A stretch of 63,227 bases of DNA, filler included, from 5 parts of 5 records of this genome joined end to end with filler, not necessarily neighbours in it, one strand, 5' to 3'. Shown: positions 1-63,227, counted from the whole stretch's first letter. The notes: generated by a model from the sequence alone, not told the origin. Numbers and translations are program-made.

Positions 1-219
1 TCAAACAGTTTTTAATTTGCCTTCGGCCGATTGTTTCGAGAAGAAGGTGCCCACTTAAAACACTCAGGTCGATCCTAAAAATCTGGATTGTTTCAGTTCA
101 ATTGAATTTACAAGTTAATTACAAAAAAGGAATGATAAGCACCAAAAGACCCTAACATATAAATCTTTGCGTGCTTTGCGCCTTCTTTGCGATCGTTGCG
201 TGAAATAAAAACAAGTCAC

Positions 220-1377
220 CTACTCATAGCTTCCTTTAACCAAAAGCTTTCCATCTTTCATCACTTGCTTGCCTTTAGCAACTACATGTTGCAATTCCAG
301 CTTATCGTTCATTAACAATAAATCAGCGTCTGCTCCTTCAAAAATATTACCTTTTTGCTTTAGCTTTAAAGCTTTAGCCGGATTTGAAGTAAGAACTTTA
401 ATGGCCGTTTCAAAAGGTACTTTTTCTTCTAAAACAGCATCACGTAGCTCTATGAGATTTGCCATTGGTAGTCCTTTTTCAACTTTCACCAAATTTCCGG
501 CTTCATCAAAACCAGGTAAAGAACCATTGGCATCAGAAGTAAAAGTGATATGATCTTCAGGAACTCCGGCTTTTAAAAACTCAGCCAGAGCTTTAGATGG
601 TTTTATCTCATATTCCTTAAAATAAGGATAACTACTTGTGGTAATATCTACCCACCCCTTTTTGCCGTATTCTTTAGCATCTTCAAAAATATAATCGTTT
701 CGATTACAATGTGTTGGATAAAACTGTTTGATAGGTAACTCACTTTGTGCCAATGCATCATAAATGGGCTGGAATGGGTTTTTAGCATCTCCCATGTGAA
801 TATTCACAATACCTGCTTTTCCACCTAACATACCTCCAACTCTTGCATGCTCTACCAATCGGATTAATTCTGCGGTAGTTGGAGTCGATGAACGATGATC
901 AGACAATGCAATCTCACCAATACCAATAACTTCTTCAATCATGGCCACATCTGAGCCTACTTCTCCTGTTATAGTTGGTGTGGGCACTTGATAAGAACCG
1001 CTGTACATCCATGCCGACATTCCCTCATCACGTAAAGCTTTGACTTTCATTAATACACTCTCAACGCTACGTGTCATTCCATCAGTTCCGAGACATCCAA
1101 TTACGGTGGTTACTCCCGCCTCAAGTAATTGCGACAATGGAATTTCAGGTGTACGTGTAGCCGGCCCACCTTCTCCACCCGCACCTGCAATATGTACATG
1201 GGCATCTATAAACCCGGGAGTAAGTTTTAACCCACTTCCATCTATTACCTCGAATTCCAGGTTTCCAATATCAATTTTATCTTTAATGGAAATAATCTTA
1301 CCTCCGGCAACCAATACATCCTTTTGACCCATTGGCTGTGGGGCATATACATCTGCACTTTTTATCAATATCATCAT
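220..1377 (-). CDS. iadA: Isoaspartyl dipeptidase (beta-aspartyl peptidase, amidohydrolase family)
   Basis: PGFIDAHVHIAGAGGEGGPATRTPE, GCLGTDG, GEIALSDHRSS, HMGD, PTHCNRN and SDANGSLP match IadA motifs. Confidence 0.95.
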   Translation of the reverse strand: MMILIKSADVYAPQPMGQKDVLVAGGKIISIKDKIDIGNLEFEVIDGSGLKLTPGFIDAHVHIAGAGGEGGPATRTPEIPLSQLLEAGVTTVIGCLGTDGMTRSVESVLMKVKALRDEGMSAWMYSGSYQVPTPTITGEVGSDVAMIEEVIGIGEIALSDHRSSTPTTAELIRLVEHARVGGMLGGKAGIVNIHMGDAKNPFQPIYDALAQSELPIKQFYPTHCNRNDYIFEDAKEYGKKGWVDITTSSYPYFKEYEIKPSKALAEFLKAGVPEDHITFTSDANGSLPGFDEAGNLVKVEKGLPMANLIELRDAVLEEKVPFETAIKVLTSNPAKALKLKQKGNIFEGADADLLLMNDKLELQHVVAKGKQVMKDGKLLVKGSYE

Positions 1378-1388
1378 GCAATTGAGTT

Positions 1389-3353
1389 TTATTGAACTAT
1401 TACTTTTTGAATGGTTGAAGTTGCACCTGCTGTTGATTTAAACAAATAAACACCTGGTATAAAATCAGACACATTTACCTGATAACGCTTTTGTCCACCA
1501 AAACGTTTAACTAATTTTCCATCAATACTGTAAATATTCAAATTAGTAACCTCTTCAAAGTCGCAATAAACCGAATGAGACGATGGATTTGGATAAATCG
1601 AAAAATCAAGAATATCATCAGTTTCGGCAATATCTACTCCCGGATTTGTTCCAATCACATACTCTTTAGTATCATTAATAATACTCAATGTCATTTCTTC
1701 AAATCCTGCTACCATTCGTGCATCTCCACTTCCAGTGCTTGTGGTCACTGAATAATCATAATTTGTCCCTTCATTTTTCATTATCATAATTGGTGAATTA
1801 CCATAAGGTAATAACTTAACCTGATCATTATCAGTATAATATTTTACATAATTCTTTTTATTTAACCATAATCCATATGCTAGATCGTATTGCAACATGG
1901 CATACGGAACTCCGGTAGTAGTGTTTTCATATACATCACTGTTATTGAAAGTTTTTGGCATTACTACGGTAGTTTCAAGCAATCCTAATCCCGGATCAAA
2001 AGTTAGCTCAGCATAATAAGAAGCACCTGAAACCATATAATCATTTACTACTGTAGCTCCTGCAAAACGGCTATTATCACCCACAAAAGCACTGGTAGTT
2101 GAAGGAAATGTAATTTGATTTGCTACACGCTGACCATTAGCTGTATTGTAAATAAAATTCATAAAAGTTTCATATTCATTATCCACAAATACAAATTTAT
2201 TTGATCCATATATGGCGGCAGCCAATTCATTATTCGTTGCATTATCATCAGTTGCTACATATTGGTATACATTACCTGATGCAAGTGAATTCAATGTGCT
2301 TGCTAATGCATCAGCAGTTGTAGACGATGCACCATGTAAAATCAAAATATTATCACCGACCTCACCACAATCATTCACAAGTGTTTCCATCATATCGGTA
2401 TGATAATTTGAATAAATTCCTCCACCTAGCAGCAAAGTATATGTGTGATTTTCTTCTGTAATTTCTGGAGCTGATGCCTGACTTAAGCCTTCTATATTCC
2501 CTGTATTTAAATCCAGTGTGCAACCATTCAAAATATTGGTTACTTTGATATCTTCAGCCACCAACATAGTTTCATTTTGATCAAAAGTTGTATTCTCAAT
2601 GTCAAAGAAGTTTCCTGCTCCTGTACCATAAGCATATATTGAATCGTTACGGATGATCATTGCGGTTAAATCATCTACACCAAGCCCTGTAAGCATTTCA
2701 CTTTGATTGTAATACCAGTTGGCTACTAATCCTACTAAACGAGGAAACCTGCCGCGCTCAGCAAAGTGTGTATCAAACAACCATCCCGGAGCTAAATCCA
2801 CAAAATCATTGGCCAAAGTCATATAGTTGTTTTGATGGTTTTCAATGGCTTCATATGGGTAAACAGTACCATTTTCTGCGGTATACACAATTGAAGACAA
2901 AATAGCCATACCCGCTGATGTTCCTGAGATAACACCACCTTCGGCATACTTATCTGTCATGGCATCAGCTATTTCAGTATCCTTGAAGTTATGATAGTAA
3001 TCATTCTGATCACCACCTTTAAAGAAAAACATATCGTAAGTCATCAAAGAATCATACATTACAGCAAATTGTCCCGGATCAATAGCACTAAAATCAAAAT
3101 GTCTAGCTGCCACAGCATTACATGTCCCAGTAAAATAATCACGCAACCAACTATCAGATTCTGCTCCCCATGCTATAATTGCTACTCTCTTATTCTCTGA
3201 TAGGCTCACCGCTTTGCGATAAGGATCGTAATTCCAGGCATCATCGCCACTTCTCTCTGTTCCACCTCCCACAAGCATTAAAGTTCCTTGTCCGAACAAC
3301 TGAACGGATATAAGAATAACAGTAAAAAGAATAAAAATCCTCTTCATAATCAA
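1389..3353 (-). CDS. Secreted cyanophycinase (peptidase S51) with degenerate second S51 domain and T9SS C-terminal sorting domain
   Basis: Signal peptide ending LFG/Q; GGDQ, GTSAG, DTHFAERGRFPRL, GVDD in domain 1; second S51-like repeat; C-terminal IYPNPSS...GVYLFK...KVIVQ sorting-domain pattern. Confidence 0.85.
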   Translation of the reverse strand: MIMKRIFILFTVILISVQLFGQGTLMLVGGGTERSGDDAWNYDPYRKAVSLSENKRVAIIAWGAESDSWLRDYFTGTCNAVAARHFDFSAIDPGQFAVMYDSLMTYDMFFFKGGDQNDYYHNFKDTEIADAMTDKYAEGGVISGTSAGMAILSSIVYTAENGTVYPYEAIENHQNNYMTLANDFVDLAPGWLFDTHFAERGRFPRLVGLVANWYYNQSEMLTGLGVDDLTAMIIRNDSIYAYGTGAGNFFDIENTTFDQNETMLVAEDIKVTNILNGCTLDLNTGNIEGLSQASAPEITEENHTYTLLLGGGIYSNYHTDMMETLVNDCGEVGDNILILHGASSTTADALASTLNSLASGNVYQYVATDDNATNNELAAAIYGSNKFVFVDNEYETFMNFIYNTANGQRVANQITFPSTTSAFVGDNSRFAGATVVNDYMVSGASYYAELTFDPGLGLLETTVVMPKTFNNSDVYENTTTGVPYAMLQYDLAYGLWLNKKNYVKYYTDNDQVKLLPYGNSPIMIMKNEGTNYDYSVTTSTGSGDARMVAGFEEMTLSIINDTKEYVIGTNPGVDIAETDDILDFSIYPNPSSHSVYCDFEEVTNLNIYSIDGKLVKRFGGQKRYQVNVSDFIPGVYLFKSTAGATSTIQKVIVQ

Positions 3354-3491
3354 AAGTTTAAGTTAGAAAACAAGTTGTATTTCAACGGCTTACGAGACAA
3401 ACTCGAAATGGGTCCGGAAATGATAGGGCAAATTACAAATTCCCAACAACATGACCAAAGAATTTTCAGCAAAGAAAAATAACTACGTATG

Positions 3492-5873
3492 TTACCAATC
3501 AATATTGGTGGTAAAGCCAATTACAAATGCTAAATTATTAATCTTCTCAGATCGGGCATACTCTCCCAACGTATAAAATGTTCCAATGGTAAATTGTCCA
3601 AAATCAGGATCCATTATACCTGCCAAAAAACCGGCTTCGTAATATCCCTTATTGGTTTGTTCAGCATAGCTTTGAAGTCTGTCACTTAATGAACCATACA
3701 TCACATTCAGCTGTGTTGAAACGGAGAACATCAGATTACTTCGGTTGATATAATATGGTTTATAGTACTGAATAAATCCCTGCACAAAATCACTATTAAA
3801 ATAACGGTGCGAAGGCATAGTAAAAAACACTCCCTGCTCATAAATAGGCATTCCTGCAGAACCTTTACTATTATAAGCAAGTTCTAGTGGCACATCACCT
3901 TCTAATGTTCCTCCACGTCCCATAAACCTAAAAGTTCCAAAAAATCGTGTACTATAATTATAAGTTATTTCAGCCAATAATTTTTTATAATTTACATCAG
4001 TAGCTTTATCATGAATACCTTGTTCATAAGCCAAATTAAAAACTGGCCCTCCTGCTCCACTTCGAATACGATAACGGCCCATATTAGTTAACTTCTCGCC
4101 TGGTGCATATCGCAAATCGAATCGCAATGCAGTTCTTGAAAAATCACCGAATATGGTATCAACAGCTGTATGACTTAAATGATAATCTTCTGCATATCCC
4201 TTCAATCTCATATTCATATTACGCGGATACTCCAACTCAAAAGCTAGCTCATGCCCTTCTAAGTAATTCAATTCCTTGAAAACGAATTTTCTCACGTTAT
4301 AAAACCCTGTTCTGTAAGGATTATAAAAATGAAAAGCTCCTTTCTCTGAAGTCTCATTTTGGTATTGATACTTTATTCTAAAGATACCTGATTTTAAAGG
4401 GTTCAAATGCAAACGTGCTGCATACCATAACGTATCAGTTTCGGTAGAATTAATGACTTTTCCACCAATACTGGCCCATTTTAGCACACGGTCATTTGTC
4501 ATTAAGGAAATTCCATAACGCCATCTTTCCTGATAATTAAAACCAAGTATCTCTTGCAAATTCAGATTGAAAATACCAATAGGTATTTGACCACTTATCA
4601 AAACTTTAGGCAGCTCAGTTAAAAAACGAAGCGCTTTGCTATTTACCGCAGTATCCATAAAAGCAAATGCATTTATATCGCGAAGCTTTAAACTATCAGT
4701 TCTAAACGCATCAAATAATGAATCATTGGTAAAAGCTGCATCAGGAGAATAACTTAATTCAAATTGATTTCTTAATATTGACTTTGGAATTTCTACTCCT
4801 ATATCAGGGTTCACAATATCTGTTTTAGCATAACCAATCAATAAAGGAAGCGCATCTAATCCTTTAATTACCTTATTGTAAAAGAAGAGATTGGATTCAA
4901 ATCTTTTAGGAAACCAATACTCATCCAACAATTTTTGATATTCCTGCTTTACTACAATTCCAAATTGAGAAGATTGAGTTGCAGGTTGCGCCACAATTCT
5001 TTTTACAGCATAGTCATTGGCATCAATATACAGCATACCATACATTCCACTGAAGGTTTTACCGACACGGGGCCGAAAGGTAATGACATAGACATCTCCT
5101 GTTTCGGTATTAAACAATGTATCTTTTAACAAGAAAAGGTATTTCTTTTCTGCGTTGGGGCTAACGGGGTTTACATATTTCAAATTAGCAATTGAGAAGA
5201 AATCCTCATAACAGGAAAGGGAATGTAATTGACCTCCAAGAATAGCAAATGCAGGATCGCGAAATCCCGCTATATTGGTTGTTAAAACCCGTTCACGTGA
5301 TTTTGGCTTCTTATAAAACTTTTCTGTAATAGCTTCTGATACAAAAAGATTCGATTTCTCTGAAAATTTTAGAAGTGCTTTTACCTGAGGAGCAACAGCT
5401 GCCCGATCTTTATAGTAAAGTAAAGTATCGCGATTAACCTCAATGGTAAATTTATTATATGCCGTGTATCTATATGAAGGTAAACTCTGTGGATTGTGCT
5501 CATCTCTTTTGTCAATCACTTTTTGCATAATAGTATCAGCCGGATTAATACCCGGAAAAACAACAACCTCCTCCAGCAGATAGGATTTGGGTTTAAGTTT
5601 GATACGGTAGCTTCTGATTTTATTCACATAAAATGAATATGTTTCAAAACCAAGGAAATAAACAGTTAGAGTATCCGGCTTTTCAAGTTCTAATTCAAAT
5701 TTACCATCAAGACCTGAAACTGTTCCTACATTACCACTTGTAGTAATAGATGCGAAAGATACTGGTCTATTAAAATGATCTAGTATAACCCCGGAAACTT
5801 TTATTTGAGCACTTGAAATATGAATTGTTAATGTGAAGAAGAAGAATAGTAAAAATCTCAATGCTGTATTCAT
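3492..5873 (-). CDS. Carboxypeptidase-regulatory-like domain plus DUF5686 outer-membrane protein
   Basis: Signal peptide, VSGVILD...GTVSGLDGKF...LGFET...LEEVVV N-terminal domain, NPADTIMQKVI, beta-rich C-terminus typical of Bacteroidota. Confidence 0.75.
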   Translation of the reverse strand: MNTALRFLLFFFFTLTIHISSAQIKVSGVILDHFNRPVSFASITTSGNVGTVSGLDGKFELELEKPDTLTVYFLGFETYSFYVNKIRSYRIKLKPKSYLLEEVVVFPGINPADTIMQKVIDKRDEHNPQSLPSYRYTAYNKFTIEVNRDTLLYYKDRAAVAPQVKALLKFSEKSNLFVSEAITEKFYKKPKSRERVLTTNIAGFRDPAFAILGGQLHSLSCYEDFFSIANLKYVNPVSPNAEKKYLFLLKDTLFNTETGDVYVITFRPRVGKTFSGMYGMLYIDANDYAVKRIVAQPATQSSQFGIVVKQEYQKLLDEYWFPKRFESNLFFYNKVIKGLDALPLLIGYAKTDIVNPDIGVEIPKSILRNQFELSYSPDAAFTNDSLFDAFRTDSLKLRDINAFAFMDTAVNSKALRFLTELPKVLISGQIPIGIFNLNLQEILGFNYQERWRYGISLMTNDRVLKWASIGGKVINSTETDTLWYAARLHLNPLKSGIFRIKYQYQNETSEKGAFHFYNPYRTGFYNVRKFVFKELNYLEGHELAFELEYPRNMNMRLKGYAEDYHLSHTAVDTIFGDFSRTALRFDLRYAPGEKLTNMGRYRIRSGAGGPVFNLAYEQGIHDKATDVNYKKLLAEITYNYSTRFFGTFRFMGRGGTLEGDVPLELAYNSKGSAGMPIYEQGVFFTMPSHRYFNSDFVQGFIQYYKPYYINRSNLMFSVSTQLNVMYGSLSDRLQSYAEQTNKGYYEAGFLAGIMDPDFGQFTIGTFYTLGEYARSEKINNLAFVIGFTTNIDW

Positions 5874-5876
5874 TTT

Positions 5877-6917
5877 CTAACTTTTTTTAGCTACAATAAT
5901 ATCACGTTTTATTGATTTATCAACCATATGTTCAAACCTACGATAAGGCTCATCTCTTAGGACTTCAAATCCGTTATTTTCAAAAATTTCACCCAACTTT
6001 TTTGGCGAAACAACAAATGAGTTCCATGCTAAAACCACAGTACCACCTTTTTTAAGGACCTTATACCATCCTGGCAAACACTCTTCAAGTAATTCTGAGG
6101 GATTACGTGTAGCACCTAATCTACTTTCATAGCTTCTGTTTCCATGGTAAATACCGTATGGCAAATCGCCTACTATTAAATTAAATACAGGCTTTTTGAA
6201 GTATGCATGTGCCTCAGCAGTATTTCCTGCAACCATTCCCATACGCCTCAATCCCTCACCCGTTTTAAAATCCTCTTTTGATAAAGCAAACTCAAACTCT
6301 TTAATCTGAATCTCGTTACTTTTCTTAGTCCCGGCAATTCGTCGCTGATCTGCTTTATGCTTTAATTTTTCCGTTTCAAGGTACTTTTTGAAAAATACAG
6401 TGGCTTCATGCACTGCCGCTGACTCTAACTCAATCCCATAAGCATCAAAACCATATACCAAAGCTTCAAAAAGGGTTGTTCCTTTTCCGGCAACCGGGTC
6501 AAGTAATGCTATATCATCATCATAGTTATATTCACTGGCCAATAAAGCCACATTCACCATCATTTTGGTAAACAACTCATTGGTTTTACCCTGGTATTTT
6601 AAAAGCGAGCTAATTTTTTGATCGATAAACTCATAGGTAATTTTTCGGATGGGCTTTAAGCATTTTGAATCCTCATCAAATTGGAATATGGCAAAAACAA
6701 ATGAGAGTCTGCTAATTATCTTCAGGTCTGCATCATTTAATACATTAGAAGTTTCAAGTGACAAATAGCGAATTTCTTCAATCAGCTCAATGTCAACTTT
6801 AACGACTTTAGCATTTAATCTTTTAGCTGCAAGTTGTAACTCAGCCAATGCCAATTGATCAGCCAGGTTGTAGTAAACACGATTGTGTCCTGGATTTTGT
6901 AGTATGAGGTATTTCAT
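5877..6917 (-). CDS. TRM11-like SAM-dependent (probably RNA) methyltransferase
   Basis: LLDPVAGKGTT motif I and GDLPYG motif IV. Confidence 0.7.
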   Translation of the reverse strand: MKYLILQNPGHNRVYYNLADQLALAELQLAAKRLNAKVVKVDIELIEEIRYLSLETSNVLNDADLKIISRLSFVFAIFQFDEDSKCLKPIRKITYEFIDQKISSLLKYQGKTNELFTKMMVNVALLASEYNYDDDIALLDPVAGKGTTLFEALVYGFDAYGIELESAAVHEATVFFKKYLETEKLKHKADQRRIAGTKKSNEIQIKEFEFALSKEDFKTGEGLRRMGMVAGNTAEAHAYFKKPVFNLIVGDLPYGIYHGNRSYESRLGATRNPSELLEECLPGWYKVLKKGGTVVLAWNSFVVSPKKLGEIFENNGFEVLRDEPYRRFEHMVDKSIKRDIIVAKKS

Positions 6918-6934
6918 TCAGAATTAAGATATGC

Positions 6935-7005
6935 TTTCTTTTACTTTTTACTTTTTACTTTTATCTTCTATCTTTTATCTTTTTAATGATATCTTTTATC
7001 TTTTC
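6935..7005. repeat. Intergenic pyrimidine-rich short tandem repeats (TTTTAC / TTTTATC units)
   Basis: ttttactttttactttttacttttatcttctatcttttatc...atcttttatc read directly. Confidence 0.7.
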
Positions 7006-7008
7006 AAA

Positions 7009-7779
7009 CTAAAGCATCCTCAACATATTAACTTCTTTGTCTGTAAGTATGCGCCACTTACCTCGCCCAATATTCTTTTTGGTTAAACCACCAAAGTATG
7101 TTCGATCTAATTTCACCACGCTATAGCCCTGTTTCTCAAAAATACGTTGTACTATCTTTTCCTTGCAACTATGAATTTCAATACCAATCTGCTTTCTGTC
7201 ATCCTCATCAACATAGCTCATCACTTCTGGCTTAACAAATCCATCTTTCAGGTTTAAACCTTTCATTATTACTTCATAATCTGTCTTAGCCAATGATTTA
7301 TCGAGAATCACATGATATATTTGCTTAATTCCATTTTCAGACTCAGTCAACCTTTTCGCCATTTCACCATCATTAGTAAACAAAAGCACTCCAGTAGTAT
7401 TTCTATCAAGCTTATCTACCGGATGCACATGTTCTCTTGTGGCCATTTTAACCAAATCAATTACAGTTCTTTTTCCATCCGCATCATATGCTGCTGTGAG
7501 TGTATCCTTTGGCTTATTTAATAATACGAAAACCTTCTTTTCAGCTTTCAACTTGCGATCTTCATATTGCACTGTATCGGAGTACTTAACTTTATAACCC
7601 AATTCTTTCACAATCTCCCCATTCACTCTTATCAGTCCCTTTTCAATTAATTTATCTGCTTCTCTCCGAGTACAAACGCCACTATTGGCTATATATCGAT
7701 TCAGACGAATTTCCTTTTCGTAGCTACCTTTTTGTTCTTTCTCCGCACCCTTTTGCTTATCGAATCTTCTCTTTTCCAT
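7009..7779 (-). CDS. RsuA/RluB-family pseudouridine synthase with S4 domain (divergent motifs)
   Basis: IRLNRYIANSGVCTRREAD S4 domain, LLNKPK, DKLDRNTTGVLLFTNDG. Confidence 0.88.
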   Translation of the reverse strand: MEKRRFDKQKGAEKEQKGSYEKEIRLNRYIANSGVCTRREADKLIEKGLIRVNGEIVKELGYKVKYSDTVQYEDRKLKAEKKVFVLLNKPKDTLTAAYDADGKRTVIDLVKMATREHVHPVDKLDRNTTGVLLFTNDGEMAKRLTESENGIKQIYHVILDKSLAKTDYEVIMKGLNLKDGFVKPEVMSYVDEDDRKQIGIEIHSCKEKIVQRIFEKQGYSVVKLDRTYFGGLTKKNIGRGKWRILTDKEVNMLRML

Positions 7780-7798
7780 GGTATAAATATTTAGACTG

Positions 7799-7806
7799 CA
7801 AATATA
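7799..7806 (-). promoter_or_regulatory. Bacteroidota -7 promoter element (TAnnTTTG)
   Basis: TATATTTG on the minus strand about 20 bp upstream of the pseudouridine synthase start. Confidence 0.55.
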
Positions 7807-7838
7807 GTTTAACTCAACGGGTTATGCAATGGAGAAAT

Positions 7839-7880
7839 GAGTATTGAGTTTGAGTTTAGAGTTTAGAGTGTGAGTAATGA
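7839..7880. repeat. Degenerate GAGTTT(A) short tandem repeat
   Basis: gagtattgagtttgagtttagagtttagagtgtgagtaatga. Confidence 0.55.
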
Positions 7881-8118
7881 AGGTTGTGTGAGATTTAATA
7901 AATGTGGTATCTAAATTCTATCTTCCGTGAAATGTGTTTGACTTTCCTTTTTTTGTGTTAATCTACCATGCTTAGGCTTCATACTTCAGTATAATAATTA
8001 AGTCCATCATACAGTGAAAATACTCGTATGCTGGAATAAGGTACTCGTTAGTCATAAACATATAATATTCAGTAATATATTATCGTTTCTATATCAGGGA
8101 AATATTAAAACTATACAT

Positions 8119-8694
8119 GTGAAAAAAATCAATTTGCTTAATCTGATTATGTTAGTAATCGGAATCGTTAGCTTAAATGCTCAGGATGTTGAAAAAACAT
8201 CACTATTTGTAATATCGCCTGGTTATGCCATATTCAATAATGGAGATCAGCATGGTGTTGCTCTCTCAAATGAATACGTCAGAAATATCAATAAGCACTT
8301 CACTTATGGAGCTCGACTAATGTTTGCTCATGGCGAAGGAGATGTGCAAGGATTAAAACCAAGACACGATATTCATATTTCAACCACAGCATTAGATATT
8401 AGTGGATTTTATAAACCATTCAAAAGCACAGAACATGTTTTACTATTGGGCGTGGGCATTTCAATAGACTATACACGTACATCTTATCTATCAAATAAGG
8501 ATTATGTAACGATTGATGATAAAATATACACCATTGCAGACACAGATGGAACAATATCATTGCGTGCAGCAGTCTTCGATTTGAAATACTATTATAATTT
8601 CTCAAAAAACATGTTCATGGGAATAAATGCCAGTGCAAAAGATTTTGATTTTTATCAATATGTAATTGGCATTGGTGGTGGAATCAAGTTCTAA
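8119..8694 (+). CDS. Small outer-membrane beta-barrel protein (hypothetical)
   Basis: Probable GTG start at 8119 gives a signal peptide ending LNA/Q; amphipathic strands; C-terminal GIGGGIKF. Confidence 0.65.
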   Translation: MKKINLLNLIMLVIGIVSLNAQDVEKTSLFVISPGYAIFNNGDQHGVALSNEYVRNINKHFTYGARLMFAHGEGDVQGLKPRHDIHISTTALDISGFYKPFKSTEHVLLLGVGISIDYTRTSYLSNKDYVTIDDKIYTIADTDGTISLRAAVFDLKYYYNFSKNMFMGINASAKDFDFYQYVIGIGGGIKF

Positions 8695-8754
8695 AAAAGG
8701 CCCTGGAATAGGCAACATTAAACTACTAACATATGAAATATTAAAACCTTTTTC

Positions 8755-8762
8755 TAACTTTG
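8755..8762 (+). promoter_or_regulatory. Bacteroidota -7 promoter element
   Basis: TAACTTTG upstream of ATG 8790. Confidence 0.5.
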
Positions 8763-8789
8763 GAAGTAGTATCACAATCAATACAGCAA

Positions 8790-9662
8790 ATGAAAACAAA
8801 AACATTATATGATGAATTAACTGCAGCTTATTCAGATGAAAATCTAAACCAAATTACAGGAAAACTAATTTTACTATATAAGCAAAAAAACTACGGTAAA
8901 ATTCGTGAAATTGCCAATAAGATTTCGAGTTACGTACCAATAGACGAAGAGAAAGATGCAAAATGTTTCTCCAAGCTTATTATGCTCTACCACCCCGATA
9001 AAGGCGAACAAAATCGGAAAATAATCAAAGAGCTTCATCACCAAAATAATTATGAAAGTTTAAAAAAATTTGCACATATACTGGCACTTGAAAATCTTGA
9101 TGGGGCCGATGTTTACACCATAGATCAGGATATTGATTACAATCCGGAATATGCATGGGATGTTGAAAAATATGATGGCTTCGACTATAACGAAAGTGAA
9201 GAAGAAACTCAGGAAGAATATGAAAGATCATTTTACAACCTCATTAAAATAAGAGAATATGGCAATGTAAGTATTGAATTTCCATCATACTATCTAGAAG
9301 ATTTTGAAGAATTTGAAATGGCCTTTTGTGGTTTAGAATCGTTGGATGGAGTGGAACATTGTATACATGTTAAAATTTTAGATGTTTCAAATAATCTTAT
9401 TTCTGATTTAGAAAATCTATGGAAACTTAAGCACTTGGAAGAGCTTTATTTAGCCAATAATCAAATTGGCTACATAGATACACTAAGTAACCTTAGCCAT
9501 TTAAAGATTCTAGATCTTTCAAGTAATCAGATTGATGACATTACTCCATTATTTAGTCTGGAACAATTAGAATATGTGAACCTAATAGGCAATAATATAT
9601 CTAATGAACAAATTGACATGTTGCGTTCCAAAAATATAATGGTAATGGCAGATTTGAATTAA
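8790..9662 (+). CDS. Leucine-rich-repeat protein with N-terminal J-domain-like HPD region
   Basis: FSKLIMLYHPDKG; acidic linker; LRRs ILDVSNNLISDL, LYLANNQIGYI, LDLSSNQIDDI, VNLIGNNI. Confidence 0.75.
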   Translation: MKTKTLYDELTAAYSDENLNQITGKLILLYKQKNYGKIREIANKISSYVPIDEEKDAKCFSKLIMLYHPDKGEQNRKIIKELHHQNNYESLKKFAHILALENLDGADVYTIDQDIDYNPEYAWDVEKYDGFDYNESEEETQEEYERSFYNLIKIREYGNVSIEFPSYYLEDFEEFEMAFCGLESLDGVEHCIHVKILDVSNNLISDLENLWKLKHLEELYLANNQIGYIDTLSNLSHLKILDLSSNQIDDITPLFSLEQLEYVNLIGNNISNEQIDMLRSKNIMVMADLN

Positions 9663-9734
9663 TTTCAGCCTTTCTTAAACCATTAACCAATTCACATTTA
9701 AATAATTAGCTATGGTCTTTACCCATACTTTCAT

Positions 9735-9742
9735 TAACTTTG
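9735..9742 (+). promoter_or_regulatory. Bacteroidota -7 promoter element
   Basis: TAACTTTG about 20 bp upstream of ATG 9762. Confidence 0.5.
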
Positions 9743-9761
9743 AAAAAGTTAATGCTGCATT

Positions 9762-11129
9762 ATGAATTGTCAAAATCATCATAAATCTTATGATGTCCTG
9801 AAGAAAAGCCTATTAATAATCGGATTTATGCTTTCATTTTCAGGCTATTACGCACAAAATGAGGTGTGGTTCACTAAAAAGGAAATCATTGAGGATATCA
9901 CTACACTCGTTGCTGATATTAAAATAATTCATCCAAATCCCTTTCATTCAATACAAAAATCAACTTTTGAGAAAGAAATAAAAAAAATCAAATCTGAAAT
10001 TCCTGACTCTAATACAAAAATCGATGCATGGAAAAAATATTACAAAATACTAGCATCTCTTAAAGAGGGGCATTGTTATTTTTTACCTCCACTACAAGAA
10101 ATAGGTAGCTTTCAAAAATTCCCTTATACAATAAAAATTGATGCATTATCAAATAGTTTTATTGTTAAAAGTTCATTGGAAGAATCAAATCCCAATATAA
10201 TTGGGAAAAGAATTATTTCGATTAATGGTATTTCTTCAGATAGTCTTATTTCTATTTTTAAGGAAAGTACTTCTGCTGAAAATGAAGCGCTATTTCTTTA
10301 TATGAATGAAACGCATTTTGATATCTCAATTTATGCTATTTTCGGCTCTCGTGAATATTTTGAGGTAGAGTTTATCAATAATGGTAAAGTTGAAAAAGTA
10401 AATTGCAAAAGCATCAAACATCTGCCTGAAAAGAAGAAACCAAATTATACATTCGAAATAGTTGATGAAAAAATAGGTTTAATCGATATGAATAGATTGA
10501 ACTCGTATACTCAGTTTAAAAAGTTCTGCAAAACCACATTCAAATCGCTAAGAAAAAAAGAAATAAGTAAATTAATAATTGATTTCAGAGGTAATGGTGG
10601 TGGTGACTCAAAAATAGGTGATGAACTCATTAAATATATTGCAGATAAGCCATTTATACAATATCAAAAAGCAATTGCTAAAGTAAGTGCCATTTCGAGA
10701 AAAGAATTTAAATATCCTTTTAAAAGTGACACTTTGATAGTTAAAGAACTAGCAGGCTCAGAAAAACATCTGATTAAACCTTACCCTGAAAATAAAAGAT
10801 TCTCCGGTAATGTCTTTGTTCTAATTGATGGAGGTACATTTTCAAGTGCTGGCTCAACAGTTTGGTGCATAGATCATTACAATCTGGCAACTATAATCGG
10901 CTCCGAAACAGGAGGAACAGGAATCCATTATGGATATCCAATCAAAAGGCAACTTCCTAATACAGGGTTAACCTATTTTATATCCCATATGAAATGGTAT
11001 CAAATCGGGGCAGATGAAAATTCATATCATGGATTATACCCAGAATATAAAATAAATACAACGATTGAGGATATAATAAACCATAGAGATGCCACACTTG
11101 ATTTTACATTTAAAATGATTGGGCTTTAA
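9762..11129 (+). CDS. S41-family peptidase
   Basis: LIIDFRGNGGGDS, VLIDGGTFSSAG, IGSETGG; signal peptide. Confidence 0.85.
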   Translation: MNCQNHHKSYDVLKKSLLIIGFMLSFSGYYAQNEVWFTKKEIIEDITTLVADIKIIHPNPFHSIQKSTFEKEIKKIKSEIPDSNTKIDAWKKYYKILASLKEGHCYFLPPLQEIGSFQKFPYTIKIDALSNSFIVKSSLEESNPNIIGKRIISINGISSDSLISIFKESTSAENEALFLYMNETHFDISIYAIFGSREYFEVEFINNGKVEKVNCKSIKHLPEKKKPNYTFEIVDEKIGLIDMNRLNSYTQFKKFCKTTFKSLRKKEISKLIIDFRGNGGGDSKIGDELIKYIADKPFIQYQKAIAKVSAISRKEFKYPFKSDTLIVKELAGSEKHLIKPYPENKRFSGNVFVLIDGGTFSSAGSTVWCIDHYNLATIIGSETGGTGIHYGYPIKRQLPNTGLTYFISHMKWYQIGADENSYHGLYPEYKINTTIEDIINHRDATLDFTFKMIGL

Positions 11130-11285
11130 TCCAACACCCTATAAATAAGCTATATAAACAAATCCAACACTAAACAATATTAATACTCTCCTACTCTTAA
11201 CAGTTCTAATAATCGAACTTTTATAGTTTAAACTTTTTAATATTTTTATGGTTTGATAATGTAATTTTCAATTAATAGCTTACAC

Positions 11286-12134
11286 ATGAAACTAAAACTT
11301 AGAAGGCTGGTCAACAATAAGTATTTCGAATACTTTATTATTCTTATCATTCTTATTAACTCCACACTTATTGGAGTTGAAACCTATTTCACCAACCATT
11401 TCATTCATGTGTCACATGTTATAGCGCTGGCTATTTTTACAATTGAAATTGTAATGCGTTGGTTAGCGCGAGTGAGTATCAAAGAGTTTTTCAAAAGCGG
11501 CTGGAATATTTTTGACTTATCTATTGTACTAATTGGATACATTCCCGAAGCTTGGTTTAGTGATGCCGAAGCAATTGTGGCTATTCGAGTTTTACGTGTG
11601 TTCAGAGTGCTACGTCTAATAAGGGCTGCTCCTGAGATAAAGTTAATTATCTCTGTACTTACGCGATCGCTTTCCGCACTGACTTATAACGCTATATTTT
11701 TCTTTATTTTCTTATATCTTTTTGCAATAATTGGAACTACCTTATTCAAGCTTCCTGAGGCCAATACAGCAGATCCAGAGACGCTTGCTAAAATTGAGCA
11801 ATTCAATGAAAAGGTAACTAGAGCGCCTGAAATATCACCTGATCCATATGGAACGCTGGATGAAACCTTTTTTACACTATTTCGCATACTGACTGGAGAA
11901 GACTGGACAGACTTGCGTTATAATTTAACTGTAGCAAGCAAATTGGAGCTCATACCTGTTTCAGAGACTGTGATTACAGCCTTTCATGTAGTTTGGTTTA
12001 TTCTCAGCGCATTCCTCATGCTTAACCTTTTGGTCGGTGCCATCCTGAATAACTATCAGGTAATCATGGACGAAGAACGTCAACGACAAAAGGAACGACA
12101 GCAACGTAAAGAGGAACGTTTGAAATCTGAGTAA
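11286..12134 (+). CDS. Single-domain voltage-gated cation channel (BacNav/Cav-like ion transporter)
   Basis: Six TM segments, GWNIFD S3, S4 IRVLRVFRVLRLIR, P-loop FRILTGEDWTD, S6 LNLLVGAILNN, charged C-terminal tail. Confidence 0.92.
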   Translation: MKLKLRRLVNNKYFEYFIILIILINSTLIGVETYFTNHFIHVSHVIALAIFTIEIVMRWLARVSIKEFFKSGWNIFDLSIVLIGYIPEAWFSDAEAIVAIRVLRVFRVLRLIRAAPEIKLIISVLTRSLSALTYNAIFFFIFLYLFAIIGTTLFKLPEANTADPETLAKIEQFNEKVTRAPEISPDPYGTLDETFFTLFRILTGEDWTDLRYNLTVASKLELIPVSETVITAFHVVWFILSAFLMLNLLVGAILNNYQVIMDEERQRQKERQQRKEERLKSE

Positions 12135-12188
12135 TAGTTAATACGCAATAAACCTTAAGCCCAAGTCTGATCAAAGCACTAAGATTTG

Positions 12189-12196
12189 TATATTTG
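12189..12196 (+). promoter_or_regulatory. Bacteroidota -7 promoter element
   Basis: TATATTTG upstream of ATG 12212. Confidence 0.5.
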
Positions 12197-12211
12197 AGCA
12201 AACATCAAGAC

Positions 12212-13039
12212 ATGAAAAACTCGAATATCAAAATATACCAATCTGAAGACGGCAAAACTGAGATTACCGTGCAGTTAGATAAAGATACAGTTTGGTTAAA
12301 TTTAAATCAGCTCGTCGAATTATTTGAAAGGGACAAGTCTGTAATTTCGAGGCACATAAACAACATATTTAAAGAAAATGAATTATCAAAAAATGCAACT
12401 GTTGCAAAATATGCAACAGTTCAAAATGAAGGTGGTCGTAGAGTTAATAGGGAAATAGAATATTTCAATCTCGACATCATTATTTCAGTTGGCTATCGAA
12501 TTAAATCACAAAGAGGAACCCAATTTCGAATATGGGCTAATAATGTTTTAAAAGAATATCTCATTAAGGGATATGCATTAAATGAGTTACGTCTTTCTCA
12601 ACAAAATGACAAACTTAAAGAATTACAAAAATCAGTTAAACTTCTTGGTCAAGTATTAAATTATAAAGCTTTATCAAATGATGAAAGTAACGGATTACTT
12701 AAAATTATTTCTGATTATGCTTATGCTCTTGACATCTTAGACCAATATGATTATCAAAAGCTTGAGATTAACTATACCAATGAAAAATCTATTTATCAAC
12801 TTACTTATGAAGAAGCTATTACACAAATCAAAATAGCAAAAAAGGCACATGGTAATAGTGATTTATTTGGACGAGAAAAGGATCAATCTTTTAAAAGCTC
12901 AATTTCTACAATATATCAAACCTTTGAAGGCAAGGATTTGTATCCAAGTATAGAAGAAAAAGCAGCAAACTTATTATACCTAGTCACAAAAAATCATTCA
13001 TTTTCAGACGGAAATAAAAGAATTGCTGCATTTTTGTTT
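12212..13039 (+). CDS. RhuM-family protein fused to Fic/Doc domain (3' truncated)
   Basis: DTVWLNLNQLVELF, NLDIIISVGYRIKSQRGTQFRIWA (RhuM); HSFSDGNKRIA Fic motif; runs into the spacer. Confidence 0.9.
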
Positions 13040-13139
13040 NNNNNNNNNNNNNNNNNNNNNNNNNNNNNNNNNNNNNNNNNNNNTTAATTAATTAANNNNN
13101 NNNNNNNNNNNNNNNNNNNNNNNNNNNNNNNNNNNNNNN
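13040..13139. other. Artificial contig spacer
   Basis: N44-TTAATTAATTAA-N44; stops in all six frames. Confidence 0.98.
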
Positions 13140-13169
13140 CAGAATGTGGATGTGAAGGCGATGTTTTAG
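13140..13169 (+). CDS. 3' end of a probable LemA-family gene
   Basis: Reads QNVDVKAMF*, like LemA C-termini; LemA is commonly next to DUF3137. Only 9 codons visible. Confidence 0.5.
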   Translation, partial: QNVDVKAMF

Positions 13170-13176
13170 AAGGGGT

Positions 13177-13325
13177 ATGGCTTTTGGCAAAGCTCTTTTC
13201 GAACCGTGCATTTTTAAACCGGCAACAACTTTCGAAGAGGTAGAGAAACTGACAACTTGTTTATGTTGAATGCCGAAATAATTAAGGAACTGAATTTAAA
13301 CACCCGAATTTGGACAAAGCAATAA
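13177..13325 (+). pseudogene. Frameshifted C-terminal remnant of a DUF3137 paralog
   Basis: FGKALFEPCIFKPATTFEEVEKL / NLFMLNAEIIKELNLNTRIWTKQ* aligns with the end of 13374-14333 (FKRNLFEPNIK...SIVKEMNLNTRIWTKA*). Confidence 0.8.
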
Positions 13326-13373
13326 TATTCAAATGGCTTTATCTGAATATCAATCATACAAGAAATAAAGAAA

Positions 13374-14333
13374 ATGTACTCGATAGAAGAACTTAAAAAC
13401 CTTTACGAAGCTGAACTGAAACCGCAATTGGCAGACATGGAAAAAATGCGGAAGTTTGTTCGCCGGTTTAGAACCCTTGCCATTGTTGCACTAACTTTAG
13501 CTTTCCTGTTTTTGTTCAGCGATTACACTTTGTTGCAGATTTTGGGCGGAGCTAGTTTTTTTATCGCTGCAATTTATTGTGGCGTTAAGGCTTTGGGCAC
13601 TTACAATAAATACCACAAGCAGTTTAAAACCACGGTGGTTCGCAAAGTTATTCAACTCATTAATCCGACATACAAGTACAATCCTGCAAAACACGTCGAG
13701 GTGTACGAATACAACAAGGCTTCTATTTTTAAACGCAAAGCCGAGCGTTGTATCGGAGACGATCTGGTATTCGGTAAAATTGATAAAACACCTTTTAAGT
13801 TTTCAGAAGTGAAGACACAATATAAAACCTGGCGAACCGACGATAATGGAAAAAGGCAGACCGAATGGAACGATATTTTTCGCGGACTCTTCTTTTTTGC
13901 TGAGTTTAATAAACACATTGAAGGGCAGACCTTTGTTTTTCCTGAAAAAGATAAAAAACTGACCAATATTTTTGGAAAAGAAAAGGGCGAAAGCAGGCAT
14001 TATGGCGAATTGGTGAAACTTGAAAACCCGGAATTTGAACAAATATTTTCGGTTTACGGGAGCAGCCAGCAAGAAGCCCGGTACATTCTTAGCCCGGTAG
14101 TGATGGAGGCCATTGTGAATATTTACAAGCGTTACGACTTAAAAATGTTCTTCTCGTTTAAAGGCGCTTATGTATTCTGTGCCATTCCTTTTAAACGCAA
14201 TCTGTTCGAACCCAACATTAAACGATCGGGCGTAAACTTTCGCGATGTAGAAGAAATGTACGTGCTGTTTAGCCTGATTGAAAGCATTGTAAAAGAAATG
14301 AATTTGAATACCCGGATCTGGACCAAAGCATAG
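13374..14333 (+). CDS. DUF3137 domain membrane protein
   Basis: Two N-terminal TMs, IFRGLFF, VKLENPEFEQIFSVYGSSQQEARYILSP, LNTRIW. Confidence 0.85.
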   Translation: MYSIEELKNLYEAELKPQLADMEKMRKFVRRFRTLAIVALTLAFLFLFSDYTLLQILGGASFFIAAIYCGVKALGTYNKYHKQFKTTVVRKVIQLINPTYKYNPAKHVEVYEYNKASIFKRKAERCIGDDLVFGKIDKTPFKFSEVKTQYKTWRTDDNGKRQTEWNDIFRGLFFFAEFNKHIEGQTFVFPEKDKKLTNIFGKEKGESRHYGELVKLENPEFEQIFSVYGSSQQEARYILSPVVMEAIVNIYKRYDLKMFFSFKGAYVFCAIPFKRNLFEPNIKRSGVNFRDVEEMYVLFSLIESIVKEMNLNTRIWTKA

Positions 14334-14411
14334 CCTTAAAATCACAACATTCAATAAAACAAACAGTTAATCAACGAAAACTCAATTTCAATCACCCAAC
14401 AAAAACAAAAA

Positions 14412-15032
14412 ATGAAAAAACTTATTTACTTCAGTATCATTGCTCTTTTTACGGGCGCTTGTACAAGCAGTAGTTTAACAACTTCTTCAAATCAAAATGA
14501 ACCCGAAAGCGCAAAAACATCTGCTATTCCTGTTCCCGAGGGAATGGCATTTGAAAAAAGAACAAATTATAACTCTGCCCTGGCAAGTATAAATATGCCT
14601 GTTTCTGGTAGCGAGTTCAATAGCAAAAAAGCGGATACACCCGAAGGCGGAACTTCGTATTATTTCACAAAAAATATCGTAAACATTTATCCGAGTCTAG
14701 ACGATTTTGAAGGTACGCTTGATGAGCAAATTGAAAAGGCAAAAAAGCCAACCCGTTTTGGGCCACGAGTGGGAAGAATTAAATCATCATCGGTAATTGC
14801 AATCGATAAAAAAACGATTAGCGATAAAGAAGTTGCACGCATTGATATTAGCGATATTAAGGACGTTGGTTATGGTTCTTTAAACTTCGGTTACCTGGTG
14901 CAAAACGGCAAAACGGCAACTTTAATCATGATAAAAGACATCTACATTACGCCTGAAGTGGATATAACTGCCTATCGGAAAAGTTTAGACGAGGCTTTTG
15001 TTTATATGATTAAAACGCTTGAATTTAACTAG
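14412..15032 (+). CDS. Hypothetical lipoprotein
   Basis: MKKLIYFSIIALFTGA/C lipobox followed by a Ser/Thr-rich tether. Confidence 0.7.
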   Translation: MKKLIYFSIIALFTGACTSSSLTTSSNQNEPESAKTSAIPVPEGMAFEKRTNYNSALASINMPVSGSEFNSKKADTPEGGTSYYFTKNIVNIYPSLDDFEGTLDEQIEKAKKPTRFGPRVGRIKSSSVIAIDKKTISDKEVARIDISDIKDVGYGSLNFGYLVQNGKTATLIMIKDIYITPEVDITAYRKSLDEAFVYMIKTLEFN

Positions 15033-15034
15033 CC

Positions 15035-15706
15035 ATGCGAATAATTGTGGTAATTAGTATGGTTTGGGGATGGGCTTTAAATGCTTCGTCTCAAAGCTGC
15101 GAAAACAAAACGGCCCTGGTAGCTACATTGAGTGCGGTAACAGCAAAGCCTCAGGTTTTTCAATCCGATAACTACTTGTACATCATCCACCCGATGATAA
15201 AAAAGGAAGATCGGGAACGGGAATGTAAAGTAGTTGGAAATTTGAAATGGGAAGGCGATTCATGCCAAATTGTTTATATTTCCTACGAACAAACCAAAGG
15301 ACCAAAATCGAAATCCACCATTGAGTTGGGCAAGTCTTATCGTTTTGCATACCCCATACACACGCTTAAAACATTTTTGGACAAACATGAATTTGAGGGC
15401 TGGGAATACGCTGAAAATCTGAAACTGGATGAAGAACAGTTTAAAGGCTACAAGAGTACCGTGAAAGTGGATGGTGTGGATAAGGATTTTCAGATTTACC
15501 TGAAAGACAATCAGCTTTATGCTGCTTCTTGTGGTTTTGCAAAAGCAGGTATTTCGCATGCTACAGAGATGAACGAATCGGCCGATTTTTGGTATTTCTC
15601 GAATAACAATGAGAAACTAAAGCTGGCTAAAAAATATACCATCGAGGCTTCCAAAAACAACGGTGTTCCCATTCTCAATAAAATAACGGCAACATATATT
15701 TATTAA
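15035..15706 (+). CDS. Hypothetical exported protein
   Basis: Signal peptide ending ASS/Q; 2-bp gap to upstream gene. Confidence 0.65.
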   Translation: MRIIVVISMVWGWALNASSQSCENKTALVATLSAVTAKPQVFQSDNYLYIIHPMIKKEDRERECKVVGNLKWEGDSCQIVYISYEQTKGPKSKSTIELGKSYRFAYPIHTLKTFLDKHEFEGWEYAENLKLDEEQFKGYKSTVKVDGVDKDFQIYLKDNQLYAASCGFAKAGISHATEMNESADFWYFSNNNEKLKLAKKYTIEASKNNGVPILNKITATYIY

Positions 15707-15718
15707 ACCCACAGAACA

Positions 15719-16237
15719 ATGAAAAAACTACTATTTATTTTAGGAATTTTAATCAGCTTCTCGGCTTATAGTCAGTTAAGTGAAAAAGAAAGCAAAGCGC
15801 TTGATGCACTTATTGCCAGTAAGGTTGAGCTTGAAGCAGATGTGATTAAATCATCGGTACTGGGCACGCTTTTCGAAAGCAAGTTTTATAAACTAAAACG
15901 CACACCACATTATAAAGCAAACGGCGGTTTTAGCGAAACCATTCTGTGTAAAACAAATGGCGAAATGCTTGAAGTTACCAATGCTGAGATGCTTGTGCCC
16001 CAACTAAAAAAGGATTTTCTGTTGAAAAACGAAACGGAAGCAAAAAAGCTAAAGGAGGCCTTGCGACTTTTAATACCCGATGGTGGCATGGGAAGTGAAG
16101 ATGAAATCGTTCAGCAAGATTTGAAATGGATTTTAGTTTGCGAAGAGTGGTTTGGCGACAAAAAAGGCTTTGTGGTAAATACCGCTGAAGATGGCGCTGT
16201 GCTTAAAATTGAATACTCAAGCAAACTGGAAATCTAA
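15719..16237 (+). CDS. Hypothetical exported protein, standalone FGDKKGF domain
   Basis: Signal peptide ending AYS/Q; similar along its length to the C-terminal part of 16327-17727. Confidence 0.7.
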   Translation: MKKLLFILGILISFSAYSQLSEKESKALDALIASKVELEADVIKSSVLGTLFESKFYKLKRTPHYKANGGFSETILCKTNGEMLEVTNAEMLVPQLKKDFLLKNETEAKKLKEALRLLIPDGGMGSEDEIVQQDLKWILVCEEWFGDKKGFVVNTAEDGAVLKIEYSSKLEI

Positions 16238-16326
16238 ACCGTGAACGGTCATAATAGAAGTGTTACAAATCTGGACTCTAAAATCTAGTATCTAAATGCT
16301 GATTTAATGTATTAAATATCCAAAAA

Positions 16327-17727
16327 ATGAAAAAATTATACACCGTATTGTTGGCATTGTGTTGTTTTAATTTTGCCAATACACAAACAAATTATCCAAT
16401 TCTTACGCTGGAAGAAATTGGAGCTGCAACCATAGTTGAAGATGAAGTAATAATGGTTGTTGTTGAAAACCTTGGTGAAGTGCCTAATCTGGCATTTTAC
16501 GACCTGGAGAAAAAAGAAGTGATGCAGAAATTTTCGGCAAAATTACCCGAGAATCCCATTGCTCACATTGTTCCGTGCGACGATGGCTTGCTCTATTTAA
16601 TTTCCATTAAAAAGAACCCTGAGCAGGGACCGCCACTGTTCGACGCCATTTATTCGTTCGACTATAAAACGGATAAAACAAACAAGCTTTACACTGAAGA
16701 AGAAAAAGTTTATGTTCCGAAAATTGCAGCTGCTGTTCATACAAAGCTGGTGTTTAGTTCAGGTGTTTTCCGAAAACAACCCCGCCTGTTTAATGTTGAA
16801 ACTGCCAAATTCGAACCCTTTTCTGATGATGAAAACATGCGTATGCTGTGTGCCTCGGATAGCCACAATTCTTACGTGGTTTTTAAAACAAATGAGATGA
16901 AAGATGATGATACCGTGCCGGTTTATGTTATGGATAAAAAAGGGAACTTAAGCGAAGAGGTTGGCATTTACGATTCGCGAATGGTGGCATCGAGCAATAA
17001 AGAGGAAAATCGCATGCCCGGCTTTACCATAACCAACCCAGGCTACAATTGGGTTGAAGCTGCGCACGACATAAGTGGATTTCCACTTTCTGGATTTGCC
17101 ATTGCCATGCACCCCGGGTTGGCCGAAAAATATGGTAAAACCTCAAATTTGTACGACACAAAAGAAATATGTGCAGCCAACGCAAACTACATGGCTGCCA
17201 AGGGGAAAGGCCAGTTTTGGGTGTACAACATCGCAACACCTACCACCGAAAAACCAAAAACAGTGAGCGATGAAGACATGAAAGCCATTCAGGCTTTTGT
17301 AGATGCGCAAACCGAGTACGTAAAAACCGGAATTCAATCAGCTGCTTTAGCTCAGGTATTCGATGCCCGGTTTTATTCGCTTACCGAAAAAATAAAAGTG
17401 GGCGATTTTGGCTATAGCGAGTATCCTTTTATTGCTTTCAAGCACAAGCAGCAGTACGATGTGCTCGTGGAAAGATCCATGTTGACAAAACTTATAAAAC
17501 CAAATTTTACACTCGGGAATGAGCAGAATGCTGCCACTTTTCAAGATGCTTTAAATGCGCTGTACCCTCCCGGAACATTTGATAAAAAGCACATTCAGTG
17601 CTATAAAAGTGAAAATTGCTGGTGTTTTGTACGCGCCGAATCGTTTGGCGATAAAAAAGGCTTTGCAGTGCATGTTGATAGCCAAAACAAGGTGCAAAAT
17701 ATAGAATTCAAGAATAAACTCAATTAA
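16327..17727 (+). CDS. Hypothetical exported protein, beta-rich N-terminus plus FGDKKGF domain
   Basis: Signal peptide ending ANT/Q; C-terminal RAESFGDKKGFAVHV. Confidence 0.7.
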   Translation: MKKLYTVLLALCCFNFANTQTNYPILTLEEIGAATIVEDEVIMVVVENLGEVPNLAFYDLEKKEVMQKFSAKLPENPIAHIVPCDDGLLYLISIKKNPEQGPPLFDAIYSFDYKTDKTNKLYTEEEKVYVPKIAAAVHTKLVFSSGVFRKQPRLFNVETAKFEPFSDDENMRMLCASDSHNSYVVFKTNEMKDDDTVPVYVMDKKGNLSEEVGIYDSRMVASSNKEENRMPGFTITNPGYNWVEAAHDISGFPLSGFAIAMHPGLAEKYGKTSNLYDTKEICAANANYMAAKGKGQFWVYNIATPTTEKPKTVSDEDMKAIQAFVDAQTEYVKTGIQSAALAQVFDARFYSLTEKIKVGDFGYSEYPFIAFKHKQQYDVLVERSMLTKLIKPNFTLGNEQNAATFQDALNALYPPGTFDKKHIQCYKSENCWCFVRAESFGDKKGFAVHVDSQNKVQNIEFKNKLN

Positions 17728-17747
17728 CAAATATTAAAATCAACAAA

Positions 17748-18803
17748 ATGAAAAATGTATTAATTATTGTACTTGCAGTTTTTAGCCTGAATATTCAGGC
17801 TCAAGAAGCAAAAACCTACGCCATTAAGTCGGGGTACATAAAATATCAGTTGGCAGGTAGCACCAAAGGAACCAAAGAGCTTTGGTGGGATAATTACGGC
17901 ACCAAAACCTGTGAAATTGAGAAGTCGACAACCACAACAAAAATGTTTGGTATTAAAAACACCGAAGAAAAGAATATGTGTACGGTTATAGTAAAAGATA
18001 AATTCTGGGTGGCTGATTATTTGGACAATTCAGGATCAAACGGAACGGTGCCTTATTACAACGAAGGTCAGGAGTTTGCCAGTGGAATGACCGAAAAAGA
18101 GCAACAAGAGTTTGCCGATGAAGTTTTGGCCGGCATGGGAGGCAAAAAATTGGGTACTGAAACTTTAAACGGTTACAAATGCGACATTATAAAAATGATG
18201 GGAATAAAGTCGTGGATTCACAAAGGTTTGGTGTTAAAAGTTGAAGGTAAAATAATGGGCGTTGTAAGCGACGAAATGTTTAGTGAGTTTAAACCCAATT
18301 CCAGTGTTCCGGCTTCAAAATTTAATCCGCCAAGTGGAGTTGAATACGAAAACTTATCGCAGCAAGCAGCAGCACAGGATTTTATGGGTGCATTTGAAGG
18401 AATGGATGATTTTGAAGAAGAAGAGGAAGAGGACGAGATTACACCGGTAGATTATTCGTTTGAAAAATTTTCGAAAATTGTAAAGGCTTGTGATATCGAG
18501 GGCTATCGTTGCGCAAATGTTCAAACCCTGGATGGTATGCACATGGCCACATTTATGAACGGATTAAAACGCGTAATGGTAATGGCACAATCCGACGAAA
18601 ATATGGAAGACGACGAGGAAATCGGTGCTTTTGAATCGTTTCGTCATAACGGGCACAGTTGCCATTTTGGTGTGATGGAAGAAGACAATGGAACAGCTTT
18701 AATTGTTGAATATCCTTCGGATGATATGATAGTTACCGTTTTTGCAATGCCGCAAAAAAGCAAAGATGAATTGTTGAAATTTGAGGAAAAGCTTCAGTTT
18801 TAA
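17748..18803 (+). CDS. Exported two-domain protein, N-terminal part DUF4412-like
   Basis: Signal peptide ending IQA/Q; KKLGTETLNGYKCD and VPASKFNPPSG; poly-Glu linker. Confidence 0.55.
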   Translation: MKNVLIIVLAVFSLNIQAQEAKTYAIKSGYIKYQLAGSTKGTKELWWDNYGTKTCEIEKSTTTTKMFGIKNTEEKNMCTVIVKDKFWVADYLDNSGSNGTVPYYNEGQEFASGMTEKEQQEFADEVLAGMGGKKLGTETLNGYKCDIIKMMGIKSWIHKGLVLKVEGKIMGVVSDEMFSEFKPNSSVPASKFNPPSGVEYENLSQQAAAQDFMGAFEGMDDFEEEEEEDEITPVDYSFEKFSKIVKACDIEGYRCANVQTLDGMHMATFMNGLKRVMVMAQSDENMEDDEEIGAFESFRHNGHSCHFGVMEEDNGTALIVEYPSDDMIVTVFAMPQKSKDELLKFEEKLQF

Positions 18804-18828
18804 GTAGCTGAAGCAGGTAGTTTGGTTT

Positions 18829-18866
18829 CCCTGTCTGATCTTGAATGAGATTGGGCAGGGTTTTTT
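18829..18866 (+). terminator. Rho-independent terminator
   Basis: CCCTGTCTGATCT...AGATTGGGCAGGG stem followed by T6, just after the operon end. Confidence 0.75.
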
Positions 18867-18965
18867 ATATATTATTTTTTGACAAGAGCTTAAAACAATC
18901 ATAACAAACTTTTGTTTTAATTTTCTTATTTTGAGGAATATTTAGTTAATAAACAAAAGACAAAC

Positions 18966-19829
18966 ATGAAAAAGCTACTTACTTTGTTACTGCTATTGCC
19001 TTTGATAGCATTTACACAGGAGGAAAAAAAAGACACACTTTGGACCACATCAGGAAACACGACTCTTAACTTTTCGCAGGTTGCCTTAAGCAACTGGGCA
19101 GCAGGGGGTAAAAGTTCCATGTCGGGAGTTTTTATGGTGAATTATTCGGCCAATTACAAGAAAGACAAATTCAGTTGGGATAATACTTTTGATTTTCGTT
19201 ATGGTTTTTTGAAAGAAGACGATGAAGATTTGCGCAAGTCGGATGACAAAATCGACATTAGCTCGAAGCTGGGTTACCAAAACGGAGGCAATTGGCATTA
19301 TTCGGCTTTACTAAATTTTAAATCGCAATTTGCACCGGGCTACAATTATCCAGATACCGATAATCCAATCTCAAAATTTTTGGCTCCCGGTTATTTAAAT
19401 GTAGGTTTAGGTATGGACTACAAAGTAGAAAAGCTCTCTGTTTTTCTTTCGCCGGCATCGGGTAAATTTACTTTTGTTACCGACGATAAACTGTCGGAAG
19501 AAGGTGCATTTGGTGTTGACCCTGGCAAAAAAATGCGGAGCGAATTTGGTGCCCTGGCAAAGATTGCCCTGAAAACCGACATCATGAAAAATGTTACTTT
19601 TGATTCAAAGCTCGATCTATTTTCAAGTTATTTTCATGATCCACAGAACATTGACATCGACTGGACCGTGAAAATAATTATGAAAGTAAATGATTACCTG
19701 TCGGCCAACCTCATTACACAAATGATTTACGACGATGATGTTCTTATTTTAAATCCGGACACAGGTAGCGAAGTGCCGCGTTTACAGTTTATGGAATCGT
19801 TTGGGGTAGGGCTTACCTTCAAGTTTTAA
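18966..19829 (+). CDS. DUF3078 outer-membrane protein
   Basis: LNFSQVALSNWAAGG, RKSDDKI, FKSQFAPGY, FLAPGY; terminal Phe. Confidence 0.88.
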   Translation: MKKLLTLLLLLPLIAFTQEEKKDTLWTTSGNTTLNFSQVALSNWAAGGKSSMSGVFMVNYSANYKKDKFSWDNTFDFRYGFLKEDDEDLRKSDDKIDISSKLGYQNGGNWHYSALLNFKSQFAPGYNYPDTDNPISKFLAPGYLNVGLGMDYKVEKLSVFLSPASGKFTFVTDDKLSEEGAFGVDPGKKMRSEFGALAKIALKTDIMKNVTFDSKLDLFSSYFHDPQNIDIDWTVKIIMKVNDYLSANLITQMIYDDDVLILNPDTGSEVPRLQFMESFGVGLTFKF

Positions 19830-19850
19830 CGAATTTATAACGCATATTTT

Positions 19851-19885
19851 AAAAGCTTGTCACAAATATTGGCGAGCTTTTTTTT
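19851..19885. terminator. Probable bidirectional terminator
   Basis: AAAAGCTTGTCA...TGGCGAGCTTTTTTTT between convergent genes. Confidence 0.65.
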
Positions 19886-19925
19886 GCTCCTATTTCGCAT
19901 TCAGAGGATTAAAGTTAGTTACCGT

Positions 19926-20828
19926 TTATAAAACAGTACCCAAAGTAATTAGCAAAATACCGGTTAATATTCCGACGAGGTATATGCCTTTTTTCTTTAG
20001 GTTTTGCTCCTTAAAAAGTAATCCCCCAATTACAAATGCAACCAAAACACTACCTCGTCGAAGTGCTGAAATTATCGATATCAATGCTTCCTCGTTGCTT
20101 AAGGCGTAAAAATAAAGGTAGTCGGCAATTATCAGGAAAAGCCCAATCATTGGAATGGTCCACCGCCATTCGAAATGAATATTTTTGCGTTTACGAATGG
20201 GCTCGTTAATTAATACAAAAGGAAACAGAATAAGTACCTGGTAAACCGAAAACCAGGCTTGAACAGCTACCCTGTCAATACGTTGAAGTATAAATTTGTC
20301 GTACAATCCGCTGGCGGCACCAAGTAGCGTTCCGCAAATTATAAAGAATATCCATTTGTTTTTCTTGAATTCAATACCTTCCAGTCTTCCTGCAGTTGAA
20401 AACAGGTAAAAAAAGCAAAGCGTAATGGCTATTCCAATCCACTGGTAAAGGTTCAACCTTTCGTGAAAGATAATCAGTGCACCAATTAGAGTCCATAACG
20501 GACCTGTAGCGCGAATAGGTGCAACAATGGTAATGGGTAAATGTTTAAGTGCAAAAAATGCAAGTACCCAGCTTGAAACAACAATAGCCGATTTAATAAT
20601 TACCTGTCCGTGCTCGGCAGCCGTTAGTTTCGGAACAAACAAACCGGAGTTCTCCAATAATTCGGGAGCAAAACGGGATAACAAAATAAAAGGTGTAAAT
20701 AGCAATGCGCTTGTAACGGTCGAAAAAAACAATACCGGCATAACTGCGTTGTTGTTTACCGATTGTTTTTTTAAAATGTCGTAAATGCCTAAAAACAGTG
20801 CCGATGCTAATCCAAATAATGCCCACAT
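19926..20828 (-). CDS. EamA/DMT-family transporter
   Basis: About 10 TMs in two repeats; FFALKHLPITIVAPIRATGP; GGLLFKE. Confidence 0.88.
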   Translation of the reverse strand: MWALFGLASALFLGIYDILKKQSVNNNAVMPVLFFSTVTSALLFTPFILLSRFAPELLENSGLFVPKLTAAEHGQVIIKSAIVVSSWVLAFFALKHLPITIVAPIRATGPLWTLIGALIIFHERLNLYQWIGIAITLCFFYLFSTAGRLEGIEFKKNKWIFFIICGTLLGAASGLYDKFILQRIDRVAVQAWFSVYQVLILFPFVLINEPIRKRKNIHFEWRWTIPMIGLFLIIADYLYFYALSNEEALISIISALRRGSVLVAFVIGGLLFKEQNLKKKGIYLVGILTGILLITLGTVL

Positions 20829-20845
20829 AACTTTTATTGAGCCGG

Positions 20846-20853
20846 CAAATGTA
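20846..20853 (-). promoter_or_regulatory. Bacteroidota -7 promoter element
   Basis: TACATTTG on the minus strand about 18 bp upstream of the EamA start. Confidence 0.55.
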
Positions 20854-21052
20854 CATGTTTAGCCTGAGTTGAATATTTCCTAAAAGTTATGCTTTTTAGT
20901 ATTATCTAATTCTTCTGGAGAGAAAATTTTACTGGATAGTACGGCATTGTGAGACAGGCATTCAGCGAAATCTATATTTCATTGTTATTTTTGATGACTT
21001 ATTAAAAACCAATCTGTCTTTTTATTGTTTGAAAGTTTGTAATATTTACAGA

Positions 21053-21286
21053 ATGAAATTATTTGAACAGAAAAAGCTGTCTTTGAGCTTTTTACTTTTA
21101 GGAGCTGTAGGTGGTTTTTTGTATTGGAAATATGTGGGGTGTTTAAGCGGAACCTGTCCAATAAAATCAGTTTGGTATTGGAGTACCCTGTGGGGGGCTG
21201 TAATTGGTTACCTGGTTGGAGACATGCTAAACGATGTTATTCAGAAACGAAAGAAAAGGAAGGAAAAGGATGCTGGCGAGATTTGA
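21053..21286 (+). CDS. DUF6132-family small membrane protein
   Basis: GAVGGFLYWKYVGCLSGTCPI; overlaps thioredoxin start. Confidence 0.75.
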   Translation: MKLFEQKKLSLSFLLLGAVGGFLYWKYVGCLSGTCPIKSVWYWSTLWGAVIGYLVGDMLNDVIQKRKKRKEKDAGEI

Positions 21287-21569
21287 GAATATAATAGGTT
21301 GTAACCGCCCTGTTTTGGTTGATTTTTATGCCGATTGGTGTGGCCCGTGTAAACAAATACCACCTATTTTAAAACAGCTAAAAGATGAACTAAAAGATCA
21401 GGTTAAGATTATTAAGGTTGACGTGGATAAAAACCCGAGTATTGCATCAAAATACCAAATAAGGAGTATACCTACTCTGATGTTATTTAAAGATGGAGAT
21501 TTAAAGTGGAGTGGGATGGGAGTGCGTTCTGCAAACGAGTTGAAAAGTATTGTAGACCACTTTTTATAA
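21270..21569 (+). CDS. trxA: Thioredoxin
   Basis: PVLVDFYADWCGPCK and IRSIPTLMLFKDG. Confidence 0.93.
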   Translation: MLARFENIIGCNRPVLVDFYADWCGPCKQIPPILKQLKDELKDQVKIIKVDVDKNPSIASKYQIRSIPTLMLFKDGDLKWSGMGVRSANELKSIVDHFL

Positions 21570-21578
21570 TTCTTTTTC

Positions 21579-21733
21579 ATGACAGACATACAAATCAATT
21601 CTATTCTTCCATATTATAATTTTATTCAAAAATATTTCCATTTATTCCGGTACAATTAGCTTTTGTTCTGGAGAAACTTGGTGGATTAGCCGGTAAAAAT
21701 ATATTGGATATTGGTTGTGCAACAGGAGAATGT
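21579..21733 (+). pseudogene. N-terminal remnant of a class I SAM-dependent methyltransferase
   Basis: MTDIQINSILPYYNF, frameshift, then IFPFIPVQLAFVLEKLGGLAGKNILDIGCATGE; similarity ends after motif I. Confidence 0.7.
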
Positions 21734-22042
21734 TATTTAGGCATCAACTTTCCTTTTTCTCACTACTCATGTTTTTTTCTTTGTTCATTTGTTAATTCCC
21801 TATCTGCGACAGGCAGGCATTTAGTCTTAACCCTATGTACTTCCAGTGCATTGTGGTTTAGTTCATAGTTTTTAGCTATTAGATGTATTATAAAACAACT
21901 TGTTTTCCCAAGGCATTAGTTTTTAGATTTATAGAATCTTTTGCCTAAGTTCAATTCTTAATACTAGCTTAAAACTGGAAATTTGAATATTTAGCATAAA
22001 CGGCCGTATCTTGAATACAATTTAACACACAAATTCAAAAAT

Positions 22043-23018
22043 ATGGAACAGCTTCGAGGCACATTAATGCAATACTTTCATTGGTACACTCCGAATGACG
22101 GTGCACTTTGGAATAAACTTACAGGTGAAGCAGAAGAGTTAAAAAGTAAAGGTTTTACCGCAGTTTGGTTACCACCAGCCTATAAAGGAATGGGTGGAAC
22201 AGACGATGTTGGCTACGGTGTTTACGATCTTTTCGACTGTGGTGAATTCAATCAGAAAAACACAGTAAGAACCAAGTACGGAACAAAAGACGAATATGAA
22301 AAAGCCATTGAGGAAGCTCAGGACAAAGGACTTCAGGTTTATGCCGATGTGGTGCTAAACCACAAAATGGGAGCTGATGGCAAGGAAATGGTTCAGGCCG
22401 CTATTGTTGATCCACATAACCGAAACCAAATGTTAAGTAATTTGCATAATAAAGATTTGTGGACTGCGTATGATTTTCCGGGCAGAGGTAGTAAATATTC
22501 GAGTATGAAATGGCGTTGGTGGCATTTCGATGCAACAAAAGAATACGGAAACATTTACAAATTGAAAGATAAACATTTTGAAACCCATGTTGATCACGAG
22601 AATGTGAATTATGATTTTCTTATGGGCTGCGACCTTGATTTTGATGTGGAGCAAGTACGTGGTGAAATTCATTACTGGGGAAAATGGTACCTGGATACTT
22701 TTAAGGTGGATGGTTTTCGAATTGACGCCATCAAACACATACGTTCTTTCTTTTTTAAACACTGGCTCGACGATATGCGCAACCATGTTGGGAAAAATCT
22801 GTTTGCCGTTGGAGAATACTGGTCACCAGATATGTCACGGCTTCGAAATTATATCGATCAAACCGAAGGTAAAATGGCCTTGTTTGATGCCCCCTTGCAT
22901 TATAACTTTCATTATGCCTCAAAAGCAGGTGCTTCATACGATATGGGATCAATTCTGAACAATACGGTGGTTCAGGAGAATCCATGTCTGGCAGTTACTT
23001 TGGTTGAAAATCATGATA
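22043..23018 (+). CDS. Alpha-amylase, GH13 (AmyS/AmyA type), 3' truncated
   Basis: TLMQYFHWY, DVGYGVYDLFD, DVVLNHKMG, DGFRIDAIKHI, VGEYW, LVENHD. Confidence 0.95.
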
Positions 23019-23118
23019 NNNNNNNNNNNNNNNNNNNNNNNNNNNNNNNNNNNNNNNNNNNNTTAATTAATTAANNNNNNNNNNNNNNNNNNNNNNNNNN
23101 NNNNNNNNNNNNNNNNNN
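23019..23118. other. Artificial contig spacer
   Basis: N44-TTAATTAATTAA-N44. Confidence 0.98.
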
Positions 23119-23211
23119 GAATTGGACCTGGATACAAAGAATAAGATCAGTCATCGTGGAAAGGCAATTGATGCCTTTATTCATAAACTGAAAGAACTTA
23201 ATCATATTTAA
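23119..23211 (+). CDS. rdgB: 3' end of non-canonical purine NTP pyrophosphatase (RdgB/HAM1)
   Basis: ELDLDTKNKISHRGKAIDAF; SHRGKA signature. Confidence 0.85.
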   Translation, partial: ELDLDTKNKISHRGKAIDAFIHKLKELNHI

Positions 23212-23250
23212 GGGAGGTATGCCCGGACCAAATTGCTAAAGAATTGATGT

Positions 23251-26200
23251 TTGAATAAAAAAGAGGCAGTTATTAAAAGAGCGTTTCAGAAGTCACGCCT
23301 AATATTTGGTCTGGTCATGATCATAGCATTTTCCCACATGTGGGGGGAAAGCGGTGCTTATTCACCTGAATTTACATTCAAATATCAGATCCCGGGTTTT
23401 ACATCGGTTTTTCCAAGTTCTCCTAAGGGGTTTACTCGCGGATATGAACAAAACGAAAATCCGATAAGCGTAAATTTTCCCAAATGGTTTTCAAATATTA
23501 AAATGCACCAAGGTGTCAATGATTCAGGAAATGTTCTGATCGTGTCAGAGCGCATTGGTGAACATGACCTGTATTCTCCAAGATATGTCCCTTTTTCAGA
23601 GTATTTTGTTTTCAAGAAAAGCTATGATCTGGATAAACTCTGGTATAATAGAGTAGCCTTAACAGACAGTCTGTTTTTTATTGATAAATTAAAAGAACAA
23701 CAAAGCAGTCAATCACTTGAGATCATCGGGGCAGATATTGCAGGTCAGAGAGTTGCTTTGAGAATACGCGGAAGAATATCCATAACCGGTAAATATAATC
23801 AGCAGAACAACTCGATCATGGCCACCGGAAACATGGAAAATGAACAAAAAAGTTTTTTAATGGACCAGACCCAGCAGTTTACAATCGAAGGGTCGATCGG
23901 TGATCGAATTACGATCTCTATTGATGAGGATAGCGAGCGTGATTTTGATTTTGAAAATGCCATTAAGATCAATTATAAGGGCAAAGAGGACGAGATCGTC
24001 CAAAGAGCGAATTTTGGTAATATCGGTTTATCTTTGCCGGGAACTCAGTTTGTGACCGGATCATCATCATCCAGCGGTCTTTTCGGTGGAAAAGCGATCA
24101 TGAAATTAGGTCCTATTGATGTGACGGCTATCGCCTCATACGAAAAAAAAGACAGCAAAAAGAAATCCTGGGGTGGCGGTTCCGACGATGACGGCGGTAC
24201 GAGTGTATTGATCTATGATTATGAGTATAAACGCAATACATATTATTACATCGATGAATTATATCGTAAAAATATGTACCCTGTGAACTATGAATCGGGA
24301 ACATTTTCATACAGTTTTGATGATCAGATCGTTTATTGGGATCTATATGTGAGTTGTAATGAAAGGGAAGATGAAAAGATCAAAGCCATTGCATATGTTG
24401 ATATTGCTTCAGACGGTACTCCCACAAGAGTAAGTGAAAATGCCGAGGAAGATGTTGCGGATTCGATCTATTTTAAACGATTGGAACCGTCTACGGAAAC
24501 CAATCCTTATGGTGATTACACGATACAGGAGGCATTGGGCTATATCCGCCTGAACATGGGATTGAGTGATGATAACATTCTGGCTATAGCATATCGCACC
24601 AATGATGGGCGACAATATGGTGATATCAACACCGGTTCATATTTAAAAGTGATCAAAGCCGAAAACCCCAAACCTTCGTATGTTACGTGGGATCTTGAGT
24701 GGAAGAATGTTTATGATCTAAAAGCCAGGAACATTGATGAAGATGGATTTGATCTAAAAATATTCATTAATGACAACAATCCCCGTGAACTTCATTCGAG
24801 TGGTGATCCTTATATCAAATATTTCGGTCTTGATAACTATGATCAAAGCGGGTCTTATGATAACAGCGACGGCAAGATAGATGTAAAGCCGGACGGCCTT
24901 TTTGTTGATCTGGTTGCCGGTGAATTATGGATGCCATATTCGCGACCTTTTCAGGCACGACCCGAGGGCGACCAGACAGATGGTGTTTATAATAATAATT
25001 TGATCTCAGCCAGTGATGAGAATCTACCCTCGGCAGAGAAGATATATACAAGCTCATATACCGATCCGGAAAGAAAAGAAAAAAAATACTATATAGAAGT
25101 AAAATATACGAACAGAAGTTCTACGATCGATCTTGGTGAAATGTTCATTATTGAAAATAGTGAAGAAATTTTGATCAATGGAAAACTTATGACCAAGGGC
25201 GTAGACTATGATATCGATTACTTTTCCGGCTTGATCACGCTGAAATCAGCAGAAGCTATGGATCCCGATGCAAGTATTGATATCAATTATGAAACAGAAC
25301 AGTTATTTGGCGGTATTGGTGAACAGAAGCTAATGGCGGGTATGAGGGCAGAGTATCAGATCAGTGAAAAAGCATTTATTGGTGCTACAGCCATGTATTA
25401 TAACCGCTCGGTTTTGGATGATAAGAACGTAAATATTGGCGATGAACCGTTCCAGAACTTTATTTGGGATGTGAATGGTGAATTTGAATATGATCTTGAT
25501 TGGTTGGACAGGGCGATGAATGCCTTGCCATTTATTCACGTAAAACAAGCAAGCCAGATCAAAGTAAGTGGTGAGGTTGCTCAAATACTTCCTAACCCCA
25601 ATACTATTGATAATGAAGAAAGCGGGGACTTTAACGGTGTGGCAAAACTTGATGATTTTGAATCTGCCAGTCAAGAAACACCGATGAATGTCAATTTCCA
25701 GAAATGGACCCATGCAAGTAAACCGATCAATACATTCTTTGCTTCGAGTTTTAAAGAGCGTGGATTTTTATTCTGGTACAATCCTTTCTATGTCGGTTCG
25801 AACGGGACTAAGGTATTCGGCATGTATACCAAATACATTTGGCCGCAGAAAGAGACCACCGAAACCGATCAATATACCAACGTACTTTCTGTTGTTCTGG
25901 ATCCTGAAATAAATGGTATAACTGGGCATGAAACACAACATGATCTACGTCAGATATGGGGCGGTATTATGCAGCCTGTCTATATGTATGATCAGAGCAA
26001 TAGTAAATATATTGAACTTTGGGTAAGAGGTGATAGAGGCCAATTACAGATCGATATCGGTGAGATCAGTGAAGATTGGTATAATGTAGATTATGATGTT
26101 AATGTCTCTGAAGAGGGCGACGGTCAAAAGAATTACGAAGATAAGGATTTGAACGGTAATTTACAGATAACGTCAGATTATACCGAAGATACGGGTATCA

Positions 26201-29200
26201 ACGGCCTGACAGATGAAGAAGAAATTGCACTAGGCTGGGATCCCTATATTGATAATTTTGATAAAGAAGGATATAAAGAGGGCGAAGTTCGTTTCTGTAA
26301 CGGTAGTGAAGATAATGCCGGCACGGACGGTATTCAACCCTACCCGGAAACAGAGGATATTGACAGGGACGGTAAGCTTGACCAGGCAAACAATTACTAT
26401 TCGTACAATCTTGATCTAAGCAATGAAGATTGGCTTGTTTCCGAAACACGTTTTGACAATGGGCGATTAACCGGTTGGAAGCAATATCGTATTCCACTGA
26501 CAGCCGTTATTGACAGTGTGGGTAAACCCAGTTTTGAGTCTGTTCGCATGATGCGTTTAAATGTTTTTGATATGGCTGATCAGGATACCATCCAATTTGC
26601 ATCCGTCTCCATTGTGGGAAATGAATGGCTTGAAGTTGGATTAGCTGATGAAGAATCTACTATTTATACAGTGGATGATGACAGATTTTTCATTACCGTT
26701 AAAAATTCAGATGAAGATGCCGATTATCAATCACCGCCGGGTATTAGCGGGCGTGAACAGATAGATCCTTTAGGTGGAGCGACCATCACGGAAAAAGAGC
26801 AAGCTCTTGTGCTGAATTTAGAGGGTTTGCGACCGGGAGAAACTGCATTGGCTGAAAAGATCATGCTTGAGAGCGAAACCCTTCTTATGTACAAAAAATT
26901 AAAAATGTTCGTTCATGGTCCAAGCGAATTAACAGATGATGAATCTCCGGTAAATCTATTTTTGCGTATCGGTCGCGGCGATATGACGGAATATTATGAA
27001 GTTGTAACAGAAGTATATGATGATTGGGATGAAAGAAATAATATTGAAATGATCTTTGAAGAGATCACACAATTAAAGATACTGACAGAATTTGACGGAA
27101 TAGAATATTTTTCATATGAAGATGGCGATATTAAAGAATATCACCCCATAGATGAAACCACAGGTGAATATACGGGGAAGATATTCAGGGTTGTGGGTAA
27201 TCCCTCCTTATCCAGAATTGAAAAAATGCAGCTAGGTGTAACAAATATCAGCTCTTATTATGATTATTCAGGAGAGATCTGGGTGAATGAAATGCGGGTC
27301 GTGGAAAGCAACAATGATCCGGGTATGGCCATGCGTGGTGACATGAACCTTAAATTGGGCGGCTTGATGAACCTGAACGTCAATGCTAAAAAAACCGATG
27401 CGGATTTCCGTCAGGTCAACCAGCAAATGTCGAGTTCGCTTAAAACAGCCGAGAGCTTTAATATCAACCTGAAAGTTAACGCAAATAAAATTTTTCCGGA
27501 TAAATGGAAAATTAAATTTCCGGTTGCCATGTCTCAGAGCCAATCGACTACAACACCGAAGTATTACCCGGGTTCAGATATTCTTCTTGGAGACGATCCG
27601 AATGACAGTTTAAAGGTAATAACACAACGTCAATCCGTAAATACATCACTGAGCCGTTCGGGCACTAAAAAAGATCCTTTTTTAACGCGTGTTTTGGTTA
27701 ATCCCGTAAGAGCCAGTTTCAACGCATCTCAATCAGAGAGCAGTAGTCTTGAAATTGCCTCTAGAGAAAACTTAACCATGTCCGGGGCTTTCGAATACAA
27801 TTTGTCCATAGATAAAGGAAAAGGTATACCATACCTTTCCTGGATCCCCTTTCTTGATGATAAAACAAAAGAAGACAGGTTCTACTGGAAACCCACATCT
27901 TTCAAATGGAAGATGAATATTTCTCATAAAAACGAGGATCGAATTTCAAGAACGACACAGGACACAAGTAGCAACTTTTCTTTTGGTATGACAAAGAATA
28001 TGAACATTGCTTTTAATCCTTTTAAAACCATGAAGATCACTTATGTTCGAACAAGCACAAGTGACCTTTATGATTACAAAGATGATGTGTGGAGCTTGTT
28101 CTCAGACCTGTCATATGACAGCTTGATGAATGGTGTGAATGTTGGTGATGTTACGTCTATAAGGGAAAATATAGCTATATCTTATGCGCCAATATTAGCC
28201 GACTGGTTAAAACCTCGCTTGAACTATAACTCAAATTATTCCTATCGTTCTCAGAAAGACCTATACTATGCCGGCGTGGGTGTTACAAGAAAATATTCTA
28301 TCGACCTGACCCTTTCACCGAAACAGATCTGGCAGACATATGAGAAGAAATTCAAAGCAATGGCAAGCAAAAAAACAGCTTCTCAAAATATAAAACCAAA
28401 GAAAAAAGCGCCCGCCAGACCCGAGCCCAAAATAAATAGAGAACAAGATGGTCCCCCAGAGGAAGAAAGACCAGCAAGCAAAATAACGGAAGTTCCTGAA
28501 CAAAAAGGAAAAAATACCCCAAAGAGACGAATTGCACCAAAGAAAAAGATCACCATGACGGAGGTCCTGGGTAGAATATCACCGATAAGATTTAATTTCA
28601 GTGATAATTTAAACAAAACAAATAGTGGTATTACCGGAAGCGATACCATAAAAATATATAAGGACGTATCATATAAATACAGATATGGCTTTGGAGATTA
28701 TTTTTATTTGCCGACCGGTTCTTTTGAAGGTAGTTTAAGCAGTCCGAACAACAATGACAGGAAATTGTCTTTGTCAATTTCTTCCGGAATACAGTTGACA
28801 AAATCCATCAAGCTTACATTGGGTTATAAACAAAACACATCGTCAGGACCGCAATACCAATTTAAAACATCCGATGATTATTATTTTGATGAACTAACTG
28901 ATATTATCGCTTATGGCGATACACTTATTCTGATCAAATCAGATTCTTCGGCAAGCAGAGGTTATTTACCCTTGGGAGAAACCGGAAAAGACGGTTTTGT
29001 TGTCCCGGATTATTCTTTGAATTGGCAGATAACCCCAAGTCAGTATAAATGGACGAACGGAAAGCTTGATTTTATTAAAAAGATCAATATTCAGCATAAA
29101 ATGTCTGGTAAAGAAGTTACAAGCTATAAATTAAGAACAGATGCCCAGCCATATTATATGGAAAGTTCTTCTTCTACCTATACCTTGAACTTTACACCTC

Positions 29201-29700
29201 TCGTAAAAGCATCGTTCACTTTTGCCGGAGACCTAAGGGCGGATATCGGTTATAATAAAACCATTCGCATAGATCATTCCGGTGATATGGAAATTGATTA
29301 CGAGAATACCAGTATCGTTAGAACTTATCAGGATAATATGACCCTGAACGTATCCTATAATTACAACAAAGGCCTGACGATCCCCGTACCCTTTTTGAAG
29401 AATATCAAGGTGATCAATATGAAAAATGAGATCGCATTCTCATTACAAGGCAAATATGGTTTAAATAAAAAAATCGTCAAGAACAAAGGGGATCTGGAAT
29501 TTAGTGAACCAAAGGATTTCAGGATCAATTGGGAATTGGAGCCTCAGATCACCTATCGATTCAGTAAAAATATTGACGGAAGATTATTCTTTAAATATGG
29601 CCAGCGGATCGATATGACGCAGCAGGATATGGAAGGTGAAAATAAATTTGACGATTATAAGGATTTTGGCATAACCGTAACGATCAGGATCAGCGGGTAA
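23251..29700 (+). CDS. sprA: SprA/Sov-family type IX secretion translocon
   Basis: 2149 aa; EGSIGDRI, FDFENAIKINYKGKEDEIVQ, GLFGGK, WKNVYDL, GVDYDIDYFSG, DDFES, DIGEISED, ETEDID, GWKQYRIPL, GEIWVNEMR; start codon uncertain. Confidence 0.9.
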   Translation: MNKKEAVIKRAFQKSRLIFGLVMIIAFSHMWGESGAYSPEFTFKYQIPGFTSVFPSSPKGFTRGYEQNENPISVNFPKWFSNIKMHQGVNDSGNVLIVSERIGEHDLYSPRYVPFSEYFVFKKSYDLDKLWYNRVALTDSLFFIDKLKEQQSSQSLEIIGADIAGQRVALRIRGRISITGKYNQQNNSIMATGNMENEQKSFLMDQTQQFTIEGSIGDRITISIDEDSERDFDFENAIKINYKGKEDEIVQRANFGNIGLSLPGTQFVTGSSSSSGLFGGKAIMKLGPIDVTAIASYEKKDSKKKSWGGGSDDDGGTSVLIYDYEYKRNTYYYIDELYRKNMYPVNYESGTFSYSFDDQIVYWDLYVSCNEREDEKIKAIAYVDIASDGTPTRVSENAEEDVADSIYFKRLEPSTETNPYGDYTIQEALGYIRLNMGLSDDNILAIAYRTNDGRQYGDINTGSYLKVIKAENPKPSYVTWDLEWKNVYDLKARNIDEDGFDLKIFINDNNPRELHSSGDPYIKYFGLDNYDQSGSYDNSDGKIDVKPDGLFVDLVAGELWMPYSRPFQARPEGDQTDGVYNNNLISASDENLPSAEKIYTSSYTDPERKEKKYYIEVKYTNRSSTIDLGEMFIIENSEEILINGKLMTKGVDYDIDYFSGLITLKSAEAMDPDASIDINYETEQLFGGIGEQKLMAGMRAEYQISEKAFIGATAMYYNRSVLDDKNVNIGDEPFQNFIWDVNGEFEYDLDWLDRAMNALPFIHVKQASQIKVSGEVAQILPNPNTIDNEESGDFNGVAKLDDFESASQETPMNVNFQKWTHASKPINTFFASSFKERGFLFWYNPFYVGSNGTKVFGMYTKYIWPQKETTETDQYTNVLSVVLDPEINGITGHETQHDLRQIWGGIMQPVYMYDQSNSKYIELWVRGDRGQLQIDIGEISEDWYNVDYDVNVSEEGDGQKNYEDKDLNGNLQITSDYTEDTGINGLTDEEEIALGWDPYIDNFDKEGYKEGEVRFCNGSEDNAGTDGIQPYPETEDIDRDGKLDQANNYYSYNLDLSNEDWLVSETRFDNGRLTGWKQYRIPLTAVIDSVGKPSFESVRMMRLNVFDMADQDTIQFASVSIVGNEWLEVGLADEESTIYTVDDDRFFITVKNSDEDADYQSPPGISGREQIDPLGGATITEKEQALVLNLEGLRPGETALAEKIMLESETLLMYKKLKMFVHGPSELTDDESPVNLFLRIGRGDMTEYYEVVTEVYDDWDERNNIEMIFEEITQLKILTEFDGIEYFSYEDGDIKEYHPIDETTGEYTGKIFRVVGNPSLSRIEKMQLGVTNISSYYDYSGEIWVNEMRVVESNNDPGMAMRGDMNLKLGGLMNLNVNAKKTDADFRQVNQQMSSSLKTAESFNINLKVNANKIFPDKWKIKFPVAMSQSQSTTTPKYYPGSDILLGDDPNDSLKVITQRQSVNTSLSRSGTKKDPFLTRVLVNPVRASFNASQSESSSLEIASRENLTMSGAFEYNLSIDKGKGIPYLSWIPFLDDKTKEDRFYWKPTSFKWKMNISHKNEDRISRTTQDTSSNFSFGMTKNMNIAFNPFKTMKITYVRTSTSDLYDYKDDVWSLFSDLSYDSLMNGVNVGDVTSIRENIAISYAPILADWLKPRLNYNSNYSYRSQKDLYYAGVGVTRKYSIDLTLSPKQIWQTYEKKFKAMASKKTASQNIKPKKKAPARPEPKINREQDGPPEEERPASKITEVPEQKGKNTPKRRIAPKKKITMTEVLGRISPIRFNFSDNLNKTNSGITGSDTIKIYKDVSYKYRYGFGDYFYLPTGSFEGSLSSPNNNDRKLSLSISSGIQLTKSIKLTLGYKQNTSSGPQYQFKTSDDYYFDELTDIIAYGDTLILIKSDSSASRGYLPLGETGKDGFVVPDYSLNWQITPSQYKWTNGKLDFIKKINIQHKMSGKEVTSYKLRTDAQPYYMESSSSTYTLNFTPLVKASFTFAGDLRADIGYNKTIRIDHSGDMEIDYENTSIVRTYQDNMTLNVSYNYNKGLTIPVPFLKNIKVINMKNEIAFSLQGKYGLNKKIVKNKGDLEFSEPKDFRINWELEPQITYRFSKNIDGRLFFKYGQRIDMTQQDMEGENKFDDYKDFGITVTIRISG

Positions 29701-29704
29701 TAAT

Positions 29705-30598
29705 ATGAAACGCATTGTTTTGATTTTAGTGGTTTTGTGTGGATATCTATTTGCCGGTATAGGCGAATTCAATCCACATCGATCGTTTTCATATTTGTTG
29801 GAACAGGTCAATATGGGACCACGATATCCCGGAAGTGAAGGTCAACTGACATGCCGAGATTGGCTGGTCGAAAAATCCAATGATTATGCCGATACCGTTA
29901 TCGTTCAGGAATTTAAAGCCTATCGCCCTGACAATAAGCAAACAGTTGATGCTTATAATATTATTGCACGATTCTCTCCGGAAAAAGAAAAACGCGTAAT
30001 GCTTAGCGCACACTGGGATACACGCCCGATATCCGATATGGATCTGTTCAATTACAAAACTCCTGTGCCGGGTGCCAATGATGGCGCAAGCGGTGTTGCC
30101 GTTTTGATAGAAATTATGAGTCTTGTATCAACGCTTGACTTTGGGCTTGATATTGTTTTCTGGGATGCGGAAGATATGGGTATTGCCAATAGTGGCAAAT
30201 ACTTTTGCCAAGGATCGGAATATTATGCGAATAATCTAATTCATCCTGTGCCGGAAAAAGGTATTCTGATCGATATGATCGGTGATGCCGATCTAGTATT
30301 GCCTATCGAGGGAAACAGTATGAGATATGCTCCGGAGCTGGTAAATGAAATATGGGGAATAGCCCATCAACTGGGTTATGGCCAAGTTTACCATAAGAGG
30401 ATCGGCGTTGAAGTATTTGATGATCACGTGCCATTGAATATTACCGCAGGCATCCCTACGATAGATATCATAGATTTTGATTATCGTTATAATGGCAGGA
30501 ATATCTGGCATACACCACGGGACCTGCCGGCTCATTGTTCTCCCCAGAGTCTAAAATACATCGGCGACGTACTGCTTGAATGGTTAAAGCACCAATAA
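29705..30598 (+). CDS. M28-family protein, glutaminyl cyclase-like
   Basis: SAHWDTRP, GANDGASGVAVL, WDAEDMG, IDMIG, DDHVPL, IDIIDF, WHT; signal peptide. Confidence 0.85.
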   Translation: MKRIVLILVVLCGYLFAGIGEFNPHRSFSYLLEQVNMGPRYPGSEGQLTCRDWLVEKSNDYADTVIVQEFKAYRPDNKQTVDAYNIIARFSPEKEKRVMLSAHWDTRPISDMDLFNYKTPVPGANDGASGVAVLIEIMSLVSTLDFGLDIVFWDAEDMGIANSGKYFCQGSEYYANNLIHPVPEKGILIDMIGDADLVLPIEGNSMRYAPELVNEIWGIAHQLGYGQVYHKRIGVEVFDDHVPLNITAGIPTIDIIDFDYRYNGRNIWHTPRDLPAHCSPQSLKYIGDVLLEWLKHQ

Positions 30599-30636
30599 TT
30601 ATTGTACAGTAGATATATAATTATTATATTATCAAG

Positions 30637-31332
30637 ATGAAGCGACAAATGAAAACAAGTTATAGAATTTATAAGAATACAGTATTGGATAAAAAATTAT
30701 TATACTGGAATGATCCCGCATGGGAGAATGCCGAGATTGCAGAAATTGAGTATTTTCGTAAGGAAAGCTCAGATCATCATCCTGCAACAAAAGTTAAGAT
30801 CCAATATGATGAACATAACATATACATCCTTTTTAAGGTTGATGACAAATATATCCGTTCTATATACAAAAAATATAATTCAAAGGTAAACGAAGATAGC
30901 TGTGTTGAATGGTTCATACAACCGGCCGGTGTTATGGGATACTATAATTTTGAATTGAACGCCGGCGGTACCCTGCACGTGAATTATATTATCGATCCTG
31001 AAAGGGACATGAACGGCAAAAGAAAAAATATTCAAAGCATACCTGAAGATCATGCTAAACAGATTAAGGTCCAATCAACTCTTCCGCGGGTCATTGATCC
31101 TGAAAAAGTGGAACCCCTGACATGGAAACTGGGCATGATCATACCATTTACTTTTTTTGATCTATATACTCCAATAGAAAAGATAGATAGCTCGATCTGG
31201 CGGGGCAATTTATATAAATGCGGCGATAAGACCAGTCACCCACACTGGGGAAGCTGGCGTCCCGTATCAGCATTGAATTTCCACTTACCCGAATGCTTTG
31301 GAGAATTTGAGTTTTCTAAGTATCAAGGGTAG
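30637..31332 (+). CDS. Carbohydrate-binding family 9-like (DOMON-like) protein
   Basis: VNEDSCVEWFI, YYNFELNAGGT, WRGNLYKCGDKTSHPHWGSW, FHLPECFG. Confidence 0.85.
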   Translation: MKRQMKTSYRIYKNTVLDKKLLYWNDPAWENAEIAEIEYFRKESSDHHPATKVKIQYDEHNIYILFKVDDKYIRSIYKKYNSKVNEDSCVEWFIQPAGVMGYYNFELNAGGTLHVNYIIDPERDMNGKRKNIQSIPEDHAKQIKVQSTLPRVIDPEKVEPLTWKLGMIIPFTFFDLYTPIEKIDSSIWRGNLYKCGDKTSHPHWGSWRPVSALNFHLPECFGEFEFSKYQG

Positions 31333-31364
31333 ATCATTCTCAAAAAATATCAGGTAATACAATC

Positions 31365-32180
31365 TTGGCGAGAATGAACGCAAAGGATAAGAGAGCTATG
31401 AAAAAAATCATTACCGGAAATTTTAACGGAACTGCATTATTTATTGATATAAAGAATTTTCTTGGTATCAGTGATATGCTGTCTCCCCAAGAGACGTGCC
31501 AATTTATCTTTAGGGTTATTGAACCCTTGTCTGATTGTATTAATGATCATGGTGGTTATATCTGCCAAATACAAGGTGATGCCATCTTTGCCGTGTTCGG
31601 ATTAAAAGATAAATCTGAGGATCACGCAAAAAATGCCATTAATTGTGCCATATCAATGCAAATGATATTGGATAGCATGAATCCGGTAAAAATGGGTGAT
31701 ATTCGTATTCCTTTAGCAGCGAATATCGGTATTCGTTCCGGTGATTTGTACGCATGCCAAATAAAAGTCGTAGAACACAATGAATTTACGGTGCTGGGGA
31801 AGACCGCCAATTTAGCATCCCGCTACCAAAAAATGAATAAACATTATGATACGAATATCTTGATAGATGAAACGGTATTTGCTTATATTAAGAAGAATAT
31901 TGTTACCAGAAACTTGGACAAAGTTGAAATAGAGGGCTGCAGTACTCCGGTCAACCTGTATGAAGTTGTGTGTTTTCACTCCGGTAAGGAACATAATGAA
32001 ATACAGAAGACAATGAACTATAAGAAAGGACTGGCTTCCTATATGAACGAAGATTGGGATGAGGCTTTCCGTTGTTTTTCTCAGGTATCAGATAACAAAG
32101 TCAGTTCTTATATGATGGAGAGATGCACTTTACGAAAAGCTTTCATGGATTTCATCGATCCAGAAAAAACAAATAAATAA
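31365..32180 (+). CDS. Class III nucleotidyl cyclase domain protein with C-terminal TPR-like helices
   Basis: FIDIKNF, GDAIFAVFG, IGIRSG, TVLGKTANLASR. Confidence 0.88.
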   Translation: MARMNAKDKRAMKKIITGNFNGTALFIDIKNFLGISDMLSPQETCQFIFRVIEPLSDCINDHGGYICQIQGDAIFAVFGLKDKSEDHAKNAINCAISMQMILDSMNPVKMGDIRIPLAANIGIRSGDLYACQIKVVEHNEFTVLGKTANLASRYQKMNKHYDTNILIDETVFAYIKKNIVTRNLDKVEIEGCSTPVNLYEVVCFHSGKEHNEIQKTMNYKKGLASYMNEDWDEAFRCFSQVSDNKVSSYMMERCTLRKAFMDFIDPEKTNK

Positions 32181-32191
32181 TTGAGGTCTTT

Positions 32192-33370
32192 ATGGAATAC
32201 ATACTTTTTATTTCCGGCGTTGTTGCAGGAGCAGTGATCATTTATATTGTTTTTCAATTCATACAGAGAAAACATAGACGTGTGATCGAAGAACAAAGAA
32301 GATCAGTTCAGAAATTGGAAAATACGAATGCAAGGCTTGATACTGAAAATAAACTGATAAAGGAAAAAGCATCAGAAACTGAAGATATGCAGAAATCCCT
32401 CAGTGAGAAATTTGAAAATCTCGCCAATAAGATCTTTGATGAAAAGGATAAAAAAAGCACTGATAAGATTAAGCTGGTTCTCGAGCCTATCGAAAAAGAC
32501 ATTTCACAATTCAGAAAAAAGATCGAAGATCTGAATATGGGTACCAGCGACAGGATGACAAAGCTGACCACGCAGATCGAGGAATTGCAAAAATTGAATC
32601 AGGCGATAACCGAAGAAACCAGTAATCTTACTAAGGCCCTGAAAGGCGATGTGAAAAAACAGGGGAATTGGGGTGAGCTTATTTTAGAACGCCTTCTTGA
32701 AATGTCCGGTCTTAGAAAAGGCATAGAATATGAAACTCAATCCTCATTTACTGAAGAAGAAGGACGCAAGCAGCCGGACGTATTGATCAAACTACCCGAC
32801 AGCAAACATCTGATCATCGACTCTAAAGTTTCTTTGATCGATTATGAGAAATTGACGAAAACTGAAGATGTGGAAGAAATCAAAGTATACAAGAAATCAT
32901 TATTGGTATCGATCAAAAGACATATTGACGGACTACATGAAAAGCATTACCAGAACATTAAAGACCTTAATACTCCGAATTATGTTTTTATGTTCATTCC
33001 CATCGAAGGCATATTTGCCACTATTATGGAGGAAGATATATATCAGTATGCGATCGCCAAGAACGTGATGATGGTCAGTCCCTCCATTTTACTTGCATCA
33101 TTAAAAACCGTTTCCATGGTATGGCAGCAGGAAAATCAGACAAAAAATGCCATGAAGATCGCAAACGAGAGCAGTAAAATGCTGGATAAGTTCATTTCTT
33201 TCTATGAAGATTTTGAAAAGATCGGCAAACAAATGCAAACGGTGCAAAAAACCTACGATGATGCGGATAAAAAATTAAAAACCGGCCGTGGAAGTCTGGT
33301 TGGAAGAGCAAAAAAGATCCAGGATATGGGCGCCAATTCCAACAAGCAATTGCCGGAGCCGATAGAATAA
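32192..33370 (+). CDS. rmuC: DNA recombination protein RmuC
   Basis: N-terminal TM and coiled coil; QGNWGELILERLLE, QPDVLIKLP, IIDSKVSL, FMFIPIEG. Confidence 0.95.
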   Translation: MEYILFISGVVAGAVIIYIVFQFIQRKHRRVIEEQRRSVQKLENTNARLDTENKLIKEKASETEDMQKSLSEKFENLANKIFDEKDKKSTDKIKLVLEPIEKDISQFRKKIEDLNMGTSDRMTKLTTQIEELQKLNQAITEETSNLTKALKGDVKKQGNWGELILERLLEMSGLRKGIEYETQSSFTEEEGRKQPDVLIKLPDSKHLIIDSKVSLIDYEKLTKTEDVEEIKVYKKSLLVSIKRHIDGLHEKHYQNIKDLNTPNYVFMFIPIEGIFATIMEEDIYQYAIAKNVMMVSPSILLASLKTVSMVWQQENQTKNAMKIANESSKMLDKFISFYEDFEKIGKQMQTVQKTYDDADKKLKTGRGSLVGRAKKIQDMGANSNKQLPEPIE

Positions 33371-33433
33371 TTCAATTAATTTGTTAACAATGTGGGATTT
33401 TGCGGGTCTAATTATTGAGAAACAGGTTAGGGC

Positions 33434-33513
33434 ATGGTAAAAAAACGAGAATTCGAAAAGTGGGTGAAGGAATACCATGACCGTATCTACGCAACGATCT
33501 TTCACATTGTGGG
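33434..33513 (+). CDS. 5' end of probable ECF sigma factor
   Basis: MVKKREFEKWVKEYHDRIYATIFHIV resembles the start of sigma region 2; truncated by spacer. Confidence 0.55.
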
Positions 33514-33613
33514 NNNNNNNNNNNNNNNNNNNNNNNNNNNNNNNNNNNNNNNNNNNNTTAATTAATTAANNNNNNNNNNNNNNNNNNNNNNNNNNNNNNN
33601 NNNNNNNNNNNNN
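33514..33613. other. Artificial contig spacer
   Basis: N44-TTAATTAATTAA-N44. Confidence 0.98.
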
Positions 33614-33700
33614 TCCTATAAAGGCTGCTGCAACCCAAAGCATTATTAGAGCGCTGGAAGCAAGCATGATACCGGTGGTTATTTTTTTGGTTGTTGCCAT
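33614..33700 (-). CDS. 5' part of a membrane protein (truncated; absent from ORF track)
   Basis: AGGAGA RBS then MATTKKITTGIMLASSALIMLWVAAAFIG. Confidence 0.65.
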
Positions 33701-33741
33701 TTGTTGTTTCTCCTGTGGAATATTGTTGAATCAAGATCGAT

Positions 33742-33939
33742 TTACATACCAAATATTGCTGTAATGTAACCCTTGACCAGGTTACCGGTTCCGCTGCTTG
33801 CCAAGCCGCCAATAAGACATGCAAGTGCCCAAATTCCCACTAAACTTGCCATCGTCATCACTGCAATGAGTGAGAATTTTGAGGTTTCCTGAGTAATTTT
33901 TACCTTGGTTTCGTTTTTCTTCAGAACTTGAGTTGTCAT
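33742..33939 (-). CDS. Small membrane protein (65 aa)
   Basis: GAGGA RBS; hydrophobic LIAVMTMASLVGIWALACLIGGL; first gene behind a sigma54 promoter. Confidence 0.75.
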   Translation of the reverse strand: MTTQVLKKNETKVKITQETSKFSLIAVMTMASLVGIWALACLIGGLASSGTGNLVKGYITAIFGM

Positions 33940-33991
33940 GGCCTTTTCCTCTATATTAAGGGGATGGTAGGTGTTTCCTTTACCCTTAGGA

Positions 33992-34008
33992 TTGCAGCTG
34001 TGGTGCCA
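33992..34008 (-). promoter_or_regulatory. Sigma54 -24/-12 promoter
   Basis: Minus strand TGGCACCACAGCTGCAA with canonical GG-N10-GC spacing. Confidence 0.8.
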
Positions 34009-34107
34009 AAATAGAAAAGAGAACGGGAAAAGTTTAATTTTGCTTCTAATGTGCTGAAAATATAGAGGTTTTTTTAAGGGCTGATCATGGGGGAAGGATG
34101 GTGAGGG

Positions 34108-34192
34108 TGTGGCAAATGTGAGGTACGCTACAGGTTGAGCCGCAATTGTGTTGCGCTGATGTGTGGCACAAACTGTTGCGCCAAGTGTCGCA
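34108..34192. promoter_or_regulatory. Putative enhancer array (TGTNGCR repeats)
   Basis: TGTGGCA 34108, TGTTGCG 34149, TGTGGCA 34162, TGTTGCG 34174, TGTCGCA 34186; 100-185 bp upstream of the sigma54 promoter. Confidence 0.6.
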
Positions 34193-34227
34193 GCAGTTTG
34201 TGATGTTTCTTGTTTGTCCTGTAACTG

Positions 34228-36156
34228 TCAGTAGGGAAGGGATAAAGTTAATGTATGGGGGAGCTTTTCTTCTATCCCTTGGCGAATAAGGTCACCATGG
34301 TTTTGTTGCATTAATTGTGTGCAGTAATCCAGGGATGGCCAAATGGGATGATTTTGGAGCGTTGCAATATCCCATGTTTTAGTGGAGTTGGCATACTGGA
34401 TAAAAAGCTGTTGTTTGACTGAATCTTGAGAGCACGTTATTGAAATCGTTCTTTTGTTGCCGGTAGCATCCTGCAAAAGGGAAGTACGCCCAAGTTGGAG
34501 TATGGTAAGGGTAATCAGCCAGAGGGCATTTATCGGTATTTTTACGGTACAGTCGTCAGGGCAATTTATGATTAACTCAATGGACTCGCTTTGCAGTGGT
34601 TTTTTAAAAACAGCTGAAATTCCTTTGATAAATGTATTAAGCGTCGTGCCTGTTCCTGTGCTTTGATATTTACCTCCAGCAAGCAGCATGTTTGCAGCAA
34701 GTCGAGCGATCTTTTTTTCCTCTACCAGCATATTACCAAGAATTTTTACTGCCTCTGGGCGGGTTTTGACCTGTTCTGACAGGTCGATTAATTGCTGCGT
34801 GTAATTGATGGTCCCGTTTACAAGGTTGGTGATGCTGCTGGCAAATTCATTACAGACTGCTCCAGAGGCGGTATAGCAATAGCGTTGAAAGTGTTGCGGG
34901 GCTGCTATGGTTTCAGGTTGGGCCTGCAGCTCTTGTTGTCGATTGGCAAAAGAAAAGGTGTGATTAAGAATGGTGGACAAGAACTCAAGGTATTCGGGAG
35001 GGAAAGAATCCGTCAAAGGGCTGTAGATAGCGATTATAGCTTTAGAGTTGGCGCTGTGAAGTAACGGAAATGATATGCTGGTGCCGACCTGGTGGTATTG
35101 GTCGTCAAAGTCTCCAAGTTCAACAGGAAACGATGAAATATTGAATTGCTGCTCAACAACATGCTCTGTTTGTACACTCTGCCAGACTGGCTGGAAAATA
35201 TGACCATCTTTTTCACAATGAACAAGACTCTCTTTGAGAGCCTCCAGGCATACATTCCGAGAGACAGTGCTTTCACTGCAGCATGCTGGGAGTAGAACGT
35301 TGTTTTTGCTAAGACTACCTATCCAGACAAAGGTGAAATCAGGGTTAGTAATGAGTGCATCACAGATTCTTTGTTGTAACTGCTCTGTTGTCTGTTGTTT
35401 ACCAATACCTGCGGTTAGCGGTTTAAGGGAATCAACGACGTTTGATAAACGTTGCTGGGTTGCCATAACGCTGGATACTTTGACGGTCAGGTCATCTAAG
35501 GTATATTTTGCTTTTTGTTTATCTAAAGAGTTTTTATGGTCTTTAAAAGTAACATTTACCAGGCGACCGAGAGACGGGCCTATATATCGGCTAAGGGTAT
35601 AAAGGAGGGCGCAGGTAAGGACGAATAACAGGCCGAGGGTACCGATAATAATATTGTGCAGCCCTTGGAGAATCGCCTGGGTATAATCGCTGAGCGATAT
35701 CCGAAAGCTTTGCAGTCGGTTGTTAATGGTATTCAGTTGCTGGATGAGGGCAATCTTTTTTTCTTTCAATACTGACGGGTTATCCTGCATCATTTGTAAA
35801 TCGGCAACAAGGTCAACATAATCACCCCTTGAAACCAACCCGGTTTTAAGGGAATCGGCAACAAGAGTATTAGCTTTGAGATCACTTGTCATCGCATTGA
35901 GCTGTTCAAATTTTTCGCTTACCCTGGAGACATTAACCTGATTACTGCCAACTAATGATTCACTTAAATATTTTTGAAGAGCGGTGAACTCGAACAGAAG
36001 TTTGTCACTGGTGGCAACGGCATTGGTACACTGGCTGTAGAGCATATATTGGCGAGTACCAAGAGCAAGCACTCCCAACAGAAGTATAAGGATGCAGCCG
36101 GTGAGGATGGGGAAAATCCTTTTAATCGGCAATGAGGAAAAAAAAGAATAATACAT
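34228..36156 (-). CDS. Membrane GAF-domain histidine-kinase-like protein lacking the phospho-His (pseudokinase)
   Basis: Two TMs, GAF-like PDFTFVWIG, H-box equivalent FASSITNLVNGTINY, no N/G1/G2 boxes. Confidence 0.7.
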   Translation of the reverse strand: MYYSFFSSLPIKRIFPILTGCILILLLGVLALGTRQYMLYSQCTNAVATSDKLLFEFTALQKYLSESLVGSNQVNVSRVSEKFEQLNAMTSDLKANTLVADSLKTGLVSRGDYVDLVADLQMMQDNPSVLKEKKIALIQQLNTINNRLQSFRISLSDYTQAILQGLHNIIIGTLGLLFVLTCALLYTLSRYIGPSLGRLVNVTFKDHKNSLDKQKAKYTLDDLTVKVSSVMATQQRLSNVVDSLKPLTAGIGKQQTTEQLQQRICDALITNPDFTFVWIGSLSKNNVLLPACCSESTVSRNVCLEALKESLVHCEKDGHIFQPVWQSVQTEHVVEQQFNISSFPVELGDFDDQYHQVGTSISFPLLHSANSKAIIAIYSPLTDSFPPEYLEFLSTILNHTFSFANRQQELQAQPETIAAPQHFQRYCYTASGAVCNEFASSITNLVNGTINYTQQLIDLSEQVKTRPEAVKILGNMLVEEKKIARLAANMLLAGGKYQSTGTGTTLNTFIKGISAVFKKPLQSESIELIINCPDDCTVKIPINALWLITLTILQLGRTSLLQDATGNKRTISITCSQDSVKQQLFIQYANSTKTWDIATLQNHPIWPSLDYCTQLMQQNHGDLIRQGIEEKLPHTLTLSLPY

Positions 36157-36200
36157 GCTTGAAGAGTTTCCAGCGTTTCCGCATAGTTCAGGTTAACGAT

Positions 36201-36238
36201 AAAGCCCGGAACAGCAATTGTCTGTTCCGGGCTCTTTT
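36201..36238 (-). terminator. Hairpin/terminator after the NrfD-type gene
   Basis: 12-bp stem AGCCCGGAACAG / CTGTTCCGGGCT. Confidence 0.7.
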
Positions 36239-36260
36239 GTTTATGTAAACGATTTGTACA

Positions 36261-37514
36261 TTATTTATCACCCTTCCATTCGTATAGAATTGGAAGCCGG
36301 TAAAGGATGAAGCGATAGACCATGAAGTAAATAGCAAAGATCGTGCACGTGACCCAGACTTCCTGCCAGCGTGGTACTTCCTGGTAAAGTTGCCAGTTAA
36401 AACCAACAAGAGCTGTGTTGAGACGGTTCCAGATAATTCCAAGTACGCTGATAAAGGCTGCCAGGCGAACCAGGTTTGGCATATAGTTCTTCACGCCAAT
36501 GGTGAACATGAAGAATGGTAAAATGACACCAACAGCTATTTCCAGCATGAAGTAATTACCCCAACCGGTCAAGAGGTAAGCCCATTCATTGTCATGGGCG
36601 ATTCCGACCACCTTGATCACCAGATAGGTGATTATGGCATAAGAGCAACCTTTACCAAGTTTTACAGTCAGCTCATCTATATTGTTGAGGAAACGTTCGT
36701 CACATCTCCAGGTCATGAAGCGTTTGCACAGTGTACTGACGACAATAACCATTGAGAGGCCGGCAAAAATTGCCGAGCAGAAGAAGTGTATCCAGATAAA
36801 GTTTGTTGAGAGCCAGAGAGGGTGAACTTTTGTTGGAGCATAACAGAACAAGGCTCCAAGTGCACCTTGATGCAAGGTGGAGAGAATAATGCCGGCAATG
36901 GTCAGTCCTATGGTTATGGACTTGATGAACCGCTTACCTTTAAGCCAACCGATCCATTCAAAGTACGCAGGCAGGATCTCTGCTATCTGTACCGAGAGAT
37001 AGGTAGCAACATGCCAGGCGACTAAAAACAGGACGGCTGCAGGGCCAAGAGAGACAAACATGGGGTAGGGCAAACGCCAAGGCATGCCAAGGTCGACTGT
37101 CAGATAGATAACAGCGAAAAAGTAGCCAAGCAGGCCGTTTAGTAAAGCAAGTCTTTCAATTGGGACAAAATCCTTACGGCCAAATATTTCAACGGTGGTA
37201 CCCAGCAAAAAACCGGAAGCTGAAAGGGGGACCATACCAAACAGGCCGAAACCCAGGAAAAGTCCCCATGGATAATCATTTGAGCTGTGGGTGACGGTAT
37301 CTAGTCCAAAAAGAAAACGGATAATAATCAATGGAATACCGACCCCAAGCAGGACAAACAGAAACCAGTTAACAGGGTTTCTTTTAAGCATTGTCTTGTA
37401 TTCTTCAGGGGATAATCCTAAGAGGAACTTTTCTTTTATCAACCACAAGGTACCCTCATTGCGGTTATGGTCCACAATAGGTATTTCTTGGGCTGTTTTG
37501 ACCATGTTTTTCAT
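36261..37514 (-). CDS. NrfD/PsrC-family membrane subunit (HybB/HmcC-like)
   Basis: YPWGLFLGF, DLGMPWRL, LSTLHQGALGAL, KVHPLW, NRLNT. Confidence 0.9.
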   Translation of the reverse strand: MKNMVKTAQEIPIVDHNRNEGTLWLIKEKFLLGLSPEEYKTMLKRNPVNWFLFVLLGVGIPLIIIRFLFGLDTVTHSSNDYPWGLFLGFGLFGMVPLSASGFLLGTTVEIFGRKDFVPIERLALLNGLLGYFFAVIYLTVDLGMPWRLPYPMFVSLGPAAVLFLVAWHVATYLSVQIAEILPAYFEWIGWLKGKRFIKSITIGLTIAGIILSTLHQGALGALFCYAPTKVHPLWLSTNFIWIHFFCSAIFAGLSMVIVVSTLCKRFMTWRCDERFLNNIDELTVKLGKGCSYAIITYLVIKVVGIAHDNEWAYLLTGWGNYFMLEIAVGVILPFFMFTIGVKNYMPNLVRLAAFISVLGIIWNRLNTALVGFNWQLYQEVPRWQEVWVTCTIFAIYFMVYRFILYRLPILYEWKGDK

Positions 37515-38446
37515 TTTTCAGTTTCCCCCTCTGCCTGCTTCTGTTTTTTAATGCCATCTTTCCGTGTTGCCAGGAGATGTATACCTGCAAACAGGGCGGG
37601 CCAAATTGTTAAAACCATTGGTACAATTGAAAGAAAATCTTTTACAAAATTGAGAATAGGTTCTTTGGGAACCGAGGTGTCAAAGCCAACCTTTTCAAAA
37701 TCAACAGGAGACAGGTACATCCATGCTGTTCCACCTGCCTCATGTTCTCCGTAAATATGATCAACATACTGATCCTGGTTTCCGCGGATGCGCTGTCTGC
37801 CAATTTGAATGAGGTCATTGCGGTGACCGAATGTAAGGGCTTCCTGAGGACAGGCTTCTACACATGCAGGAGGCTGGCCGTTTTTGAGGCGGGTGTCGTA
37901 GCAGAAAATACATTTCATGATACGGGGGTTAAATGCGCTGGAATACCTGAAGGTCGGAATGTAAAACGGACAGGCAACCATGCAGGTTCTACAGCCAACA
38001 CATACTTTAGGGTCGTAAATGACAGCCCCTTCAGGTGTTTTGGTGTAGGCATTAACAAAGCATGATGTCAGGCAGGCAGGCTCCTGACAATGGTTGCATT
38101 GAATTTTTCGAAACAGGGGATGGTCTATTTCTGGGACATCGTATTTGTTGACTACGGTGTAACGTGTTTCATCGGTCCGCCGCTTCTGACCGTGATGCAT
38201 TTCATCGAAGACCGAAAAGTCGTTAAAGGGCTTTTGCGGTGTTGGAAGATTTTGTTCTTCATTACATGCAGCCTCGCAGCTTCTGCAGCCGACACATCTT
38301 GACAGATCGACCAGAACGCCCATGGATTCAGGATAACCTTCAAAATCCTTAGCCATGGCTTTTTGGGAGCGACCTACGGATACGGCAGCTGCAGATCCAG
38401 CGAGACTTCCTTTAAGAAAGGTTCTGCGATTAAGTAATTTTTTCAT
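37511..38446 (-). CDS. Tat-exported 4Fe-4S protein (HybA/HmcB-like)
   Basis: NRRTFLK Tat motif; CVGCRSCEAAC, CNHCQEPAC, CVGCRTCMVACP, CIFC...ACVEACP; IYGEHEAGGT; C-terminal TM. Confidence 0.92.
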   Translation of the reverse strand: MKKLLNRRTFLKGSLAGSAAAVSVGRSQKAMAKDFEGYPESMGVLVDLSRCVGCRSCEAACNEEQNLPTPQKPFNDFSVFDEMHHGQKRRTDETRYTVVNKYDVPEIDHPLFRKIQCNHCQEPACLTSCFVNAYTKTPEGAVIYDPKVCVGCRTCMVACPFYIPTFRYSSAFNPRIMKCIFCYDTRLKNGQPPACVEACPQEALTFGHRNDLIQIGRQRIRGNQDQYVDHIYGEHEAGGTAWMYLSPVDFEKVGFDTSVPKEPILNFVKDFLSIVPMVLTIWPALFAGIHLLATRKDGIKKQKQAEGETEK

Positions 38447-38489
38447 TGTTCATTACCACTGGTTGTATTTTCAGGACATCGCCTGCTCA

Positions 38490-39020
38490 TTATTCATGTG
38501 CGCCTTTTTCTGAGCCTTCATTGGGCGGGACAATTGATACCTGAAACATTTTTTTGCCTTTCTCAGTCATAGCGTGGCAGTCCTGGCATCCAGTTGGTCC
38601 ATCGACTTCCTCATGACAACCAACGCAGTTGAGGTGATAGGCACCCTTTAACCCTGGTTTGTCTATGTGGTACAATTCGGGGTTGCTTCTTTCCTTAAGA
38701 TCTTGAGGAGAAAACCTTTCAGCGCTGTGGCATTCACCACAGGAAACACTGTCCGCCTCTTCTGAATTGGCATGGCAACGCAAACAGTTAGGATCAACAG
38801 GCTGCTGACCGGTGGTATGATGATGGCATTCCACACACTCGGCTGCATCGACATGCATGGCATGGTCAAAAGAGACCGGTTCGTAGAGATTTGAGAGCAC
38901 ATCAATTTCTACGCTCTCTGGAGCATCTTCAGCATCCAGTGCAAATGATTGGTTAGGGGACAGGGCACCAATAGCCATCATTATCATGATGGATAGTGCT
39001 GCCGTGAGTGTACTGCGCAT
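38490..39020 (-). CDS. Cytochrome c3-family multiheme protein (five CxxCH)
   Basis: Signal peptide, PVSFDHAMH; CVECH, CLRCH, CGECH, CVGCH, CQDCH. Confidence 0.9.
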   Translation of the reverse strand: MRSTLTAALSIMIMMAIGALSPNQSFALDAEDAPESVEIDVLSNLYEPVSFDHAMHVDAAECVECHHHTTGQQPVDPNCLRCHANSEEADSVSCGECHSAERFSPQDLKERSNPELYHIDKPGLKGAYHLNCVGCHEEVDGPTGCQDCHAMTEKGKKMFQVSIVPPNEGSEKGAHE

Positions 39021-39070
39021 TGTTGTTCCTCCTGCTTTGTTTGATAAATATACAATTAAGAAGTTGACGA

Positions 39071-40891
39071 TTAACTCCTTTTTCCAGACAGCTCTAATTC
39101 GACTTTTCTTTCTCTTAGGTAACTGCGATAGACAATATCTACTTCCTCCGCATCCATGGTTTCGTTGATGAGAAGAGCTTCCGCAAATTTATGTAGAAAC
39201 TTGTTGTGTTTACGGAGAATTTTTTCTGATTCGTCGTAACATTCCGAAATAAGAAGTGTTATTTCGTTGTCGATTTTTTCTGCAGTCACTTCACTGTATG
39301 GTTTACTGCTGCTGCTCTGACTAAGAAAACTCTCGTTTTCCTGTCGGTAGGAAATAGGTCCAATGGACGTGCTCATACCCCATTCACAGATCAGGCGAGT
39401 GGCTATTTCGGTTGCCAAGCTGATATCGTTGCTGGCACCAGTTGTCAGGCGGTTGAAAACAAGGGTTTCTGCAACTCTACCGCCGAGAAGTGTTTTTATA
39501 CGGTTAACAAGGTATTCCCGCGAATAGGCGTGTTGATCATCAATGGGGAGATGCTGGGTGAGGCCCATGGCTCTGCCACGAGGGATAATAGTGATTTTGT
39601 GAAGTGGGTCAGTCTCATCCAGCATCATTCCGACAATCGCATGACCAGCCTCGTGGTAGGCTGTGACTCGTCGATTTTGTTCAGAGACAACAATACTTTT
39701 TCTTTCCAGGCCCATAATGATTTTGTCTTTTGCCTCTTCAAAATCAATCAATTCAACCCTTTTCTTGTTTTTTCTGCCGGCCATCAGGGCCGCCTCATTA
39801 ACAAGGTTGGCAATTTCTGCTCCGCTGAATCCTGGAATTGAACGAGCGATTGCCCCTAGATCGATGGTCTTATCTATGGCAATTTGATGTGCGTGTACCG
39901 CTAGGATTTTTGCCCGCCCTTTTACGTCGGGTAGAGCAATGGTGATCTGCCGATCAAACCGTCCTGGTCTTAGCAAGGCAGGGTCTAAAATGTCAGGACG
40001 ATTGGTTGCGGCAACAACGATAACTGCTTTGTCCGAGCTGAACCCGTCCATTTCCACTAGCAGCGCATTGAGGGTCTGCTCTCTTTCATCATTGCCTCCG
40101 CTGGCATTGCTTCCTGATCTTCTTCCGCCAATGGCATCTATTTCATCAATGAATATGATGCATGGGGCACTGCGTTTTGCTTCCGCAAAAAGATCGCGCA
40201 CCCTTGAAGCACCTACACCGACAAACATTTCTACGAAATCTGATCCGCCTAATGAGAAAAAAGACACTGCCGCTTCTCCGGCAATGGCTTTTGCAAGCAA
40301 GGTCTTTCCGGTACCCGGAGCACCTTGCAGTAAGACCCCTTTGGGAATCTTGGCCCCGAGTTGGCTGTATTTCTCAGGTTGTTTGAGAAATTCGACAATT
40401 TCAAGGAGTTCAACTTTGGCCTCAGCAATCCCGGCAACATCTTGAAAGGTAACTCGATCGCTTTTGACTGGCGTAAAACGGGACTGTTGACCAAGGTTGA
40501 ATGATGATGAGTTTCCCATGGACTTTCTGTTAAAGACCAACCATACCCCGTAGAGCATACTCATAGGGAGAAGGACTTTGAAAAAAGTGACAATCCCTTT
40601 TTCTGCTTCAGGCTCAGCAGAGATATGAATATTTTTTTCGAGAAGTTGAGGGAGAATTGATGAAATATCAGGAGAGTAGGAGCTGAATTTTTTTCCTGAA
40701 ACATATTCACCTGTCATCTGAGACCCGCGGAGATGAATGCTGGTGATTTCCCCTTGCTGCATGGCAGTAATAAATTCTGTATATGGCTGTTCTGGTGGTG
40801 TTGTTTCACGCAGGTAGACGTTGTATCCGAGAAGAACAAAGCATGCGATGGTAAGAATGAGAAGGCCAAGCTGTATTTGGTTTTTCATCAC
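39071..40891 (-). CDS. ftsH: ATP-dependent zinc metalloprotease FtsH
   Basis: Two TMs, [34 protein letters not shown]. Confidence 0.97.
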
Positions 40892-41040
40892 GATTATCTG
40901 CTTTCTTACTACGTAAAAGATGAACAGGGGCTGTGAAGCTTACGTTTCACCCGGTAGTTTTGATACCTGCCTGTCAGATACATTTATGCTTAGAGGCATA
41001 AGGATGGTCGTCTGACTAGTCATTACAATTCAGAGAACTG

Positions 41041-41057
41041 TTGCACAGGCAGTGCCA
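41041..41057 (-). promoter_or_regulatory. Sigma54 -24/-12 promoter of the ftsH operon
   Basis: Minus strand TGGCACTGCCTGTGCAA with GG-N10-GC spacing, 150 bp upstream of ftsH. Confidence 0.75.
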
Positions 41058-41263
41058 CAGATTGAAGGACTGTGGTGTTTTTTTGCTAATTATTTGAACT
41101 TGTGCGTTTTTTAGGCGAGTGGTGGGGGGCGGGGATTCTACGTACGTTTAAGCTTTTATATTTTATATGCCTGTAATGGCGTCGTTAATTTATTTAGAGC
41201 CAGAGGGGTGAAGAAATGCATGAGGTGAGAGTAACGCAGAAAAATGTGGGGTATGGCGCTTGA

Positions 41264-41310
41264 TCCGTTGCAACATAAGTGTGTTTTTGCCACACTTATG
41301 TTGCAACGGA
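41264..41310. repeat. Perfect 20-bp inverted repeat (terminator and/or enhancer site)
   Basis: TCCGTTGCAACATAAGTGTG-N7-CACACTTATGTTGCAACGGA. Confidence 0.9.
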
Positions 41311-41322
41311 AGTGTGGTGCAA

Positions 41323-43137
41323 TTACAGCTCGAGTTTTGAGAGATCGAGGTTGAATTCTTTGATTTTACGGTACAGTGTTGTGCGGTCAATATGGAGCAA
41401 TCGGGCTGCCTTGGCCTTGTTGCCTCCTGTTTTCTTTAAAGCAAGCATGATTCGATCTGCTGTAGATAGATCAGTGTCCGGAAATGTTGGCTGAATATTT
41501 TTGGGGGCAGGTTCCTGTTCAATGATTGTTGGCTCATGAGGGCGACCTTCCGTTTGGTCTGAGTAATGAACGATTTCTGGAGGCAATTCAGCGGTTGAGA
41601 TGGATGGGCCTTCGCATAAAACACATGCCCTTTCAATTACATTTTTAAGTTCCCGTACATTGCCGGGCCAAGGGTATTTAAATAATTTTTCTAAAGCCTG
41701 ATCGGAAATACCGTTAATGGATTTAGCGATTTTGGGGGCAATGTTTTCAATGAAATTGTTTGCCAGTAATGTGATATCATTCCCGCGCTCCCTCAAGGCT
41801 GGAAGCATAACATCTATCACTCGAAGTCTGAAGTAGAGATCCTCACGGAATTCGCCTGTACGGACTTTTTCCTTGAGGTCCACATTGGTAGCGGTGATTA
41901 CTCGTACGTCCACTGTTATAGGGGTATCTTGGCCTACAGGGTAAAAGGTGCTTTCCTGGAGAAAACGGAGCAGGCGGAGCTGCATCATCTGTGAGATATC
42001 GCCTATTTCGTCGAGGAACAAGGTGCCGCCGTCGGCCTGAAGAATTCTCCCCATCCTGTCTCGGTCAGCTCCGGTAAAAGAACCTTTCCGATGACCGAAA
42101 AGTTCGCTCTCCAGTAGGTTTTCAGGGATGGCAGTGCAGTCCACTTTTATCAAGGGTCTGTTTTTTCGGTGGCTTTCTTGATGGAGGGCTTCTGCCGCAA
42201 GTTCTTTGCCTGTCCCTGATTCGCCGGTAATAAGAGCCGTAAGGTCAACCCTCCCCACATTTTCTATCATGGTGTATGCAGCCTGCATCACATCGCTTTC
42301 GCCAATAAAACGATGGAAAGAACTTCTTCTGACGCTGGCCGCCGATTCTGGGTTGGACATGTCCCGTATAACAATGACGATCCCGTCTGGGCTTCCAGCA
42401 GCTCCTTGTAACGGGGTTGTACAAACACTCAATACTTTGGTCTGGTTGTTGGTTGAGCGGCACTCCTGTCGGTGCTGGGTAATTTCCACTCCGCTTTTTA
42501 ATACTTTAAGCAGATCGTTCTTCAATGGTTCAAATTCTTTTTTTGCGCATAAGGATGCGATGGTAAAGTTGTCAACAGTACCTGTGTGCAATTCATTGAA
42601 AAGAAGTCGGGCAGCAGGGTTCATGTCCATAATCTGCAGGTTCGCGTCGACCGTAATAATGCAGTCGGTCACGCTTTTAAAAACAGTCTCAAGGAATATT
42701 CGATACCTTTCTTTTTCCTGCTCGACTGCTTTTTTTTCCAGTTCGAGCTGCTGTTGTTTTAGAGCCAGGCGAGCAATTTTAAGCAGTGTGTCCTTTTCAA
42801 CCGGTTTGGGTATATAGTCAAATGCACCGAGGCGAACTGCCTCCGCAGCAGTTTCGACGTTTGGATAACCGGTAATCATAACTACCGGGCATTCTATATT
42901 CTTCTTTCTGATGGTTCGTAGAAAGTCGATTCCTGAGTGACTGCCGAGTACGATATCACTGATGATAAGGTCAAAGTTGAGTCTGTCTAATTCGTTGATT
43001 GCCTCATCATATGACTGAGCTGTAATAACTGGTGAATATCCCTGGTTTCGAAGAAAAAACTGGAAGGTGTCGCGTAGGCTTTCTTCGTCATCGACCACCA
43101 GGATTGCTGTTTGCTGTTGTTCTTGTTTCTCAAGCAT
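41323..43137 (-). CDS. Sigma54-dependent response regulator (REC-PAS-AAA+-Fis HTH)
   Basis: ILVVDDE REC domain, PAS, GESGTGKE, ESELFGHRKGSFTGA, WPGNVREL, GNKAKAARLLHIDRTTLYRK. Confidence 0.95.
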   Translation of the reverse strand: MLEKQEQQQTAILVVDDEESLRDTFQFFLRNQGYSPVITAQSYDEAINELDRLNFDLIISDIVLGSHSGIDFLRTIRKKNIECPVVMITGYPNVETAAEAVRLGAFDYIPKPVEKDTLLKIARLALKQQQLELEKKAVEQEKERYRIFLETVFKSVTDCIITVDANLQIMDMNPAARLLFNELHTGTVDNFTIASLCAKKEFEPLKNDLLKVLKSGVEITQHRQECRSTNNQTKVLSVCTTPLQGAAGSPDGIVIVIRDMSNPESAASVRRSSFHRFIGESDVMQAAYTMIENVGRVDLTALITGESGTGKELAAEALHQESHRKNRPLIKVDCTAIPENLLESELFGHRKGSFTGADRDRMGRILQADGGTLFLDEIGDISQMMQLRLLRFLQESTFYPVGQDTPITVDVRVITATNVDLKEKVRTGEFREDLYFRLRVIDVMLPALRERGNDITLLANNFIENIAPKIAKSINGISDQALEKLFKYPWPGNVRELKNVIERACVLCEGPSISTAELPPEIVHYSDQTEGRPHEPTIIEQEPAPKNIQPTFPDTDLSTADRIMLALKKTGGNKAKAARLLHIDRTTLYRKIKEFNLDLSKLEL

Positions 43138-43169
43138 TGGGTGTACTCCTTGGATGCCTGTAACTAAAA

Positions 43170-43919
43170 TTAACGAAAGGTTGTGAGGTCTCTGAAGACA
43201 ACAACTGCCCCGGTGATGATTTTGTTTTCTACGATCGGGGTACTGGTGTATTCAACGGGAAACGCCTTCCCTTCTTTGGTCCAGAAAAGTTCGTCCGATC
43301 CGAAATGGACCTTGCCGTCTCTGTAAGCTTTATGGATAGGACATTCTTCGACAGGGTAGGTCTCCCCGTTTTTGTAACTGTGGTGTACCAGGTCATGGTG
43401 CGATTTTCCGATAAGTTCTTCCGGTGACCAGTCAAGCATGATAGAAGCGGCCTTGTTGACAAAGGTAACATTACCTTCCTTATCAAGACCGAATATGCCT
43501 TCACCCGCTGACTCGAGGATTAGTTCCATCTGCCGCTTTATTCTTTTTGTTTCTGTTTCTGCCTGAATACGCTCTGCTATCTCCCGGTTAAGCGAAGCAT
43601 TTGCGACAGATATTTCAAAGGTCCTTCGTTCCACCCTGTCTTCCAGGTCATGGGTGGTAGATTCTAAGGCATCGCTAACTTCATCGAGTTGGTTCTGGTG
43701 CTCCTTAATTTTATGAAGGAGGTTTCCATTTGCCTTTTTAGTAATGAAAATGACGGTGACGCCCAGTACTGCCATTACCATGATAGAAAAGAGGGGGTAA
43801 GGCAGCTGTTGGCTTGCATTGTCTGCGTGGAGGAGGCGTATATCCATCAAAAATAGAAAAAAAGTTGCCGGGCAAAATAATATGCCGATTTTTAGAAATA
43901 ATTTTTGGTTATCCGACAT
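43170..43919 (-). CDS. Membrane-anchored PAS protein without output domain
   Basis: Two TMs, LEDRVERRT coiled coil, PAS (ESAGEGIFGLD...GAVVVFRDLT) then stop; ATG 43919 overlaps the kinase end. Confidence 0.85.
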   Translation of the reverse strand: MSDNQKLFLKIGILFCPATFFLFLMDIRLLHADNASQQLPYPLFSIMVMAVLGVTVIFITKKANGNLLHKIKEHQNQLDEVSDALESTTHDLEDRVERRTFEISVANASLNREIAERIQAETETKRIKRQMELILESAGEGIFGLDKEGNVTFVNKAASIMLDWSPEELIGKSHHDLVHHSYKNGETYPVEECPIHKAYRDGKVHFGSDELFWTKEGKAFPVEYTSTPIVENKIITGAVVVFRDLTTFR

Positions 43920-45960
43920 GGCTTTTTCTCCCTTGGCCAATGGTTGGTAAATCAATTAATAAAGTCGTATAGCTGCCTAGTTCGCTCTGGATACGGAAAA
44001 GGCCATGGTTGTCCTGTACTAGGCTGTGACTGATGCTGAGGCCTAAGCCTGTCCCTTCGCCGCTGGTTTTAGTCGAGAAAAAGGGATCCATTACCCTGTT
44101 GATAATTTCATGTTCAATACCTGTCCCATTGTCGGTGATGGCAAGCTCAACATAGTCTTTACCGTCAATACGGTTAGAATGGGCATTGATTGCCAGCATT
44201 TTTGGTCTTTGGTTGCCTCTGGCCTGGCGCTCGTTAAGTGCGTAGCGTGCATTGCTGAAGATGTTGAGGAGCACCTGCTGTATTTGTTGAGGATTGCATA
44301 TTATTTTCGGCAGATCACTGGAGTGCTGCTGCTCAATTTCTATTCCGTCTATGGTGTATTGGTGCTGGACGAGTTCGATACAGTGTTTTATCAAGTTTGC
44401 GGCATCAACAGGTTCGGGTTCATCCTCTCTTTTTCGTGAAAAATCAAGAAGGTTTTTGGTTATACCGGCAATGCGTTTCCCTTCTTTTATAATACGGTCC
44501 AAAAAACGTTTTTCTTCTTCTTCCTGAAGAGATGAGTCTTTGAGAATTTGGGCGTAGTTTATGATGCCGTTAATGGGGTTGTTGATCTCGTGAGCGACAC
44601 CGGCCGCAAGCTCCCCTACTGAAGCGAGTTGCGCTGAACGCAGGGCTTCGGCTTTCATTAACTGTTCTTCCGTGAGATCTCTTGCCAGCAGCAAGGCTGC
44701 CCCTGTTTTGCCTGCAAATTCCTTTAAGGGGCTAATGGTCATCATGTAGTTTCCCTGTAGCCCTCTGAGTTCGGTTTCAAATACCCTGTTCTTCTTGTCC
44801 TGGAGAATAGCTTCCAATGGGCAAATGGCTCCTGGGGATCGTCCTCCATGGAGAATTTCGCATACCCCTTTGCCGACGATGTCTTTTCTTCTTCTTTTAG
44901 CTGCAATTGCCGTGGCAGGATTTACATCAAGAATAACCCCTTCTTCTGACACTACAAGGGCGGGGTCCTGCATGGCACTGAAAATATTATTCCATTTTGC
45001 AAGGGCGTTTTCCCGCTCTCTTTCAGCTGCCATTTCATTGGTTACGTCAATGCCAAAGAGGACTAGACCAACTGTTCCACGCTCTATGTTTGGCTGAAAG
45101 GAGCCGTGCCAACTTATCGTACATCTTTTTCCATAGCGGGTTTCTAGTTCAGTCTGGAAATTTATGTCTGAGCCATTCTGCTGCAGCAGTCCTGAGAATT
45201 CGGCTTGGCTTTTGAGGCGAAGGTCTGGGGATATCAGTACGTCGACCCAGTATTTCCCTTTAACTTCAACTTCGCTGAATCCAGTAACTTCCTGTGCTTT
45301 TTGATTAAATGAAAGGATGTTACCGCACGGTGTCAGGGAAATGAGAAGGGCTTGGACAGTATCAACGATTTCAGCGTTAAAGTCTCTTTCTCTACGCAGT
45401 CTTTTCGCTGTTTCATCGACATAAAGTGCCAGGGAAATGTCAGCCATTACGTTGGCCATAAAATCCAGTTCGGGACCTGTAAACCCATCTGGATTTGTGG
45501 AGTGAATGGTGAGGGCGCCGTACTCATGATTGTTGGAAATAAGGGGCCAGGATATATAACTTTTCGTGCCAGTTTTTTTAATGATGGTGTCAAATGGCTG
45601 TGAGCCGGTTTTAGGGATGACCTTGTTTGCAATGATTGGTTTTCCATTCTCCAGTGACTGGAGTGATGGGTTATCGTCACGATTTTCAGCTAAAAATTGA
45701 CTGATAAGGATCAAGCTCTGCTCGGGTGAAAGATTCGAGGAGCTGGCAGCAAACATTGGCTCTACCAGGTTGGTATCGCTGCCTCTTTTTGCAGCCCATA
45801 TAAAGCAATATTCCTGGTCGTTGAGTAAGGGGGTGCTGCGTTGTTTGAGGATAAACTGCTCACCTTGCTCAGACGTGTGGTCAATTTTAAATTCGCAGAT
45901 TGAGCGGAGCAGTCTACAGCGATGCTCGAGAAGTTGAATGCGTTGCGTATTGTTGTGCAT
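43909..45960 (-). CDS. Cytoplasmic GAF-PAS-PAS sensor histidine kinase (NtrB type)
   Basis: AGVAHEINNP, QVLLNIFSNA, DNGTGI, DPFFSTK, GTGLGLSI. Confidence 0.95.
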   Translation of the reverse strand: MHNNTQRIQLLEHRCRLLRSICEFKIDHTSEQGEQFILKQRSTPLLNDQEYCFIWAAKRGSDTNLVEPMFAASSSNLSPEQSLILISQFLAENRDDNPSLQSLENGKPIIANKVIPKTGSQPFDTIIKKTGTKSYISWPLISNNHEYGALTIHSTNPDGFTGPELDFMANVMADISLALYVDETAKRLRRERDFNAEIVDTVQALLISLTPCGNILSFNQKAQEVTGFSEVEVKGKYWVDVLISPDLRLKSQAEFSGLLQQNGSDINFQTELETRYGKRCTISWHGSFQPNIERGTVGLVLFGIDVTNEMAAERERENALAKWNNIFSAMQDPALVVSEEGVILDVNPATAIAAKRRRKDIVGKGVCEILHGGRSPGAICPLEAILQDKKNRVFETELRGLQGNYMMTISPLKEFAGKTGAALLLARDLTEEQLMKAEALRSAQLASVGELAAGVAHEINNPINGIINYAQILKDSSLQEEEEKRFLDRIIKEGKRIAGITKNLLDFSRKREDEPEPVDAANLIKHCIELVQHQYTIDGIEIEQQHSSDLPKIICNPQQIQQVLLNIFSNARYALNERQARGNQRPKMLAINAHSNRIDGKDYVELAITDNGTGIEHEIINRVMDPFFSTKTSGEGTGLGLSISHSLVQDNHGLFRIQSELGSYTTLLIDLPTIGQGRKSHVG

Positions 45961-45986
45961 GGAGTACCGAATGAGTTATGGAAAAG

Positions 45987-46049
45987 GGTTGCACATGTGT
46001 TGCAGGAATTGTGGCAAACAACACTTTTTGCAACATATGTGTTGCAAAA
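45987..46049. promoter_or_regulatory. TGTNGCA site cluster upstream of the kinase operon
   Basis: TGTTGCA 45998, TGTGGCA 46010, palindrome TTTTGCAACA-TATG-TGTTGCAAAA 46026-46049. Confidence 0.6.
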
Positions 46050-46339
46050 TAGCACGTAAATATGCGTATGGGGATATTTATGCAGCGAATGGGCCAGCTT
46101 TAAAGCCGAACTTTATTTCAAGCAGAATATACTTGAACCTGAGCGGTGATGATTGCACAATATTTGTTGATGCAAAAACGGGTTGCTTCCCGGAGTAAGT
46201 GAGTTAGCCTTTTATCGTCTAAGTTATTGGTGAAGGGAATTTTTTGCGGGTATTATAGAAATGAGAAGAGCAAGGAGAGGCTCGTTTTTAAAGAATACGA
46301 CAGAAAACATGTTAGCGGAAAAGGAAGCAGGGGAGGCAA

Positions 46340-46702
46340 TCAGTAAAAAATTTGATCCAGGGCTTCTTTTATGGCTTCTGGTGGGCCGAGTTTATCTAAA
46401 ATAGCAACGGGTTTGGTTGCGGCAGCACGTTCGAGCAGCTGAGTGTCCTGATAGCCGGTAAAAAAGAGGATAGGGATGTCTGTTTTTTGTTTAATACGTT
46501 TTGCTGTCTCAATGCCGTCCATTGTTCCGGAAAGGCTTATATCCATTAAAATGGCATCCGGTGCTTCAGTTTCTACTGCTTCCAGGGCCTCCTCAGCACT
46601 GGTAGCAACCTCGCAGGGCAGGAAACCGAAATCCTTCATGTTTTCGGTAAGCATCATGCCTATGAGGATCTCATCTTCAACGATAAGGATTTTTTTTTTC
46701 AT
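46340..46702 (-). CDS. Single-domain response regulator
   Basis: ILIVEDE, ILMDISLSGTMDGIE, FFTG. Confidence 0.92.
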   Translation of the reverse strand: MKKKILIVEDEILIGMMLTENMKDFGFLPCEVATSAEEALEAVETEAPDAILMDISLSGTMDGIETAKRIKQKTDIPILFFTGYQDTQLLERAAATKPVAILDKLGPPEAIKEALDQIFY

Positions 46703-48951
46703 GATATAAGTATTCGTTGAATCCGTTCTGGCTCCGTGAAACGAATTTCGGTTTCCGTTCCGTTGTCTGGGCGCATGGTAATAGTACCATGCAACTGTTT
46801 ACGGATAAGATTTTTTGTAATCTGCAGGCCAAAAGAGCTGCTCTTTTCAATGTCAAAGGATTCTGGAATGCCTATACCTGTATCCTTTACGCGTAATTGT
46901 ATCACATTCTCCGGAGACTGGCAAAGATGGAGAATGATGGATCCGGATCGATTGTCAGGAAAGCCATGTTTGAGGGAATTGGTGACTATCTCATTAACCG
47001 CGAGGCCAAGTGGCACCGCGTGGTCAATGGAAATAGGAACGGGTTCTGTCTCTGCTTCCATGGTAATATGTTGATTGATCACCATGGATTTTATCAGCGT
47101 TGTTACAAGTTCTGTAAGATAGCTGGCCAGGTCAATGTCAACAAGGCTGTCTGATCGGTACAAGTTTTCATGGACCATGGCCATGGCTCTGATACGGTTT
47201 TCTGTTTCTTGGAAAATGGAATGGGTCGTCGGGTCGGAGATATCACCAAGCTGCAGTTTGAGCATGGAGATAATGACCAGCATGTTGTTTTTTGTGCGGT
47301 GGTAGATCTCACGCAGCAAAATTTCTTTTTCTTTAAGAGATTGCTGAAGCTGATACTCATTCTTTTCCAATTTATTGACCATATTTAACTGGACCCTGCT
47401 CACAGCTTCTGCAGCCTTACGGTTTTGTTCTTCCTGTTCTCGCAGCTTTCTTTCTTCAATATTAACAATACGTCCCTCATAGGCGATGATCCCACCTTGG
47501 TTGTTTTTTACATAGTGGAGGGATACAGCAGCCGGGAAAATTGAGCCGTCTTTGCGGCGAAACATAATTTCGCGATCAACAATTTTCTCTTCCCTGAGAA
47601 GAGTTTCGAAAACAGCTTCCTTTTCATTGTGGTCAGCATAAAATTGAGTGCCTATATCGTTAATGCTTCGTATCATTTGTTCGGGTGAATCATACCCGCT
47701 CATGGCTGCTAAAGCAGGGTTGATGACCTCAAATCTACCAGATTCAGTGGCTCTAAAGATACCTTCAACGGCGGAACTGAAAAGTTCACGGTAACGTTCT
47801 TCGGCTTGAGCTATGTCCTCAAACGCAGTGATGCGGCGGATGGCATTTTTAAATACACGGGAAAGGTGCTCGAGGTAAACAGGGTGGTCAGTCTCCTTGA
47901 TTACAGCTCCATTTTTACGGAAAAATTTAACCCATAAAAATTCATTTTTTTTGTGAGGATGGGGAAGGGAAAGAAACAGTGTTCGTTTGTCATCGCTGTA
48001 GCTCAGGGTTCCTATATCTGGGTATTGGTGATAAAAACTTTCAATCTCACCCTCAATTAATTGATCTAGTTCTCCTTGCTGCACATTAAAAAAACGGCAA
48101 ACGATGGCAGTGGCTGCCGAGTAGAGCATTTTTTTATCACCAGTGTTTGCAATTTGCTCACCAGCAATAAAGAGGTTTTTCAGGGCTTTATTATTCGTCG
48201 TAATGTTAGACAGGATGGTGTTAATCCGACGGATAAAGATGCCTATCTGGTCAGGAGGGCCTGGGGGGATTTCTTGATGTACAAAGAGTTCGTATTGTTC
48301 AATACGGGACAGGCTTGCAAAAGTAGACTCTATTCGAGGAACGATAAGGTGATAGATGAATATTGCTTCAGCAATAACTGTCAAGAGAAGGGTGGTTATA
48401 CTTCCCATGAGGAAGAGATACAGGATGTTTTGTTTTTTGTGTATAATGTTTTTGGCTGAGATACGGATGAAAAGGTTGCCGAAAAAAAGGTCGCCTACTG
48501 TTAGAGGGGCAAGGCTGGAGACAAAGGCATTGCCATTCAAGTCCGTATAGCTGACAGTATTGAATTGTTGAAAAGCCTGAAATGGGAGAGCCATTTCTTT
48601 ATTATGTAAATAATTCCGGTAAGGTTCCCCTTTTTTTTCGACATCTGCAGAGAAAAGGATAGTACCGTCGGGGTTTATCACCAGGCATTCTATAATCTCT
48701 TCTTGAATGAGTTGTCCTATCAGTTTTCGGTCGGTTGCTTCAATAAAGTGCAGGGCCTTCTGCGACATCAGAATGCTGGGTTGTGCAAGTTTATTTTTGA
48801 TGGTTTTATCAATTTCAAGGTTGTACGACTCTATGAAATAAAAACCGAGAAAAAAGAGGGCTATACCTTCGATTAGAAGGATAGAAACACATATCTTCAG
48901 CGCGACACTGCGAAAGGAGAAGAAGCCTATGTTATTACTACCTGAAAGCAT
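46699..48951 (-). CDS. Membrane PAS histidine kinase, HisKA_2 type
   Basis: Two TMs, PAS, EIYHRTKNNM, NEIVTNSLKHGF, DTGIG, SFGL. Confidence 0.9.
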   Translation of the reverse strand: MLSGSNNIGFFSFRSVALKICVSILLIEGIALFFLGFYFIESYNLEIDKTIKNKLAQPSILMSQKALHFIEATDRKLIGQLIQEEIIECLVINPDGTILFSADVEKKGEPYRNYLHNKEMALPFQAFQQFNTVSYTDLNGNAFVSSLAPLTVGDLFFGNLFIRISAKNIIHKKQNILYLFLMGSITTLLLTVIAEAIFIYHLIVPRIESTFASLSRIEQYELFVHQEIPPGPPDQIGIFIRRINTILSNITTNNKALKNLFIAGEQIANTGDKKMLYSAATAIVCRFFNVQQGELDQLIEGEIESFYHQYPDIGTLSYSDDKRTLFLSLPHPHKKNEFLWVKFFRKNGAVIKETDHPVYLEHLSRVFKNAIRRITAFEDIAQAEERYRELFSSAVEGIFRATESGRFEVINPALAAMSGYDSPEQMIRSINDIGTQFYADHNEKEAVFETLLREEKIVDREIMFRRKDGSIFPAAVSLHYVKNNQGGIIAYEGRIVNIEERKLREQEEQNRKAAEAVSRVQLNMVNKLEKNEYQLQQSLKEKEILLREIYHRTKNNMLVIISMLKLQLGDISDPTTHSIFQETENRIRAMAMVHENLYRSDSLVDIDLASYLTELVTTLIKSMVINQHITMEAETEPVPISIDHAVPLGLAVNEIVTNSLKHGFPDNRSGSIILHLCQSPENVIQLRVKDTGIGIPESFDIEKSSSFGLQITKNLIRKQLHGTITMRPDNGTETEIRFTEPERIQRILIS

Positions 48952-49391
48952 GAAGGGAACCTTGGAAAAATGTCTTATCTTCCAATCTTTGCGTAATGAT
49001 CAAGTCTTATCCTCGGAGCTAAGCATGGACGCCAATATCACCCAGATGCCAGTGGTAAATAAATAATATGTTTCGGACTTGAAGTTTAGCTAACCTTGAT
49101 TTTAAAATTGATTTTTTCAAGTATCCTGACGTTTGAAGGCTTTCCTTGCTGATTCCTAGAAAACTCCCGGTCTATTGGCGGTGGCCATCAGGTAACCGGC
49201 GGGTAAAAAATGATCTTCCCGGCACAGCCGATTATTAAACTTGCGAAGTGCATTTTTATTTGCACCCATCAGTGTCATGCATGTTGCCCTAAGAGGGGCT
49301 TTGAGTCAAGTCTGTAAAACTGTCGTAACTATTGTTACTCTGCCAGCCTGTGTGCAACTGAAGTAGTGCTGAATATTTACCATTTGCAGGG

Positions 49392-50675
49392 TCAAGTACG
49401 ATGAAGTTGAAAGTCAACGGGTTGGAAGCTGCCCTCCTGAAAAACAGTGGTCTTTTTTGGGGTAGTTTGGGCAATAATTTTTCCGCTGCGGATGACAAAT
49501 AAACGTGCTGGCCGGAGCCGAATGGCACCCAAGGTACTTTGTGCCTGGAGAATAACAAAATCAGCCTTGCAGCCGGGCGCTATTCCATAGTTGTTGAGGT
49601 GCATAATGTCAGCTGCTCTGGTTGTGACCATTTCAAAAATGGTTGCAAGCTGCAAGGTACCCATCATCTGCAGGCAGTGAGCCCCCATGTGGGCTACATC
49701 AAGCATATCATGGCTGCCCATGGGGTACCAGGGGTCCATAATGTCGTCATGGCCAAAGGCCACGTTCACTCCAGCATTGAGCAGTTCAGGCACTCGGGTC
49801 AATCCTCTGCGTTTGGGGTATGTATCATGTCTGCCCTGGAGGTGAATGTTGACTAATGGATTGCAGATGGCATGCATCCCGGATTCAGCCATTAGCGGGA
49901 GGAGTTTGCTGACATAGTAGTTATCCATGGAGTGCATGCTGGTCAGGTGTGAGCCAGTTACTCGGCCAGTAAGCCCGAGCCGATGGGTTTCGAATGCCAA
50001 ATTTTCAACATGGCGGGAGAGGGGATCATCGCTCTCGTCGCAGTGCATGTCAACCATTAGGCCCCTTTCAGCAGCAACTTCGCAGAGCCAGCGTACCGAT
50101 TTTCTGCCTTGTTCCATGGTGCGCTCAAAGTGGGGAATGCCGCCGATAACATCGACACCAAGCTCCAAAGCCTTAAGGAGCAAGGTCTTGCCCTGCGGGG
50201 TGCGAAGTAGACCATCCTGAGGAAAGGCAACCAGCTGGATATCCACCCACGGTTTCATCTCTTCACGTAGTTCCAGCAGGACCCGCGCAGCCATCAGGGT
50301 CGGATCGGTGACATCCACATGGGTGCGGATGGCAAGGGTTCCTTGGGCTATGGACCAGGAAAGTAATTGTTTAGCCCTGGACTTCACAGCTTCTGGGGTC
50401 AGTAATGGTTTGAGTTCTCCCCATACCTGTATACCTTCCAGCAGGGTGCCGCTTTGATTCATCCGGGGGAGTCCCATGGACAGAGTGGCATCCATGTGGA
50501 AATGACTGTCTACAAACGGTGGACTCACCAATTGACCAGCAGCATCTATGTTCTGATGGGCAGCGTCAATAGAAAGTGAAGGACCTACGTCGAGAATGAG
50601 GCCGTCGTTGACGGCAATATCAACTGGCTCAGAAAAGTTCGCAATAACCGCATTGGTGATAAGCAGATCAATCAT
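49392..50675 (-). CDS. Cytosine deaminase-like amidohydrolase
   Basis: PFVDSHFHMD, NQSGTLLEGI, VAFPQDG, GGIPHFE, HCDESDD, GHDDIMDPWYP. Confidence 0.88.
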   Translation of the reverse strand: MIDLLITNAVIANFSEPVDIAVNDGLILDVGPSLSIDAAHQNIDAAGQLVSPPFVDSHFHMDATLSMGLPRMNQSGTLLEGIQVWGELKPLLTPEAVKSRAKQLLSWSIAQGTLAIRTHVDVTDPTLMAARVLLELREEMKPWVDIQLVAFPQDGLLRTPQGKTLLLKALELGVDVIGGIPHFERTMEQGRKSVRWLCEVAAERGLMVDMHCDESDDPLSRHVENLAFETHRLGLTGRVTGSHLTSMHSMDNYYVSKLLPLMAESGMHAICNPLVNIHLQGRHDTYPKRRGLTRVPELLNAGVNVAFGHDDIMDPWYPMGSHDMLDVAHMGAHCLQMMGTLQLATIFEMVTTRAADIMHLNNYGIAPGCKADFVILQAQSTLGAIRLRPARLFVIRSGKIIAQTTPKKTTVFQEGSFQPVDFQLHRT

Positions 50676-50687
50676 GTATGTGTACCT

Positions 50688-51629
50688 TTAACGTTCGCCT
50701 TTTCTAAATGGAACAAGCAGGGCTTTTGGATAGGCAGCACGCCTCGACATGATAACCATAGCGAGTATAGAAAAAATATAGGGCAGCATAAGATAAAATT
50801 GATAGGGGATGAGCATGCCCGACTGCTGCTGAACTCGCATCTGCATGGCGTCAAAAGCTGCAAATAGTAAGGTGCCCAAGAGTGCCTTCCAAGGTTTCCA
50901 GGAAGAAAAAACCACCAGGGCAATACAAATCCACCCTCGGCCATTGACCATGCCGATATAAAATGCGTCAAAGGCGGATAATGTGAGAAAGGCTCCACCA
51001 ACAGCCATTAAGCTGCTTCCTGCTACCACTGCGACTGTTCTTATGGTGTATACGGATAATCCTTGTGCCTCCACTGCAAGGGGGGTTTCTCCGCACATCC
51101 GCAGCGAGAGACCAAATGGTGTTTTGTAGAGCAGGTAGGAGACAAACGGAACCATCATAAAGGCCAGCAAAGTAAGTGGCGACTGGTGGGTAATGACTGG
51201 CCCCAAAAAAGGAATGTCTGCCAGTAGTGGGAGGTCAAGGTTTGTAAAAGGGATGATTTTTGGTGGGGTGGTCGCCTTTGGTAAAAGCATTTTGAAAACA
51301 AAAGAAGACAGGGCTGCCGCCAGCATGGTGATTCCCAACCCGGTGACGTGTTGAGAAAGGCCGAGGTGGACAGTGAATATGGCATGGAGTAGGCCGAAAA
51401 GGGCACCGATAAAGGCTGCAAATAAAACGCCGCTCCACAAGTCGCCGCCAAAATAGACCCATGTCCAGCCAGCCATGCAGCCAGCAGCCATGATGCCTTC
51501 AATGCCGAGATTGAGTACACCGGCACGCTCGCAGAGCAGCTCGCCAAGGGTGCCGAAAATAAGAGGCGTTGCCATCCTGATGGTCGCAATCCAAAATCCG
51601 GTTTCCATTAAAAAATTTAGGATATCCAT
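50688..51629 (-). CDS. Nucleoside-type ABC transporter permease
   Basis: ERAGVLNLGIEG, GRGWICIALVVF; start placed at 51629 after GGAG RBS. Confidence 0.9.
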   Translation of the reverse strand: MDILNFLMETGFWIATIRMATPLIFGTLGELLCERAGVLNLGIEGIMAAGCMAGWTWVYFGGDLWSGVLFAAFIGALFGLLHAIFTVHLGLSQHVTGLGITMLAAALSSFVFKMLLPKATTPPKIIPFTNLDLPLLADIPFLGPVITHQSPLTLLAFMMVPFVSYLLYKTPFGLSLRMCGETPLAVEAQGLSVYTIRTVAVVAGSSLMAVGGAFLTLSAFDAFYIGMVNGRGWICIALVVFSSWKPWKALLGTLLFAAFDAMQMRVQQQSGMLIPYQFYLMLPYIFSILAMVIMSRRAAYPKALLVPFRKGER

Positions 51630-51631
51630 CT

Positions 51632-52681
51632 TTATCTCCAACGTAATCGGAAACGGGACAGCAGCATCGCTGCCAGCACAGTTAACAGAGAAACTGCCGT
51701 GGCCACATCGGCAATATAGTTGGAGATATTAAGACTACGGCTCATTGAATCGGCACCGATGGATATGGTGGCAATAAACAGTGCGGACAGGATGACCCCT
51801 AGGGGATGCAAAGCGGCAAGCATGGCAACCACAATTCCTGAATAGCCAAATCCGGGGGAGAGGTCAAGGGTCAGGTAGCCTTTCAGGCCGCATAACTCTG
51901 AAACCCCAGCAAACCCTGCCAGACCGCCAGAAAAAAGAGCGGTAAAGAGGATGGTTCGCCGGACAGGAATACCTGCAAAACGGCTGGCGTGCTTGTTATG
52001 GCCCACCGCCCTGATTTCAAACCCAAGAAGAGAAAAACGCAGTACTGCCCAGGTGATGATTGCGCTTACAAGGGCAATGATAAAGCCCAGGTGTAGTCTG
52101 GTTTTGGAAAATAGAATCGGCAGAGTCGCACTGTCGTTTACCGGGGCAGCCTGGGGCCACCCCATGGCCATAGGGTCTTTCCAGGGACCAAAGACCAGCC
52201 AGTTCACAAAGAGAAGGGTGATAAAATTTAGCAACAGAGTTGTTACCACCTCATCCACTGAAAACCAGGTTTTGAGCAAAGTGGGACCAAGAAGTAAAAG
52301 GCCTCCGGCGAATGCCCCGGCAAGAAAAAGGAAGGGGATCATGAACCATCCTGGTAGGGAAAGCATACCTGTACCGAGCAGAGTTGCCATGCAGGCTCCG
52401 GCATAGAGCTGTCCTTCTGCCCCTATGTTCCAGAGCTGGGCCCTAAAGGCGACTGCGGCAGCAAGCCCAGTGAAGATAAGCGGGGTCGCGCGGGTGAGTG
52501 TCTCGGTTATCGCAAATTTGGACCCAAGGCTGCCTTTAAGGAGGAAGAAAAAAGCAGTTATCGGTGAGTGGCCAGACCAAAGGATGAGTGCACTGCAGCA
52601 GCCTAGGGCTGCAAGGATTGCTAGCAGTGGAGCTGCAATGCGCAGGGAAAGGGAGATGTTTTCTCGTGGTTCTAGTCGCAT
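51632..52681 (-). CDS. Nucleoside-type ABC transporter permease
   Basis: WNIGAEGQ, DEVVTTLLLNF, GFGYSGIVVA. Confidence 0.9.
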   Translation of the reverse strand: MRLEPRENISLSLRIAAPLLAILAALGCCSALILWSGHSPITAFFFLLKGSLGSKFAITETLTRATPLIFTGLAAAVAFRAQLWNIGAEGQLYAGACMATLLGTGMLSLPGWFMIPFLFLAGAFAGGLLLLGPTLLKTWFSVDEVVTTLLLNFITLLFVNWLVFGPWKDPMAMGWPQAAPVNDSATLPILFSKTRLHLGFIIALVSAIITWAVLRFSLLGFEIRAVGHNKHASRFAGIPVRRTILFTALFSGGLAGFAGVSELCGLKGYLTLDLSPGFGYSGIVVAMLAALHPLGVILSALFIATISIGADSMSRSLNISNYIADVATAVSLLTVLAAMLLSRFRLRWR

Positions 52682-52682
52682 A

Positions 52683-54239
52683 TTAGTTTTGGGCTGCTGG
52701 TTGGCCGATTTTTTGTGAAAATTCTTCCAGGTGGCCACTCATGGCAAGACCGAGAGTGGCTGCATCCACTTGATCCGGGGACACTGGCACTGAAATTTTT
52801 CCTTTATAAAGGACCTGGATACGGTCGGAAAGCTGCAGCAGTTCATCCAGATCCTCTGAGATAAGCAGGATGCCGGCGCCTTCAAGTTTTGCCTGAATAA
52901 GCTGCTCGTGGACAAAGGCTGTTGCTCCGACATCGAGGCCCCAGGTTGGCTGGTTGGCAAGGATGATAATGGGTTTTTGGGAAAGAACTCTGGCGAGAAT
53001 GAGCTTTTGAATGTTTCCGCCAGACAGATTTCGTACCGGTGTTTCGGTTGAGGGACAGCGGATATCAAATTTTTCTATCAGATCAGCGGCGTATGCTTCC
53101 ATGCTTCTCGACTTGAGCAAGCCAAACCGTGATAAATTCGGTTCCTGGTAATTTTCCAAGGCAAAATTTTCGCGTATGGACATGTCGCCGATGATGCCGA
53201 TGGCTGTACGGTCTTCCGGGACCCGGCCGATACCGGCTGACATTATTTCCCGGGGCGTATGGCGGGTGATCGGTGCACCGTTGAGTTTTATCTCGCCACT
53301 GTCAGGGGTAAGCATGCCGCTAAGCATATTAGCCAGTTGGATTTGTCCGTTTCCAGAAACTCCGGCGATGCCGAGAATCTCGCCTTTTAAAAGATGCAGG
53401 TTCGTCCTGTCCAAGAGTGGCTGGTGACGGCCCTGAATCGAAATATTGCTGCATGAAAGCAGTTTCTGTGATGAAGCTGGAGGGTGTTTTGTTTTAATTT
53501 CCGGTAAAGTACCGCCAACCATTGCCTGGGCAAGAGTGCTCGCCTCTATGCCTTTGGTTGCTGTTTCGTAGACCACTCGACCATGGCGCAGTACCACGCA
53601 CCGATCACTGCCGGATACAGCCTCCTTGAGCTTGTGGGTGATAAAAATGACAGATAGCCCTTTGCCTGTGAGTAAGCGGAGAGTGGTAAAGAGTTTATCG
53701 CTTTCCTGGGGGGTAAGAACAGCTGTCGGTTCATCCAGGATCAAAATCTTTACATCACGATAGAGTGCTTTGAGGATTTCTACCCTTTGCCGTTGACCGA
53801 TGGAGAGATCTTTAACAAGGGCTTTCCAGTCCACATGGAGCGCAAACTGCATCGAAAGCTTGATCAGCTTTGCTCTGGCAGCGCTGAGATGATGACGAAA
53901 ATGAAAAATTGGTTCTGTTCCGAGTATGATATTTTCCAGAACCGTCATGTTGTCTGCAAGGGTGAAGTGCTGATGCACCATACCTATTCCCTTTGCCAGC
54001 GCTGCTTTTGGTGATCCTTTTACAAGTGGTTTGCCATATATCTCAATTTCTCCTTGTGTGGCTACATAATGACCAAAAAGGATGTTCATTAAGGTTGTCT
54101 TGCCAGCTCCATTTTCACCAAGCAAGGCGAGCATCTCGCCTTGCTTGAGGGAGAGAGATATATTGTCATTGGCAACAAGGGAGCCAAAGGTTTTGGTGAT
54201 GTTGCGAAGCTGCAGGACTGGGGTGTTTACTGAACTCAT
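52683..54239 (-). CDS. ABC transporter ATP-binding protein (tandem domains)
   Basis: GENGAGKTT, LILDEPT, LSGGNIQK. Confidence 0.95.
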   Translation of the reverse strand: MSSVNTPVLQLRNITKTFGSLVANDNISLSLKQGEMLALLGENGAGKTTLMNILFGHYVATQGEIEIYGKPLVKGSPKAALAKGIGMVHQHFTLADNMTVLENIILGTEPIFHFRHHLSAARAKLIKLSMQFALHVDWKALVKDLSIGQRQRVEILKALYRDVKILILDEPTAVLTPQESDKLFTTLRLLTGKGLSVIFITHKLKEAVSGSDRCVVLRHGRVVYETATKGIEASTLAQAMVGGTLPEIKTKHPPASSQKLLSCSNISIQGRHQPLLDRTNLHLLKGEILGIAGVSGNGQIQLANMLSGMLTPDSGEIKLNGAPITRHTPREIMSAGIGRVPEDRTAIGIIGDMSIRENFALENYQEPNLSRFGLLKSRSMEAYAADLIEKFDIRCPSTETPVRNLSGGNIQKLILARVLSQKPIIILANQPTWGLDVGATAFVHEQLIQAKLEGAGILLISEDLDELLQLSDRIQVLYKGKISVPVSPDQVDAATLGLAMSGHLEEFSQKIGQPAAQN

Positions 54240-54255
54240 TGAGAAGTATATGGGC

Positions 54256-54289
54256 TCAGGCCATGGTTCAAGCAGCGACCATGGCCTGA
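54256..54289. other. Intercistronic hairpin after the binding-protein gene
   Basis: 12-bp stem TCAGGCCATGGT / ACCATGGCCTGA without a U-tract; typical position for an mRNA-stabilising hairpin. Confidence 0.65.
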
Positions 54290-54299
54290 AGCTGTAGAA

Positions 54300-55298
54300 T
54301 CAGAAGGTTGACTTCGGTTCTTTGTCATTGATGGTAATAGTGAGCTTGCCGGCTTTAATGGCAGCCGCCTTTTGCTTGACTTCTTTAAGTACTGCTGCAT
54401 CAATTTTGGATTCAAACTCATAGAAAGGGGCAAGGGAGGAACCGCCTTTAGCCATCATGGTCCATTCCCGGTAATCTTTGGCGGAAAAGGTCCCTTTTTT
54501 GACCATATCAATGGCGTGGGTGATTGCAGGTTCCATATCCCAAAGTGCAGAGGTAACCACAACGTCGGTCCCGTTTTCCTCTTTGTTCATGTCATTGACA
54601 TTACCAAAGGCGATGATATTTTTTTCGCGTGCTGCATCGACCACACCTGCGCGTTCTGCATAGAGGATATCAACTCCGGACTCGATCTGGGCATAGGCAA
54701 ATTCTTTGGCCTTTGGTGGATCATACCAGGCACCTATAAAGGAGACTTTGAATTGGGCCGCTGGGTTTACAGCCTTGGCACCTTCCATAAAAGCGTTGAA
54801 CAGTCGGTTGACCTCACCTATGGGATAGCCACCCACCATACCGATTTTATTTGTTTTAGTCATCTTGCCGGCAATCATGCCCATCAGGTAACAAGGCTCA
54901 TGGATATAGTTGTCAAAAACAGCCATGTTGCCGCCGTAAGGACCAAAAGAGTCGCCCATGAGGTAGGCAATCTTGGGGTAGTCGTCAGCAACTTTTCGTA
55001 CGTCTCTGGAAATGCCGAATGCCTCGCCAATGATAAGGTCCACGCCTGATTCTGAATATTCGCGTAGAACCCTTATGTAATCGGTGTTGGATACTTTTTC
55101 AGAATACACATATTCAATATCACCACTCTCGGCGATCTTGACCAGTGCTTTATGGAGGCAGGCGTCCCATTTTTGCTGGATAGGCTGGGTGTAGATGCCG
55201 GCAACCTTTATTTTTTTTGCCACGGCTAGTGGCGGCATAATGATAAGCATGCAAAAGAAAGTGATAAGGATGGACTTGATAATGGGGGGGCGTTTCAT
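54300..55298 (-). CDS. BMP-family ABC substrate-binding protein
   Basis: Signal peptide; GMIAGKMTKTNKIGMVGG, FIGAWYDPPKAKE. Confidence 0.92.
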   Translation of the reverse strand: MKRPPIIKSILITFFCMLIIMPPLAVAKKIKVAGIYTQPIQQKWDACLHKALVKIAESGDIEYVYSEKVSNTDYIRVLREYSESGVDLIIGEAFGISRDVRKVADDYPKIAYLMGDSFGPYGGNMAVFDNYIHEPCYLMGMIAGKMTKTNKIGMVGGYPIGEVNRLFNAFMEGAKAVNPAAQFKVSFIGAWYDPPKAKEFAYAQIESGVDILYAERAGVVDAAREKNIIAFGNVNDMNKEENGTDVVVTSALWDMEPAITHAIDMVKKGTFSAKDYREWTMMAKGGSSLAPFYEFESKIDAAVLKEVKQKAAAIKAGKLTITINDKEPKSTF

Positions 55299-55634
55299 AA
55301 TGGGGCTCCTCGATTGTTATTAGATTTGATTTGGGATTGTAGCAAATTTTTCATTTTTAGGGGCGCGCTTAATGAAAAAAATAAGTAATCCTTTTCCAGG
55401 ATCCGATGTTTTAGAGCTGAAATGGATGTTGTTTCATCGAGAAAAGGATCGAATAACAGTAGTTTGCGAGAATAATGTGCATGTACTATTTTGTGGCATA
55501 TGTTGTCAGCGCCAACCATGGAAAGAGTATTGGGTGACGGGGGCTCACCGCCGTAACTTGACAGGCGTTGATAGAAGCGTATTGTTTTTTGTACATTAAA
55601 GTAGATTTCTGCTTTTTCTACATCGGAGAATTTT

Positions 55635-56918
55635 ATGACCAATACCTTACGACAGTTCGGGTTTAATACCCGTCAGCTTCATGCTGGGCAGGTGATAGAC
55701 GAGACAACAAGAAGCAGAGCCGTCCCTCTTTACCAGACATCTTCTTATGTCTTCAAAGATACCCAACATGCCGCAGACCTTTTCGCGCTCAAGGAATTTG
55801 GCAATATATATACCCGAATCATGAACCCTACCACCGATGTGTTGGAGCAGCGTCTAACAGATCTTGAGGGGGGCGTCGGTGCACTGGCTGCAAGCAGCGG
55901 GCATGGGGCGCAGACCATGTTGTTTTTGACTCTCTGTGGCAGTGGGGACCACATTGTCAGCAGCAGCAGTCTTTACGGTGGCACCTATAATCAACTGCAC
56001 TACACCCTTCCCCGGTTGGGTATAGAAGTCAGCTTTGCAGACCCTACTGATCCCGAAGCGTTTGCAAGAGCTATCCAGCCCAATACCAAGTTGATATACG
56101 GTGAAACATTGGGCAATCCCGGCTTGAGTGTTTTTCCGTTTGAAGAGGTTGGAAAAATCGCAGCAGCTGCAAACATTCCCCTGGCGATTGACAACACGCT
56201 CGCAACACCCTATTTGTGTCGCCCATTGGAATGGGGAGCAAATATTGTGACACACAGCACCACCAAGTTTTTAAACGGCCACGGGACAAGTATCGGCGGT
56301 ATGCTGGTTGATGGCGGTAATTTTGACTGGACAAGCGGCAGATTTGACAATTTTACCGAACCAGACCCATCTTATCATGGGCTTGTCTATGCAGATTTGG
56401 GCCCCGCAGCCTTTATATTAAAAGCCCGAGTACAGGTGCTGCGCGATATCGGTGCCTCTCAGGCACCTTTTAATAGTTGGCTGACTACCCAAGGGGTGGA
56501 GACGTTAAGTTTGCGCATGGAGCGTCATGTGGGTAATGCTTTTAAAACAGCAGAATATCTTCAGAATCATGAAAAGGTCAGCTGGGTATCATACCCAGGA
56601 CTCACATCTCATCCAAGTCATGAGCTGGCTAAAAAATACCTGACCAAAGGGGCTGGGGCAATCTTGACCTTTGGCATCAAGGGCGGTGCGGAAAAAGGAC
56701 AGAGGTTTATAGATCAGCTTTGTTTGTTTAGCCACGTTGCCAATGTGGGGGATGCAAAAAGTCTTGCCATCCATCCTGCGAGCACAACCCATGGGCAGCT
56801 TAGTGCTGAAGAACTAACTCAGGCGGGTGTACAGCCAGATATGATTCGGCTCAGCATTGGCCTGGAGGATATCGAAGATATCCTTTGGGATATTGAGCAA
56901 GCGTTTCAGGCTGTTTAG
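55635..56918 (+). CDS. metY: O-acetylhomoserine aminocarboxypropyltransferase (sulfhydrylase)
   Basis: RAVPLYQTSSY, GNIYTRIMNPT, HSTTKF PLP lysine, ANVGDAKSLAIHPASTTH. Confidence 0.93.
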   Translation: MTNTLRQFGFNTRQLHAGQVIDETTRSRAVPLYQTSSYVFKDTQHAADLFALKEFGNIYTRIMNPTTDVLEQRLTDLEGGVGALAASSGHGAQTMLFLTLCGSGDHIVSSSSLYGGTYNQLHYTLPRLGIEVSFADPTDPEAFARAIQPNTKLIYGETLGNPGLSVFPFEEVGKIAAAANIPLAIDNTLATPYLCRPLEWGANIVTHSTTKFLNGHGTSIGGMLVDGGNFDWTSGRFDNFTEPDPSYHGLVYADLGPAAFILKARVQVLRDIGASQAPFNSWLTTQGVETLSLRMERHVGNAFKTAEYLQNHEKVSWVSYPGLTSHPSHELAKKYLTKGAGAILTFGIKGGAEKGQRFIDQLCLFSHVANVGDAKSLAIHPASTTHGQLSAEELTQAGVQPDMIRLSIGLEDIEDILWDIEQAFQAV

Positions 56919-57012
56919 CCCGGATTTCTCATGAGCATTTTCTTCATTTTCTGAAAAAGTGTGTGGTCAGTTCATGCGATATCATCTTCTTCAGTATTTT
57001 GGCAGTAAAAGG

Positions 57013-57112
57013 NNNNNNNNNNNNNNNNNNNNNNNNNNNNNNNNNNNNNNNNNNNNTTAATTAATTAANNNNNNNNNNNNNNNNNNNNNNNNNNNNNNNN
57101 NNNNNNNNNNNN
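57013..57112. other. Artificial contig spacer
   Basis: N44-TTAATTAATTAA-N44. Confidence 0.98.
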
Positions 57113-57388
57113 CAAGGCGGACCAACATCCCAGGGTTCTTCCTTTGCCCAGAGCGTCTATGACGACCGACCCTTTGTGGCTGCCCACATCCATGCTGCGC
57201 TCCAGGAAAACATAGCCCTCAATAATGATATATAAGTCTTCTCCCAAATCGCCTTGTCGAAAGATGTAGGAACCGGCTTCGAACTCTTCGACACTGCACA
57301 AACCGGAGATGGCCTCCAGGTGTGAAGGAGAGATATCTTTTAGGAATCCGCACGATTGTAAGGTTTCCTGCATATCAATGTTTTCCAT
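57113..57388 (-). CDS. Cyclic-nucleotide-binding domain protein (3' truncated)
   Basis: FEAGSYIFRQGDLGEDLYIIIEGYV...LGCWSAL. Confidence 0.85.
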
Positions 57389-57474
57389 GGTTGCCTCCCT
57401 TGGGCATCGTTGAAATAATTGGCATTTGCTATATAGTATGTTGGAAAATAAGGTGTCAATTCAAACTTATCGGA

Positions 57475-59994
57475 TTAAAACGGGTCAAGCATTGTCTCCA
57501 CCTTTGTCCGAACACGAATCCGCTCACCGTCCGATCGCAGGGCAATGGCGCCATTGGTAGCCGTGCAAAAAATACGGGAACCGGCTTGCCGGTATCGATC
57601 GATCACGACATCATGGGGAAATCCGAAACGATTTTTTTCTCCCGCGCTGATCACAACAAATTCCGGATTCACCATGGATAAAAAATCAGGGGAACTGGAG
57701 GACTTGGACCCGTGGTGAGGAGCAAAAAGTACAGTGCCTTTCAACAGGTTTCCGAACCGCTTAACGAGTTGGCTTTCAGCCTTGGCTTCAATATCACCGG
57801 TAAGAAGGAAAGTGCTTTCGCCCATGGCCACTTTGACCACCAGAGACCCGTCATTTCTATTCTGATTCAGTGTCGCACCGGCAGTATTGAAATAACCTGG
57901 CGGAGGATGAAGCAATGCCAGCGTTATCGGCCCCATGCGTTGCGCCCCGAATCCGGTATCGATCCGTCGCACATCAATCCCCCTTCTTTCACAAACCGCC
58001 ATCAATTCTTTATACCCTTTTGTCGTATTGATGTCACCGTTTGTCCACAGTTCCCGGGCATTGAAGTTTTCAGCGATGTAGATCAACCCATTGAGATGAT
58101 CGGCATTGGCGTGGGAGAGGATGAGAAGGTCCACGGTGGCGATCTTTTTCCGCCATAACAGCGGAGCCACCACCTGTTTTCCAATATCAAAGAACCGGTT
58201 GTCTGAAAAACCGCCCCCATCATAGAGAATAACGTTGCCACCGGGCAGTTCCAAAAGCGTGGAACCTCCCTGCCCCACATCAATGGCCGTAACTGTAAGG
58301 TCTCGATGCCAAAAACGCTGATAGGCCCAGTACAACCCGTCTCCGGCGGCCACGACCAGGACAGCCCCCAACACCAAGGGAGCATAGGACCTTGAACGCA
58401 AACTGAACAACGCCCAGCCCAAAGTATAATAGAGAAAAATCTCCAATATGGATGGTGTCACCGTTTTTATTGAAGCGAAGGTCCAACTGGAAAAAAAGTC
58501 AATCCCTTTCAAGGCCAGATCAAGAACGTCGAGACTCATCGAAAATCCAACCATGGCGGCAGGTTCGTAAACGATCGATAACAGGGAGGACAGCAACCCC
58601 AACGGTACTGCCACAAATCCCACCAAAGGGATAAGAAACAGGTTGGCCACAATTCCCACCAAGGAGGTTTGATTAAAATGGAACAAGGCCAGGGGAATGG
58701 TGCCGGCAACGGCAAATGCGGAAACGAAAATAAAATGTTGAATTCGCCTGACGTTTCTCTTGAACGTTGAATCATCCTCTTCGCCTGCAGAGCCAACCTT
58801 TTCCATACCAAAGACGATCGCCAAAACGGCGGCAAAAGAGAGTTGAAAAGAGATCGTAAACAGTGCCGGCGGAAAAAGCACTAAAATAACCAGGGCTGCA
58901 AGGGCAAGGGTGTTGAAAATGTCGGGCAATCGCCCCCAAATAATGGCGGCGAGGAATACGCCCACCATAATTTCGGCCCTTTGCGTGGAGGGAGACATGC
59001 CGGCAAGGAGTCCATAAGCCAGAACCGGCAACAAACTGGCAGCCGCCGCTAAGGGTCGGCTCCATCCCCGCCACAATAAAAACGGAATAAATGAAAGAAT
59101 CCAGCGAAACGAGGCATAGGCGACAGTGGCCACAATCCCCACATGCAGCCCGGAGATTGCCAGCAGGTGACCCGTACCGGCATTATTAAAGCGCTGTCGA
59201 AGTGTATCACCAATGCCGGAGCGGTCGCCGTATACCAAAGCTTTGAGGACTGCTTTTTCCTCAGCTTGACTTTCCGTCCCTGCCCTTTCAATCAGTCTGG
59301 TCAGCTGGCGGCGAGCTCTTCCGGTCAACCGGGCAAACAAATTTGTTGCGGATCCCCCCAATGACAGAAGATTCTCTGCCCGCGCCCAGGCGCTTCCATG
59401 GATTCCCTTGAAAGCCATATACCGGCGATAATCAAATCCGCCCGGATTTTTGAAATTTCGAAATGGACGTAATCTGGCAGCAAAGGCCAACCGTTCTCCA
59501 GGCACCAGTTCCACATCCCCCATGACCGTCAGCCGCATCCGACCTTTGACCGCTTGGGAAATGCCGTCACGGGACAAGGAGTGGACCTCAAAAAGAGTAC
59601 GGGTTCGTCCGAACCGAACAACAGGTTCTTCTTTGACCACACCTTGAATGCGCCAGTAACCCGTATCTAAAAATTGGACGAGATGATCGGGTCCATATTC
59701 TGGAGACATCCACGGAACCATGCAAATGTACCCGGCGGTCATTACGGCAATAAGCGGAGATAAAACAACCTTTTGTCCCCGATTTAAATGGACAAGAAGG
59801 CAGATGACGGAAACAAAAAAAAACAACAGATTCGTAGTAAGATAGCCAGGAAAGCGAACACTCAGCAGGATGCCGAGGATTAAAAAGAAAGTAATGGGGA
59901 TAACCGGCCTGAGGTACGGCGCCGGAGCCCTAACCAAGCGGATTTGTTTTATTCGTTCCTTATCCTTCCCTGATTTGACGCGTAACAATGTCAA
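57475..59994 (-). CDS. comEC: DNA internalization competence protein ComEC/Rec2
   Basis: NPGGFDY, HLLAISGLHVG, SFQLSF, DVGQG, SHANADHLNG, PHHGS; start uncertain. Confidence 0.95.
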   Translation of the reverse strand: MTLLRVKSGKDKERIKQIRLVRAPAPYLRPVIPITFFLILGILLSVRFPGYLTTNLLFFFVSVICLLVHLNRGQKVVLSPLIAVMTAGYICMVPWMSPEYGPDHLVQFLDTGYWRIQGVVKEEPVVRFGRTRTLFEVHSLSRDGISQAVKGRMRLTVMGDVELVPGERLAFAARLRPFRNFKNPGGFDYRRYMAFKGIHGSAWARAENLLSLGGSATNLFARLTGRARRQLTRLIERAGTESQAEEKAVLKALVYGDRSGIGDTLRQRFNNAGTGHLLAISGLHVGIVATVAYASFRWILSFIPFLLWRGWSRPLAAAASLLPVLAYGLLAGMSPSTQRAEIMVGVFLAAIIWGRLPDIFNTLALAALVILVLFPPALFTISFQLSFAAVLAIVFGMEKVGSAGEEDDSTFKRNVRRIQHFIFVSAFAVAGTIPLALFHFNQTSLVGIVANLFLIPLVGFVAVPLGLLSSLLSIVYEPAAMVGFSMSLDVLDLALKGIDFFSSWTFASIKTVTPSILEIFLYYTLGWALFSLRSRSYAPLVLGAVLVVAAGDGLYWAYQRFWHRDLTVTAIDVGQGGSTLLELPGGNVILYDGGGFSDNRFFDIGKQVVAPLLWRKKIATVDLLILSHANADHLNGLIYIAENFNARELWTNGDINTTKGYKELMAVCERRGIDVRRIDTGFGAQRMGPITLALLHPPPGYFNTAGATLNQNRNDGSLVVKVAMGESTFLLTGDIEAKAESQLVKRFGNLLKGTVLFAPHHGSKSSSSPDFLSMVNPEFVVISAGEKNRFGFPHDVVIDRYRQAGSRIFCTATNGAIALRSDGERIRVRTKVETMLDPF

Positions 59995-60023
59995 ATATCC
60001 AATAAAAAAGACCCAACTCCCTT

Positions 60024-60452
60024 TTACACACCCACCAGGGTCACCTCAATCGCTCGATGCCTTGCACGGTTATCGTGATTGATGGCAACCACCTGCTGCC
60101 AATTCCCGAGACGCAAACGCCCTTTGCGAATCGCCAAAGCGATGGAAGGCCCCAGAAGCGCCGCCTGAACGTGACTGTGGCCATTTCCGTCATGCCATGC
60201 CAATTCATGCTCATAGGACAGGTCCTCCGGCGCCAGCCTGTTAATGGCATCTTTGAGGTCCTGCACGACACCGGATTCAAATTCAATGGTTGTCAAGGAT
60301 CCCGTCGAGCCGACGATAGTGGCGGTAGCCTGACCGTTCTCGATTCCCGACCGGCCGATGATACGGTTCAACTCATCGGTGATGTCACGGATGTCCGGCC
60401 CCTCCTGGAGATCGATTTTTATTGTTGCAAAATGGAAAATAGCGGACATCAT
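60024..60452 (-). CDS. yjbQ: YjbQ/UPF0047 family protein
   Basis: GSTGSLTTIEFE, DGNGHSHVQAALLGPS, LGNWQQV. Confidence 0.9.
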   Translation of the reverse strand: MMSAIFHFATIKIDLQEGPDIRDITDELNRIIGRSGIENGQATATIVGSTGSLTTIEFESGVVQDLKDAINRLAPEDLSYEHELAWHDGNGHSHVQAALLGPSIALAIRKGRLRLGNWQQVVAINHDNRARHRAIEVTLVGV

Positions 60453-60933
60453 AAAAGCTCCCCACATCAAAATAGAGGGTTGAGTAGACCAACCGGCAAC
60501 GAATTGCAAGTATACGCCAATGTTTTTTCCGGATCAACAGACAACCATCGCCTGGTTTGCCAAAGGGATCATTTACAGCGATATCCCATAAGACCGGCCG
60601 ACCCGCAGACGGTTTTTTCTGTCCGGAACTTGTTAACCACACGACCGGAAGCATATTTCTGTGGGATATAGAAAAGATTGCCCCCATTGTCCGAGGGAAA
60701 TCTCCCTGAAGGCCTTCTTGATACGGATTCATTCTGAAAAGGAACTGGCAACCAGGGTAGCCTTTGCAATGAAATATAATGTACACAATTCAGGATGTTA
60801 AATGCTGTTTTGGGCAAAAGTTCACCTTGTTTTATCGATTGTTATCTGTTAATTTTTCCAATTACCCCAACATGCAATGTATCGCGTGCAGATTGAAAAT
60901 CCGGTGTCCCAAAAATCATTTAAGGATATTGTC

Positions 60934-61290
60934 ATGCCCTCTGGTGAAGACCAGTATGTCGTCAAATCCAAAATTTGGATTGAAGATTCTCACGGTAAAG
61001 TAGTTTTCGGCCGGGGTCGCTGCGTCATCTTGGATGCCATAGACCGGTTGGGCTCCCTCCAGGCAGCCGCAAGAGAGTTACGTATGAGTTACCGGGCGGT
61101 CTGGTGCCGTATCAAAGCTTCGGAAGAAAGATTTGGAGAGACGCTTGTGGTTCGTGACGGGAGAGGCTCCAAGCTGACGGCCCACGCACGAAAGCTAATG
61201 AAGCAGTTCAGAAAACTTCAGACAGTTGTAGAAAAAGAATCCGATGAGGTGTACGAGGAACTTGTTTCGGGACATTTAAAATCGGAATGA
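60934..61290 (+). CDS. ModE N-terminal-like winged-helix regulator (no molybdate-binding domain)
   Basis: KIWIE, FGRGR, GSLQAAARELRMSYRAVW, GSKLT. Confidence 0.85.
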   Translation: MPSGEDQYVVKSKIWIEDSHGKVVFGRGRCVILDAIDRLGSLQAAARELRMSYRAVWCRIKASEERFGETLVVRDGRGSKLTAHARKLMKQFRKLQTVVEKESDEVYEELVSGHLKSE

Positions 61291-61375
61291 CGATCCGATT
61301 CAAACACAAAACAACGCTAAGGGTTCGCAGAAAAATAAAATTCACGATCCTAAAATCTGTTGAAACAGCGACGAA

Positions 61376-63227
61376 TCAAGAGAGGCCAATCTTCCAATTC
61401 CACAAACCGGGGCGTTTTTTCATCATGACCGATTGGGGTACCGGCTCTTCAAGGTAAACAAACATCCGAATTCCCGAACCCTCCAGCATTTCCCGTTTTT
61501 CCGTAATATCCAGCTTCCAGTTGGGATAGACCCAAAAATCCGGACCGTGTTGATCGACCCAGGCCTGTTCGCCCCTGGGGCTTTCAAAAGGAACCCGCAG
61601 CTTCATATTGTCTGCAAGGATTCGGGAAATACACAGGGGCCAATGGCCTGCGACCACGATACCCAGCGGCAAAGGACTCTGCCTACACAAAGTGATAATA
61701 TCCCCTTCTCCCAATTCCGGGCTTATAAATGCGCCAATCATTCCCATATCCTTTAACAACTGAAGGCAAAGGGTGTTCGAGGCATTGCAAAAAGGCCCTG
61801 CCCATAAATGCAAGCCCTCCGGGCGATTGAACAGCGCCACCTGCCAGGGGGCGTTGAGGACGAACCGGCGCACGCCAAGCTTCAAACATTGCCCCAACAA
61901 ACCGGTAATGCGGGTTTCATCCTCCGGCCAGATTACGGGAGGCAGCCAGATCCAAAGCTGGGCGGCGTTCTTTCCGATATTGGCGACCGCATTTTCAGAC
62001 AACCAGACGCCGACGGCCTCCCGACCCGACCTTCGAGAAGGAATCCGGGTCACACGCAGTTCTAAGGGACGAATGGTTTGTTGGCTCGGTTGGGGCAGCG
62101 TTACTTGAAAATCGGATTGCGGGATGGGTGCCACAGAACCGGCGGATTCCTCTATCTCAGACAGCATCGCTTCCAAAGCCTTCTCCCTGCGGTCCGTCAG
62201 AAATACAGGAGCACCGGGTCTCGGTGTTTTTTTTGTTCCCAGTTTCAATGGATAGCGCCCTTTTTTTGGGACGTTACGGGTCACCCGGCAAATGGCATGC
62301 CCCGGCTCGTCCTCGTAGCCAATGCGAAGCACATCTCCAGGAAAAATTGCTTGGCGGACAACCACCCATGGATTTTTCGGCGGGCCTTGAACCTTTCCTA
62401 TGAAAAGCCCCGACGCCGTCTGCCTTCCGATTTGAAGGGGTTTTTGAATTCGCTGGGGCAAAAAACGGTAATGGGTCGCCTCCCGGCCCAGACTCTGAGC
62501 CAGCAATTCCTGAGCGTTCCGCTTGGTTTTTCCATCGATCCCCTTATCCCGCAACAAGCGATAAGCCGAAACCGTGTAAAAGACATAGTGCGGACCCTTT
62601 TTACGCCCCTCGATCTTCCATGCCACCACCTTTTTCACCTGGCCCAAAATTTTGGCCAGCACATCCACAGAAAAGTCCTGACAGGAAAAAGATCTTCCCA
62701 CCTTTTCGCCCTGCCTGTAATGCCGCCGGCAAGGCTGCACGCAGCGCCCCCGCAGCCCGCTTTTCCCCCCCATATAGCTGCTCCAGTAGCACCGACCGGA
62801 AACGGAGTAGCAAAGCGCACCGTGAATAAAGGCCTCCAGTGCCAGATTTTTCGGACACCCTCGGGCCATGACCTTGATTTCATCAATGGACAACTCCCGG
62901 GGGACCACCACACAGTGGACGGGAAGTTTTTTATCGATAAATCCCAGTGCTTTTGGAAATGTAATATTTGCCAGGGTTGATAAATGAATCTCACCTGAGA
63001 AACCAACCTGTCGGGCCAGAGCGACCACACCCAGATCCTGGACGATCAACGCATCGGGGTGGACATATCTTTCCAGGCTGTCGATTTGCCGACCTGCAGC
63101 CTCCATCTCATCGGGTTTGAGAAGGACATTGACCGTGATATACACTTTCACACCGCGCCCATGCGCCAGTTTTACGAGTTGGGCCAGCTCCTCGAGTGAA
63201 AAATTTTTCGCTTCCATACGAGCGGAC
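61376..63227 (-). CDS. U32-family protein (RlhA/TrhP-like RNA hydroxylation), 5' truncated
   Basis: SARMEAKNF at window edge; HLSTLAN, EAFIHGALCYSVSGRCYWSS, RGRCVQPCRR, KIEGRKK. Confidence 0.9.
   Translation of the reverse strand, partial: SARMEAKNFSLEELAQLVKLAHGRGVKVYITVNVLLKPDEMEAAGRQIDSLERYVHPDALIVQDLGVVALARQVGFSGEIHLSTLANITFPKALGFIDKKLPVHCVVVPRELSIDEIKVMARGCPKNLALEAFIHGALCYSVSGRCYWSSYMGGKSGLRGRCVQPCRRHYRQGEKVGRSFSCQDFSVDVLAKILGQVKKVVAWKIEGRKKGPHYVFYTVSAYRLLRDKGIDGKTKRNAQELLAQSLGREATHYRFLPQRIQKPLQIGRQTASGLFIGKVQGPPKNPWVVVRQAIFPGDVLRIGYEDEPGHAICRVTRNVPKKGRYPLKLGTKKTPRPGAPVFLTDRREKALEAMLSEIEESAGSVAPIPQSDFQVTLPQPSQQTIRPLELRVTRIPSRRSGREAVGVWLSENAVANIGKNAAQLWIWLPPVIWPEDETRITGLLGQCLKLGVRRFVLNAPWQVALFNRPEGLHLWAGPFCNASNTLCLQLLKDMGMIGAFISPELGEGDIITLCRQSPLPLGIVVAGHWPLCISRILADNMKLRVPFESPRGEQAWVDQHGPDFWVYPNWKLDITEKREMLEGSGIRMFVYLEEPVPQSVMMKKRPGLWNWKIGLS

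Follow-up and report, generated by a model that had tools for sequence, protein, structure and literature searches.

The window, i.e., the whole stretch of DNA analysed (63,227 nucleotides, composed of five parts of five records of one genome joined end to end with filler), carries on its plus strand an intact gene of a voltage-gated cation channel. According to the ORF list and the translation, this is a complete open reading frame with an ATG start, 282 codons and a stop, and the encoded protein is a one-domain, 6-TM channel of 282 amino acids. An S41 peptidase gene adjoins it upstream and a RhuM/Fic gene downstream, and an LRR protein is also encoded among the neighbours. The channel gene looks like a stand-alone unit in the window and presumably has its own promoter. 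Genes of Bacteroidota type (SprA, Por_Secre_tail) are also present in the window. The following features were delimited, with the basis given in brackets:

11130..11285, plus strand: upstream intergenic spacer, 156 bp, AT-rich (sequence)
11286..12134, plus strand: channel gene, one-domain voltage-gated cation channel (ORF, Pfam Ion_trans, AF2 model)
11319..11537, plus strand: S1–S3 of the voltage sensor, helices 12–32, 38–60 and 65–84 (AF2 model)
11565..11627, plus strand: S4, residues 94–114, with 5 Arg (sequence, conservation, model helix)
11631..11747, plus strand: S4–S5 linker and S5, a single continuous model helix 116–154 (AF2 model)
11748..11855, plus strand: S5–P loop (L5 turret), residues 155–190 (AF2 model, conservation profile)
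11775..11813, plus strand: extra predicted turret helix, residues 164–176 (AF2 model)
11856..11891, plus strand: P1 pore helix, residues 191–202 (AF2 model)
11892..11912, plus strand: selectivity filter T203-G204-E205-D206-W207-T208-D209 (sequence)
11904..11942, plus strand: P2 pore helix, residues 207–219, followed by a 7-residue P2–S6 loop (AF2 model)
11964..12131, plus strand: S6 from residue 227, one model helix 227–281 running into the charged C-terminal tail (AF2 model)

The Pfam profile Ion_trans (PF00520) matched residues 11–262, spanning S1–S6, with 146.8 bits (cut-off 25) and E 8.2e-43, and the search of NCBIfam profiles gave only matches far below threshold. The AlphaFold2 (AF2) model, made from an alignment of 79 sequences, has a mean pLDDT of 90.3 and pTM of 0.75, and all the elements of the fold, S1–S6, P1 and P2, are present in it. 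The top Foldseek matches for this model were CavAb (first) and NavAb, with E about 1e-10 and 26–30% identity, and the list also includes 8ha1 and 8ha2, the entries of NavAb L176G. Cysteines are completely absent from the protein sequence.

Conservation follows the functional parts of the molecule. The arginines of S4 (R101, R104, R107, R110 and R113) occupy every third position; R104 is invariant in 79 aligned relatives, and R101, R107 and R110 occur in at least 90% of them. In S1–S3 of the same 79 sequences, E54 and D77 are invariant, and N25, F51 and R58 reach at least 90%; as in voltage sensors generally, these five residues would serve as counter-charges and parts of the charge-transfer centre. 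Other invariant residues are S128, Y144, G150 and F154 of the S4–S5/S5 region, W207 of the filter and N247 of S6, and conservation of at least 90% was found for E193, F196, L198, F199 and R200 of P1 and for T203, G204, E205, D206, T208 and D209 of the filter. The tail (residues about 258–282) is short, highly charged and, in the conservation profile, poorly conserved. The Ion_trans match, the periodicity of Arg in S4 and the acidic partners E54 and D77 in S2/S3 place the protein in the voltage-gated superfamily. The first-pass annotation had described an intact Arg-rich S4 and the sequence FRILTGEDWTD with the filter at 11892–11912; T203–D209 maps exactly there, and the S4 description agrees with the five, mostly conserved, arginines.

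The family to which this channel belongs is large. A word-seeded search gave 2028 relatives at E ≤ 1e-5, and the best 120 of them are 56–96% identical to the channel; those that bear a name go by 'ion transporter' or 'voltage-gated sodium channel'. The filter TGEDWTD was found in 114 of 121 proteins (the channel itself and the best 120 of 2028 relatives), the remaining seven having TGDDWSD (2), SGEDWTD (2), TGDDWTD (2) and TGENWTD (1); such strict conservation argues that the motif is under selection and is not due to chance. The distance from K155 to the residue before F199 is fixed to the same degree, amounting to 44 residues in 114 of 121 sequences and to 42–45 in the other seven. An exhaustive search of 50%-identity representatives yielded 10193 proteins at E ≤ 0.001, and 10 of the 25 matches listed that are shorter than 500 amino acids have TGEDWTD. 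For ten representatives looked up, organism names were limited to two, Saprospiraceae and Armatimonadota.

A relative is encoded in 364 species-representative genomes. The best 80 of the 364 loci are distributed among Bacteroidota (53, including 11 Rikenellaceae, 8 Muribaculaceae, 4 Prevotellaceae and others), Verrucomicrobiota (19, of which 18 are Akkermansiaceae), Elusimicrobiota (3), Pseudomonadota (2), Ignavibacteriota (1) and Nitrospirota (1), with one unplaced. Filters of 76 ORFs from these loci are TGEDWTD (54), TGDDWTD (13) and TGDDWSD (7), no recognisable filter being present in two. The phyla concerned are unrelated and have gut or sediment habitats in common, which is suggestive of horizontal transfer of the channel gene among them. 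TGEDWTD channels form a large prokaryotic clade that is uncharacterised and occurs commonly in Bacteroidota and in Akkermansia of the gut. Publications on this clade were not found: full-text occurrences of 'TGEDW' concerned eukaryotic Cav channels or unrelated topics and none of them prokaryotes, the search for AnclNav and prokaryotic Cav literature gave only the papers of Shimomura and Irie with co-authors and papers citing them, and the pairing of BacNav with Bacteroidetes gave only an unrelated review.

In the neighbouring radiation, represented by homologues of a TLEDWTD protein (P0159) and a TLESWTA protein (P0330), the second position of the filter varies freely (G, L, C, A, V, Q, F), the filters being TGDDWTQ, TCEDWTD, TAEDWTD, TGEDWTD, TLEDWTD, TLEGWxx, TVEDWTD and TQDxW. 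The variant TFEDWTD is encoded on large plasmids of Pseudoalteromonas. Canonical channels with TLESWSM were found on plasmids of Ruegeria, Leisingera, Qingshengfaniella, Peteryoungia and Piscirickettsia; these five alpha- and gammaproteobacterial proteins bear out TLESW as the reference motif of typical BacNavs in the first-pass annotation. A Streptomyces plasmid protein was excluded, its CDS being cut at the end of the locus with no filter found. When compared with the PDB, the Ruegeria channel scored 271 bits against 5hvx and about 245 bits against some other chains, each of these entries bearing the title 'Ion transport protein'; against 6p6w, the sole row named NavAb, the score was 234 bits. 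Presumably, 5hvx is NavMs and the 245-bit chains are NavAb.

A conserved operon partner was considered and rejected, the commonest cluster of neighbours occurring in just 7 of the 80 related loci (566 ORFs). In six of the 80 loci, from two Prevotella, a Bacteroidales MAG, Saprospirales, a Bacteroidota MAG and Sangeribacter, the channel gene closes a module of genes on one strand, whose products include a zinc-ribbon membrane protein, an SPFH-GYF protein and a GYF protein; in one locus (L041) the gap between the module and the channel gene is 3 bp. One TGEDWTD relative (P0143) has a C-terminal TerB domain. The SPFH-GYF module and the TerB fusion give a hint that, in some lineages, the channel is linked with systems for membrane stress or metals, and this hint covers those lineages only, not the window's own gene.

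The main phylogenetic tree was inferred by maximum likelihood from 81 rows and 259 columns under LG+C20+F+G4 by PMSF, with ultrafast bootstrap and SH-aLRT supports. A preliminary quick tree of 107 rows had given the same picture; to shorten the computation, 31 rows were dropped from it (8 rows of two four-domain proteins, 19 NavPp/CavMr-like, 2 long-turret and 2 others), and 5 canonical rows were added. The tree has no outgroup, and its canonical references are solely the five plasmid channels, with no Bacillus-type BacNavs among them. The channel of the window belongs to a clade of 23 rows, the TGEDWTD clade (98/97). Its sister is a clade of 28 rows (98/97) with the filters TLEDWTD, TLEGWxx, TGDDWTQ, TCEDWTD and similar ones, many with Gly in position 2, and both clades together have support of 100/99. 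The label 'NavPp/CavMr-like' used here for the sister clade comes from filter motifs alone, the place of NavPp is likewise inferred, and the sampling of this clade is biased, every row being a match to one TLEDWTD query. Canonical TLESWSM channels form their own clade (100/99), and the channel lies outside of it, with starred branches between this clade and its own. The 24 eukaryotic repeats constitute one clade (99/95), in which I is paired with III and II with IV; a 99/89 branch places this clade on the same side as the canonical channels.

The channel has a long S5–P loop. In the AF2 model it consists of 36 residues and includes the extra helix; pLDDT averages for ten-residue blocks over 151–190 are 94, 94, 82 and 80. 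The first-pass annotation had put its length at roughly 30 residues. The same loop has 10 residues in the 5 canonical TLESWSM rows, 9–14 (one of 23) in the 28 rows of the sister clade and 13–23 in short members of the TGEDWTD clade; in the channel and 10 other rows (11 of 57 prokaryotic rows of the tree) it has 36–40. The middle of the turret is variable in sequence, fixed in length and predicted to be helical, and in the conservation profile it is followed by a strongly conserved pre-P1 stretch, (A)PxxSPDPYGTL. The P2–S6 loop (L6) has 7 residues in the channel, 0 in the 5 canonical rows and 0–6 in the NavPp/CavMr-like rows. The eleven long-turret rows require one change on the tree, and the filter type TGDDWSN also occurs inside this subclade. 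The long turret is, consequently, an insertion derived just once, within the prokaryotic clade, and does not connect the channel with eukaryotic turrets. Long L5/L6 loops are described as 'classically' absent from bacterial channels in PMC10120453, which makes such a turret unusual for bacteria.

One suggestion of the first-pass annotation was that the lineage could be informative on the origin of Cav channels. The grouping of the TGEDWTD clade with eukaryotic repeats, named as its hypothesis before the tree was seen, was imposed as a constraint and proved to be 40.5 lnL units worse, with an AU p of 0.0059. Over the 26 columns of the P-loop, identity to the channel is 62% for NavPp/CavMr-like proteins, 39% for repeat II, 28–32% for repeats I, III and IV and 30% for canonical channels; over the rest of the protein, the values are 37%, 21%, 23–24% and 29%, respectively. 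The four-domain matches examined consist of four separate repeats each, as split by the family profile, with 25–30% identity to the channel. A eukaryotic T-type Cav was the top match in the PDB search; it was discarded as a sign of kinship, the controls with TLESWTA and TLEGWIE also having Cav3 first, and it stands at the top because the scores of four repeats sum. Domain for domain, NaChBac gave 100.7 bits (residues 4–155) against at most 69.7 bits for any single Cav repeat. Together with the separate clade of eukaryotic repeats and the derived turret, these results do not bear out the suggestion, and no special kinship to Cav channels was found. The match to Cav repeat II is local, as follows from the tree and the AU test, and the identity in TGEDW is either convergent or an old shared state. 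The same annotation considered that nesting among ordinary BacNavs, along with plain Na+ selectivity, would make the match convergent; nesting among the TLESW channels was not seen, so that this ground for rejecting the idea was found only by half. Little is added on the origin of Cav channels: a connection between NavPp-like filters and repeats II/IV has been published before, and no special kinship emerges from the tree.

The function of the filter can be approached through studied relatives. NavPp from Plesiocystis pacifica, with TLEDWTD, is a member of the 'ancestor-like BacNav' (AnclNav) group and conducts Na+ with a block by extracellular Ca2+ (Shimomura et al. 2020, PMC7041947). In this work, Gly in position 4 of the filter confers Ca2+ selectivity on CavMr (TLEGWVD) and NavPp, and the mutants TLEDWSD of NavAb and TLEDWAD of NaChBac are Ca2+-selective; the filters quoted for CavMr and NavPp agree with those given in the first-pass annotation. 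According to Irie et al. 2023 (PMC10349818), NavAb mutants L176G, L176A, L176Q, L176N and L176T gain Ca2+ block, calcium-blocking mutants are also blocked by Mg2+ and Sr2+, and L176G loses half of its current at 40 mM Ca2+. The block in L176G is caused by an extra water-filled cavity under the filter, seen in the crystal structures 8HA1 and 8HA2, where Ca2+ stacks. In that paper, the Gly/Ala variants are drawn from EukCat sequences, and the BacNav/AnclNav variant mentioned is Phe only, which suggests that native prokaryotic Gly-2 channels were outside their set. A 'beacon' Asp after the filter Glu was proposed to mark Ca2+-selective channels or Na+ conductances blocked by millimolar Ca2+ (PMC10120453).

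The main reading of these data, to which we ascribe a probability of about 0.7, is that the gene encodes a voltage-gated one-domain channel with a divalent-binding filter from an uncharacterised clade, sister to the NavPp/CavMr-like clade. Such a channel would assemble as a homotetramer. Upon depolarisation, S4 with its five arginines would move outward past the conserved acidic and aromatic partners in S1–S3, and the S4–S5 linker would then open the S6 gate. The pore would be lined by four copies of TGEDWTD, so that the Glu205 residues of the four subunits form one ring, their Asp206 residues a second one immediately above, and their Asp209 residues lie in the outer vestibule, in total 12 acidic residues as in NavPp; Gly204 would stand in place of the usual Leu under the filter. 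The filter is expected to bind divalent cations strongly, if the block of NavPp, the properties of NavAb L176G and the beacon Asp are taken together; against this weighs the loss of only half the current of L176G at 40 mM Ca2+. By analogy with these channels, the pore motif probably makes the channel calcium-sensitive.

As to the ion that would pass, our first choice, given about an even chance, is behaviour like that of NavPp, in which Ca2+/Mg2+ at millimolar levels would block a monovalent (Na+) current and Ca2+ would itself permeate to some extent. Outright Ca2+ selectivity is the second choice, possible though doubtful; it would mean a native highly Ca2+-selective 'BacCav' similar to the engineered CavAb or to Cav repeats II/IV. 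The number and spacing of acidic residues equal those of the Ca2+-selective TLEDWSD and TLEDWAD (PMC7041947), the beacon rule permits Ca2+ selectivity (PMC10120453), CavAb is the first Foldseek match, and TGEDW is the repeat II motif of Ca2+-selective Cav1.2 (PMC4436565); in a crude comparison of patterns, TGEDWN was found in repeat II in 15 of 68 relatives with four domains. However, the nearest characterised filter and lineage, that of NavPp, is Na+-permeable and Ca2+-blocked, and Ca2+ selectivity of CavMr and NavPp stems, in the same report on these two channels, from Gly in position 4, which is Asp here. Some other ion behaviour seems unlikely. An ordinary Na+-selective BacNav with functionally neutral differences in the filter is very improbable: the name 'voltage-gated sodium channel' given to relatives in the sources and the 100.7 bits of the voltage-sensor half against NaChBac agree with it, but two extra acidic residues per subunit in comparison with TLESWSM, Gly for Leu, the position outside the canonical clade, the P-loop identity of just 30% to canonical channels and the strict conservation of TGEDWTD do not.

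NavPp-like block thus remains our preferred behaviour, and a separate question concerns the history of the motif. The tree rejects sister-group kinship with eukaryotic repeats, yet it leaves room for a shared ancestral state. It is quite unlikely, in our opinion, that T-G-(E/D)-D-W-T-D with Gly-2, and not TLEDWTD, an earlier inference based on sparse sampling, was ancestral to the whole radiation of NavPp/CavMr-like and TGEDWTD channels, the same state perhaps being inherited by Cav repeats II/IV. If this were true, the Cav filter would be a mosaic of two prokaryotic types, TLEGW in I/III and TGEDW in II/IV, and the abundant TGEDWTD clade of gut and environmental bacteria would be a living representative of the second type. 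True homology of TGEDW with repeats II/IV, i.e., retention by the clade of the filter of their one-domain ancestor, is hardly probable. A Fitch pass, crude and made on a midpoint-rooted tree, gave T-G-(D/E)-D-W-T-D for the basal node that unites the TGEDWTD clade with its sister and T-G-E-(A/D)-W-N-E for the basal node of eukaryotic II+IV, and the P-loop is closest to repeat II among the four repeats. On the other side, this pass rests on an arbitrary root and biased sampling, the eukaryotic repeats form one clade on the canonical-BacNav side, the AU test rejects the grouping, and the freedom of position 2 among close prokaryotic relatives means that this residue changes easily.

One-domain bacterial channels serve as structural models for the choice between Na+ and Ca2+. 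The mechanism of divalent block in NavAb came from an artificial Leu-to-Gly mutant of the filter, and here the same Gly occurs natively with the acidic set of NavPp/CavAb and is strictly conserved across hundreds of species, some of them from genera of the animal gut (Alistipes, Prevotella and Akkermansia). This native filter is combined with a derived long turret in an uncharacterised clade. The channel bears on the rule of the 'beacon' Asp, on the cavity model for position 2 and on whether the turret helix affects selectivity, and could give an entry point to the role of voltage-gated Ca2+-sensitive channels in anaerobic gut bacteria. It is a good candidate for electrophysiology and structural work; it provides no evidence that Cav repeat II descends from a special prokaryotic ancestor.

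Among the known systems, NavPp is the closest in the filter, and the block of its Na+ current by Ca2+ is taken as the best guide to the function of the channel. It is likewise a one-domain voltage-gated channel, six of seven filter residues are identical with the same three acidic positions, and the clade of the channel is sister to the clade holding TLEDWTD filters. The differences are Leu in position 2 instead of Gly, the S5–P loop of 9–14 residues in 27 of 28 NavPp-type rows (23 in one) against 36, the P2–S6 loop of 0–6 residues against 7, and separate well-supported clades. The trait of AnclNavs, a TLESW-like filter with additional acidic residues, is present (E205, D206 and D209, where TLESWSM has a single Glu), and the clade joined to that of the channel at 100/99 contains filters identical to NavPp and similar to CavMr, the place of these two channels there being judged by motif alone. 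CavMr of Meiothermus ruber, a native prokaryotic Ca2+ channel of the same superfamily, has an acidic filter also ending in Asp (PMC7041947), and an extended extracellular L6 is reported for it in PMC10120453; in contrast, its Gly responsible for Ca2+ selectivity is in position 4, where the channel has Asp, the Gly of the latter being in position 2, and its L6 is reported to hold a disulfide, whereas the channel has no cysteine.

As for Cav repeat II, the filter of Cav1.2, TGEDWNS (PMC4436565), coincides with that of the channel in T-G-E-D-W, including Asp after the filter Glu, and the end of P1 is FQIL against FRIL; the reference motif of the first-pass annotation is confirmed by this filter and by 'fqiltqedwn' of Cav3 repeat II in PDB alignments. 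Yet repeat II is part of a four-repeat chain and not one domain of 282 amino acids, its identity outside the P-loop is low, and it is not the sister group in the tree. Eukaryotic L5 loops typically bear cysteines, in contrast to the cysteine-free turret described here. EukCats are reportedly (Helliwell et al. 2019) eukaryotic one-domain channels, encoded by stramenopiles, haptophytes and alveolates; the relatives of the channel lie in bacterial genomes.

The canonical BacNavs NaChBac, NavAb and NavMs (TLESW) share with the channel the architecture, the voltage sensor and, as predicted, the homotetrameric design, and differ from it in the filter, which is TGEDWTD and not TLESW, in loop lengths and in the clade. 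The best structural matches, NavAb N49K/L176G (8HA1/8HA2) and CavAb (5KLB), have, respectively, Gly in the same filter position, which yields divalent block (PMC10349818), and the same acidic load; both were engineered on the canonical scaffold of NavAb, with a short turret and 26–30% identity, whereas the channel has its Gly and acidic residues by nature and they are kept in its relatives. The scaffold itself matters, which weighs against the main reading, as acidic filters of the CavAb/CaChBac type are Ca2+-selective and NavPp with the same charge count is, in the data cited above, Ca2+-blocked. The TGEDWTD clade, in which L5 and L6 are longer, adds a third scaffold to those of CavAb/CaChBac and NavPp.

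The channel gene closes a same-strand gene module in six of the best 80 related loci from species-representative genomes (L041, L052, L058, L064, L065 and L066), and Prevotella, Muribaculaceae and Saprospirales are all represented among these six. Besides unknown ORFs, the module in these loci contains genes for a zinc-ribbon membrane protein and for two GYF proteins, one of them small and the other an SPFH (Band_7_1)-GYF protein. In the locus L041, only 3 bp lie between the preceding module gene and the channel gene:

L041:28-4819, module and channel gene, same strand

In the window itself, the surroundings of the channel gene are limited by the first of four joints, which are all identical to one another:

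13040-13139, joint 1, 44 N, TTAATTAATTAA, 44 N
23019-23118, joint 2, 44 N, TTAATTAATTAA, 44 N
33514-33613, joint 3, 44 N, TTAATTAATTAA, 44 N
57013-57112, joint 4, 44 N, TTAATTAATTAA, 44 N

Judging by its sequence, the joint looks like a six-frame-stop linker for stringing contigs together. The window therefore consists of five separate contig pieces, so that genes to the right of position 13039 are not necessarily neighbours of the channel. A RhuM/Fic ORF starting at 12194 is truncated by the first joint, and an ORF with an SprA_N domain begins a short way past another. The presence of the latter, together with a Por_Secre_tail protein, marks the source of the window as Bacteroidota:

1389-3353, minus strand, Por_Secre_tail protein
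23251-29700, plus strand, 2149-aa ORF with SprA_N domain (type IX secretion/gliding)

Beside RmuC lies a protein of 271 aa that has the catalytic domain of an adenylate/guanylate cyclase (31365-32180, plus strand). Elsewhere in the window, a gene cluster at 41323-48951 (minus strand) combines histidine kinases of the PAS/GAF kind with a sigma-54 response regulator.

Domain fusions were found among the protein relatives of the channel. In the TGEDWTD relative P0143 (406 aa), a TerB domain is fused C-terminally to the channel (E 8e-7), and P0193 (333 aa) carries an N-terminal BACON domain followed by a pore-only part. Another filter, TFEDWTD, occurs in a one-domain channel (L081:474-1280) on an 843-kb plasmid of Pseudoalteromonas donghaensis and in eight other Pseudoalteromonas records; in the tree, this channel belongs to neither the TGEDWTD clade nor the NavPp/CavMr-like clade but branches off outside the two.

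In the prokaryotic NavPp/CavMr-like clade, so called from filter motifs alone and sampled via one TLEDWTD query, the most frequent state of the second filter residue in the tree rows is Gly. Among the tree rows of sampled four-domain eukaryotic channels, repeats II and IV have TG(E/D)xW-type filters, likewise with Gly at position 2, and repeats I and III have TLEGW-type ones; the TLEGW-type filter of CavMr resembles those of repeats I and III in these rows.
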